The notes below the pieces were generated by a model. That model did no database searches and had not been told where the DNA came from. It saw only the letters and a program-made list of their open reading frames with translations. From Clostridia bacterium (GTDB lineage Bacteria > Bacillota > Clostridia > TANB77 > CAG-508), in NCBI GenBank assembly GCA_017404025.1, contig JAFRDD010000013.1:1-62866 (forward strand): a stretch of DNA of 62,866 nucleotides. The letters are read 5' to 3'. The translations under genes and the position numbers were made by a program. This document shows positions 1 through 62,866 of the stretch, piece after piece; the stretch's first letter is position 1; each line of letters begins with the position of its first letter.

Positions 1-139
1 AATCCTACTGGAAATTATTGCCAATTTCTAATAGGTTATTTTCTGTGTTTATTTTTCTTTTCTTACTAACCCTAAACTATATTTATTTATTAATTTTATG
101 TTACTTCATTTTTATAATTTAGTTTCGCAATTATCTAAT

Positions 140-290
140 AGAAAAATGGTCTGTTACCTAATCTCTCTATGGAAAGCACATCCACATAAAACTAGCTATT
201 TATTGCTGCTTCCTTCCGGATCTGACAAGGTTCATAGCCTCTTTATTGGTTTTGCTTTCCATACAAAGATTAAGTTACATACCATTCGTA
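140..290 (-). ncRNA. ffs: Signal recognition particle RNA (short 4.5S-like rod; ends approximate)
   Basis: Minus strand reads GTCAGATCCGGAAGGAAGCAGCA (plus 204-226), the conserved SRP domain IV motif. It sits inside one long imperfect hairpin (TATGGAAAGCA...TGCTTTCCATA; AATGGTATGTAAC...GTTACAGACCATT). TATAAT at 290-295 precedes it and a U-run at 142-146 follows. It lies downstream of tadA, as scr does in Bacillus. Confidence 0.7.
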
Positions 291-327
291 TTATATAATG
301 TATTTCGTTTTTTATCAAGTATTTCTA

Positions 328-1092
328 CTAATTTTTTATCCTTTTAAAGATAAATTTGCTTGTATCTGTTATTTCATTAGATGTAGTTCCCTCATTTACA
401 ACATCCCCAACAGGTAATTCAATATTTGCATTAGTCCTAAATGATTTTCCAGATTTTAAATTTATTGTAATATCAAAACTTGTCTTTACTTTTAAATCTT
501 CATTTGTTAAATTCAATTTTTTTAATAATTCCATATGATTTATTACTTCTTCATCATCAGATATATATTCTTTTATATTGCAATTTGCTATTCTAAACGC
601 TATCATATCTCCTTGATTTGCCATTTTTAAAGATTTCATTTCAGATACAGAATCACCTATATATTCTATTTTTTCCAATTTATTTTCTTCTGTTGTTCTA
701 AAAATAACATTTTCATTTTTACTGTCTGGCTTATATACCCCTATTTGTCCTGCTTCATTTGCTTTTTCAAAATTAAAATTATCAAAAACAACACTATCAA
801 TTATTTCTGTTTTTGAATAATTATTATTTTTTTCTATGTATATGTATATATCATTATTTTGATTAACTGAAAAATCCCACTTATTTTCTTTGTTTTCTTT
901 GTCATTTCCTTCCGATGTACTTATAATTGCTATTTTTTTCAATGTAAAAGGCATATTTTTTTCTCCTTCTACATCATATCTTAAAATTGTTCCAAACAAT
1001 ATACAAAGTAATACTGTAATTATAATTATTATTATAACTATATGGAACGCTTTTTTATCTGTTAGTGACTTTAAACTTTTTTTCATATTCAA
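328..1092 (-). CDS. Hypothetical bitopic membrane protein
   Basis: 254-codon ORF. N-terminal hydrophobic anchor (IVIIIIIITVLLCILFG), then a hydrophilic domain. No family recognised. Confidence 0.55.
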   Translation of the reverse strand: MNMKKSLKSLTDKKAFHIVIIIIIITVLLCILFGTILRYDVEGEKNMPFTLKKIAIISTSEGNDKENKENKWDFSVNQNNDIYIYIEKNNNYSKTEIIDSVVFDNFNFEKANEAGQIGVYKPDSKNENVIFRTTEENKLEKIEYIGDSVSEMKSLKMANQGDMIAFRIANCNIKEYISDDEEVINHMELLKKLNLTNEDLKVKTSFDITINLKSGKSFRTNANIELPVGDVVNEGTTSNEITDTSKFIFKRIKN

Positions 1093-1103
1093 ACCTTTCT
1101 TTT

Positions 1104-1559
1104 TTATTTTTTTAATTTTCTGAGTTTTTTAAAAAATTCTTTTAAAATTTTTTCACATTCCTGTTGAAGCACTCCTGTTTGAACTTCAACTTTATGATTA
1201 AATGTATAATCTTGTAATACATTTAATTTAGAACCTACGGCTCCAGTCTTTTCATCCATTGTTCCTATATATATTTTTTTTATTCTCGAATTAATTATTG
1301 CACCTGCACACATTGTACATGGCTCCAATGTAACATACATTTCACAGTCTATAAGTCTCCAAGAATTTAATTTTTTACTTGCTTTTTGTATTGCTAAAAT
1401 TTCTGCATGTTTTGTTGTATCTAATTTTGTTTCTTTTAAATTATGTGCTCTAGCAATTATTCTGCCATCTTTAACTATTACACACCCTACTGGCACTTCT
1501 AATTTATCATATGCCTTCTTTGCTTCTTTTAAAGCTTCTTTCATAAACTTTTCTTCCAA
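1104..1559 (-). CDS. tadA: tRNA-specific adenosine deaminase
   Basis: 151-codon ORF with the CMP/dCMP-deaminase zinc motifs HAEILAI and PCTMCAGAI. Size and neighbourhood (SRP RNA) fit TadA. Confidence 0.9.
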   Translation of the reverse strand: MEEKFMKEALKEAKKAYDKLEVPVGCVIVKDGRIIARAHNLKETKLDTTKHAEILAIQKASKKLNSWRLIDCEMYVTLEPCTMCAGAIINSRIKKIYIGTMDEKTGAVGSKLNVLQDYTFNHKVEVQTGVLQQECEKILKEFFKKLRKLKK

Positions 1560-1675
1560 TAATATCTTCCTTTCGTTTAGGGTATATATATTTTATCACA
1601 CTTTTTAAAAAATGTATACTATATTTTTTTAAATTGACAAAACTGAAAAATAATAGTATTATAATAAATATATAT

Positions 1676-1751
<76 letters not shown>

Positions 1752-1754
1752 AAA

Positions 1755-1775
1755 AGCAGTCTTAAATAGACTGCT
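1755..1775. terminator. Hairpin between convergent tRNA-Arg and LRR gene
   Basis: AGCAGTCT-TAAAT-AGACTGCT stem-loop flanked by A-run and T-rich sequence. Overlaps the LRR gene stop codon. Confidence 0.5.
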
Positions 1776-3425
1776 TAAATCATTTTATCCTCTTCTAATT
1801 TTAGATCTTCTTTGTCTTTTTTTATATGTTCATTTGCAGAATTTATAATTTCAGATGATAGTTGCTCTGTTAATTTTCCAATATTTTCTGCTGTTATACT
1901 ATATTCCCCATTTGCATTAGCAATATCTTTCTCTTGATTCTTTTCAGATGGATCATAATATACAATCTCTGGTCTTTCTTCATTATCCCCTATATCAAAA
2001 TAATCAAATGTACCACTACCTATTGGGACTTTAATCTTCTTTAATCTAGAGCATCCGCAAAAATGCACATTCGCTTATTTCTGTTAATCCACTAGAAATT
2101 TTTATTTCTTCCAATGATTTACAGTCACCAAATGCATAATCTCCTATATATTCTACTCCTTCTGAAACCTCTACTTTTTTTAATCCAGTACAGCCATAAA
2201 ATGTATCCATTGGTATACATTCTACTTTTTTAGGTATCTTTATTTCTGTTAATAACTCACATCCTGAAAAGGCTCCATTTCCAATTTCTTCTACCTCTTC
2301 TGGTATTTTTATTTCTGCTATTGATTTACAATTTCCAAATGCCTTTTCACCTATAACACCTACTTCTTTTGGTATTTCTATTTTTCTTAATTTGCTACAA
2401 CCATAAAAAGCTTTAGTCTGTATCAACTCTACTCCATCTGGAATTTTTATTTCTTCAAGTTCTGTACATCCTCTAAACATTATAAATCCTATATAATCTA
2501 TTCCTTTGGGAAGTTCTATTCTAGTTAAAGATTCACAATTACCAAAAACTCCACATCCCATAAAATCTATTTTTTCTGGCATTACTACTTTTTTTAATCT
2601 ACTACATCCCTCAAAAGCAGAATCTTTTATACATGTTACACTTTGTGGTATATTTATTTCTTTTAATCCAGAACAAAAATAAAAAGCAAAATCTTCTATA
2701 CGTGTTACACTTTGTGGTATATTTATTTCTTTTAATTCAGTACATTTAAAAAATTCTTGAGTTCCTATTTTAGTTACTCCTTGTGGAATAGTTATTGATT
2801 CTATTTGCGTTATATCATTATTAGGATATAAAATATTACTCATTTTTGTTATTTCTACAGTTCCAAAAGATACCAAATTCTCTTTTCTTGATTCATCTGT
2901 TTTAAACTCTTGAACTTTTCCTAAATAATGTATGTCATTTAGACTTGTACAATTTTCGAATGATTTATCACTTAGCACTACTACCGAATCTTTTGGAAAA
3001 ACTAGCTTTTTCAATTTTGTACAACCTCTAAATGCATCTACATCTATAAATTTAGTACTTGAAGGAATACTTATTGTTTCTAAAGATGAACATCCGTTAA
3101 ATGCATTTGCACCAATATATTCTAATTTCGATTCTCCTTGAAATTCTATTTCTTCTACACTAGTACAATTTTTAAATGCTAATTGTTGTATTTCTGTTAC
3201 ACTTTCTGGAATAATAATTTTCTTTATATTATTGGGAAAATTATCTTCTTTATTATTTTCCATATTATCATCTAAATCATCCCCTAATGAAAACCTTACT
3301 ATATTTTTTTTACTTTGATCTATAACATGTGCTTCAATCTTTGTTGTTCCTTCTTCTATTATTACTGTGCCATTTTTTACGTCAGTATCTACTATCTTTT
3401 TTAAAATTCCATCTTTTATTTCCAT
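1775..3425 (-). pseudogene. BspA-type leucine-rich-repeat protein, two frames joined at an in-frame CGG (frameshifted or recoded)
   Basis: ORFs 2046-3425 and 1775-2068 both carry about 15 repeats of the pattern AFxxCxxLxxIxIP. The 0 frame reads ...ISECAFL-CGG-ML-stop. Skipping the C at 2057 gives AFLGCSRLKKIKVP, a perfect next repeat, and about 549 codons in total. Confidence 0.75.
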
Positions 3426-3428
3426 ATT

Positions 3429-4157
3429 CTATACCTCTTTTTTTATTTTCCAATCTGGCAAATTTCTTTGAATAGCTCCAAATAAATTGGCCCTTATCAT
3501 AGGAATATCTTTTTGCCAAAGGAAAATTTGTTGTTTCATATTTTCTCTTTTTGAAGTTCCGTCCATCGGGCAAACTTTAGGCATAACTTTTAAATTATGT
3601 CTTTTTATAAAACCTTTTGTGTCTTTCTCTGTTGTATAAATTAAAGGACGAATTAAAGTTATTTTACTTCTATCCATATAACTTACAGGAGAAAAAGTAT
3701 TAATACTTCCAGTATATAATAAATTAAGTAAAAATGTTTCTAACACATCATCTTCATTATGTCCTAATGCAATTTTATTACAACCTTCTCGAATTGCAAT
3801 TGAATTTATTATTCCTCTTCTTAAGTTTGCACATAAAGAGCAAGGATTTTTTTCTTTTCTAATGTCAAAAACAATTTCTTGTGCATGACTATTTTCTGTA
3901 AAAAATGGTATTTCTAATGAATCACACATCTCTTGTAAAAAATCAACATCAAAAAATTCAAATCCCGGATTAATACTTATTGCTATTATTTCAAATTTTT
4001 TAGGATAAAATCTTTGTAATGCTTTAAATGCATGTAACATTGTTATTGAGTCTTTTCCTCCAGATAAGCATACTGCAATTTTATCTCCTTCTTCTATCAT
4101 ATTATATTCTTCTATTGCTTTTCTCATTCTACTTAATATTTTTTGCATTATTATCAC
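3429..4157 (-). CDS. ttcA: TtcA-family tRNA 2-thiocytidine synthase (PP-loop ATPase)
   Basis: 242-codon ORF with PP-loop SGGKDS and the CSLCANLRRG motif. Confidence 0.8.
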   Translation of the reverse strand: MIIMQKILSRMRKAIEEYNMIEEGDKIAVCLSGGKDSITMLHAFKALQRFYPKKFEIIAISINPGFEFFDVDFLQEMCDSLEIPFFTENSHAQEIVFDIRKEKNPCSLCANLRRGIINSIAIREGCNKIALGHNEDDVLETFLLNLLYTGSINTFSPVSYMDRSKITLIRPLIYTTEKDTKGFIKRHNLKVMPKVCPMDGTSKRENMKQQIFLWQKDIPMIRANLFGAIQRNLPDWKIKKEV

Positions 4158-4203
4158 CTTTTATTATTATAACATTTATGTCAAGAGTCTCTATAGAAAA
4201 TAA

Positions 4204-4250
4204 AAGAAGAATTTTAATTAGAACTTGTTATTCTTATTAAAATTCTTCTT
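4204..4250 (-). terminator. Rho-independent terminator after phosphoglucomutase gene
   Basis: Perfect 15-bp stem AAGAAGAATTTTAAT / ATTAAAATTCTTCTT with a 17-nt loop. On the minus strand it is followed by TTTTATTTT. Confidence 0.6.
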
Positions 4251-4257
4251 ATCTTTT

Positions 4258-5988
4258 TTATTCTTCAACAACTTTTACCATTGCTTCTTTTAATTTTTCT
4301 AGTTTTTCATTTGCATCCTGCTCTGTCATACCTTTTACACCCATATATAATTTTATTTTTGGTTCAGTTCCAGATGGACGTACACAGCACCAAGCGTTTT
4401 CTTCTAGCTCATAATATAAAACATTAGATTTTCCAAGTCCTGTTTTAGAAATTTCGCCTGTAGTCATATTCTTAACAATGTCTCTATCAATATCTTTGAA
4501 TGTTAGAACTTTGTAATCTCCAATTTTTTCAATATCTTTATTACGAGTTTTTGTCATCATATCTTTAATCATTTGTGCACCTTCTGCACCTTCTTTAACA
4601 ATTGAAACTTGTGTTTCTTTATAATATCCATATTTTTTATAAATATTTTGCATTTGATCCCACAAAGTAATACCTTGTGTTTTATAGTAGCAAGCCGCTT
4701 CTACAAGTGCCATAACTGCTGCAATTCCATCTTTATCTCTTGCATAGTCTCCAATTAAGCATCCATAGCTTTCTTCAAATCCAAATACATATTTATATCC
4801 ATCTTGTTTTTCTTCTTCAGCTTTCATTACAGAACCAATATTTTTAAATCCTGTTAATACATCAAATTCTTTTAATCCATATTCTTGTGCAATTGCACTA
4901 GTTAAATTTGAAGAAACTATTGTTGTAATTATCATTCCTTTTTCTGGTAAAATACCTTTTTTCTTCATTTCAGAAATTCTATATTCAGCAATTAATAATG
5001 CAGACATATTTCCAGTATATGTTTTATATTCACCAGTAGCCTTATCTTTAGCATAAATACCTAATCTATCGGCATCTGGATCTGTAGCTAAAACCACATC
5101 TGCATCAACTTTTTTAGCTAACTCTAAGGCCAATTTAAATGCTTTTTTGTCTTCAGGGTTTGGATAATCTACTGTTGGGAAATTTCCATCTGGATCTTTT
5201 TGCTCTGGAACAACATATAAATTTTTTATTCCAAGTTCTGTTAGAAGTCTTTCTACTACAGTATTTCCTGTTCCATGTAATGGAGTATAAACAACTTTTA
5301 AATCTTTTCCTTGTTCTTTCATTATCTCTGGATTTAATATTGATGATTTTAATACAGATAAATATTTATCATCCATTTCTGTTCCGATAATATTAAATAG
5401 TCCTTTATTTTTAGCTTCTTCTTCTGAAATTTCTTTTATTTCTGAATAGCTTTCTACAGCTCTTACTTTTGCAATTATATCTTTATCTCTTGGAGCAACT
5501 ATTTGAGCACCATCATCCCAATATACCTTGTATCCATTATATTTTGGTGGATTATGACTAGCCGTAATCATAACTCCAGCTGTACATCCTAATTCTCTTA
5601 CTGCATAAGATAACTCAGGAACTGGTCTTAAATTTTCAAAAAGATATGTTTTTATTCCATTTGCATTTAAAATTAAGGCTGTTAATTTACTAAACTCTTT
5701 TGACATTTTTCTTGAATCATAGCTTATTGCAACACCTTTATCTTGCACTCCTTGTTCTACAATATAATTTGCTAAACCTTGTGTTGCTTTTCCTACTGTA
5801 TATTTATTCATTCTGTTTGTTCCTGCTCCAATAACTCCACGAAGTCCGGCTGTTCCAAATTCTAATTCTTGATAAAATCTATCTTCTATTTCTTTTTCAT
5901 TACCTTTTATCTCTAGCAATTCTTTTTTAGTTTCTTCATCAAATTCTGGACTTTCTAACCATTTTTTATATTCTTCTAAATAATTCAT
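4258..5988 (-). CDS. pgcA: Phosphoglucomutase / phosphomannomutase (alpha-D-phosphohexomutase family)
   Basis: 576-codon ORF with the active-site loop TASHNPPKYNGYKVY and typical length. Confidence 0.88.
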   Translation of the reverse strand: MNYLEEYKKWLESPEFDEETKKELLEIKGNEKEIEDRFYQELEFGTAGLRGVIGAGTNRMNKYTVGKATQGLANYIVEQGVQDKGVAISYDSRKMSKEFSKLTALILNANGIKTYLFENLRPVPELSYAVRELGCTAGVMITASHNPPKYNGYKVYWDDGAQIVAPRDKDIIAKVRAVESYSEIKEISEEEAKNKGLFNIIGTEMDDKYLSVLKSSILNPEIMKEQGKDLKVVYTPLHGTGNTVVERLLTELGIKNLYVVPEQKDPDGNFPTVDYPNPEDKKAFKLALELAKKVDADVVLATDPDADRLGIYAKDKATGEYKTYTGNMSALLIAEYRISEMKKKGILPEKGMIITTIVSSNLTSAIAQEYGLKEFDVLTGFKNIGSVMKAEEEKQDGYKYVFGFEESYGCLIGDYARDKDGIAAVMALVEAACYYKTQGITLWDQMQNIYKKYGYYKETQVSIVKEGAEGAQMIKDMMTKTRNKDIEKIGDYKVLTFKDIDRDIVKNMTTGEISKTGLGKSNVLYYELEENAWCCVRPSGTEPKIKLYMGVKGMTEQDANEKLEKLKEAMVKVVEE

Positions 5989-6149
5989 AAATAACCTCCT
6001 AAAATTATTTGACTTTAATATATAACATTTGAGTTAAAAATACAATAGAAAATACTAAAAAAAGCACTATCATATTTTATTTATAGTTGTTCGTATTATA
6101 ACTTTATTATTTTATTGGAAATTGTATTGATTTTAATTTTGATAAAATA

Positions 6150-6455
6150 TCAATTTAGATAATCTCTTCTATGATAATACATATTTGAAATAAAAACTGT
6201 TTTGTCTTCCTCAATGATTGTATATAAAATGACATAATTGTAAATTATAATTTTTCTATATGACCTATTAAATCTATCCTTTTTTCCTATTTGTGGATAA
6301 CTTTTAGGAAACCTCTTTATTCTATTGAAACTTTCCATTAGCTTTTTTCTTATTTTATTTGATGCATTCAATTCATTTAGTGTAATATCCATATAATTTA
6401 ATACTTCTGTTATTTGTTCTACAAAAATTTCTGATATTTTAATTTTGTACTCCAT
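6150..6455 (-). CDS. RelE/ParE-family type II toxin
   Basis: ORF 6150-6491. Likely start is MEYKIKI at 6455, overlapping the upstream small ORF. The C-terminal part (...YRKIIIYNYVILYTIIEEDKTVFISNMYYHRRD) resembles RelE/ParE-fold toxins. Confidence 0.6.
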   Translation of the reverse strand: MEYKIKISEIFVEQITEVLNYMDITLNELNASNKIRKKLMESFNRIKRFPKSYPQIGKKDRFNRSYRKIIIYNYVILYTIIEEDKTVFISNMYYHRRDYLN

Positions 6456-6600
6456 ACTTTGTATCCCATTCTCTAAACAAATCTTCTGCATCTATAACTC
6501 TTCCATTTATATAATCATCTTCAGCTTTATAAATATTTTTTTGAATTTCTTCATCTAATAATTCTTGATTTACTATTTTATTTTTTATAACTCTATGCAT
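6439..6600 (-). CDS. Putative antitoxin partner of the RelE/ParE toxin (not in ORF track, 53 codons)
   Basis: MHRVIKNKIVNQELLDEEIQKNIYKAEDDYINGRVIDAEDLFREWDTKYGVQN. RBS AAAGAGGTG lies 6 nt upstream of the ATG at 6600. The stop overlaps the toxin start by 17 nt. Confidence 0.5.
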   Translation of the reverse strand: MHRVIKNKIVNQELLDEEIQKNIYKAEDDYINGRVIDAEDLFREWDTKYGVQN

Positions 6601-6718
6601 ATATAACACCTCTTTCATATCTTATTATTATAATATGAACAAAAATTATACTATTTAATAATATCATAAAAAACCGAAATTTGCAATTATAATTCATCAC
6701 AAATTTCGGCATTTTTCT

Positions 6719-7975
6719 CTATTTTAATCCATAAAATTTTTCATATAATTTTCTTGCTGTACTAGGACAATCAACACCTGCAGAATCTGCATTTTTTACT
6801 GGAGCAAATTCTTCTTCTCTTTTTACTCTTAAAATTGCCATATCATCAACTTCACCAAAAGCATCAAATAAGAAAGCTTCAAATTTATATGCATTTGGAG
6901 ATTCTGGTACAATTAAATTTCCATCTTTATCAATATATTTAGCTTTTTTGAAAGCACTGTGATATGGAAGTGGTGTAGCTCCCATTCTTTCTATTGCACT
7001 TACATTAAATAAATTACATAAAATATGAGATTCACCATATAGTAGCTCACCATTTTCATCAACGGCTTCAGCCATTTCATCAGTTATTTCTGAATATTCT
7101 ATAACATTTGGCTTTCCATTTCTTCTACAAAATACTCCAACCTTTTCATGTGGATTTGCTTTTACAATAGATTTACAAGCAACTGTTACATTTTTCTTAA
7201 TTGCAATACCCATTAAAACTGGGTCTACCATTTTTACTAAGCAGTTATCAACTCCACCAATAAAAACCCACTCTACTCCAAGTTCTCTCATTTTTTTAGT
7301 CATACCATTTTTTACTAAAGCTTCATAAATTCCACCATGACCATCTGCAGCTTTTTTTACTAAACCGTTTTCATCAATTAATATTTTTCCTTCTGTATCT
7401 ACCATAGGTAATTCACCTTGTTTGAAAAAGAAAATATTTACATCTTTTTTATATCCAAAGAATTTATGTTTTTCAAAAAACGCTACTGTTTCTTCATTAT
7501 TTTCTCTACTTGTCATTATAAACCATGGAATAGTAACACCATATTTTGCGCCTTCTTCTTTTAATCCATCACTTAATAATTCGAATAAAGATTTATGAGA
7601 ATCTAATCCAATATCATAAGTTCCTTTAGGTCCACTATGTCCAAGTCTTGTTCCTTGACCTCCAGCCATTGTTACAGCTGCAAGCTTTCCTTCTTTGATA
7701 GCTTTTTTACCTAAGTTTTCATATTCTTTATATTCTTCATTTAATTTAAATTTATCTAAATATTCTATAGGAGTTATTTCATCTTTTTCATTTTTTATTT
7801 CTTCTTTAGTCTTATTATATAGACTTTTTATTAATTCAAAATCTATTGTTTCTATTTGTTCTAATAAGGTTTTTTTCTTACTTTCATCTAATTTATCATA
7901 TCCATTTAATAAATGTTCTTGACCGTATTTTTTCAAAATAAATTTTATTTCATTTAAGTCTTTTTCCATAATCAT
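6719..7975 (-). CDS. UDP-sugar pyrophosphorylase (UDPGP family, UDP-N-acetylhexosamine/UTP-glucose-1-P uridylyltransferase-like)
   Basis: 418-codon ORF with MAGGQGTRLG nucleotide-binding loop and family-typical length. Confidence 0.78.
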   Translation of the reverse strand: MIMEKDLNEIKFILKKYGQEHLLNGYDKLDESKKKTLLEQIETIDFELIKSLYNKTKEEIKNEKDEITPIEYLDKFKLNEEYKEYENLGKKAIKEGKLAAVTMAGGQGTRLGHSGPKGTYDIGLDSHKSLFELLSDGLKEEGAKYGVTIPWFIMTSRENNEETVAFFEKHKFFGYKKDVNIFFFKQGELPMVDTEGKILIDENGLVKKAADGHGGIYEALVKNGMTKKMRELGVEWVFIGGVDNCLVKMVDPVLMGIAIKKNVTVACKSIVKANPHEKVGVFCRRNGKPNVIEYSEITDEMAEAVDENGELLYGESHILCNLFNVSAIERMGATPLPYHSAFKKAKYIDKDGNLIVPESPNAYKFEAFLFDAFGEVDDMAILRVKREEEFAPVKNADSAGVDCPSTARKLYEKFYGLK

Positions 7976-8071
7976 CTTCCTTTCCTTATTTTCTTGATTT
8001 TTCTATTATATAACTATTTATGTAATTAGTCAAGGTTTTTCATGGAATTGACTTACATACACTATATTTCC

Positions 8072-8539
8072 CTAGTAACTCTTTATTTTACTTTCTCCTG
8101 ATGTATTTAAATAATTTTCATATTTATTTGTTATTTGCGCCATATTATTTTTTAAGTCATCTACTGAATAACAATCTACTATTTTTAAATTTGTTTTTAT
8201 ATTGTTTTTACTTATGTTTTCATTAATACTTTTTATATATCCTTCTGTTCCTTTTACAAAAACAACAACATCTTTTGAATTATTTTCATAATTTTTTAAA
8301 GTGTCAAATTTTCCTAAATCATCATTTTTCCAATCTAAATTTAATATTCGTTCTTTTTTATCTTCTTTTAAATTCATTCTTGATACTAATACATCTATAC
8401 TATCTTCTAAATTATTTTCTGTAAAAATTACTATATTTTTATTTTCGTCTAATTTTTTATTTAAATATGGCAATATTATCATTTCAAAATGATAATCACT
8501 TGCGTAAAATGTACATGTTTTATTATTGTTTTCTAACAT
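8072..8539 (-). CDS. Hypothetical protein
   Basis: 155-codon ORF, soluble, Asn/Lys-rich. No family recognised. Confidence 0.45.
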   Translation of the reverse strand: MLENNNKTCTFYASDYHFEMIILPYLNKKLDENKNIVIFTENNLEDSIDVLVSRMNLKEDKKERILNLDWKNDDLGKFDTLKNYENNSKDVVVFVKGTEGYIKSINENISKNNIKTNLKIVDCYSVDDLKNNMAQITNKYENYLNTSGESKIKSY

Positions 8540-8770
8540 TAAAAATCATTCCTTTCATTGTTATATAATTGTTATATATTGAAAGTTTTGTCTTCTAGTA
8601 ATTTTTGAATACTGGTAAATTTTACCATTTATTTTAAAGCATGTCAATATTATTTTAAATAATTTCATCGTGTTTTTTCGACAATACACAAATTAATGTA
8701 TATTTTTATTTTTTTTGTTAATAATTGTATTAAAGAATATTTTTCTAAAAAAGTTTTTTGGAGGTAACAC

Positions 8771-9436
8771 ATGAAAAAATTTTTAAAAATAATTAATAAT
8801 CCCAAAATAAAATGCATATTTCTATTAGCATTCCTATTACTTATATATTCTACTATTTGTGCAATTTCTTATGCTCAAAATATATCTAATAATATTTCAA
8901 GTAGTGTTTTTAGGTTACATGTGATTGCAAATAGTGATACAGAAGAAGATCAAAATTTAAAATATAAAGTTCGTGATAATTTAATAAAATATATGAATAC
9001 AATTTGTTATAATTGCCCGAATAAAGAAGAAGCAATTAAAAAAGCTCAAGAACATAAAAAAGATTTTGAAAATATTGCTTTGCAAACTATAAAAGATAAT
9101 GGATTTTCTTATTCTGTAAACATTAATATTGGAAACTTTGAATTTCCAACAAAAACTTATGGAGATATTTCTCTTCCAGCAGGACATTATGATGCCCTAA
9201 GAGTAGAAATTGGTGAAGCAAAAGGTAGAAATTGGTGGTGTGTAATGTTTCCTCCACTATGTTTTGTTGATGTTTCTTCTGGTATTGTTCCAGAAGAGTC
9301 AAAAGAAATGATTCAAAATAACTTATCAGAAGAAGAATTTGCTTTAGTATCAGAAAATTCTAGTAATAATATAAAATTCAAATTTAAATTAATAGAATTT
9401 TTTGCCAATAAAGGGCTAATAACTGCAAAAAAATAG
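8771..9436 (+). CDS. spoIIR: Stage II sporulation protein R
   Basis: 221-codon ORF with signal anchor and the motifs FRLHVIANSD and NWWCVMFPPLCF. Confidence 0.85.
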   Translation: MKKFLKIINNPKIKCIFLLAFLLLIYSTICAISYAQNISNNISSSVFRLHVIANSDTEEDQNLKYKVRDNLIKYMNTICYNCPNKEEAIKKAQEHKKDFENIALQTIKDNGFSYSVNINIGNFEFPTKTYGDISLPAGHYDALRVEIGEAKGRNWWCVMFPPLCFVDVSSGIVPEESKEMIQNNLSEEEFALVSENSSNNIKFKFKLIEFFANKGLITAKK

Positions 9437-9540
9437 TTGCATATATTTAGTTTTTGTGTTATATTTTAGGGTATAGTAGAGTGTTTTTACACTCTTTTAA
9501 TTTGAATTATAATTTTTAATAATAAATGGAGGTTATTTAA

Positions 9541-10800
9541 GTGGATAAATTAGTGGTTACCGGCCCTACTCCTTTAAAAGGTGAAGTAGTAATAAGTGGA
9601 GCAAAAAACGCAGCAGTAGCAATTTTACCTGCAGCATTATTAATAGATGGTATTTGTACAATAGAAAATGTACCAAATATTAGTGATGTAAAAATTTCTT
9701 GTGAGATTTTAGAAAAATTAGGAGCAAAAATAGATTGGATAGCTCCTAATACTATAACTATTGACTCAAGAAATATAACTACTACAAAAGCTCCTCTAGA
9801 TTTGACTAGTAAATTTAGAGCATCATATTACATAATAGGAGCTATGTTAAGTAGAAAAGGTAGTATAGAAGTAGGTATGCCTGGTGGCTGTAAACTGGGT
9901 GCAAGACCAATCGATCAACATATTAAAGGATTTGAAGCTTTAGGTGCAACAGTTACAGTAGAAAAAGGAAAAATAGTAGCAAATGCAGAAAAATTAGTTG
10001 GTAATAATATTTATATGGATATTGTTTCAGTTGGAGCAACAATAAATATCATGCTATCAGCTGTACTTGCTGAAGGAACTACAATTATAGACAATGCGGC
10101 AAAAGAACCACATATAGTTGATGTAGCCAACTTTTTAAACACGATGGGTGCTGATATTCGTGGAGCTGGAACTGATGTTATAAAAGTAAACGGTGTAAAA
10201 AGATTAAAAGGAGATGCTACTTATTCTGTTGTTCCAGATCAAATAGAAGCTGGTACATTTATGCTTGCAGCAGTTGCTTCAAAAGGAGATTTACTTATAA
10301 AAAACTGTATTACAAAACACTTAGAATCAATTACTGCAAAAATTGTAGAAGTAGGTGCACATGTTGAAGATTATGGTGATAGTATTAGGGTTTGGTGTGA
10401 TAAAAGGCCAAAAAGTGCTAAAATAAAAACTTTACCTTACCCTGGTTTTCCAACAGATTTACAACCTCAAATGGGAGTTGTTTTGTCTATTGCAAATGGT
10501 ACAAGTATGATTAACGAAAATATCTGGGAATCAAGATTCCAATATACTGAAGAATTAAATAAAATGGGAGCAAAAATTTCTGCTCAAGGTAAAACAGCCA
10601 TATTTGAAGGAGTAGAAAAATTATCTGGTTCTCCAGTGTATTCAACAGATTTAAGAGCAGGAGCTGCTTTAATTATTGCCGGAATAGTTGCTGAAGGTAC
10701 AACTGAAATATATAATTTAGAGCACATAGATAGAGGTTATGAAAATATAGAAGAAAAATTCAGAAATATTGGTGCAAATATAAAAAGAGTTACTGAATAG
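9541..10800 (+). CDS. murA: UDP-N-acetylglucosamine 1-carboxyvinyltransferase
   Basis: 419-codon ORF from GTG behind RBS GGAGG. N-terminus is KLVVTGPTPLKGEVVISGAKNAA. Catalytic-Cys loop is PGGCKLGARPIDQH. Confidence 0.93.
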   Translation: MDKLVVTGPTPLKGEVVISGAKNAAVAILPAALLIDGICTIENVPNISDVKISCEILEKLGAKIDWIAPNTITIDSRNITTTKAPLDLTSKFRASYYIIGAMLSRKGSIEVGMPGGCKLGARPIDQHIKGFEALGATVTVEKGKIVANAEKLVGNNIYMDIVSVGATINIMLSAVLAEGTTIIDNAAKEPHIVDVANFLNTMGADIRGAGTDVIKVNGVKRLKGDATYSVVPDQIEAGTFMLAAVASKGDLLIKNCITKHLESITAKIVEVGAHVEDYGDSIRVWCDKRPKSAKIKTLPYPGFPTDLQPQMGVVLSIANGTSMINENIWESRFQYTEELNKMGAKISAQGKTAIFEGVEKLSGSPVYSTDLRAGAALIIAGIVAEGTTEIYNLEHIDRGYENIEEKFRNIGANIKRVTE

Positions 10801-10822
10801 ATAAAGAAAGAGAGAATAACAA

Positions 10823-11611
10823 ATGCTTAATTTTTGTAGTTTATATAGTGGTAGTAGTGGAAATAGTTTTTTTGTTGGTACTGAAAGTACCAACATTTTA
10901 ATTGATGCTGGTGTTAGTTCGAGAAAATTAGAAAAAGCATTAGATTCTTTGTGTATTGACCCTCATTCAATTGAAGGTATTCTAATTACCCATGAACACA
11001 CAGACCATACACAAGGTGTAGGAATATTTTCAAAAAAATATAATATTCCTGTATATGTGAATTCTAAAACTTTAGATGCTATGCCAAAACAAAAAGAAAA
11101 ATTATGTGAAGAAAATATACATTTATTTGATGTCGGTGATTCTTTTTGTATAAATGAACTTAAAATAAGCACTTTTTCTATTCCTCATGATGCTGTAAAT
11201 CCTTGTGGATTTAACATTTTTAAAGATAATAAAAAAATTAGTGTAGCCACAGATATTGGGCACATTACTAATGATATTTTACATAGTTTAGAAGAAAGCT
11301 CTTTTATTATGTTAGAATCTAATTATGACCCAGATGTTCTAAAATATGCTCCATATCCTTATCATTTAAAAACTAGAATTGCTGGTCCAACAGGTCATCT
11401 TTCTAATGAATTAGCTGGAAAAACAATTTCTCATCTTATGAAATCAGGCTTAAAAGGAGCTATGCTAGGCCATTTAAGTAAAGAAAGTAATTTTCCAGAG
11501 CTTGCCTATAAAACTGTTTTAGATGAGATTATTTCTAGTAATTCTAATACAGATTCGTTATTTTTAGAAGTAGCAAACCGTGACTGCCCAAGTAAATTAA
11601 TAACTTTATAA
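10823..11611 (+). CDS. MBL-fold metallo-hydrolase (YycJ/WalJ-like)
   Basis: 262-codon ORF with HEHTDH motif. Confidence 0.78.
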   Translation: MLNFCSLYSGSSGNSFFVGTESTNILIDAGVSSRKLEKALDSLCIDPHSIEGILITHEHTDHTQGVGIFSKKYNIPVYVNSKTLDAMPKQKEKLCEENIHLFDVGDSFCINELKISTFSIPHDAVNPCGFNIFKDNKKISVATDIGHITNDILHSLEESSFIMLESNYDPDVLKYAPYPYHLKTRIAGPTGHLSNELAGKTISHLMKSGLKGAMLGHLSKESNFPELAYKTVLDEIISSNSNTDSLFLEVANRDCPSKLITL

Positions 11612-11622
11612 GGAATGATAAT

Positions 11623-12102
11623 ATGATAACAATAAATATAATTTGTGTTGGCAAATTAAAAGAAAATTTTTTTAAAAGTGCAACAGATGAATATTCTAAA
11701 CGTTTATCTAAATACTGTAAATTGAATATTATTGAACTTCAAGATGAAAAAATTCCAGATAAAATAAATGATAAAATTATGGATGAAGTCAAAACTAAAG
11801 AATGTAACTCCATATTATCACATATAAAAAAAGACTCACATATTATTGCATTAGACCTAACAGGAAAAGAATTTTCATCTGAAGAATTTTCTAAAAAATT
11901 AGATAATTTATCTATGCAAACTAGTAATATTACTTTTATTATTGGTGGTTCACTTGGTTTAACTAAAGAATTATTAAGTGTATGCAATGAAAAAATTTGC
12001 TTTTCAAAAATGACTTTTCCTCATCAATTGATTAGAGTATTTTTATTAGAGCAAATTTTTAGAGCATTTAAAATTTCTAATAATGAGACCTACCATAGAT
12101 AA
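11623..12102 (+). CDS. rlmH: 23S rRNA (pseudouridine1915-N3)-methyltransferase
   Basis: 159-codon SPOUT-type ORF. The length and C-terminal knot region (IGGSLGL...SKMTFPHQLIRVFLLEQIFRAF) are typical of RlmH. Confidence 0.88.
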   Translation: MITINIICVGKLKENFFKSATDEYSKRLSKYCKLNIIELQDEKIPDKINDKIMDEVKTKECNSILSHIKKDSHIIALDLTGKEFSSEEFSKKLDNLSMQTSNITFIIGGSLGLTKELLSVCNEKICFSKMTFPHQLIRVFLLEQIFRAFKISNNETYHR

Positions 12103-12114
12103 TATTTATATTAA

Positions 12115-12257
12115 TTGTAGAGAAAATAGAAGAGAATAAATTTTTTTAAAGGAGTATATGACAAAATCTTTTTTTGGGGCCAAAGTTTTATTAATAAGTC
12201 CTGTTTAACAATAAATTTATATTCTTATTTTTGGGGGAATTTCTATTTTCTCTACAA
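12115..12257. repeat. 17-bp perfect inverted repeat pair enclosing about 110 nt between convergent rlmH and spmB
   Basis: TTGTAGAGAAAATAGAA (12115-12131) and its exact complement TTCTATTTTCTCTACAA (12241-12257). Confidence 0.6.
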
Positions 12258-12366
12258 AATTAAAAACATTTTTTAATTCTTTAATAATTTTTTTGATTAA
12301 AAATCATTGAATAAACTATGGCCATTATAATATCTTTTTTTCATTCTGTCAAGAAAAATCGTTCGA

Positions 12367-12888
12367 CTAAATTCGACAAATTGCTACGCTTACAGCAATT
12401 CCAACAACATCAGCAATTAATGCAGCAGCTAAAACAAATCTTGTATTTTTTATTCCTACTGCTTCTGTATATATAGCAATTGTATATAATGTTGTTTCTG
12501 TAGATCCCATAATAACCGCAGCTATTATACCAAGGTTACTATCTACCCCATATTTATTCATTATATCTGTTGCTACTGCTATTGAACTACTTCCCGATAT
12601 TGGTCTAATTAAAGCTAATGGCATTATTTCACTTGGAAAATTAATTAAATTTAAAATTGGAGTAAATATTTTTGTTAGCAAATCTATTATCCCAGAACTT
12701 CTTAATGTCCCTATTGCCATAAATAATCCTATTAGTGTAGGAAAAATATTTAAGACAATTATTAATCCTTCCTTTGCTCCATCCAAAAAAGTATCAAAAA
12801 CTTTATTTTTCTCAATAATTCCATATCCAATAATTATTAAGACTATTAGTGGCATAGCTATATTTGATAAAAAATTTATTATTTGCAT
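12367..12888 (-). CDS. spmB: Spore maturation protein B
   Basis: 173-codon polytopic membrane ORF (nucleoside-recognition-domain type). Overlaps the upstream spmA-like ORF by 10 nt, as in spmAB operons. Confidence 0.75.
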   Translation of the reverse strand: MQIINFLSNIAMPLIVLIIIGYGIIEKNKVFDTFLDGAKEGLIIVLNIFPTLIGLFMAIGTLRSSGIIDLLTKIFTPILNLINFPSEIMPLALIRPISGSSSIAVATDIMNKYGVDSNLGIIAAVIMGSTETTLYTIAIYTEAVGIKNTRFVLAAALIADVVGIAVSVAICRI

Positions 12889-13481
12889 TTTTTTATTTTT
12901 CCTTTCGAGCTAATTTTTATAAATATCTTTGTTGCTGTTATTCCTGCAATAGCAGCAGATACTGTTGCTACCCAAACTGGAAAAACTATGGCTGTTGGAT
13001 TATTTGAGCCCAAAGAACTTCTTATAGCTATAACTGTGGTCGGAATGAATTGTATAGATGCTGTATTTATAACAATAAACATTGCCATTGTATTAGTTAA
13101 AACTTTTTTGTCTTGATTTTCTTTTTGCATTGTTTTCATTGCCTTAATTCCTAGAGGTGTAGCTGCATTTCCAAGTCCTAATATATTTGCAATTATATTC
13201 ATTGAAATTTCCTCATGTAATTTACTATTTTTATCTATTTCTGGAAATAAAAAATTAATAATTGGTTTAAAAAATTTTGTCATTTTTTTCATAAAAGTTG
13301 TTTTATTTGCAATATTCATAATTCCATTCCATAAACATATATTTCCAATCAAAGTTAAACATAAATTTACTGTATTGGTTGTACTTTCAAATATAGAATT
13401 ATTTAGTTTTTCTATACTTCCAAAAAGAATTGCATATAAAAAAGAAATTATTATAAAAACTGGCCAAATTATATTTAACAT
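12879..13481 (-). CDS. spmA: Spore maturation protein A
   Basis: 200-codon polytopic membrane ORF paired with spmB. Confidence 0.75.
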   Translation of the reverse strand: MLNIIWPVFIIISFLYAILFGSIEKLNNSIFESTTNTVNLCLTLIGNICLWNGIMNIANKTTFMKKMTKFFKPIINFLFPEIDKNSKLHEEISMNIIANILGLGNAATPLGIKAMKTMQKENQDKKVLTNTMAMFIVINTASIQFIPTTVIAIRSSLGSNNPTAIVFPVWVATVSAAIAGITATKIFIKISSKGKIKKCK

Positions 13482-13533
13482 ACTATCACCTAAATAATTT
13501 TATTCTTTTTTTATATTTTTATTACAATAATAT

Positions 13534-13562
13534 TTGACCAAATGATTTATTTATGTTATCAT
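13534..13562 (+). promoter_or_regulatory. Candidate sigma-A promoter of abrB
   Basis: TTGACC - 17 nt - TATCAT, about 35 nt upstream of the RBS AGGAGG. Confidence 0.3.
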
Positions 13563-13598
13563 TAATAAAAACTTTGTATGGTAGTTTAGGAGGTAATT

Positions 13599-13862
13599 AT
13601 GAAGTCAACAGGAATAATAAGAAAAGTAGATGAATTAGGTAGAGTGGTAATACCTATCGAAATTAGAAATAAATTTGATATTTCAGAGAAAGATCCATTA
13701 GAAATATATGTTGATGGTTCTTCTATTGTTTTAAAAAAATTCGAATCAAGCTGCATATTTTGTGGAAACACAAAGAATTTAACTGCATATAAAAATAAAT
13801 TAATTTGTAATAAATGTGCGGAAAAAATTTCAACTTTAAATAATTCAGAAAATCAAAATTAG
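13599..13862 (+). CDS. abrB: AbrB-family transition-state regulator
   Basis: 87-codon ORF. N-terminus MKSTGIIRKVDELGRVVIPIEIR is the swapped-hairpin AbrB/SpoVT domain. Synteny abrB-rsmI matches Bacillus. Confidence 0.85.
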   Translation: MKSTGIIRKVDELGRVVIPIEIRNKFDISEKDPLEIYVDGSSIVLKKFESSCIFCGNTKNLTAYKNKLICNKCAEKISTLNNSENQN

Positions 13863-13880
13863 CAAAGAGACGATTCTTAG

Positions 13881-13990
13881 GTTGACAAGGGGACGGTTCT
13901 TAGGTTGACAAGGGGACGGTTCTTATGGCAACTGTAAAGTTGCCATAAGAACCGTCCCCTTGTCAACCTAAGAACCGTCCCCTTGTCAAC
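13881..13990. repeat. Perfect 110-bp palindrome built from REP-like units (also a bidirectional terminator candidate)
   Basis: 52-nt arms are exactly complementary around the loop TGTAAA. Each arm is two tandem 23-nt units GTTGACAAGGGGACGGTTCTTAG/T, with partial units just outside. Confidence 0.9.
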
Positions 13991-14005
13991 CCTTGTCATC
14001 TTCAC

Positions 14006-14821
14006 TTACAAAAAATGAGTATAAATTTCATTTTTATTAACTTTTCTATCTTTAGCAATTTGTTTTATAATTTCTTTTTTAGTTAATCCACTCACTTCAT
14101 AAAATTTATAATGCTCTTCTAAAGATAACTTATTTAATTCATTTTCATTTTTCTCAATTTTATTTGCCTCGATTATAATTACAAATTCCCCTTTTAAACT
14201 TTCTGAAATTTCAATTAATTCATCTATATTTTTTCTAATAAATTCTTCATGTATTTTTGTTAACTCTCTTGCTAAAACAATTTGCCTATCGCCTATTATA
14301 TTTTTTAAATCTATTAATGTATTTTTTAATTTGTGTGGCGCTTCATATAATATACATGTTTTTGTAATTTTTTCAATCTCATTTAATTTTTCTTTTCTTA
14401 ATTTTTTATTTAGTGGTAAAAATCCTAAAAATTCAAAATTGCTAGTATCAAGTCCTGAACAAATTAATGCATTTATCATTGCACATGCACCTGGTATTGG
14501 TATTACTTTTATATTATTTTCTATGGCTTGCTTTATTAATATTTCCCCAGGGTCGGAGATTCCTGGAGTTCCTGCATCAGAAACTATTGCTATATTTTCC
14601 CCGTTTTTTAATTTTTCAATAATACTATTAGATTTTTCTTCTTCATTATGTCTATGCATACTAATTAAAGGCTTTGTTATTTCATAATGATTTAATAATT
14701 TTAATGTTTGTCTTGTATCTTCCGCTGCTATTAAATCTACTTCTTTTAATGTTCTAATTGCTCTAAATGTAATATCTTCTAAATTTCCTATCGGAGTTGC
14801 TACAACATATAATATTCCCAT
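14006..14821 (-). CDS. rsmI: 16S rRNA (cytidine1402-2'-O)-methyltransferase
   Basis: 271-codon ORF. N-terminus LYVVATPIGNLEDITFRAIRTLKEVDLIAAEDTR is typical of RsmI. Confidence 0.9.
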   Translation of the reverse strand: MGILYVVATPIGNLEDITFRAIRTLKEVDLIAAEDTRQTLKLLNHYEITKPLISMHRHNEEEKSNSIIEKLKNGENIAIVSDAGTPGISDPGEILIKQAIENNIKVIPIPGACAMINALICSGLDTSNFEFLGFLPLNKKLRKEKLNEIEKITKTCILYEAPHKLKNTLIDLKNIIGDRQIVLARELTKIHEEFIRKNIDELIEISESLKGEFVIIIEANKIEKNENELNKLSLEEHYKFYEVSGLTKKEIIKQIAKDRKVNKNEIYTHFL

Positions 14822-15579
14822 TATATTTCACCTTCTTTTTTATCATTATAAATATTTTTTATTTCTTCTGTATATGTTCCATCTTGATTATAAATAATTA
14901 AATCTTCTCTTATTTTTATAAAAGCTTTCGCATTTTTTACCCCTTTTATTAATACCATTTTAGGTGGTTCACCTTGTTTAGAACATATAAATCTTATTTC
15001 TTTTGGTTCTAATTTATAATTTCTCATTAAATAAAATATATCTACTAATCTTTCAGGTCTATTAACCATATAAATTTCGCCCTTATCTTTTAAAATTCTG
15101 CTTGCTACTTTTATAAAATCTTCAAGTGTTGCCGTAATTTCATGTCTAGATATTTGCTTTTTTTCATTTTCGTTTACTAACCCTGTATTTCTTTTTTTAT
15201 ATGGCGGATTTGTAACAACAACATCAAATTTATTGTTTCCATATATTTTTTCTAAATTTAATATATCCTCATTTATTACTTTAAATCTATTTTCTAAATT
15301 ATTTAATTTTATACTTCTACTAGCCATTTCAAAAACTTCTTTTTGAACTTCTACACCTACTATGTTTTTTAATTTTGTTTTTCCACATAATAAAATTGAA
15401 ATAATTCCTGTGCCTGTTCCAAAATCAATGACTTCAGAATTATTTCTAATATTTTTTGAAAAATCTGATAGTAATACACTGTCTATTCCAAAGCAAAATC
15501 CATCTTTTTGTTGTATTATTTTTAATCCTTTTAAATTTAAATCATCTATTCTTTCATTTTCTTTTAATTCTATTTCCAT
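14821..15579 (-). CDS. SAM-dependent methyltransferase, YabB/TrmN6-like (tRNA adenine-N6)
   Basis: 252-codon ORF with FGTGTGI SAM loop and VVTNPPY motif. Overlaps rsmI by 1 nt. Confidence 0.72.
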   Translation of the reverse strand: MEIELKENERIDDLNLKGLKIIQQKDGFCFGIDSVLLSDFSKNIRNNSEVIDFGTGTGIISILLCGKTKLKNIVGVEVQKEVFEMASRSIKLNNLENRFKVINEDILNLEKIYGNNKFDVVVTNPPYKKRNTGLVNENEKKQISRHEITATLEDFIKVASRILKDKGEIYMVNRPERLVDIFYLMRNYKLEPKEIRFICSKQGEPPKMVLIKGVKNAKAFIKIREDLIIYNQDGTYTEEIKNIYNDKKEGEI

Positions 15580-15590
15580 AATTCACCTTT

Positions 15591-15858
15591 TTATTTTTTC
15601 AAAATTTTATTATTTTCTTTTTCTAATTGTTTTAAACTTTTTTTAGGAGTTGGTAAATCTTCTGGCATAGTTCCGACCTGCTTTTTTAATAGCATCTCTA
15701 ACAATTTTTCCTATTTTATTATTTCCTTTCCTTGTTAAATTTCTTTGGTAAAATCTTTTTTTCAGCACCTTTAGGCATTTTGATCGTTTTACTGACGTCA
15801 GTGAAATGTTCAAACGCACCGATATTGCTATTTTCACAAGATATTTTTGCTTTATCAA
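15591..15858 (-). CDS. Small HTH (sigma region-4-like) ORF with in-frame CGG; 0 frame ends 15643, +1 frame ends 15591
   Basis: TTG start at 15858 overlaps the TGA of an 8-codon upstream ORF. HTH-like segment is IAISVRLNISLTSVKRSKCLKVLKK. Codon 62 is CGG (15675-15673). Skipping the C gives GGTMPEDLPTPKKSLKQLEKENNKILKK and a stop 11 nt before the next gene start. Confidence 0.35.
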
Positions 15859-15909
15859 TTTATTTGCTTCAATAACATCATCTCCGTTTTATAATATTTA
15901 CTTTGATAT

Positions 15910-15938
15910 ATTATAAAACAATTGTTTGTAAATGTCAA
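15910..15938 (-). promoter_or_regulatory. Consensus sigma-A promoter for the HTH-ORF/methyltransferase/rsmI operon
   Basis: On the minus strand: TTGACA - 17 nt - TATAAT, both hexamers perfect, directly after the gerMN stop. Confidence 0.55.
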
Positions 15939-15945
15939 TATCTTT

Positions 15946-16482
15946 TTATTTTTCTCTTATATAAATCTGATTAAATTCATCTACTTCATTTCCATCAACA
16001 ACAATTTTTACACTATTTATTTCAGTTAATTCTGTCATTGTATTTACAATTGATTTTATTAATTTGTCTTTTTGTTCTTTGTCAAAATTTAATATTTCTG
16101 CTGAAAAATCTATTACTAAATTGTCTTTTTCCGTATATGTTTTATTTACTTTAGTTCCATTTGGAATTACAGCTTTAAGTTTGTCATTTTTAGGTCCTTC
16201 TAGTAATAAATCTAGTATTTTATCGTACGGAATATTAATTATGTCTTTTATATCAACTCTTCTTGCTTCTGGTTCAACTTTTCCAGTTTCTTGATTTATA
16301 AAATATAAGCTTACTATTGTTTGTCTAAATTGTTCGTCTGTTATTTCCTGTTCTGGTATGTATTCATTTTCTACTAATTCTCCATTCTTTTTGTCTTTAG
16401 CATATTTTATTGCCATTACTCCTAATATAAGTATAGCAATAAATACTAATACATAAATAATAATAATCTTTTTACTTTTCAT
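15946..16482 (-). CDS. GerMN-domain sporulation/germination protein
   Basis: 178-codon ORF. N-terminal anchor, then SLYFINQETGKVEPEARRVDI...LLLEGPKNDKLKAVIPNGTKV, typical of GerM-N domains. Confidence 0.65.
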   Translation of the reverse strand: MKSKKIIIIYVLVFIAILILGVMAIKYAKDKKNGELVENEYIPEQEITDEQFRQTIVSLYFINQETGKVEPEARRVDIKDIINIPYDKILDLLLEGPKNDKLKAVIPNGTKVNKTYTEKDNLVIDFSAEILNFDKEQKDKLIKSIVNTMTELTEINSVKIVVDGNEVDEFNQIYIREK

Positions 16483-16549
16483 TATCTTCCTCCTTGCATT
16501 TTTTATTAATTATTATTATCTATTTGTCCAAAATAGAACAAAAAATTAA

Positions 16550-16621
16550 GTTGCCAAGAGAACCGTCCCCCTGGCAGAAAAAGTTGCCAAGAGAACCGTC
16601 CCCCTGGCAACCTTTGGCAAC
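16550..16621 (+). repeat. REP-like units, two direct copies plus a partial
   Basis: GTTGCCAAGAGAACCGTCCCCCTGGCA at 16550-16576 and again at 16583-16612. Each is a 7-bp-stem hairpin GTTGCCA-N15-TGGCAAC. The array abuts the stop codon of the 1437-codon gene. Confidence 0.85.
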
Positions 16622-19600
16622 TAAACATTTGCTGTTTCTTTTTTTACATTGTTTTCATTATCTAATGCATTTTTTTCATTTTGTTTTATTTTTAAATTAT
16701 CCTTAGCAACAGTCATTAATAATTTAATTCTATTTGCCTGATTTGTTTCACTTGCGCCTGGGTCATAATCAACAGGCGAAATATTGGCCTCAGGATATTT
16801 AGATCTTATAGTTTTTATAACGCCCTTTCCTACAACATGATTTGGTAAACATGCAAATGGTTGAACACAAACAATATTTGGTATACCATTTTCTATATAT
16901 TCTATCATTTCCGCTGTTAAAAACCATCCTTCACCAGTTTGATTTCCAATGGATAAAACATCTTTTACTTGTGTCTCTAAATGCCAAATATCGCATGGTC
17001 CTAAATAACCTTTTTTAGAATTAGCTAAAGCAATTTTTATATCTTTTTCTAAAATATCTATAACTTTAATTACTGCTTTACTAACTTTTGCAGATGTTTT
17101 ATTAATATTTAACAAACTATTAAATGTAATTTTATGTGTTGCCATAAATTTTAAAAATCCCATAAAATCTGGCAAAATAACTTCTGCACCTTCTTTTTCT
17201 AATAAATCTGCTACAAAATTATTTCCGAATGGATGATATTTAATCAGTACCTCTCCAACAATTCCTACTTTTGGCTTTTTAACTGATGCATCTAGTTCTA
17301 TTTTTTCAAAATCGTTTACTATGTCATATATACTTTGTTTAAATTGTTTGTTATTTGATTTTTTTATTAGATTTTTACATTTTTCTAACCATTCTTCATA
17401 TAATTTTTGAGTTTCACCTTTATTTACTTCATAAGCTCTATTTTTTGTTAAAACTTTTTGTAACAAATCTCCATATATTACCGATTTAATCATTTTTTCT
17501 AACATTGGTATTGTAAATTTAAATCCTGGATTTTTTTCCATTCCAACTAAATTAAATGATATTACTGGTACCTGTGAAAGCCCTGCATCCTTTAAAGCCT
17601 TACGTATAAAGCCAATATAGTTTGTAGCTCTACATCCTCCACCTGTTTGTGACATTATTATAGCTGTTTTATTAACATCATATTTACCTGATTGCAATGC
17701 TTCTATAAATTGTCCTGTTGTAATTATTGAAGGATAACATGCATCATTATTTACATATTTTAGTCCTGTTTCTATTGTGTGATTTGTACATTCCCTAAGT
17801 AATTTTACATTATATCCACATGAACTTAAAGCAGTTTCTAACAATTCAAAATGTATTGGCGCCATTTGTGGAACTAGTATTGTATAATCTTTTCTCATTT
17901 CTTTTGTAAAAATATTTTTCTTAATTCCATAATCCCCTATGTTTTCTTCTTCTTTTTTCTCTTGCTCACGCTTTTTCATACTTGCAAGAAGAGAACGTAT
18001 ACGAATTCTTACTGCTCCTAAATTATTAACTTCATCTATTTTTATAAGTGTATACATTTTTCCAAAACTTGCAAGAATTTCTTCTACTTGGTCTGTTGTA
18101 ACAGCATCTACTCCACATCCAAATGAATTAAGTTGAACTAATTCTAAACAATCGTGTTTTCCAACAAAATCTGCTGCTGCATAAAGTCTTGCATGAAATA
18201 CCCATTGATCTACAACTCTTATAGGTCTTTTTGCTTCTGTTTGATTTGAAATACTATCTTCTGTTAAAACGCTCAAACCAAGTGATGTAATTAATGTATC
18301 TATTCCATGATTTATTTCTGGGTCTATATGATAAGGTCTTCCAGCAAGTACAATTCCTTTTAAATTATTTTCTTCTAAGTATTTTACAGTTTCATAACCT
18401 TTGTTTTGAATATCTTTTTTACAATTTTGATATTCTTCTTCTGCCTTTTTTGCAGCTTCAGTTAATTCTTGTTTTGTAAAATTATAACCTTTAAATTCCT
18501 CTAATTCCATTATCTTTTTTACTAAATTTTTAGTTTCAAATGGTAAGAATGGATTTAAAAATTTAATTTTTTCTGTTTTTAAACTCTCCACATTATTTCT
18601 TAGTACTTCAGCATAAGAAATAACAATTGGGCAATTATAACGATTATCTGCTTTTTCATATTCTTTTCTAGAATATGGCATACATGGGTAAAAAATAGTT
18701 GTTATTCCTTGTTCTATTAAGCTTTCAATGTGCCCATGTGAAAGCTTTGCAGGGTAACATACTGATTCAGATGGCATAGATTCCATACCTTTTTCATATG
18801 TTTTTCTATTACTTTTTTCTGATATTATTACTCTAAATCCTAAATTTGTAAAAAATGTAAACCAAAATGGATAATCTTCATACATATTTAAAACTCTAGG
18901 GATTCCTATTGTTCCTCTTTTTGCCTCTTCTTCTTCTAATGGTTTATAATCAAAAATTCTGTTATATTTATACTGGACTAAGTTTGGTAAATCTTTAGAT
19001 TTAGTAACAACTCCTGCGCCTTTTTCACATCTATTTCCAGAAACATGAATTTGTCCATTACTAAATTTATTTATTGTTAATTTACAATGATTTTCACAAT
19101 TATTACAACGAGTGTGAGTTACTTTTATTTCTAATTTATCAATTTCCTCTGCACTTGCTATTTTTGATTTATATTCCATATCTAGATTTGATTCATATTG
19201 TTCTTTTGAAAGTAATGCCATTCCGTAAGCTCCCATTAAGCCTGCTATGTCTGGCCTTACAACATTTTTTCCAACAATCAATTCAAATGCTCTTAATACG
19301 GCATCATTATAAAAAGTTCCACCTTGCACTACTATGTGTTTTCCAAGTGTTTCTACATCTCTTACTTTCATTACTTTTTGAATAGCATTTTTTATTACAG
19401 AATAAGAAAGACCACTTGAAATATCTCCAACTGTATAACCTTCTTTTTGAGCCTGTTTTATTTTTGAGTTCATAAAAACTGTACATCTAGAACCTAAATC
19501 CACAGGTCTTTTGGCTTTTATAGCTTCATTAACAAATTCAGATATTTCTATATTTAAACTTTTAGCAAATGTTTCTATAAATGAACCACACCCTGAAGAA

Positions 19601-20934
19601 CATGCTTCATTAAGCATAATATTATCAATATTTCCATTCTTCATTCTTATGTATTTCATATCTTGTCCACCAATATCAACTATTGCTGTTACATTTGGCT
19701 CAAATTCTTTTGCTGCTGTATAATGTGCTATTGTTTCTATTTCATTTAAATCTACATTTAAAGCTGTTTGTATTAATTTTTCTCCATATCCTGTAACACC
19801 GCTATATCTCAAAACATGTTTTTCATCTAATATGCTATATACTTTTTTTAACATTTCCATTACACTTTTTAATGGATTTCCTTCATTACTTCCATATAAT
19901 GAATATAAAAGCCTACCATCTGAGTCTATTAAAACTAATTTAGTTGTTGTTGAACCTGCATCTATCCCTAAGAAAATGTCTCCTTCATATTCTTCTAGAT
20001 TATTTCTTTTAACTTTTGCTTTTAAATGTCTTTTGCTAAATTCTTTATATTCTTCTTCTGTTTTAAATAATGGGTCTAATGGCTTAGTAGTATTATCATG
20101 AGAATTCCTTAAATTTTGTATCTTCTTTTCTAATTCTTTTGCTGTTATTGTTTCTGAATTAAATGAATCTAATGTTGCACCTTTAGCTACTAATAAATGA
20201 GCTTCTTCAGGTACTATTATTTCATCTTCACTTAAATTTAATGTTTCTATAAATCTTTGTCTTAATTCAGAAAGATAATTAAGTGGTCCTCCTAAAAATG
20301 CAATATTTCCTCTAATTGGCCTACCACAAGCCAAGCCACTTATAGTTTGATTAACTACTGCTTGAAATATTGATGCTGCAATATCTTCTTTAGCTGCTCC
20401 TTCATTTATTAATGGTTGTATATCTGTTTTGGCAAAAACTCCGCAACGTGAAGCTATTGGGTATATTGTTTTGTAATTTTTTGCAAGTTCATTTAACCCT
20501 TGTGTATCTGTATGTAATAATGATGCCATTTGGTCTAAAAATGCACCTGTTCCACCAGCACATGTTCCATTCATACGTTGCTCTATTGATTCGTCAAAAT
20601 ATATTATTTTAGCATCTTCTCCACCTAATTCTATTACTACATCTGTTCTTGGAATATATTTTTCTACAGCCCTTTTGCAAGATACTACTTCTTGTAAAAA
20701 ATTTACACCTAAAAATTTTGCTGCTGACATTGCTCCAGAACCTGTTAATGCTAACGTAAATTTATTATCTGGATATTTTTTTATTAATTCTTCTAATACT
20801 ACACATACTGTATTTTTAGTGTCTGAATAATGTCTTTGATAATTTTTATAAATTGTATTTTTTTCTTCATCCATTACTACTATTTTTACTGTTGTAGATC
20901 CTACATCTAATCCAACATGCAATATATTTTTCAT
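16621..20934 (-). CDS. CoA-substrate-specific enzyme activase fusion (two BadF/BadG/BcrA/BcrD ATPase modules + 2-hydroxyacyl-CoA dehydratase-like domains)
   Basis: 1437-codon ORF. Duplicated actin-fold ATPase starts are GLDVGSTTVK and GIDAGSTTTK. It is followed by large Cys-containing dehydratase-like domains. This long fusion is common in Clostridia. Confidence 0.82.
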   Translation of the reverse strand: MKNILHVGLDVGSTTVKIVVMDEEKNTIYKNYQRHYSDTKNTVCVVLEELIKKYPDNKFTLALTGSGAMSAAKFLGVNFLQEVVSCKRAVEKYIPRTDVVIELGGEDAKIIYFDESIEQRMNGTCAGGTGAFLDQMASLLHTDTQGLNELAKNYKTIYPIASRCGVFAKTDIQPLINEGAAKEDIAASIFQAVVNQTISGLACGRPIRGNIAFLGGPLNYLSELRQRFIETLNLSEDEIIVPEEAHLLVAKGATLDSFNSETITAKELEKKIQNLRNSHDNTTKPLDPLFKTEEEYKEFSKRHLKAKVKRNNLEEYEGDIFLGIDAGSTTTKLVLIDSDGRLLYSLYGSNEGNPLKSVMEMLKKVYSILDEKHVLRYSGVTGYGEKLIQTALNVDLNEIETIAHYTAAKEFEPNVTAIVDIGGQDMKYIRMKNGNIDNIMLNEACSSGCGSFIETFAKSLNIEISEFVNEAIKAKRPVDLGSRCTVFMNSKIKQAQKEGYTVGDISSGLSYSVIKNAIQKVMKVRDVETLGKHIVVQGGTFYNDAVLRAFELIVGKNVVRPDIAGLMGAYGMALLSKEQYESNLDMEYKSKIASAEEIDKLEIKVTHTRCNNCENHCKLTINKFSNGQIHVSGNRCEKGAGVVTKSKDLPNLVQYKYNRIFDYKPLEEEEAKRGTIGIPRVLNMYEDYPFWFTFFTNLGFRVIISEKSNRKTYEKGMESMPSESVCYPAKLSHGHIESLIEQGITTIFYPCMPYSRKEYEKADNRYNCPIVISYAEVLRNNVESLKTEKIKFLNPFLPFETKNLVKKIMELEEFKGYNFTKQELTEAAKKAEEEYQNCKKDIQNKGYETVKYLEENNLKGIVLAGRPYHIDPEINHGIDTLITSLGLSVLTEDSISNQTEAKRPIRVVDQWVFHARLYAAADFVGKHDCLELVQLNSFGCGVDAVTTDQVEEILASFGKMYTLIKIDEVNNLGAVRIRIRSLLASMKKREQEKKEEENIGDYGIKKNIFTKEMRKDYTILVPQMAPIHFELLETALSSCGYNVKLLRECTNHTIETGLKYVNNDACYPSIITTGQFIEALQSGKYDVNKTAIIMSQTGGGCRATNYIGFIRKALKDAGLSQVPVISFNLVGMEKNPGFKFTIPMLEKMIKSVIYGDLLQKVLTKNRAYEVNKGETQKLYEEWLEKCKNLIKKSNNKQFKQSIYDIVNDFEKIELDASVKKPKVGIVGEVLIKYHPFGNNFVADLLEKEGAEVILPDFMGFLKFMATHKITFNSLLNINKTSAKVSKAVIKVIDILEKDIKIALANSKKGYLGPCDIWHLETQVKDVLSIGNQTGEGWFLTAEMIEYIENGIPNIVCVQPFACLPNHVVGKGVIKTIRSKYPEANISPVDYDPGASETNQANRIKLLMTVAKDNLKIKQNEKNALDNENNVKKETANV

Positions 20935-21025
20935 TTAAATAACTCCTTTTTACTATACTTTTTCTCACATTATCATGTCAATTGTATACGGAAAAAGGCT
21001 TTTTGTCAAATGGAAATAGTTTCCA

Positions 21026-21102
21026 TTGCCAAAGGGACGGTTCTCTTGGCAACCTTGAAATATAAACATAAAAAATTGCCAAGAGAACCGTCCCTCTGGC
21101 AA
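21026..21102. repeat. REP-like units, inverted pair
   Basis: TTGCCAAAGGGACGGTTCTCTTGGCAAC (21026-21053, reverse orientation) and TTGCCAAGAGAACCGTCCCTCTGGCAA (21076-21102) with a 22-nt spacer. Lies between the activase gene start and the last T4SS-block gene. Confidence 0.85.
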
Positions 21103-21109
21103 TCATCTA

Positions 21110-22069
21110 TTATAAATCTATTGTTAAACTATATGTTTTTACTGCATTTTTAAGTTCTTTTTCCCATAGTTCGTCTACTCCTGTGTACTTTTCTAAAATG
21201 CATATTTTATTAAATATTATAGCTGTAGGTTGTTTAGCTTCATCAAAATATATTGGAAATTCAGATTCAAATTCTAATTTTTGATTTCCTCTTACAACTT
21301 TTTCGTCACTGTTATAAAAATCTTTTCTTTCTTTTCTTGTTTCTCCATTTAATGAAACTCCTATCCAATCATTCCCACTATCTCTTTCTAGTAAAACAAT
21401 ATTGTCTGTTTTACTGCTAAGTCTATATCTATATACTATTTTATCATAATATGTTACTTTTGCTAGCATTGATAATTTCATATATTCATCTTCTGCCGCT
21501 TTGTTATTTAAACTTTCTGCTTTAATAAATCCTTTTACAGCTAATTTATAATCATTACCATCTTTTGTAAGTACAACTTTTTCAAGATCAGTTTTATCTG
21601 AGTCTTTACCATTCATTCCTGTTGCCATTATATCTTCAAATATAGAAACTTCATATATGTATACATTATCTTTGTTTGAAAAATCTTGTATACTATAAAC
21701 TTTATTTCCACTAAATAGTGAATTTACATATATTTTAAATTTGTCTATTTTATCATTAAAGCAATACTTTTTGCAATCATCTGATAATATATTATAAGCA
21801 GATTCATAATCTTTTGCTTTTGCAAAATCCATAAATTCTTTTATTTTTGTTTCTATGGTTTGTTGTGCTTTTTTAGATGTTATTTTATCTCCAGAAATAA
21901 TTGGATCATGTGGATCATATGCTGTTGAAGGAGGCTTAGCATCTTTTATTCTTCCTAGTGTCATATTTATTCCTATTATTATTGTTAAAACTATTAATGC
22001 TATATATATTTTATATTTATGTTTTCTAATAAAATCAATTATTTTTAATCTTAAATCTGTAAAATACAT
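21110..22069 (-). CDS. Bitopic membrane protein, paralogous domain to 22087-22605 (NTF2-like guess)
   Basis: 319-codon ORF with one N-terminal TM. Segment FAKAKDYESAYNILSDDCKKYCF...YIYEVSIFED aligns with YIEKKDYQSAYNLLYPEFKATYF...YVVEISIKD of the neighbour. Confidence 0.55.
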   Translation of the reverse strand: MYFTDLRLKIIDFIRKHKYKIYIALIVLTIIIGINMTLGRIKDAKPPSTAYDPHDPIISGDKITSKKAQQTIETKIKEFMDFAKAKDYESAYNILSDDCKKYCFNDKIDKFKIYVNSLFSGNKVYSIQDFSNKDNVYIYEVSIFEDIMATGMNGKDSDKTDLEKVVLTKDGNDYKLAVKGFIKAESLNNKAAEDEYMKLSMLAKVTYYDKIVYRYRLSSKTDNIVLLERDSGNDWIGVSLNGETRKERKDFYNSDEKVVRGNQKLEFESEFPIYFDEAKQPTAIIFNKICILEKYTGVDELWEKELKNAVKTYSLTIDL

Positions 22070-22086
22070 CTTTTAGCCTCCTTTCT

Positions 22087-22605
22087 TTATTTTTGAAATG
22101 ATATAAAATAATCATTATAATCATTTTCTTGTACTATAAATTTGCCTGATTTGCTATATCTTTTTTGCTCTTTCAAAAAATCTTTTATTGAAATCTCAAC
22201 AACATAATATGAACCTTTTAAGCTTATGTCATTATATTCAATGCTAAGCATATTAGGATATTTTTCATCTTGTAAATATTTTTTAAAATCTTCTAATTTA
22301 GGAAAATATGTTGCTTTAAATTCTGGGTAAAGTAAATTGTATGCAGATTGATAATCTTTTTTCTCTATATATTTAAAATATGTTCCTAGATATATTCTAA
22401 TTCTTTCTGCTTCATCTACTTTTTTTAATTTTTTTATCATCTCTTCATCTGATTTGTTTTGTATATTTGTATTTGTACTTACAACATTTTCTGGTTCTTC
22501 TTGTTTTGGCTTTACATTTTTATATATTACTAAAAAAATCACTAAAACTACTACAAGCGCTAATATTATAATTAATAAAATTTTTTTATTTTTATCTAAT
22601 TTCAT
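22087..22605 (-). CDS. Bitopic membrane protein, paralogous domain to 21110-22069
   Basis: 172-codon ORF with one N-terminal TM. Shares the KDY[EQ]SAYN[IL]L motif with the neighbour. Confidence 0.55.
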   Translation of the reverse strand: MKLDKNKKILLIIILALVVVLVIFLVIYKNVKPKQEEPENVVSTNTNIQNKSDEEMIKKLKKVDEAERIRIYLGTYFKYIEKKDYQSAYNLLYPEFKATYFPKLEDFKKYLQDEKYPNMLSIEYNDISLKGSYYVVEISIKDFLKEQKRYSKSGKFIVQENDYNDYFISFQK

Positions 22606-22621
22606 AATACTCTCTCCAATT

Positions 22622-25600
22622 CTATTCTGTAGCTAAAGCATTTATCAATTGTAAATAAATTTCTCTGTCAGTTGTCGCTGCATTTTCAAAAACCGCTAAA
22701 CCATCAAAGCTTTCTAATTCTTCCATTGTTTCTAACGGCCTTTCAAATCTATTTGTAACATAGTTACCAAAATCATATATTGCATCATTGTAATTTGCAT
22801 ATTGTCCAAAACCATTACTACTAAATCCTGTTACTCCTTGTTGCCCTGTCCAATACATAATATTAGCTAATCTATATTCACCAGGATATGCTGTACCGCA
22901 TCCAGATTCACCTTGTATTACAGCAATTGCTGCAAGTGGATCAATATTAAATTCACTTTGTATTCTCATTAACCCATCCATCATAGATCTAATATTTGCT
23001 ATTGCACTTTCAGATAGTCCAAAGTTTTGACATGCTTTAATTATATCTTCTTCTGTTCTATGTCCATTTTCACTAGCAGATATAAGTGTTTCCATACTAT
23101 ACTCATTTTGAACAATTGCACCATTTTCATCTCTTAAAGTTAATTTAACGTCTTGTTTTTTTGTTACACCTAATTGTCCACCTTTTCCAACAGAATCTCC
23201 AAGTCCTTCATTAACTTTAAATCCTGAAATCAAAATTGTGTAATCTTTAGCTTCTCCAGCCTCTGTTATTCTTATACATATAGCATCTTCTGTTATATAT
23301 TCGATTTTTCCACCCATTGGTGCTCTTACTGGTGTACCTTCTTCAAAACCATCTTCCTGTGTTGGAGGTAATTTTGCTCTTATAACAGTATCATCACCTT
23401 CAGGTAGCAATTTGTCTGGACTATCGATTCCATCTACAGTATTAACAAATAATTTTTGTTTTAAAGCTGTTTGCTTTTTCTCTTTGAAACGTATATTAAA
23501 GTCTCTCATTAATCGTTTAAAATCACGAATTATATCTTGTGAATCTTCACCTTCTATTTGTTCAAGCATTGCAAGAGCATCAACTGCTGTTTCACTAAAG
23601 GTAATTTTATCATTTTCTGCTATTTGTCCTGTTCCATCAAATTTGTCATATTTATAGTTTAGCAATCTTTTAACTTTCTCCCCTGCTTTTCCTACACGTT
23701 GTCCATCTTTAATTTGTACAACAGAACCCGGTGAAATTTCCTCTAAAAATACTAGTCCTGCATTACTTGCTTTTCGTGTAGCTTCTTTATCTGCATCTGT
23801 TGCTTCATGCATATAAGTTCTTTTTCTATAATTTTCAGATGTATCCCAATAATAACAATATCCCCCAGTAGAGTCACCTTTAAAGCTTATATCTTGATAC
23901 CAATGATTTTTTACTTCTAACAATATTGGTATTCTTTTTGTAAATCCATCTGTTACTTCTCCTGTTTCTTCATCTATTTCACCAATATTATATTCAAACA
24001 TATCATCTAATAATGTTCTTACATCTTCAGCTGTTAACTCTTCATCTTCTAGTTTTGCATTTATTGCATTTATTAATGCATTTGGTATAGAATTTCTCCA
24101 AAACCAACCATCACTATTTTTATAATATCCGACTAAACTTCCACTTTCATTGGTTTTTTCATCTCTCATATAAGAATAATCATCAAAATTTCCATTTCCA
24201 AGCGGTGCTGGTGTTATTACTTCTTTGCCATCCTCATCTAGCTCTACAGATACTAATCTATAATAATCTCTATGTCTCCAGAATAACATCATATCTCCTT
24301 CAACACTTTCGTTTGGAGCATGATAGTTAGATATATTGTGCATTATATATACATCATACAAACTTGCAACATTTGGTACAAAATAGTAATCACCTGACAT
24401 TCCCATATATCCAGAATTGTAAACAGTACCATCTTCAGCAACACCATCTCCTTCTGTTTCATAAATAGTAATAGGTGCTCCTTTTTTAGCATTCATTGTA
24501 GAACCTGTACCATTATAATAATATCTTTGATATGTATTGTTTCCAGAATATGTTAAATCATCTTTTATATCCATTACTAAGCTTCCTGTACCATTCCAAT
24601 TTAAACTTCCACCTCTTATACCATCTTCATCACTGTATTCACAATACATAAAATCTTGTATAGGTCTAAATTTGAAATTTTCAACTATTATTCTTCTTGC
24701 TTTGCTAAGTGCCTCTTCAGAATTATCTGGAGCCATAGGTGAAGATGGCCCTAAAACAATAATACTGCCATCATCCTGTTCTTTAATAATTTCCAATGCT
24801 TTTAATCCATAGCAAATACTTGCCAAATATGTATCTTCTATTGTGTAATAATATTCTGCAACTCTTTGTGAAGCAATTGAAGCACTAGAATTAAATGATG
24901 TACTTTTACAAACAAAAGTACCTGCATATAATTTTTCTCCCCCATTAGCTTCTCTTGTTTGTTTTATAGCCTCTTCCGTATCATCAAGCCATTTCAATAC
25001 ATTTCCTTCATAATTATCTGTAGCAATTTGAGCTATAGATTTTTTCATATACTCTGGATATGTATTATCACTAATCCTCTTTGCTTCCTCAATAGTTTTA
25101 ACTCCTTGTTCGCCTTTTCCAGTTTCCCCTGAGCTTACTCTATGTGGATGGAAGTCTGATGTTCTAGTTTTTTCTAAATAATAAAATTTTTCGCCTTCTT
25201 CTTCTCCTAAATCCAATAATAATTTAGATTTCATGGCATTATTTTTTACTTCTAATAAGCCTATTTCCGTAACTGTTCCAGATCCTTCATCTTCCTCTGT
25301 ATCTGGATTATCAACTTTATTTATTGCTGCTATTTGTGCAAAATTGTAAGCAAAATCTGGTGCTAATGTTGATAAATGCATTGTTAAAGATAATTGCAAT
25401 GGTATTCCATATCTACTTACCCATCCATCTAGTGGATAATCATAATATGTTACTTTTTGCCATCCATCATTTCCATTATATACTCTCATCGTTTTGGTTG
25501 ATCTGTCTACAGCAACTAAATCTATTATTTGAGCCTCTGATACTTTATCTACTATATAGTAAGGTAATCCTACCATAGTTTTACCAACCTCCATGACAGC

Positions 25601-27166
25601 ATCTTTAATCCATTGTGCAAATTCTGGTAACTTATCTTCTAAAGATTCCTCACAGTTAATAAATTCACATTCATCTTCATCAATATTTTCAATATAATCA
25701 CTAGGTAAAATCTCCTCATCTGTTGTAAAATATATCATACCACAGCCTTCATCTTCTTCAACTTTTCTTCCAAATAGTTTACCAGCTTTAATGTTTGCAT
25801 CAGTATAAAAATTTCTTATTAAATATGTTGAATTTTCTGCAGATAAATACATTCCTAAATATTTTGACATTACAAATCCAACATTTCCACTACTATCTAA
25901 TACTAATTTAATATTCTTCCTTATTTCTGATTCTGACTGTCCTTCTTTATAATTGTACACATATACTGTAACATATTCTGGAGCTTCTTCAGATGGATCA
26001 GCATCTTTTGTTCTATCTGCTATACTACCAGTACTAAAATCTGTTAGTGGTAACTGACTTGCATCATAAGCATCTGTATCTAATTGTTTCATTTTACTAA
26101 ATAACCATACACCAAATTTAGTATCCCATTCTCCAGTAATAAAATCAGTCCAGTCTATAACATCTGATAATTGTGTGTTATCTACTTTTGCAGTCAATTT
26201 AGTTAAATTAGTTACAGGTTTAGGAGTACCATCATCATCCTCGTCCTCACTACCATCATGAGTTAAAAAACCGAAACCGTTTAAATCATACCCCATCTGC
26301 ACTAAATATTCTCCTGCTTCAGCCATATCTTTTTTAGTTATCATAATTTGATTTGCTCTTGAACCATTTACAAATATTTGGGCATCTCTCCAAACATCAC
26401 TTATAGCTTCACCTATTCTATCTACTACCATTCCAGGCATTTCTACAAAAAATGCTATTATTCCAACTGCCATAATAATTATTATTAATACAATTATTAC
26501 TATACCTAATGCCCCAGCGGCTCCACCACCAGCTCCAGCAGCAGCACTTCCACCGGCACTTGCTCCGGCACTTGCTCCTGCTTCAGCACCTGCTTCGGCT
26601 CCCGCTGTTGAAGTTGCTGTTGTTGTTGAACTAGTCGTTTCTGCTGTAGTTGTTGTTTGTGATGTTGTTTGTGACGTTTGACTTTGTGATTCATGGCCAT
26701 CTTTTAATTTCGAATTATCTTGTCCTTTGGGTTTTTTATCTGATTTTAGTTCATCATCTATATCTGAATTGTCATTTCTTCTTCCGTTTGCTGAATCTGG
26801 TTCATCAGAATCTGGTTTATTTTTGTCATCTTTTTGCTGACTATTTTTATCATCACTATCTTGTTTTTGATTATTATTATCTTGATCTTGATTATCATCA
26901 TTATTATTGTCATCTTGATCATTGTTGTCATCATCATCGTCGTCGTCTTGGTCTTCATCTTCTTCATCGTCGTCATCGTCATCTTTTAAATTCTCATCAT
27001 CTTCTTCTGTTAATTGTTGATTTAAACGTTTTTTTCTATTTTCTTCTTCTTCTAATTCCATTAAACAGTCTAAACAAAGACCTGTTGGATCATTGATAGG
27101 AATATATCTTATTTTACACCTTTTACAAAGCTTTTTATTTGCTTGTTCATTTACATTGTCAGCCAC
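22622..27166 (-). CDS. Giant T4SS-associated protein: Zn-ribbon, acidic low-complexity tail, TM, large exodomain, degenerate LytM-like and lysozyme-like C-terminus
   Basis: 1514-codon ORF. CKRC...CLDC at aa 14-34. D/E/N run at aa ~53-145. TM at aa 219-241 (26444-26512). GTPVRAPMGGKIEYI... barrel-like segment at 23102-23347, without His ligands. DPLAAIAVIQGESGCG segment at 22625-22984. Confidence 0.75.
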   Translation of the reverse strand: MADNVNEQANKKLCKRCKIRYIPINDPTGLCLDCLMELEEEENRKKRLNQQLTEEDDENLKDDDDDDEEDEDQDDDDDDDNNDQDDNNNDDNQDQDNNNQKQDSDDKNSQQKDDKNKPDSDEPDSANGRRNDNSDIDDELKSDKKPKGQDNSKLKDGHESQSQTSQTTSQTTTTAETTSSTTTATSTAGAEAGAEAGASAGASAGGSAAAGAGGGAAGALGIVIIVLIIIIMAVGIIAFFVEMPGMVVDRIGEAISDVWRDAQIFVNGSRANQIMITKKDMAEAGEYLVQMGYDLNGFGFLTHDGSEDEDDDGTPKPVTNLTKLTAKVDNTQLSDVIDWTDFITGEWDTKFGVWLFSKMKQLDTDAYDASQLPLTDFSTGSIADRTKDADPSEEAPEYVTVYVYNYKEGQSESEIRKNIKLVLDSSGNVGFVMSKYLGMYLSAENSTYLIRNFYTDANIKAGKLFGRKVEEDEGCGMIYFTTDEEILPSDYIENIDEDECEFINCEESLEDKLPEFAQWIKDAVMEVGKTMVGLPYYIVDKVSEAQIIDLVAVDRSTKTMRVYNGNDGWQKVTYYDYPLDGWVSRYGIPLQLSLTMHLSTLAPDFAYNFAQIAAINKVDNPDTEEDEGSGTVTEIGLLEVKNNAMKSKLLLDLGEEEGEKFYYLEKTRTSDFHPHRVSSGETGKGEQGVKTIEEAKRISDNTYPEYMKKSIAQIATDNYEGNVLKWLDDTEEAIKQTREANGGEKLYAGTFVCKSTSFNSSASIASQRVAEYYYTIEDTYLASICYGLKALEIIKEQDDGSIIVLGPSSPMAPDNSEEALSKARRIIVENFKFRPIQDFMYCEYSDEDGIRGGSLNWNGTGSLVMDIKDDLTYSGNNTYQRYYYNGTGSTMNAKKGAPITIYETEGDGVAEDGTVYNSGYMGMSGDYYFVPNVASLYDVYIMHNISNYHAPNESVEGDMMLFWRHRDYYRLVSVELDEDGKEVITPAPLGNGNFDDYSYMRDEKTNESGSLVGYYKNSDGWFWRNSIPNALINAINAKLEDEELTAEDVRTLLDDMFEYNIGEIDEETGEVTDGFTKRIPILLEVKNHWYQDISFKGDSTGGYCYYWDTSENYRKRTYMHEATDADKEATRKASNAGLVFLEEISPGSVVQIKDGQRVGKAGEKVKRLLNYKYDKFDGTGQIAENDKITFSETAVDALAMLEQIEGEDSQDIIRDFKRLMRDFNIRFKEKKQTALKQKLFVNTVDGIDSPDKLLPEGDDTVIRAKLPPTQEDGFEEGTPVRAPMGGKIEYITEDAICIRITEAGEAKDYTILISGFKVNEGLGDSVGKGGQLGVTKKQDVKLTLRDENGAIVQNEYSMETLISASENGHRTEEDIIKACQNFGLSESAIANIRSMMDGLMRIQSEFNIDPLAAIAVIQGESGCGTAYPGEYRLANIMYWTGQQGVTGFSSNGFGQYANYNDAIYDFGNYVTNRFERPLETMEELESFDGLAVFENAATTDREIYLQLINALATE

Positions 27167-27183
27167 AAAATCACCTCCTTACT

Positions 27184-29442
27184 TTATAATTGCTCTCTTA
27201 ATGCCCTTTTAATTTCAGCATCAACTCTTGCCTGTGGTGCTGTTCCAATTGCAGACATCATTGATTTTGATGTATAAATTTCTCTTGCTAACATTTTATA
27301 ATCTTCATCTGCATTACTATAATCATTCGAATTGAAATAATCACTACCGTTTCTTGCATGATGATTTATATCATCAATTATTCTATCTACCATTCCTGGT
27401 GGTACTGTTCCACCTTGTCCCGGTGTATAGTTAGGATTAACCATATCATCTTTATGCAAATGCATATTGCCCATAACAGTAGTAGCAACACCAACTATAT
27501 TTTCTGTTCTTACTTTTATTGCATTTCTTACATTTCCAGCTTGAATCTTTTCTACTTGATGCATTACTCTTTGCGCTGGATCTCCTTCTCCTCTGTCTTC
27601 ATATAATTTTTTCAATTCTTGTAATCTCTTTGCTAATTGTCTTTCAGCTGGGTCTGTTATTGTAGCAATATCTTTTTCATATAAATCTAAACATTTATTA
27701 TAAATTTCTTCATCACTCATATTGTCATTATCTATTCTATAATTATCCATCGCATTTGCCAAACGATTGTTATAAGCATTTTCTTGTAACTTATGTAAAT
27801 CCTTATCAATTTTACCTGTAAATTTCTTGCCAAAGTATCCTGGTCCAGTAATATATCCTGCAGCTATACCTTGTGCAGCACTTCCAGTTAATCCAGAAAC
27901 AAATGCTCCTGTCATTATTTTTGGTGTAATCTTAATTGCATTATTTAATTGTTGTAAAGAACCTTTGGCTACTAAATCATCCATAACTTTATTTGGATCA
28001 ACTGAAAATTGTTCTAATCTTTCTGCATTATTTTTCAATTTTTCTGCTAAAGCTTCGGCAAATGCTGAACTTCCAGCTCCACTATTTGCAATTCCATCAG
28101 ATATTTTATTTCCAGTATTTCTTAATACATCTCCTAATGCAGCTGCTCTCTTTCCTAAAGGTGTTGTAGCTCTTGATTCAGCTCTTGATGGAATCTTTGT
28201 ATTATCAATAGGTCCTGAAGGTGGGTTACTTGTATGATTTTGAGGTATATCTTTACATTTAAAGTCAGATGTACTAGATCCTCCACCTGCACTACCAGCA
28301 GCTTTTGCATTTTTATTTTGAGATTTAGATTGAAATTTAGACATAACACCCCAAGCAAGTGCCCCTGATGCTGCTGCATTTTCCAAAGTTCCTGCTCTAA
28401 ATCCAAATATATTTTTAATAATATCTTCTGCTTTAAATACAAACAATATAGACATAATAGCAACTATAAAATTTTTAAGAGATGTTGTTTGTGCCAATGC
28501 TTTTATTGCAGTTGAACACATCATAGCATATATTATGCAGTGAAATGGCTGTATTATTATATTAAAAATGAATTCTTTAAGCCAGGTATTTAACGCTTGT
28601 AACTTTCCAGCTCCCATTTTATCTATTGAATATGTAACTGTTATTAATGGTGAAATTGCAACTAAAAATCCTATCGTAAAGAAACGCTTTATATATTGTA
28701 CAAAAAACGCTACAGTAACACCTAAAATTGCAACATATACTATTAAAGCTCCCCATCCTCTAAAGAATCCAGAATTTATAATTACATTATCTATATCCTC
28801 TGTTACTTTTGAAAATCCATCTTGTGTATCTCCCATAATTGTATATACTAAGTCAACTAAAGAATTGTTAATATAAACAGTTCCAACCATAATATAATGT
28901 AATACAAAAAGCATTATAAATCCCATAAGCCAATCTTTAAACATTTCTTTATATTTTGCTTTTGTATCTGCTACTGAAGAAATAGCCATTCTAATTCCCA
29001 CATAAATTAACACAACTAATGAAGCTACTATAGCAATATTTCTCATTAAATAATATACTTTGGCTATACTTTCTCTTATTTTATTAACTGTTGCATCCTC
29101 ACTTTCTTCAGTATCAAAAAAATTGATATCTAAAAATTTAATTCCTTCTTTTTTTGAACTTCCAGAAAAAATTATATCTTCAGGGGTTACATTCCAATCA
29201 TCTGCTCCTGTCGCAAAAGCAGACAAAAGCCCCCATCCAACTTTTACTATCGCATATGGAATTAATTTATATGGCTTCATTATAAAATTTATTGTTCCAT
29301 CCAAAACAGTTAATGCATTTGGATCTTCTACAAACCATCCTAAAACTGGTGACTCTGCACTACTTATTAATGGAAATCCTATATTAAAAATTGTTATTAC
29401 TAAAATTAGTATACATATAAATTTTCGTAATTTAGTTTTCAT
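27184..29442 (-). CDS. VirB6/TrbL-like polytopic membrane protein, paralogue 1, with long hydrophilic C-terminus
   Basis: 752-codon ORF with signal peptide. Shares the blocks INFFD, YYLMRNIAIV..LIYVGIRMAISSVADTKAKYKEMFKDWL...HYIM and WLKEFIFNIIIQPFHCIIY with 29444-33115 and 34349-35593. Confidence 0.65.
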   Translation of the reverse strand: MKTKLRKFICILILVITIFNIGFPLISSAESPVLGWFVEDPNALTVLDGTINFIMKPYKLIPYAIVKVGWGLLSAFATGADDWNVTPEDIIFSGSSKKEGIKFLDINFFDTEESEDATVNKIRESIAKVYYLMRNIAIVASLVVLIYVGIRMAISSVADTKAKYKEMFKDWLMGFIMLFVLHYIMVGTVYINNSLVDLVYTIMGDTQDGFSKVTEDIDNVIINSGFFRGWGALIVYVAILGVTVAFFVQYIKRFFTIGFLVAISPLITVTYSIDKMGAGKLQALNTWLKEFIFNIIIQPFHCIIYAMMCSTAIKALAQTTSLKNFIVAIMSILFVFKAEDIIKNIFGFRAGTLENAAASGALAWGVMSKFQSKSQNKNAKAAGSAGGGSSTSDFKCKDIPQNHTSNPPSGPIDNTKIPSRAESRATTPLGKRAAALGDVLRNTGNKISDGIANSGAGSSAFAEALAEKLKNNAERLEQFSVDPNKVMDDLVAKGSLQQLNNAIKITPKIMTGAFVSGLTGSAAQGIAAGYITGPGYFGKKFTGKIDKDLHKLQENAYNNRLANAMDNYRIDNDNMSDEEIYNKCLDLYEKDIATITDPAERQLAKRLQELKKLYEDRGEGDPAQRVMHQVEKIQAGNVRNAIKVRTENIVGVATTVMGNMHLHKDDMVNPNYTPGQGGTVPPGMVDRIIDDINHHARNGSDYFNSNDYSNADEDYKMLAREIYTSKSMMSAIGTAPQARVDAEIKRALREQL

Positions 29443-29443
29443 A

Positions 29444-32400
29444 TTATTTTTTTCCTTTCATTTTTCGTTCAACATCCTTAGACTCTTGGATTATGCCAAT
29501 CAATCTTTGATATTCTGGTTTTACTCTTAAGTTATCATCTATTACACTTGAATTTATTGTACTAGCCTCTTTAATACTCTTTATTAACTGGTCATGTGTA
29601 ATTGATGAAATATATTTGTCCATTGGTTGAGTATTAGTATTATTAGCAATAATACGCGAAATATCAAATACCTTTCTGTTTACTAGTCTTTCTTTAGCGA
29701 ATTCATCAGTTATTGGTCTTCCCCATCTAGCTTGGTAAGTCGCTTTTTCGTTTGCTATATCTGCTTGTGTAATACCTGCTGCAACTGATGGCCTTTGTAA
29801 TTCTGCCATTTGGCCAGCCATAATTTGTTTGAAATTATCTTTAAAGTTTACTGCATTGATTCTTCCTGTTTCTGTACCTATTCTGTCTATTATAGCATTT
29901 GCATCAGCTAAATTCATTCCTGTTTGTTCAACTTTGTCTTTCTTTCTCCACTTGTCTATTTCCATTCTTTTTTCTGTTAATTTTGTTGAAGAATCCAAAG
30001 CTCCTTTTATTAATTCTTTCTTTCTAGAATCACTTAGACCTGCATATTCTGAAACAACATCAGCTTCTCTAACTTCTGAAGGTCTTATATTTCTACGCTG
30101 TGCAATTTGTTTTCTTAATTCTGTTTTAATATATTCATCAAATTTATCTTTATCAAATTCAATATTTTTGTCTTGTTTTTTCATTGCTGCACCAATTTGT
30201 ATTTCCATATTTCTAACATCTGACGTTCCTGATATAATATGGTCTATTTCATGTATATTACTTGATCTGTCTAACGCTCTATTTATAAGTGCTTCTCTTT
30301 GAGATGCACTCATTGTTCTAAATGCCTGTCTCATATCTTGTTTTGTAACACTACTTGCTGTTATACCTCTACTTGTTGCTACACTATTTCGTAAATTATC
30401 CATAAATTCTCGTTGGAATTTAGTTTTAGAGTATTCATAATTTCTTCTGTCAGTTTTCATTGTTTTTCCTAACATAGTTCCAATATCATCTATATTAGTT
30501 GTACCATTAGCAATCTGATTTATAGCCATAGTAACATCTGTTGTTCTATTAGCATCTACTTCAAACATAATGTTTTGAATAATATCTGAAGAAATATGTG
30601 TTTTTGCTTGCGCATATATTGTTTTTAGTTCATCTATATCTATCGAACTATCTTCAAATAATTTTCTATATTCTTTTCTTGCGTCTTTATCTAACTTTTT
30701 CTTTAATATCTCAAATTGAGCATTATATACTTTATTTCCTCTTGTTTCTTCATAATCTTTATTTAATCTATCTATTCCTCTTATCCTGTCATATGCTCCT
30801 AATGTTCCAAAGTTTAATACTGCATCACGCATTTTTTCTGCTAACCCTTGTGGTGCTCTATAATTCTTACTTTGTTTAGCATAACTATTTATTCCCTTTT
30901 TAAAATGCTTACTTGCAGTAAAGGCCGCTGGTAATCCACCTGCTCCTTCTACAGCAATCATTGGAATTGCAAGTGATGAATATGCTATTCCAGCAGCTGT
31001 ATTTCCTGCTATTGATAACTTATTTTTAAATTCTTTTCTATCTGCCTTATCAATTGCTTCTTTTTGTTTAAATAATGAATTTGCAATTTTAGTAGAATCC
31101 ATATCTGCTATTTCACTAAAACTCATATTTTGATTTCCTTCTAGTATAAAGCTACTTGGATCTGTCCAAGAACTTGTTCTTCCAACATTAACACTAGTTT
31201 GTCCTGCAGCTTTTGCTCTGTCTATATCATCTTTAAGTTTTAATATTTTTGCATCTCTTCGTAATTCATTTGCTCTTTTATGTATTTTACTTATAGGCTT
31301 TGTAACTGGACTTGTTACTACACCTAGTACTCTTGTATTTGCTCCAACAACAGATTTTGCAATTTTAGCACCATATGCTACACCTACTGATTTTTTAATT
31401 ATATCTGTAATATTTCCTGATTTAATTCCAAATATTTGCTTAAATATACTCTCAGCCTTTAATAAAAACATTATCATTACTATTGCTATAAATATTCCTT
31501 TAAAAGATTCTCCTCCTATTTGGTAAGCTAACCTTGCAAACATTGTATAAAGAAGAGCATGTACACTCTGTATAATTATATTATATACATATTCTTTTAA
31601 CCATCTTCCGTAAGATTGTGCTTTATTGTCTTTTATTTTATCTAATGAATATAGCACTCCTATAAATGGTGCCATAAGTGTAAGTATTGCTACTACTATA
31701 TATCTTTTAAAATATACCCATAAAAATCTTATAAGCAAATATACAAGTATTATATAAAATAAAGTTGACTCCCAACCAACGCTTGCTTGCAAAGCATAAG
31801 AACCATTTCTTACAGTATCATACAATGATTCTTCAGATCCATAAAATGCCATTCCTGATTTATTAATTAAATCTAAACCTGCATTATTTAATTGTAAAAC
31901 TATAATCATTATATAATGTATAGAAAATACCATAACAAAGCTTACAAACCAACTTTTTAATAAGTCTTTGTATTTTGCTTTTTCATCTGCTATAGTTGAA
32001 AGTGCAGCACGTATACCAAGGTATATTAATGTTACAAGTAATAAAACAATTGAAAGATTTCTTATAACATAATACCATACTGCTATATTCTTTCTTATAA
32101 CATATAATATATTATCCTCCCCACCTTGAATTTCAACTCCACCTGCATGGCTAAAATCAAAAAAGTTTACATCTAAAACTGGTACTTTATTAAATAATAA
32201 TTTTTCTACTGTTAAACTTGACTCTATTCCTGTAACAGCTTCCATTGTGTTATCTATTAATACTTCTATTATTTCTACCCATCCTACTATTACAGCTCTC
32301 ATTAAATATGTATCAATTCCAATATACCAATCAAGAATATCCTCTAAACTTATAGGCATAAATAAATCTCTTATTTTCATGCCAAATTTTCCTTGTTGCA

Positions 32401-33115
32401 ATCCTTTGTATTCAAAACTATTTTGTATTGGTTCAGTATATACTGTAACTAAATTTCTTTTATTAATTCTTTGTAATCCTTGTTCTGTTATTCTTGCTAT
32501 CATATATGTTCCATTTGTTGGATTAAAATCTCTCTTTTTGACTCCACTTATTCCAGTGCCTTCTTCATAATTACAGTCTATTATTTTATTATCTCCAACA
32601 TAAATTACAGTATGGCTATTATCTCCCTCTGTAAAATATAATATTATATCTCCTTTTTTAGGTTCATCTGTTACATATTCAAACCAACCATTTGCATAAG
32701 AAAGCCCTTCATCATCTGGCCTCCAAACAAATCCATATTTTCCACTTGCAGCTTCTGGAATGTTTAATCCTGTTGAATAATGTATTACAAAATTTACCCA
32801 TCCTAAACAGTCCATTGCAAATTTATTCTCATATGTTGTCCCTGTTGGAACTGCCCCATTGTTATTAGTATATCTTTCTCCTCTATATGCAGCTGCACTT
32901 GCTTCTGGTGTTTGGTCATATATTGTATCGTTTTTTCCATATGTTGCTTCAAAGTTAACTGCAAATTTATATATTGTATTCATAAATTCTTCTTGAGTAA
33001 CAGCTTCATATTCTGCATATACATTTTTGCTAAAAAATAATAATACAAAAAAGAAGAACATAAATAAGATTAATAGTTTAATTATTTTTCTATTAACAAT
33101 TTTTTTATTAACCAT
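29444..33115 (-). CDS. NlpC/P60 hydrolase fused to VirB6-like membrane domain (paralogue 2) and repeat-containing tail
   Basis: 1223-codon ORF. NlpC/P60 Cys/His (MDCLGWVNFV...SHTVIYVG) at 32486-32968. Paralogue blocks are VNFFD, IADEKAKYKDLLKSWF...HYIM, WLKEYVYNIIIQSVHALLY. C-terminal ~90-aa module occurs about 3 times (29666-30532). Confidence 0.78.
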   Translation of the reverse strand: MVNKKIVNRKIIKLLILFMFFFFVLLFFSKNVYAEYEAVTQEEFMNTIYKFAVNFEATYGKNDTIYDQTPEASAAAYRGERYTNNNGAVPTGTTYENKFAMDCLGWVNFVIHYSTGLNIPEAASGKYGFVWRPDDEGLSYANGWFEYVTDEPKKGDIILYFTEGDNSHTVIYVGDNKIIDCNYEEGTGISGVKKRDFNPTNGTYMIARITEQGLQRINKRNLVTVYTEPIQNSFEYKGLQQGKFGMKIRDLFMPISLEDILDWYIGIDTYLMRAVIVGWVEIIEVLIDNTMEAVTGIESSLTVEKLLFNKVPVLDVNFFDFSHAGGVEIQGGEDNILYVIRKNIAVWYYVIRNLSIVLLLVTLIYLGIRAALSTIADEKAKYKDLLKSWFVSFVMVFSIHYIMIIVLQLNNAGLDLINKSGMAFYGSEESLYDTVRNGSYALQASVGWESTLFYIILVYLLIRFLWVYFKRYIVVAILTLMAPFIGVLYSLDKIKDNKAQSYGRWLKEYVYNIIIQSVHALLYTMFARLAYQIGGESFKGIFIAIVMIMFLLKAESIFKQIFGIKSGNITDIIKKSVGVAYGAKIAKSVVGANTRVLGVVTSPVTKPISKIHKRANELRRDAKILKLKDDIDRAKAAGQTSVNVGRTSSWTDPSSFILEGNQNMSFSEIADMDSTKIANSLFKQKEAIDKADRKEFKNKLSIAGNTAAGIAYSSLAIPMIAVEGAGGLPAAFTASKHFKKGINSYAKQSKNYRAPQGLAEKMRDAVLNFGTLGAYDRIRGIDRLNKDYEETRGNKVYNAQFEILKKKLDKDARKEYRKLFEDSSIDIDELKTIYAQAKTHISSDIIQNIMFEVDANRTTDVTMAINQIANGTTNIDDIGTMLGKTMKTDRRNYEYSKTKFQREFMDNLRNSVATSRGITASSVTKQDMRQAFRTMSASQREALINRALDRSSNIHEIDHIISGTSDVRNMEIQIGAAMKKQDKNIEFDKDKFDEYIKTELRKQIAQRRNIRPSEVREADVVSEYAGLSDSRKKELIKGALDSSTKLTEKRMEIDKWRKKDKVEQTGMNLADANAIIDRIGTETGRINAVNFKDNFKQIMAGQMAELQRPSVAAGITQADIANEKATYQARWGRPITDEFAKERLVNRKVFDISRIIANNTNTQPMDKYISSITHDQLIKSIKEASTINSSVIDDNLRVKPEYQRLIGIIQESKDVERKMKGKK

Positions 33116-33141
33116 TTTATTATCCTCCTTTTCTTTATTTT

Positions 33142-34335
33142 TTAACTACTTGGATTTCCTTTATTTCTTGATTTTTCTGTTAAAAATACTAAATCATTAT
33201 CAGCTTCTATATAAACATGTTTAGGTATTTCATTCATATTTTTTAAATTAATATAATTATTATATAGCACTACTCCTTGTTTTGAAGAATTATATACTAA
33301 CTCTATTCCTCTTAAAGAATATCTTATTCTTAAAGAATTGCCTGTATTTTCATATAAATCATAATCTCCCCAAATGTCTGTTAGTTTATTAGCTATATCA
33401 TTTAAATTCGTATTCTCTTCTAAATTATTTATAAATTTATTAAATTCATCATTTTGTTCATCTTCAACTCTATAAATAGAGATTTCATCTTTTTGAAAAA
33501 ATACATATATATTTTTTCCTTTATAACCTATAATTTGGCCTTGCTCAAATGTAGGATTCCCTAAAGTATTTTTTACTTTTTCAAAGTCATCTCCTACTTT
33601 TAAACTATTTACTACATTATTTTTATATTCTTTAGTAAAAACTATATTAAATACTTTTGTTCCTACTTTTTTAACTTTTAATCCTTCTTGATATAAATCA
33701 TATTTATCTACAGTTCCTGTTTTTGTTCCAAATTTTGCATTTGCTGTTTTCCATTTTACATTTATTAATTTTTGCAAAATTTCGGAATCTACTTTTATAT
33801 TGGTTTCTTTTATTTCTTTAAATTCATTTATTTGTTTTTTAGATTCTTCTTGTACATAGTAATCGTTTTGCCCATTTATTAGCATAGAAGTTATTTTTTT
33901 ATTTGTTTTATCACAAGTAACTTCTATAGTTATTTTTTTTGAATTATCTATCATAACAAAATTTGAATATTTTAAAACACTTGCAATATAGCTTGACATA
34001 GTATTAAAAAATTTTTCATTACTATTATTATTTTCATCATATAAACCTGTATTAAAATTTAAATAAATATATTTTGTATCATCTCTCTGTTCTTCTCTTT
34101 TATATTTACATCCCATGTAAATTACAACTTCTTGAACACTTTCAAAATCTGATACATTTGTATATTCTTTTTTACTTACTTTATTTTCCATTACAATTGT
34201 ATTTATTGCATTATAAATTATATATATTAAAAATATAGAAAAAATGCTTACAATACTAATTATTATTATCTTTTTTATTCCAAATTTTTTTAATTTTTCT
34301 ATAAAATTATTTATTATTCCAATTACATTATTCAT
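33142..34335 (-). CDS. Hypothetical bitopic membrane protein of the T4SS block
   Basis: 397-codon ORF with one TM (aa ~22-42). No family recognised. Confidence 0.55.
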   Translation of the reverse strand: MNNVIGIINNFIEKLKKFGIKKIIIISIVSIFSIFLIYIIYNAINTIVMENKVSKKEYTNVSDFESVQEVVIYMGCKYKREEQRDDTKYIYLNFNTGLYDENNNSNEKFFNTMSSYIASVLKYSNFVMIDNSKKITIEVTCDKTNKKITSMLINGQNDYYVQEESKKQINEFKEIKETNIKVDSEILQKLINVKWKTANAKFGTKTGTVDKYDLYQEGLKVKKVGTKVFNIVFTKEYKNNVVNSLKVGDDFEKVKNTLGNPTFEQGQIIGYKGKNIYVFFQKDEISIYRVEDEQNDEFNKFINNLEENTNLNDIANKLTDIWGDYDLYENTGNSLRIRYSLRGIELVYNSSKQGVVLYNNYINLKNMNEIPKHVYIEADNDLVFLTEKSRNKGNPSS

Positions 34336-34348
34336 TTACATCACCTAC

Positions 34349-35593
34349 CTATGTTCCAGTTGTAGATGATGCTATTTGTGTTACTGCACCCGCAACTTCT
34401 TCAGCTTTATCTGCCATATCTTGTGCACTAAAGTTATCTGCCATACTTGTAACAGTAGTTGTATTTTTAACTTGTAACATTCCTCTTACAACTCTTTCTG
34501 CTCTAGACATTGTTGCAAAAAATATTATAGCTAGTAATGGTGCTGTGGTCATAATGTTAAACGTAATAGAAATAAATATAGAATATATCATTGCATGTAG
34601 TGGTTGCATTGCCATATTTAGTGCTAGTTCTTTTAGCCAAGCATTAAATGCACCTCCACCTCCACCAGATACTTTGTCAAAAGCGTGTTGCACAAGTACT
34701 AATGGAGATATTCCAATTAAAAATGCAGTAGCAAATATCCTTTTAAAATACATATAATAAAATTTAACTTGGTAAAATACTACTACCCAATATGCAATAC
34801 TAGAAATAAGTAAATTCCATCCTTTTGCAGATTCTTCAGTCCTTGCCATTATTAATTCTTCTTCAAAGTCTCTTACTTCATCTCCACTTAAACTTATTAC
34901 TATTCTTTCTAAAAATCCCATAACTGCATCACATGCTAATGAAATTGCTGACATTATATATGGTAGTGTCATTAATATAACAAAAGCCGATAACCAAGAA
35001 ATTAACATTTGTTTATATTTTGCTTTTGATTCAGCAACACTAGAAATTGCCATTCTTATACCTGTATATATAAGTATAACTAACATTGATGCTATAGCAA
35101 CATTTCTTATAGCATAATACAATTTTGCTACATCTTCTTTTAAATTTTTAGAAAGTTTTGACTCACCATCTGAAGATGAAAAAAAGTTTACTTTAAACAT
35201 ATCTATTTTGTTAAATACTAATCTTTGTATTGAAAATGCTTTTGAATAATCTTCATCTTCTTCTGTTTTTTCTTCATCTATAACAGATAAATCCATAATA
35301 GTCTTTACTACTGTTGGAATTGTATTAAAAAGCTTTATTATATCATTTACTATCGAATTCGTTACTGATTTTGGTATTTCATATCCATGTTCTTTTCCAT
35401 TTATAAAAGAGCTACCTTTTTCACTATCTCTATTATATTTTTCTGCTGTAATTGCTTTTTCTATTTCTCCAAATGTTGATTTTTTAGTTTCATCTGCATA
35501 ATTAGTTGCTGGATAAGCATATACACAATTTTCAGGAAGAAAAACGCTAAATAGTATTATTATAAGTAATATTGATGGTATTAATTTTTTCAT
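34349..35593 (-). CDS. VirB6/TrbL-like polytopic membrane protein, paralogue 3 (minimal form)
   Basis: 414-codon ORF with signal peptide. Same conserved blocks as the other two (VNFFS, VAESKAKYKQMLISWL...PYIM, WLKELALNMAMQPLHAMIY). Confidence 0.65.
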   Translation of the reverse strand: MKKLIPSILLIIILFSVFLPENCVYAYPATNYADETKKSTFGEIEKAITAEKYNRDSEKGSSFINGKEHGYEIPKSVTNSIVNDIIKLFNTIPTVVKTIMDLSVIDEEKTEEDEDYSKAFSIQRLVFNKIDMFKVNFFSSSDGESKLSKNLKEDVAKLYYAIRNVAIASMLVILIYTGIRMAISSVAESKAKYKQMLISWLSAFVILMTLPYIMSAISLACDAVMGFLERIVISLSGDEVRDFEEELIMARTEESAKGWNLLISSIAYWVVVFYQVKFYYMYFKRIFATAFLIGISPLVLVQHAFDKVSGGGGGAFNAWLKELALNMAMQPLHAMIYSIFISITFNIMTTAPLLAIIFFATMSRAERVVRGMLQVKNTTTVTSMADNFSAQDMADKAEEVAGAVTQIASSTTGT

Positions 35594-35620
35594 TACATTT
35601 TTCCTCCTTTCCTTGTATTT

Positions 35621-37564
35621 TTATTCTCTTCTTAAATTATTTAAGTTAGTTTCTACAAACTCTAATTCTTTTTTTGTTGGTCTAATAGCTATTACTGCAG
35701 ACTCGTTTCCAACTTTTAACAAGCCTTCTCCTCTACTACATGTAATTAAAAAGTTTGATTCTCCTTCACTTAATTTAAATACTTCTTTTATGTAATGAAT
35801 TTCAGATTTATCTTGTGCTAAAAATAGCTTAGTATCTGATGATGTTAAAACTGCTTGTACTTCTGGCTTTTCATAAAAGTCTTGGAATTTTTGTGACATA
35901 ACTGCAAGTGATACGTTTCTTTTTCTTGCACGTCTTGCCATTGTATTTAAAAAGTCTACAGCTTCTGGGTATGGAAGTAACATCCATGCCTCGTCTATAA
36001 GTACTCTTTTTTTAGCAGCTTTTGTTCTATCTTCACTATTTTTCTTAACATATTTTTCCCAAATCCATGAAAGCAATATTTGCTGTGCAAGTGGTCTTGC
36101 AAATCTTTCTTCTAGTTGTGATATGTCTAAGTTTATAAATGGAACTCCTTCTAATAATTCAAATGTTGATTGTCCATCAAAATAAGCCATTTGTCCATCA
36201 TAATCTCTTACATATTGTCTCATAACTTTTATTAAATAACTGTAATGAAATCTATAATCACTATTTTCATTACTTTGAGCTTTCTGTAAAATTCTTCTAT
36301 ACCATGAGCCTATTGTTGGCATTAATTTCTTTTCTCTTCCTAAATAATTGCTGCTTACTATACTTCCAGCTTTACTATCTCTATATAAACTATTTATGTT
36401 ATTATTTATTCCAAGTGCTGCATATTCTTCTGAAACAGATTCTGCAATTATTTGTTTTGTAAGCTCATTTACATCTCTACTTCTTGTACTTCCTCTTGCC
36501 ATTGTAAGTAATGCTTGTGTTACGTCCTCTACTTTATTTTCTACATTTACTACAGTTCTTTCTTTTCCTGTTATTTCATCTCTTATAATTTCTGGCTCTA
36601 AATCAAATAAATTAATTACTGTATTTGAATTAGGGCTTATTGTTACATTTATTCCACCTAATGCTTCAGCAACTACTCCATACTCACCTTCGGCATCAAG
36701 TGCTAAACTTTCTATTCCCATTAAAACTGATGAACGAGAAGTTAATGTTTTTATTGTAACACCTTTACCGGCTCCAGATTTACCAAATATAACCATATTA
36801 TAATTTGATAATGATGAATCAAAATTGTCAAATAATACTGGTAATCCTGTTTGAACGTTAAACCCTAATGGTATTCCATTTTCATGTCCTATTTCTGATG
36901 TAAAAAATGGAAATACTGTTGACATAGAATTTCTATCAAATGCATGTGTTTTCTTTAACTTGTTTTCACAAAATGGTAAATTTGTTTTAAATGCTTCTTC
37001 CTGAATTGCCCATGCTGGTTTAACATCTGTTAAAGTTTTAGACATCTCTGCAGATAGCATTTCCGTATATTTATCTAATTCTTCTAAACTATATGCAAAT
37101 AATGTACATACCATTGTTGATTCATAAATTTTGTTAAAACCTGCGGCTATTTGATCTCTAAGTTGTTCAGCTTCCATTCTTTTTTGCTCTAGTAATCTCT
37201 CTCTGTTTATATCCCCTCTTCTTAGGGCTACTATTCTTTCAGACTCTAATTCGTTTATTGTTCTATTTAATTCTGTTTGTGATGAATTTTCTCCTTTAGG
37301 TGTAATAAATACTGATATATTTGCATCTCCAAAGGTATACATTCCTCTTAAAAATTCTGGGAATGTACACATTCTTGGTATTGCAGAAACAATCATGCTT
37401 CTTGCATATCTTGTTTTTGTTGATACTATTTCTAAATGATTTACATTAGATGCATTTACTCCAGCAGGTGCTATTAAATCTTTTAATGTTTTCTTTTTCA
37501 TTGTGCCTTCTACTTGTTCTTGCTCTTTTATATTTTCTTGTTTATTTTTATTAAATAATGCCAT
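35621..37564 (-). CDS. virB4: VirB4-family type IV secretion ATPase
   Basis: 647-codon ORF. Walker A is FGKSGAGKG (36761-36784). Also LDAEGEYGVVAEALGG motif, Walker B VLIDEAWMLL, and ARRARKRNVSLAVMSQKFQDF. N-terminal domain pattern matches Gram-positive VirB4/TcpF/PrgJ-type proteins. Confidence 0.9.
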   Translation of the reverse strand: MALFNKNKQENIKEQEQVEGTMKKKTLKDLIAPAGVNASNVNHLEIVSTKTRYARSMIVSAIPRMCTFPEFLRGMYTFGDANISVFITPKGENSSQTELNRTINELESERIVALRRGDINRERLLEQKRMEAEQLRDQIAAGFNKIYESTMVCTLFAYSLEELDKYTEMLSAEMSKTLTDVKPAWAIQEEAFKTNLPFCENKLKKTHAFDRNSMSTVFPFFTSEIGHENGIPLGFNVQTGLPVLFDNFDSSLSNYNMVIFGKSGAGKGVTIKTLTSRSSVLMGIESLALDAEGEYGVVAEALGGINVTISPNSNTVINLFDLEPEIIRDEITGKERTVVNVENKVEDVTQALLTMARGSTRSRDVNELTKQIIAESVSEEYAALGINNNINSLYRDSKAGSIVSSNYLGREKKLMPTIGSWYRRILQKAQSNENSDYRFHYSYLIKVMRQYVRDYDGQMAYFDGQSTFELLEGVPFINLDISQLEERFARPLAQQILLSWIWEKYVKKNSEDRTKAAKKRVLIDEAWMLLPYPEAVDFLNTMARRARKRNVSLAVMSQKFQDFYEKPEVQAVLTSSDTKLFLAQDKSEIHYIKEVFKLSEGESNFLITCSRGEGLLKVGNESAVIAIRPTKKELEFVETNLNNLRRE

Positions 37565-37605
37565 TTTTTATTAAACTCCTTTCTTTTTCTTATGAATATT
37601 TACTC

Positions 37606-45204: not shown

Positions 45205-45663
45205 TTAATTTCTATCACTACGCATATTTTTTGATATTTTTTGCATTAAAGCTTCTTGCAACACTTGTGAAAAGTTTATATTTAATGCCTCGGCTTTTGT
45301 GTTTAACCATTGTGGAATAGTTAAATTTTTTCTAATTGATTTATTTCCCCATTTTTGTACAAATTCATCTAAATCAACTACAACCAATGTTTTAAATGAA
45401 CTTATTATATCTTCATCTTCTATTTCCCAATATTTTTGAACTTCTTTGATATCAATATCTTCTATTTTGCTTTGTTTTGGTATTTCATTTCTACTTACAT
45501 CTTCAAGATCCTCTAATATATAAGTAGCGATTAAATCTTGTGCCATATATAATGTTTCTTCTAATGTTTTGCCAAAAGTATTATTTGTGTTTAAATCTGG
45601 AACAAATGCCATATACTCATCTTTTGTTTGAAAAATACAAACAGGATAGATAACTTTCATCAT
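45205..45663 (-). CDS. hicB: HicB-family antitoxin
   Basis: 152-codon ORF. N-terminal VIYPVCIFQTKDEYMAFVPDL (HicB/UPF0150 fold). C-terminal ribbon-helix-helix-like NLTIPQWLNTKAEALNINFSQVLQEAL. Confidence 0.82.
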   Translation of the reverse strand: MMKVIYPVCIFQTKDEYMAFVPDLNTNNTFGKTLEETLYMAQDLIATYILEDLEDVSRNEIPKQSKIEDIDIKEVQKYWEIEDEDIISSFKTLVVVDLDEFVQKWGNKSIRKNLTIPQWLNTKAEALNINFSQVLQEALMQKISKNMRSDRN

Positions 45664-45691
45664 TAACCTCCTAATATATTACAGCGATGGT

Positions 45692-45878
45692 TTATTTCAA
45701 CCCTGCCTGTTTAAGTATACTATTGAGAGTTTTGGGCGCTATATCACCATTATGTTTGGGTATAGTTACTTTACCGTTTTTTAGTTTCATGCTTATATTG
45801 ATAATGCGAACTTTTGGAAGCTCCTATACAATGCCAACCATCTTCTCTCAATAACTTATCTACTTGTCGGAAATTCAT
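45692..45878 (-). pseudogene. hicA: HicA-family toxin, frame break at in-frame CGG (frameshifted or recoded)
   Basis: RBS GGAGGAAAG, then MNFRQVDKLLREDGWHCIGASKSSHYQYKHETKK, then CGG-TAA. The +1 frame continues GKVTIPKHNGDIAPKTLNSILKQAGLK, the conserved HicA C-terminus. Length is 187 nt (3n+1). Confidence 0.75.
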
Positions 45879-45968
45879 GACTTTCCTCCTTTCGATAATT
45901 TAATTATAATACGTATTATGCGCATTGTCAAGTAATTTTGTACATTATATTTAAAAAACGCCCAATGT

Positions 45969-46040
45969 AAGAGTTATTTTAATCTAAAATAGCAAGTATA
46001 ACTAAAGTATCTCCATAATTTAACAAAAAATGCAGATAAT
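45969..46040. repeat. Repeat R1' (decayed copy of R1)
   Basis: All 7 differences from R1 are G in R1 versus A/T here. No start codon precedes it. Confidence 0.8.
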
Positions 46041-46104
46041 ATATTTTATGTTATATTAACTTTTTTGTTAATATAGTTTTAAACCATCGACGTCTATCAT
46101 TCAT

Positions 46105-46179
46105 TTATGTTCACCATATTTTAGCTATATTTCTGGTCACAATACATTTAAAGAGGAAGTTTGTTACTTCCTCTTTTTA
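46105..46179. repeat. Repeat R2' (copy of R2, terminator for yhgE side)
   Basis: Hairpin AAAGAGGAAGT-TTGTT-ACTTCCTCTTT at 46150-46176. Ends 10 nt before the yhgE stop. Confidence 0.9.
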
Positions 46180-46188
46180 TCACATATT

Positions 46189-48363
46189 TTATTTTGATGC
46201 TTTTGCTTTATCATTTTTATTATTTTTTAATAAATCCACTACTGTTGTTATTCCTAAGCATACTATTATTATTCCTATTAAAATTGCAATATATTGTCCT
46301 TTAAAGTTTGTTGCTGTAGGAACTAAAATTTCTTTTAATAATTTTATTGAATAAGTCATTGGCAAAATATTTGTAAATCCTTGGAAACCTTTATCTATAG
46401 TTTCTACTGGGAATGTTCCTCCAGATGCAGCAAGCTGTAATACTAAAATAATTAAAGCTATAAATTTTCCAACATCATCAAAATTTCTAATTAAGCATTG
46501 AATTATACTTACAAATGCCATTCCTATTATAGTACTTGCAAATATATATAATGCCATATTTTGTATTTCAAATCCTAAACCTATTTTTAATAGTACTGCT
46601 GTAACTATACCTTCAACTGCTCCTATTCCTAAATACATAATATTTTGTAATAATTTATTAGGATTTTTACTTCCAAAAATCCAGAATCTATTTTTTTGGT
46701 CATAATATAAAACTATGTATGCCATAAGTCCACCTACCCATAATCCTATTGATAAGAATAATGGTGTAAATGCTATTCCATATGATTTTACTTCACCATA
46801 ACTTTCAGTTTTAAATTCTACTGGATCTTCAGCAAATTCTTTTATTCCGTCTAATTTTTCTAATTCTTTATTTGTTGTTTCTATTCCTTTGCTAATTTCT
46901 TTTTTAAATGTTCCTATTCCATTAACTAATTGTGTACTTCCATCATAAGCAGATTTTGTTCCTTCGCTTAATTTATTTAAAGCTGTTTTTACGTCTTTAG
47001 AACTACTATCTAGTTTTGATAACCCACTTGATAGTGCTTCACTTCCCGCTTTTGTTTTTTCTGTTCCACTTTTTAATTTTGCTATTCCTTCATTTAAACT
47101 TCCTGTTCCAACTTTAACTTTAGCTAAATTTTCTTTTAAGGCTGTTATACTTGTTCCTAAGCCTTGTATGTCTGATGTTGCATTGTTTAATTGTGATACT
47201 CCTTCACTTATTTGTGCAGTTCCATATTTTAGTTTTTCTCCCGCTGTTAATCCTGTACTGTCTGCTACCCCTAGCATTTTTGCTCCTTGAACTAAACTTG
47301 CTCCACTACTTGTATCATTTATTTTTGTTTTTACAGCTTTTAATGTTTCTATTGCTGTTCCATATTTTAATTGGTCTACTGTATTTTCTGTTGCTACTGC
47401 ATTTGTATATGCTGTTGTATATTGTGCTATCATATTTTCTAATGTTGCATCTAATGTTATTACTCCATTTGCTACTCCTTCTGTTCCATAAACATAAGTA
47501 TTTATTCCATTTCTTAATCCTTCTTCTCCATTAACACCTACATTTAATTTATTAATTCCAGATGTTAAATCTTGTATTTTACTTAAATCTGCAACATTTA
47601 ACGCTTCATTTATTTGTGCAACTCCATTGTCTAAGTTTGTAGCACCTGCTAATAATTCTTTAGCACCTGTTGTAATTTGTTCATTACCTTTATCAAGTTC
47701 TTTACTTCCTGTATAAGCAGAATTTACACCATTATCAAATTCTGTATAACTATTATTTAGTTTATTTGTGCCATCATCTATTTGGTTTAGTCCAGAATTT
47801 AAGTCTTGTGATCCTTCTAGTATTTGGTCTGCTCCATCTACTATATCTTGTAATTTTTCTGGCACTTCATTTAATTTATTTGATAATTTTTCTGCAATTT
47901 TATTATTTACTTTACCTTGTAAATTTGTTTCTACTGTTTTCATTGCACTGTTTATTATTTGTGTTGCTAAATAGTTTGTTGCTTGGTTTGGATTATATAT
48001 TATTGTTGCTTTTTGTTTTTCTTTTTCACCTGCACTATTTAAGCATTTTGTAAAATCACTTGGTATAGTAATTGTTGCATAATAATTTCCTTTTTTCATT
48101 CCTTCATTTGCTTTTTCTTCTGTTTCTTCACATATTGTAAATGTTCCATTTTCTTTTAAAGATTTTACAAATTCTTTTCCTTGATTTTCATCATTTTCTC
48201 CTTTGTCTAAATTAACTATAGCAATTTTTAATCCTGTTAAGTCTTTATATGGATCCCAATAAGATTTTAAATAAAAGAAACTATATATTATTGGTATCAA
48301 TACAACTACAGCTAAAATTACTATTTTCATGATCTTCTTAAAACTTGTTTCATTATTATTCAA
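46189..48363 (-). CDS. YhgE/Pip-domain membrane protein
   Basis: 724-codon ORF. N-terminal TM, long repetitive alpha-helical exodomain (LxxGxxxLxxG repeats), C-terminal ABC-2-like multi-TM region. Confidence 0.82.
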   Translation of the reverse strand: MNNNETSFKKIMKIVILAVVVLIPIIYSFFYLKSYWDPYKDLTGLKIAIVNLDKGENDENQGKEFVKSLKENGTFTICEETEEKANEGMKKGNYYATITIPSDFTKCLNSAGEKEKQKATIIYNPNQATNYLATQIINSAMKTVETNLQGKVNNKIAEKLSNKLNEVPEKLQDIVDGADQILEGSQDLNSGLNQIDDGTNKLNNSYTEFDNGVNSAYTGSKELDKGNEQITTGAKELLAGATNLDNGVAQINEALNVADLSKIQDLTSGINKLNVGVNGEEGLRNGINTYVYGTEGVANGVITLDATLENMIAQYTTAYTNAVATENTVDQLKYGTAIETLKAVKTKINDTSSGASLVQGAKMLGVADSTGLTAGEKLKYGTAQISEGVSQLNNATSDIQGLGTSITALKENLAKVKVGTGSLNEGIAKLKSGTEKTKAGSEALSSGLSKLDSSSKDVKTALNKLSEGTKSAYDGSTQLVNGIGTFKKEISKGIETTNKELEKLDGIKEFAEDPVEFKTESYGEVKSYGIAFTPLFLSIGLWVGGLMAYIVLYYDQKNRFWIFGSKNPNKLLQNIMYLGIGAVEGIVTAVLLKIGLGFEIQNMALYIFASTIIGMAFVSIIQCLIRNFDDVGKFIALIILVLQLAASGGTFPVETIDKGFQGFTNILPMTYSIKLLKEILVPTATNFKGQYIAILIGIIIVCLGITTVVDLLKNNKNDKAKASK

Positions 48364-48937
48364 TTTCTTTTCCGCCCTTTCTTAGCCCATTTTTTAATAC
48401 ATTGGTGATTGTATTTGCTATTATTTTGTCATCTAATTTTTTGTTGTTTTCATCCCAATCAAATATTAAGGCCATATACATTTTATAAACTAAAAATGAT
48501 GTTACATCTACATCTTCATAATAGATGTATCCTTTTTCTTTTGCTTCTTCCAATTTTTGTTTTATATAATTTTGAATTTGTTCATCTATTAGTTGTAAAT
48601 TTTGAATTACAACAGGATTTTTTAGCCATTCAGCTTCTTCAGCAATTATATTCAAAAAATCTTTTTCTTTTTTGTATATTAACAAATTATATATGCCTTC
48701 ATTTACAGTTTCAAAAAAGCCTGAATTTTTCTTTTCAACTTCTTCTACTATGTTTTTCATATTTGTAAGTTCTTCTTTTATAAAGTATTTTAAAAGTTCT
48801 TCTTTACTAGGAAAATGCATATATATTGTTTTTTTCGTTACTCCTGCAGCATTTGCAATTTCATCCATAGATACTTTTTTAAATCCAAATTTATGAAATA
48901 ATTTTCTTGCTGCTTCTATTATTTGTTTTTCTTTCAA
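48356..48937 (-). CDS. TetR/AcrR-family transcriptional regulator
   Basis: 193-codon ORF. HTH segment is FGFKKVSMDEIANAAGVTKKTIYMHFPSKEELL. Overlaps yhgE by 8 nt. Confidence 0.9.
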   Translation of the reverse strand: MKEKQIIEAARKLFHKFGFKKVSMDEIANAAGVTKKTIYMHFPSKEELLKYFIKEELTNMKNIVEEVEKKNSGFFETVNEGIYNLLIYKKEKDFLNIIAEEAEWLKNPVVIQNLQLIDEQIQNYIKQKLEEAKEKGYIYYEDVDVTSFLVYKMYMALIFDWDENNKKLDDKIIANTITNVLKNGLRKGGKEIE

Positions 48938-48985
48938 TTCGCTCCCTCCTTCGTTTTTTATATTATATGCAACGTTTTATACTTT

Positions 48986-49012
48986 GTATACTGTTTCAGT
49001 TTCTTAGTATAC
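48986..49012. promoter_or_regulatory. Candidate TetR operator
   Basis: Inverted repeat GTATACT-N13-AGTATAC, with a third TATACT just upstream, about 50-75 nt upstream of the tetR start. Confidence 0.25.
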
Positions 49013-49087
49013 TATCTTTTTTTGTTTTTGTCAACTGTTTTTTGTTTTTTGAAAAAAAAAATAACGGATAAAGCTAGGCTTTTCCGT

Positions 49088-49437
49088 TCATTTTTCATCT
49101 GATTCTTTCAAGATTTTTTGTATATTTTCTTTTAATTCTATAATATCATTTTTTAATATATACCATATACTTTTTAAACTTATTCCTTCATAATCATGTA
49201 CTATTCTATTTCTTAGTCCTTTAATCATATTCCATTCAATGTTTGTATATTGTTCCATTGTTTCTTTTGAGATATTTTTTACTAATTCTCCTATTTGACT
49301 AATATTAAATACAGTTGCATCTATTGTCTTTTTTCATCTTCACAGAATCGTTCAAAAGTATATCCTTCTGTATATTTTAATGACTTGTCTATATATTCTA
49401 TCATTTTTACAAAAGATATATATTCTTTATTTTTCAT
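49088..49437 (-). pseudogene. HEPN (DUF86-type) toxin, -1 frame break at an A6 run
   Basis: MKNKEYISFVKMIEYIDKSLKYTEGYTFERFCEDEK, then stop 2 codons later. The -1 frame continues KTIDATVFNISQIGELVKNIS...GLRNRIVHDYEGI (RX4HXY motif). The frames join if the A6 run (plus T6 at 49329-49334) were A7. The ATG overlaps the MNT stop. Confidence 0.75.
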
Positions 49438-49735
49438 ATACAACAACCCCTGTTCTTTTAATTTCTTTATCTATTCTAGAATTTTCGATTATTTCTGATT
49501 TTTCAAATGCGTCTACATCTTTTTTAAATGTTTCTTCTATTTTTGTTATTAAACTGAATAACTTAAATCCTATTAGCTGCTCTTTTGTATCTATTACAAA
49601 ATCTAAGTCACTGTCCTTGGTAGCTTGATTTTTTGCATAAGACCCAAAAAGAATTACATTTTCAACAGGCATATTCTTTAATATTTGTTTCAGAATCTTT
49701 TTTATTTCTTCAACCGTATATACTTTTTCACTCAA
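49427..49735 (-). CDS. Nucleotidyltransferase (MNT-type antitoxin)
   Basis: 102-codon ORF with GSYAKNQATKDSDLDFVI motif. Confidence 0.85.
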   Translation of the reverse strand: MSEKVYTVEEIKKILKQILKNMPVENVILFGSYAKNQATKDSDLDFVIDTKEQLIGFKLFSLITKIEETFKKDVDAFEKSEIIENSRIDKEIKRTGVVVYEK

Positions 49736-49850
49736 AGTAACTTCCTCCTTTACAGGTAAATTTTTTCCTTACACAAAAATAAAATGCATTTATTCCTATA
49801 TTTATAATATAGCATAAAGTACATTTTATTTCAATACATTTATTTAATTT

Positions 49851-49940
49851 TGGCGGAGATGAGAGGGTTCGAACCTCCGCGCCGTTTTCACGACCTAACT
49901 GTTTAGCAAACAGTCCCCTTCACCACTTGGGTACATCTCC
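49851..49940 (-). tRNA. tRNA-Ser (anticodon GCT)
   Basis: 90 nt. Acceptor GGAGATG, anticodon stem ACTGT/ACAGT with loop TTGCTAA, long variable arm, T arm GGAGGTTCGAACCCTC, CCA encoded. Confidence 0.9.
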
Positions 49941-49990
49941 ATTTATAAATTAAAAGTTAGATATTTTATTCATATCTAACTAAATAAAGT

Positions 49991-50082
<92 letters not shown>

Positions 50083-50149
50083 AAGTCCTGCGACAGTATT
50101 TATATTAGCATATTTTACTGCCGCTTGTCAATAGTAATTTCTAACTTTT

Positions 50150-50992
50150 TTATTTTATTAAGTCTAATATTCTTTCTAAGTCGTCATTTGAGCTATATTC
50201 TATAACTATTTTTCCTCTTCTTTTTCCTGCATCAAGTCTTACTTTCGTACCAAAAAATCCTTGAAATGTATTTTCTATATCTTTATATAAAGCATGATTT
50301 TTTTCTTGTTCTACTTTTGATGTTTTAATTTTAACTGCTTTTTCTAATTGTCTTACTGTAGCACCTCTTTCTATCATCTGTACTGCTGTTCTATATTGTC
50401 TTTCATTATCTGTGATAGAAAGTAATGATTTGCAATGTCCTTCTGTTAGTTTACCCTCTTTAGCAAATTCTAATACACGTGGGTCCAAATTTAGTATTCT
50501 TACTGAATTTGCTACTGCACTTCTACTTTTTCCTAATTTTTTTGCAACGTCTTCTTGCCTTAAACCATATTCGTCCATTAAATGTTTTATTCCTACTGCT
50601 TTTTCATAAGGATTTAAATCTTCTCTTTGTATATTTTCTATTAATGCAATTTCTGAATTCTTTTTCTCATCATTTTCTCTAATAATTGATGGTATTTCTT
50701 TTAAACCTGCTATTTTACAAGCTCTCCATCTTCTTTCTCCTGCTACAATTTGATAGTAATCATCTCTTTTGGTAACTACTATTGGTTGTATTAAACCATA
50801 TTCTTTTATTGATTCTGCAAGTTCTTCTAATGCTTCTTGATCAAATCTTTTTCTTGGTTGATCTCTATTTGGTTCTACATCTGTTATTTTTAAATTTTTT
50901 AATACATCTGTTTCTTGTAATTGCTCTTCTGGTACTGGAGTTTGACCAAATAATGCATCTAACCCTTTTCCTAACCCTGACATTTTTGCCAT
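50150..50992 (-). CDS. spo0J: Chromosome partitioning protein ParB/Spo0J
   Basis: 280-codon ORF with ParB box IVAGERRWRACK and an HTH region. Confidence 0.92.
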   Translation of the reverse strand: MAKMSGLGKGLDALFGQTPVPEEQLQETDVLKNLKITDVEPNRDQPRKRFDQEALEELAESIKEYGLIQPIVVTKRDDYYQIVAGERRWRACKIAGLKEIPSIIRENDEKKNSEIALIENIQREDLNPYEKAVGIKHLMDEYGLRQEDVAKKLGKSRSAVANSVRILNLDPRVLEFAKEGKLTEGHCKSLLSITDNERQYRTAVQMIERGATVRQLEKAVKIKTSKVEQEKNHALYKDIENTFQGFFGTKVRLDAGKRRGKIVIEYSSNDDLERILDLIK

Positions 50993-51004
50993 TTTATATA
51001 CCTC

Positions 51005-51793
51005 CTATCTCATATGTTTAGCTTTTTGTTCTTCTTCATTAATTTTTACAAATTCTTTAGCAAATTTTATATAACTTTTTGCACCTTTTGAACGTGGATC
51101 ATATATTGTTATTGGAAGTCCAAAACTAGGTGCTTCACTAAGTCTTACATTCCTTGGTATTACTGTTTTGTATACTTTATCCCCAAAGTATTTTTTTACT
51201 TCTTTTACTACTTGATTTGAAAGATTCGTTCTTATGTCATACATTGTAAGTAAAGCCCCTTCTATCTCTATTTCTTTATTTAGATGCTTTTTTACAAGAT
51301 TTACTGTATTTAATAATTGACCTAATCCTTCTAAAGCAAAATATTCACATTGCACAGGTATTAACACGCTATTTGATGCAGTAAAGGCATTAAGCGTAAT
51401 TAATCCTAAAGATGGTGGACAATCTATTAAAATATAGTCATATCTATTTTTGGCTATATCCAATTTTTCTTTTAAACGCTGTTCCCTTGACATCATAGAA
51501 ACCAGCTCTACTTCAGCCCCTGCCAAACTTATGTTTGATGGACATACATCAAGATTTTTTATTGATGTACTTACTGTAGCTTCTTCCATTGAAGTTTCTC
51601 CTACTAATACATCATATATTGATAATTCTACCTCTTTTTCAATACCAAGTCCACTAGTTGCATTACCTTGTGGATCTGCATCTATTAATAATACTTTTTT
51701 GCCTTTTTTCGCTAAAATAGTACATAAATTTACAGTTGTAGTTGTCTTTCCTACTCCACCTTTTTGATTTGCTACAGATATAATTTTACTCAT
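51005..51793 (-). CDS. soj: Chromosome partitioning ATPase ParA/Soj
   Basis: Deviant Walker A is NQKGGVGKTT. Start taken at MSKIISV (51793); the ORF track extends 5 codons further. Confidence 0.92.
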   Translation of the reverse strand: MSKIISVANQKGGVGKTTTTVNLCTILAKKGKKVLLIDADPQGNATSGLGIEKEVELSIYDVLVGETSMEEATVSTSIKNLDVCPSNISLAGAEVELVSMMSREQRLKEKLDIAKNRYDYILIDCPPSLGLITLNAFTASNSVLIPVQCEYFALEGLGQLLNTVNLVKKHLNKEIEIEGALLTMYDIRTNLSNQVVKEVKKYFGDKVYKTVIPRNVRLSEAPSFGLPITIYDPRSKGAKSYIKFAKEFVKINEEEQKAKHMR

Positions 51794-51897
51794 TTGGCTT
51801 GCCCCCATTTCTGTTTTTTTCTACCTTAATATAATATAAAAATATTGTAAAAAAGTCAATAAAAAAAGACAAATATTTTGTCTTTTTTTATTATATT

Positions 51898-52620
51898 TTA
51901 TCTTATTGGTTCCTTGCTTGGGATTCCTGCTTTTCTTGGATATTTTTTGTCTGTTTTACTTATTTTTTTTACTATTACAATGTTCCTTGAAAAATCACTA
52001 TTGGGTAATCTGAATGATTTAATATCTTCTATTTTTCCACCAAGGGTTTTTATTGCGACTTTACTTTGTTCTATTTCTTCGTTTATATCTGGTCCTTTCA
52101 TACATATGCATTTTCCATTTATTTTTACAAGCGGAATTAGGTATTCAGAAAGTGTTGATAAATTTGCTACAGCTCTTGATGTTGAAATATCGAATTTTTC
52201 TCTATATTCTTCCGTTTTTCCTATTTCTTCAGCTCTTGCATGTATTGCTTTAATATTTTTTAATTCTAATTTATTTATTACTTCATTTAAAAAGTTAATT
52301 CTTTTATTTAATGAGTCTACTAAAACTACTTCAACATCATCTCTTATAATTTTTATAGGTATTCCAGGGAATCCTGCTCCTGTTCCAACATCTATAATTG
52401 ATTTATTTTTATCTATGTATTTATTAATTGTTAAAGAATCAACAAAATGCTTTAATATTATTTCCTTTTTATCTGTTATTGCCGTTAAATTCATTTTTTG
52501 ATTCCATTCTAATAAAATGTCCATATACATATATAGTTTTTCTAATTGTTCTTCATTCAACTCTATATCCAATTTTAATGAATTTTCTCTCATTTCCCTA
52601 TAAAATTCTTCTTTTTCCAT
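51898..52620 (-). CDS. rsmG: 16S rRNA (guanine527-N7)-methyltransferase
   Basis: 240-codon ORF with SAM loop DVGTGAGFPGIP. Canonical position after mnmG. Confidence 0.9.
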   Translation of the reverse strand: MEKEEFYREMRENSLKLDIELNEEQLEKLYMYMDILLEWNQKMNLTAITDKKEIILKHFVDSLTINKYIDKNKSIIDVGTGAGFPGIPIKIIRDDVEVVLVDSLNKRINFLNEVINKLELKNIKAIHARAEEIGKTEEYREKFDISTSRAVANLSTLSEYLIPLVKINGKCICMKGPDINEEIEQSKVAIKTLGGKIEDIKSFRLPNSDFSRNIVIVKKISKTDKKYPRKAGIPSKEPIR

Positions 52621-52630
52621 ATAGACCCCC

Positions 52631-54505
52631 TTATTTCTTTTTTTGCATTTGTAAATATATTAAAAGTACCGAAATATCTGCTGGAGATACCCCAGATATT
52701 CTTGAAGCTTGTCCTACAGAATGTGGCTTGAATTTGTTTAATTTCTGCCTTCCCTCTAAGCTTATACCATTTATTTTTTCATAATCTATATTGTCTGGTA
52801 ATACTTTTTCTTCTAATTTTTTAAATTTTTCTACTTGTGCTTCTTGCATTTTGATATATCCTTCATATTTTATTTCAATTTCGACTTGTTCTTTTTCTTG
52901 ATATGTTAATTCTGGTCTGTCTGGATCTATTGGAGCCAGTTTTTCATAGTTTAGTTCTGTTCTTTTTAATAACTCTGCCATTTTTGTTCCTGTTGTAAGC
53001 TCTGAAGTTCCATTTTCTCTTAATAATTTGTTAACTTCTTCTGTTGGCCTTACTATAGTATTTCTTAATCTTTCAATTTCCTTTGTTGAATTTTGTCGTT
53101 TCTTGTCGAACATCTTATATCTTTCATCTGAAATTAATCCTATTTCATGTCCTATTTCAGTTAATCTTATATCTGCATTATCTTGTCTTAATAAAAGTCT
53201 ATATTCAGCTCTAGATGTCATCATTCTATATGGCTCATTTGTTCCTTTTGTTACAATATCATCAATTAGAACTCCTATATAAGCTTGTGTTCTATCTAAT
53301 ATTAAAGGTTCTTTACCTTGTATCTTTCTTGCTGCATTTATCCCTGCAATTAGTCCTTGGCAAGCTGCTTCTTCATATCCTGAAGTTCCATTTATTTGTC
53401 CTGCTGTAAATAATCCATCTATAGTTTTGTACTCTAAAGATAGTTTCATATTTGATGGATTAATGCAATCATATTCAATCGCATATGCTGGTCTTGTAAA
53501 TTCAGCTTTTTCTAGTCCAGGTATTGTATGATAAAAAGCTATTTGGACATCTTCTGGTAATGACGAACTTATTCCTTGTATGTACATTTCTTCTGTGTCT
53601 AACCCAACAGGCTCTACAAACGCTTGATGTCTTGGCTTTTCGCTAAATCTAACTACTTTGTCTTCTATTGATGGGCAATATCTTGGTCCTGTACCTTCTA
53701 TTTTTCCAGCATATAGTGGTGATCTGTGCAAATTTTCTCTAATAATTTTATGTGTTTCCTCTGTTGTATATGTTAAATAACAATCTACTTGTTTCAATTC
53801 TTTTATTTCATCTTCAAAAGAAAAAGGTACAATATTTTCATCACCTTTTTGGACTTCCATTTTACTAAAGTCTATACTTCTTCTATTTATTCTTGCCGGT
53901 GTTCCGGTTTTAAATCTAACAAGTTCTACTCCAATGTTCTTCAAACAATCAGATAATTTATTTGCTGCTGCAACTCCATCAGGCCCACTTTCTTGAGAAA
54001 ATTCTCCTATATATATTTTCCCTTTTAAATATGTTCCTGTGGCTAATATTAATGTTTTTACATTGTAAACAGCTCCAACATTTGTTTCAATTGATTTCAC
54101 TTTTCCATCTTCAATTTCAATATTTACAATTTCGGCTTGTTTTAACTCTAAGTTTTCTTGTTTTTCTAATGTATGCTTCATTTCCATTTGATATCTTTTT
54201 CTATCTGCTTGTGCTCTTAAAGAATGTACAGCTGGCCCTTTAGATGTGTTTAACATTTTTATTTGTATCATTGTTTTATCTATATTTTTCCCCATTTCTC
54301 CGCCTAGAGCATCTATTTCTCTAACTAAATGTCCTTTAGAGCTTCCTCCTATATGTGGATTACATGGCATATTAGCTATGTTTTCTAAGCTTATTGAAAA
54401 TATTAATGTTTTCATTCCTAATCTTGCTGCCGCCAGTGCTGCTTCACAACCTGCATGGCCAGCTCCAACGACTGCTACATCATAATCTCCTGCAAAATAT
54501 TTCAT
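52631..54505 (-). CDS. mnmG: tRNA uridine 5-carboxymethylaminomethyl modification enzyme MnmG (GidA)
   Basis: 624 codons from [23 protein letters not shown] (FAD fold). The ORF-track N-terminal extension lacks an RBS. Confidence 0.95.
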
Positions 54506-54764
54506 ATCTATTCCTTCTTTCATTTCTATGTGAAACAGGAAACCCTGTTTTCCCGCCACTTAGCGGTGATTTTTACTTATTAGTTACCGTATTATATTAT
54601 GTCGTTATTTTTTACTTATTGATTTATTTTTTGTGACCTGTTTTTTATATTGCCACTATATTCTCTTTATTTTCAATTATAAGGCATTTTTGTTTTTATA
54701 TTATTAATTTATCGTTTTTATATTATTATCGTCTTATTTTTGATTCTCGTTTGATATTTTATTA

Positions 54765-62866: not shown

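Follow-up and report, generated by a model that had tools for sequence, protein, structure and literature searches.

The window, by which we mean the whole 62,866-nt stretch of DNA analysed, carries an open reading frame for a protein of 1514 residues, which has a strong ribosome-binding site and follows a gene whose stop lies at 27184 (Table 1). An identical protein was found on 10 contigs, from at least four samples among the places listed. About 218 highly acidic residues without a signal peptide precede a single hydrophobic helix, and the roughly 1270 residues C-terminal of the helix end in a LytM fold and a GH73-type domain. The domain order proposed in an earlier reading of the letters by themselves (the sequence-only reading) was confirmed.

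Table 1. Positions of the 1514-residue protein's features and of neighbouring genes in the window.
Feature	Residues	Position	Strand	Basis
Whole reading frame, GTG start, stop codon counted	1-1514	22622..27166	-	
Shine-Dalgarno GGAGG, 7 nt 5' of GTG		27174..27178	-	
Candidate zinc ribbon CxxC-x13-CxxC, predicted cytoplasmic	14-34	27065..27127	-	
EEDDENL motif	54-60	26987..27007	-	alignment
Acidic low-complexity tract	37-160	26687..27058	-	composition, repeats, insertions
Linkers, S/T-rich then A/G-rich	161-186, 187-218	26513..26686	-	composition
Single TM helix	219-241	26444..26512	-	hydropathy
N-core	243-667	25166..26440	-	alignments; fold without known match
Variable insert	668-965	24272..25165	-	alignment, structure model
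C-core	966-1261	23384..24271	-	alignment, structure model
Degenerate LytM/M23-fold domain, without metal ligands	1262-1356	23099..23383	-	
Divergent GH73-type glycan hydrolase domain (putative)	1375-1514	22625..23044	-	
172-residue single-TM protein, downstream		22087..22605	-	
319-residue single-TM protein, downstream, syntenic, last gene of the cluster		21110..22069	-	
Upstream 752-residue polytopic protein and 1223-residue NlpC/P60 endopeptidase fusion		27184..33115	-	
VirB4-type ATPase, 391-residue protein, PrgI/VirB3-like protein, three VirB2-like pilins		35621..40583	-	
VirB4-type ATPase		35621-37564	-	
PrgI/VirB3-like gene		38781-39140	-	
Three VirB2-like pilin genes		39159-40583	-	

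The candidate zinc ribbon comprises Cys14, Cys17, Cys31 and Cys34, and its only Pfam match, to the double-zinc-ribbon entry DZR_2, is sub-threshold (E 0.041). The pattern occurs in one of 158 collected family sequences, the 1514-residue protein itself, and a related strain carries a synonymous change at 27065 with Cys34 retained; as judged from this collection, the candidate ribbon is a one-off of its lineage and no family feature. The motif EEDDENL, present in seven collected relatives, forms a short conserved island in a tail that is otherwise unalignable. The core of the acidic tract (residues 62-100) is pure D/N/Q/E, with 56% D, 23% N, 13% Q and 8% E, and the wider tract contains 31% D, 15% N, 11% E and 11% K. 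The sequence-only reading was right that such a tract exists, but by composition its "nearly pure" portion spans about 40-50 residues, not 90. The same reading's suggestion that the tract varies in length was upheld by one-codon insertions at 26869 and 26872 in related strains and by the homologue P0009, in whose cluster (at least 90%) lengths run from 1650 to 1672 residues with nearly all indels in the poly-D/E tract; by these indels, the tract is a hot spot of length polymorphism in this close homologue. Within 26858-26983, Tandem Repeats Finder detected imperfect repeats of 6-33 nt only. Kyte-Doolittle windows scoring at least 1.6 begin at residues 207-231 only, with the peak at 222, leaving the proposed TM helix as the sole hydrophobic segment; an MPG motif C-terminal of it (residues 243-245) is invariant in the alignment columns. 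The predicted topology places ribbon and acidic tail on the cytoplasmic side of the membrane and the wall-active domains on the other, which fits the trans-envelope layout put forward earlier; the coupling of this cytoplasmic module to wall remodelling, proposed with it, is putative.

The middle region of about 1000 residues has no match in Pfam, NCBIfam, PHROGs, PDB sequences, PDB folds or BFVD folds. The sequence-only reading had left it as unrecognised, missing that a large family shares it as a conserved core. With at least 584 sequence clusters, this core defines, by sequence comparison, a family in uncultured gut Clostridia. Its N-core is the most widely conserved part (motifs MGYDLxGFGF and YGxPLQLSLxxHLSTxAPDF), the variable insert is missing in short members and partly disordered in the structure model, and the C-core (motifs GWFWR, NHWYQD and AMLEQ) is well modelled, with pLDDT of about 80-88. 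The C-terminal enzymes across the family include GH73, SleB-like, lysozyme, C39-like, GDSL, NlpC/P60 and CHAP types, and among close relatives the tip is GH73 in the 1514-residue protein and P0005, SleB-type in P0006 and a phage-tail lysozyme in P0009. As these domain assignments indicate, the family swaps its wall-cutting tip, the C-terminal enzyme being exchangeable. This exchangeability, too, had gone unnoticed in the earlier reading.

The LytM segment matches Pfam M23 weakly (E 0.013-0.17), and its best Foldseek match is the crystal structure of the PrgK LytM domain (8s0u, E 2e-4), followed by EnpA (6.8e-4) and EnvC (1.6e-3); NlpD, DipM, SpoIIQ and active M23 peptidases are also among the fold matches. 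There is no His in residues 1230-1362, so HxxxD and HxH are absent, as had been claimed, and the motif is degenerate in 36 of 36 diverse family members examined. EnvC, NlpD, DipM and SpoIIQ likewise have a LytM fold without a metal site, which serves protein-protein contact or hydrolase regulation and not catalysis; their work is to switch on separate amidases or transglycosylases or to build the SpoIIQ-SpoIIIAH channel. Here, in contrast, the LytM domain is fused directly N-terminal of its likely client enzyme, in a T4SS subunit.

That enzyme is scored at 77.6 bits by a family GH73-module HMM built without the 1514-residue protein. Matches to Pfam PF01832 are weak (E 0.12, and 0.0038 for the closest homologue), the score of the 1514-residue protein lying below the Pfam gathering score, and a PDB profile search of the C-terminal domain returned only GH73 enzymes above noise (8yxk at 3.9e-6, 5t1q, LytB, Auto and FlgJ). 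The candidate catalytic Glu of the earlier reading, Glu1420 (nt 22907-22909, in GESGCG), does not vary across an alignment of 15 sequences and lines up with the general-acid Glu of GH73. Since the Pfam score is sub-gathering, the beta-hairpin is short and poorly modelled in the structure model and no second catalytic carboxylate is identifiable in the domain, the activity is putative; overall it resembles an ordinary, if divergent, GH73 module. An ordinary M23 and GH73/GH23 enzyme, the alternative that the sequence-only reading had raised against itself, is thus borne out for the GH73-like part with its invariant Glu and not for the LytM part, which lacks metal ligands.

The genes around the reading frame, a conserved operon-like cluster, bear out the Gram-positive T4SS context proposed earlier: matches comprise T4SS_pilin/TrbC for three genes (above threshold), a VirB4 P-loop (58.9 bits), a PrgI-like protein and NlpC/P60, the last fused to a VirB6-like membrane region in the 1223-residue protein. 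In the window, and likewise in every close relative, the gene sits tightly between VirB6-like genes and two conserved single-pass genes with gaps of 15-17 nt, gene order is the same around P0005 and P0006, and homologues of the neighbouring genes occur at 37 of 64 genomic loci. The 172-residue gene always adjoins it, in the position that PrgL takes after PrgK in the pCF10 order PrgI-VirB4-PrgK-PrgL, and its product has no sequence similarity to PrgL or any PDB entry. In related species, VirB4 and a flanking housekeeping gene are 83-94% identical, but identity drops to 34-55% for the 1514-residue protein and for the remaining membrane or surface subunits. The cluster lies on the chromosome at a distance of 18 kb from dnaA, and no relaxase, coupling protein or integrase was found in the window. 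The apparatus may not be conjugative. Neither the chromosomal setting nor the lack of a relaxase had been remarked on in the sequence-only reading.

Other Gram-positive transfer systems offer partial parallels. TcpG of pCW3 (Clostridium perfringens) joins a FlgJ/GH73-type glucosaminidase to NlpC/P60 and CwlT of ICEBs1 (Bacillus subtilis) a muramidase to NlpC/P60, both being small two-domain proteins of about 300-400 residues. As there, one apparatus has both a glycan hydrolase and an NlpC/P60 endopeptidase; here, in contrast, the activities are split over two giant proteins (1514 and 1223 residues), with a degenerate LytM and a large novel core lying N-terminal of the glycosidase. The closer likeness is to PrgK (VirB1-like, DELTA class) of Enterococcus faecalis pCF10, which shares the long, poorly structured cytoplasmic N-terminal region, the one TM helix, the extracellular degenerate LytM without HxxxD/HxH followed by a glycan-strand hydrolase with a catalytic Glu, and the T4SS operon with a small single-pass protein gene next (prgL; here the 172-residue gene); its LytM crystal structure is the best PDB fold match. 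PrgK differs in having 871 residues, which agrees with the earlier statement that the protein is far larger than known T4SS hydrolases, in lacking the conserved core of about 1000 residues between TM helix and LytM that has no known fold match, and in carrying a phage-tail-lysozyme-like muramidase where a GH73-type glycosidase stands here. It also has a CHAP domain, absent here, where a cysteine-peptidase-type NlpC/P60 sits on a separate neighbouring protein; and the gene here is chromosomal, without a relaxase or coupling protein nearby. BLASTP found no homology to PrgK, and hhalign of the LytM region gave E 0.014 at a probability of 3%. Despite this absent sequence similarity, the shared plan of N-domain, one TM helix, degenerate LytM and glycan hydrolase (PMC11323569), together with the 8s0u fold match, means that the architecture is not unprecedented, contrary to its description as unusual. 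The protein resembles an outsized version of PrgK, related to it by design and hitherto unnamed. The relaxase-less MPF-FATA-type T4SS of Patescibacteria resembles the cluster in being chromosomal, monoderm-type and near dnaA, with several VirB2-like pilin genes; it belongs to a different phylum, whereas the present one is from low-GC gut Clostridia, and a giant PrgK-like subunit is not described in the excerpts of the two sources (PMC12102498; PMC12857230).

Taken together, the 1514-residue protein is probably a membrane-anchored, cell-wall-opening subunit of a Gram-positive MPF-FATA-like T4SS, with a VirB1-like function on the PrgK plan. In PrgK itself, the N-domain is cytoplasmic and the TM helix spans 254-274; the protein further has a degenerate LytM and a muramidase, which its LytM and CHAP domains down-regulate, and it binds PrgL (PMC11323569). 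Every Gram-positive VirB1 homologue known so far is anchored in the membrane and carries its enzyme domains outside the cell (PMC12857230). The tail of the 1514-residue protein would lie in the cytoplasm and the remainder outside the membrane, where the GH73 tip would cut glycan strands locally and so open the thick wall to the channel or pilus; the peptide stems would be cut by the NlpC/P60 domain of the 1223-residue neighbour. The degenerate LytM would not cleave and might bind peptidoglycan or restrain and position the glycosidase, as has been reported of PrgK. The conserved core of about 1000 residues could be a scaffold, linking the enzyme to the apparatus, probably by way of the adjacent 172- and 319-residue single-pass proteins, and carrying it outward into the wall. 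The EEDDENL island and the lineage-specific zinc ribbon belong to the acidic tail, which may contact a partner in the cytoplasm, for instance VirB4 with its high conservation.

A less likely reading, to which we nevertheless give some weight, is an envelope-spanning structural subunit or adhesin whose main task is not to open the producer's own wall: it would extend through that wall to bind or cut the wall of another cell in contact with it (recipient or prey). An exchangeable tip would then match targets, and an arms race would drive rapid divergence. The extracellular part is much longer than holding an enzyme at the membrane would require, even close relatives with near-constant VirB4 differ in their tips, and all membrane and surface subunits show the low identities given above. 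Predicted peptidoglycan hydrolases have been proposed as lactococcal conjugation adhesins (PMC11067333; PMC12857230), and Gram-positive systems lack a VirB10 equivalent, a role for which an as yet unidentified subunit is expected (PMC12857230). However, the protein lacks adhesin-type repeats, an LPXTG signal and any recognised binding domain, its TM anchor speaks against release, and the swapped tips are mostly functionally equivalent glycan cutters, so that exchange may be neutral.

That the protein is a general autolysin or divisome-associated wall remodeller, with the secretion genes merely adjacent, we regard as improbable. Distant paralogues with the same N-core adjoin ftsE, ftsX and two PcsB-like M23 genes, without recognisable T4SS genes, and the cluster is chromosomal, near oriC and co-inherited with housekeeping neighbours; against this stand the tight packing among VirB6-like and single-pass genes and the neighbourhood kept at more than half of the loci, and other giant unannotated reading frames at the ftsEX-adjacent loci may be divergent secretion components. 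A phage-derived tail lysin or tape-measure-like protein of a prophage remnant, suggested by the LytM and lysozyme-type tips typical of tail-associated lysins, the Pfam "phage tail lysozyme" domain in relatives and the phage origin that the PrgK authors propose for such modules (PMC11323569), is effectively refuted by gene context; the protein has no PHROG match and in BFVD matches the M23 fold only, its TM anchor and 218-residue cytoplasmic tail misfit a virion protein, and no capsid, portal, terminase or tail genes lie nearby, the lone "terminase" match being the VirB4 P-loop.

The 1514-aa protein is probably a very large new variant of the Gram-positive type IV secretion system (T4SS) wall-hydrolase subunit. 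Its reading frame is real, with a GTG start, a GGAGG sequence 7 nt 5' of it and the end of the previous gene 17 nt before the start, and all features listed in the sequence-only reading were found in the protein; its interpretation was borne out in part. Four cysteines (Cys14, Cys17, Cys31 and Cys34) form the CxxC-x13-CxxC pattern that had been read as a zinc ribbon. This candidate is sub-threshold with Pfam DZR_2 (14.1 bits, cut-off 27) and is confined to the target's lineage among 158 collected family sequences; in a related strain Cys34 is retained via a synonymous change. The acidic tract that follows is present, the "nearly pure" stretch being about 40-50 residues rather than the 90 first described: a D/N/Q/E core (aa 62-100; 56% D, 23% N) lies within a mixed-charge acidic tract (aa 37-160). 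A T/S-rich linker (aa 161-186) and an A/G-rich linker (aa 187-218) lead to the transmembrane helix, the sole hydrophobic segment of the protein (aa 219-241); the N-terminus carries no signal peptide. The predicted topology places the N-terminal region in the cytoplasm and, beyond the single helix, the enzymatic domains outside the cell.

The roughly 1000 residues after the helix, in which nothing had been recognised, gave no match in Pfam, NCBIfam, PHROGs or the PDB sequences; searches of the same collections with the whole protein returned low-complexity noise and one weak M23 match. A word-indexed search yielded ten relatives only (32-42% identity); when the last 154 aa served as the query, the target alone was retrieved. 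Screening 1.84 billion representative proteins with a profile spanning the transmembrane helix to the LytM domain, we found at least 584 clusters at E<=1e-3, of which 411 reach <=1e-10 and 92 reach <=1e-30, and thus the region is a core conserved across a large family without a name of its own; the sole source name encountered for any member is "glucosaminidase domain-containing protein". All 64 loci in GTDB species genomes belong to MAGs of uncultured gut Clostridia, the sequencing runs with the target sequence are gut metagenomes, sheep and bovine included, and no core homologue was found by tblastn on the 72,556 plasmids of PLSDB. The core comprises two blocks carrying conserved motifs and an insert between them (Table). 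An AlphaFold2 model of aa 243-1362 (1120 aa) has a pLDDT of 65 overall and of 75-90 in the N-core and C-core blocks. In Foldseek searches it matched PDB entries through its LytM part only, the PrgK LytM crystal structure coming first and then M23 peptidases and EnvC (LytM domain), and M23 folds only among the BFVD viral predicted structures. Profiles from two core alignments (A2 and A4) had no match among PDB sequences. A known fold was detected in the remaining ~1000 residues neither by structure nor by sequence profiles; given the moderate quality of the model, the core may still have a known fold despite the lack of Foldseek matches.

Next to the core lies the M23-like segment, in which the HxxxD and HxH motifs had been noted as absent. 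These ligands are indeed impossible, because histidine is absent between aa 1230 and 1362. M23 support in Pfam is weak (E 0.013-0.17; 12.5-16.1 bits vs the cut-off of 28.7). The LytM/M23 beta-barrel fold is present, with a Foldseek probability of 1.0 to 8s0u (the crystal structure of the PrgK LytM domain), 6smk, 4bh5, 7qrl, 2b13 and others, and a second model, of aa 1240-1514 (pLDDT 70), matches EnpA, EnvC, DipM, PrgK LytM and SpoIIQ. In the target the metal-ligand positions align with ISGF and KLTLRD; they are non-His in all 36 diverse members, with the signature I-S-G-F and D-[IL]-x-[IL]-x-[ML]-[RK]-D. Conservation of this non-His signature indicates that the LytM domain is probably under selection for a non-catalytic role.

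The lysozyme-like segment with a candidate glutamate was recovered in the last 140 residues, which hold GESGCG and Glu1420, and by sequence criteria this terminal domain is probably a divergent member of the GH73 family. Pfam PF01832 matches the target at E 0.12 (13.4 bits, cut-off 30.2) and its closest homologue at E 0.0038; an HMM from the GH73-type tips of the family, some of them above the Pfam threshold, with the target and its nearest relative left out, scores the target at 77.6 bits. Above noise, the PDB profile search returned GH73 enzymes only, namely a phage cell-wall hydrolase, the S. aureus and pneumococcal glucosaminidases, Listeria Auto and FlgJ, and the model of aa 1240-1514 matched the catalytic (GH73) domain of LytB from pneumococcus more weakly (E 0.025-0.086). 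Glu1420 is invariant in an alignment of 15 sequences (A5) and pairs with the GH73 general-acid glutamate, the E of the ES(N/D)xG motif in Auto, LytB and the S. aureus enzyme. This glutamate is the sole universally conserved catalytic residue of GH73, the second carboxylate being sometimes absent (PMC4752226); the beta-hairpin that could carry a second carboxylate is short in the target and has a pLDDT <50. The GH73-type domain is likely active.

The same order of parts is known from PrgK, the VirB1-like wall-cutting subunit of the E. faecalis pCF10 T4SS. PrgK has an N-terminal domain inside the cell whose structural confidence is low, a transmembrane helix (254-274), an extracellular LytM domain whose degenerate active site has neither HxxxD/HxH nor metal, a muramidase domain with a catalytic glutamate and a CHAP domain; its muramidase is down-regulated by the LytM and CHAP domains, and it binds the VirB8-like PrgL (Sun et al. 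2024, PMC11323569). The target follows the same design logic, down to the gene for a small single-pass protein directly after its own, but is nearly double the size, with its ~1000-aa core, and has a GH73-type domain where PrgK has its lysozyme-like muramidase. Whereas PrgK unites LytM, glycan hydrolase and CHAP, domain search found no CHAP in the target, and NlpC/P60 is supplied by the neighbouring 1223-aa protein. Between target and PrgK, BLASTP gave no significant alignment and hhalign aligned the LytM region at E 0.014 (probability 3%), the similarity being at the level of the fold only. Sharing a common plan without sequence similarity, the target is therefore called PrgK-like in design and probable function, outside the PrgK sequence family.

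The window is an origin-proximal part of a low-GC (~27%) chromosome: dnaA, dnaN, yidC, jag, mnmE, mnmG, rsmG, parA and parB lie at 50-62 kb, the GC skew reverses near 58 kb, and housekeeping genes fill the left 16 kb. The T4SS cluster, tightly packed on one strand and 18 kb from dnaA, is of the monoderm type (MPF-FATA-like). The target gene lies within it among genes for VirB4, VirB3/PrgI and VirB6-like proteins, and synteny is kept in homologous loci. The two genes for the 172- and 319-aa proteins are conserved and always 3' of the target gene, in the place of PrgL after PrgK in pCF10, where the order is PrgI, VirB4 (PrgJ), PrgK, PrgL. Profile searches with these two neighbours gave no PDB-sequence match and hhalign no PrgL match; by gene position only, they might be VirB8/PrgL-like. 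To the eye, both sequences have the look of an NTF2-type domain. Among the scanned window ORFs of at least 110 aa, which took in every ORF of at least 400 aa, no relaxase, coupling protein or integrase was found, nor any T4SS-linked replication function; such genes may lie elsewhere in the genome. In being relaxase-less, dnaA-proximal and multi-pilin, the system resembles the T4SS described in Patescibacteria (PMC12102498; PMC12857230).

Features of the T4SS cluster, the 1514-aa protein and the neighbouring genes
Feature	Position	Strand	Remarks
T4SS cluster	21110-40583	(-)	
Two single-pass proteins	21110-22605	(-)	172 and 319 aa; after target
Target	22622-27166	(-)	1514 codons
N-core of target	aa 243-667		invariant MPG just past helix; MGYDLxGFGF; YGxPLQLSLxxHLSTxAPDF
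Insert of target	aa 668-965		absent in shorter members
C-core of target	aa 966-1261		GWFWR; NHWYQD; AMLEQ
Polytopic protein		(-)	752 aa; precedes target
1223-aa protein	29444-33115	(-)	N-terminal NlpC/P60 endopeptidase and VirB6-like membrane region
Two membrane proteins		(-)	414 aa (weakly similar to Gram-positive conjugation membrane proteins) and 397 aa
VirB4-type P-loop ATPase		(-)	647 aa
391-aa protein		(-)	faint likeness to VirB4 N-terminal part (mycoplasma ICE VirB4 model)
PrgI/VirB3-like protein		(-)	in T4SS cluster
Three tandem VirB2-like pilins	39159-40583	(-)	127, 119 and 126 aa; Pfam T4SS_pilin/TrbC above threshold
MNT-type nucleotidyltransferase	40921-41256		between T4SS cluster and parAB/oriC genes
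Acidic protein, no family	41342-42643		433 aa; between T4SS cluster and parAB/oriC genes
HicB-like antitoxin	45205-45663		between T4SS cluster and parAB/oriC genes
YhgE/Pip-like ABC-2 membrane protein	46189-48363		between T4SS cluster and parAB/oriC genes
TetR regulator	within 40921-48937		between T4SS cluster and parAB/oriC genes
dnaA	59006-60445		

Within the cluster, the VirB4 function may be split (35621-38781), the 391-aa protein standing ahead of the P-loop ATPase, and the 1223-aa NlpC/P60 protein is a second wall hydrolase. A terminator-like hairpin (39768-39731) and a near-consensus promoter-like site (39613-39584) lie between the second and third pilin genes; the promoter/terminator scan found fewer promoter-like sites than in shuffles.

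The C-terminal tip is exchangeable. Modules classified in 36 family members were GH73 (nine members), SleB-type Hydrolase_2 and Peptidase_C39-like (seven each), GDSL/SGNH (four), and phage tail lysozyme, GH24 lysozyme, NlpC/P60, SLT and CHAP (two each). Tips are swapped even among close relatives with a common gene order, where the homologue P0005 has GH73, P0006 Hydrolase_2 and P0009 a tail lysozyme. Moreover, divergence is uneven along the cluster (window 21110-39140, compared with loci L001, L004, L006, L008, L010 and L011): against five related species genomes, identity is 83-94% for VirB4 and 83-85% for the flanking CoA-activase, but 37-44% for the target and 34-55% for the other six membrane or surface subunits. 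Judged by these identities, the exposed parts of the T4SS evolve much faster than its cytoplasmic motor. The housekeeping flank, with the CoA-enzyme activase and a Germane-domain gene, is retained in other species (L004, L008 and L010); inheritance of the T4SS cluster is therefore vertical, and its place in the chromosome fixed. The activase is a single 1437-aa ORF at 16621-20934 in the window and is called as genes of 439 and 1010 aa at L004 (16626-20940).

From the domain identities, conserved residues and gene context we infer how the target would be placed, act, be regulated and find its partners, and a hydrolase subunit opening the wall for the T4SS is, as a whole, a reasonably probable mechanism. 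With its tail on the cytoplasmic side of the membrane and ~1270 residues outside, the protein would cleave glycan strands locally with its GH73 tip, as a complement to the NlpC/P60 endopeptidase on the neighbouring 1223-aa protein, while the degenerate LytM domain would bind wall material or restrain the glycosidase. The core would dock to the apparatus and reach into the wall, and the acidic tail would touch a conserved cytoplasmic partner. According to the main rival explanation, the long ectodomain is an adhesin or an envelope-spanning scaffold aimed at contacted cells; the exchange of tips and the fast evolution of the surface hint in this direction, and there is a precedent in lactococcal conjugation, in which predicted hydrolases were proposed as adhesins (PMC11067333), yet we consider it unlikely. 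It seems improbable that the family is the missing envelope-spanning subunit, and functional VirB10 stand-in, of a chromosomally fixed, non-conjugative T4SS in gut Clostridia, in which a cytoplasmic signalling tail (Zn ribbon or SLiM) would contact VirB4, the ~1000 aa would form a novel scaffold outside the cell, the exchangeable tip would act on the walls of contacted cells and the surface would be in an arms race. Both the passage of Gram-positive T4SSs through a wall of 30-100 nm and the replacement of VirB10 are open questions according to PMC12857230. Prophage origin was rejected on gene context, and a surface adhesin was rejected as the protein has no repeats, sorting signal or adhesin domains.

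The target defines a large unnamed family joining a core of unknown fold, a PrgK-type degenerate LytM domain and a plug-in wall enzyme, and its tip swaps and core size variants could serve as a natural series for testing how hydrolases are positioned and regulated. The host cluster stands out by its place near oriC, the missing relaxase, three pilin genes and a conserved ATPase combined with hypervariable surface parts. In this it mirrors the recent description from Patescibacteria, which suggests that non-conjugative monoderm T4SSs may extend more widely among gut bacteria. Even if the target were merely a larger PrgK analogue, hundreds of hypothetical proteins could be usefully annotated from it.

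Distant paralogues (L043 1-20645 and L025 1-20786) have the N-core in common and lie among giant ORFs without annotation (1281-1653 aa), arranged in arrays, immediately upstream of ftsE, ftsX and two PcsB-like M23 genes. No recognisable T4SS genes occur within 10 kb of them; given these neighbours, the wider core family may extend outside the T4SS.

The acidic tails are long in close relatives too (21-34% D/E), seven of which have an EEDDENL island. An identical 1514-aa protein is encoded by 10 contigs, and the places listed for them represent at least four samples; the acidic tract is therefore stable within the target's strain. One-codon insertions are found at 26869 and 26872 on contigs of related strains. 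Furthermore, the homologue P0009 and its cluster at >=90% identity (P0162-P0175) comprise fifteen near-identical sequences of 1650 to 1672 aa, whose indels fall nearly all within the poly-D/E tract of the cytoplasmic tail (reference aa 72-100). Thus the proposal that the tract varies in length by slippage is supported at the level of the family.
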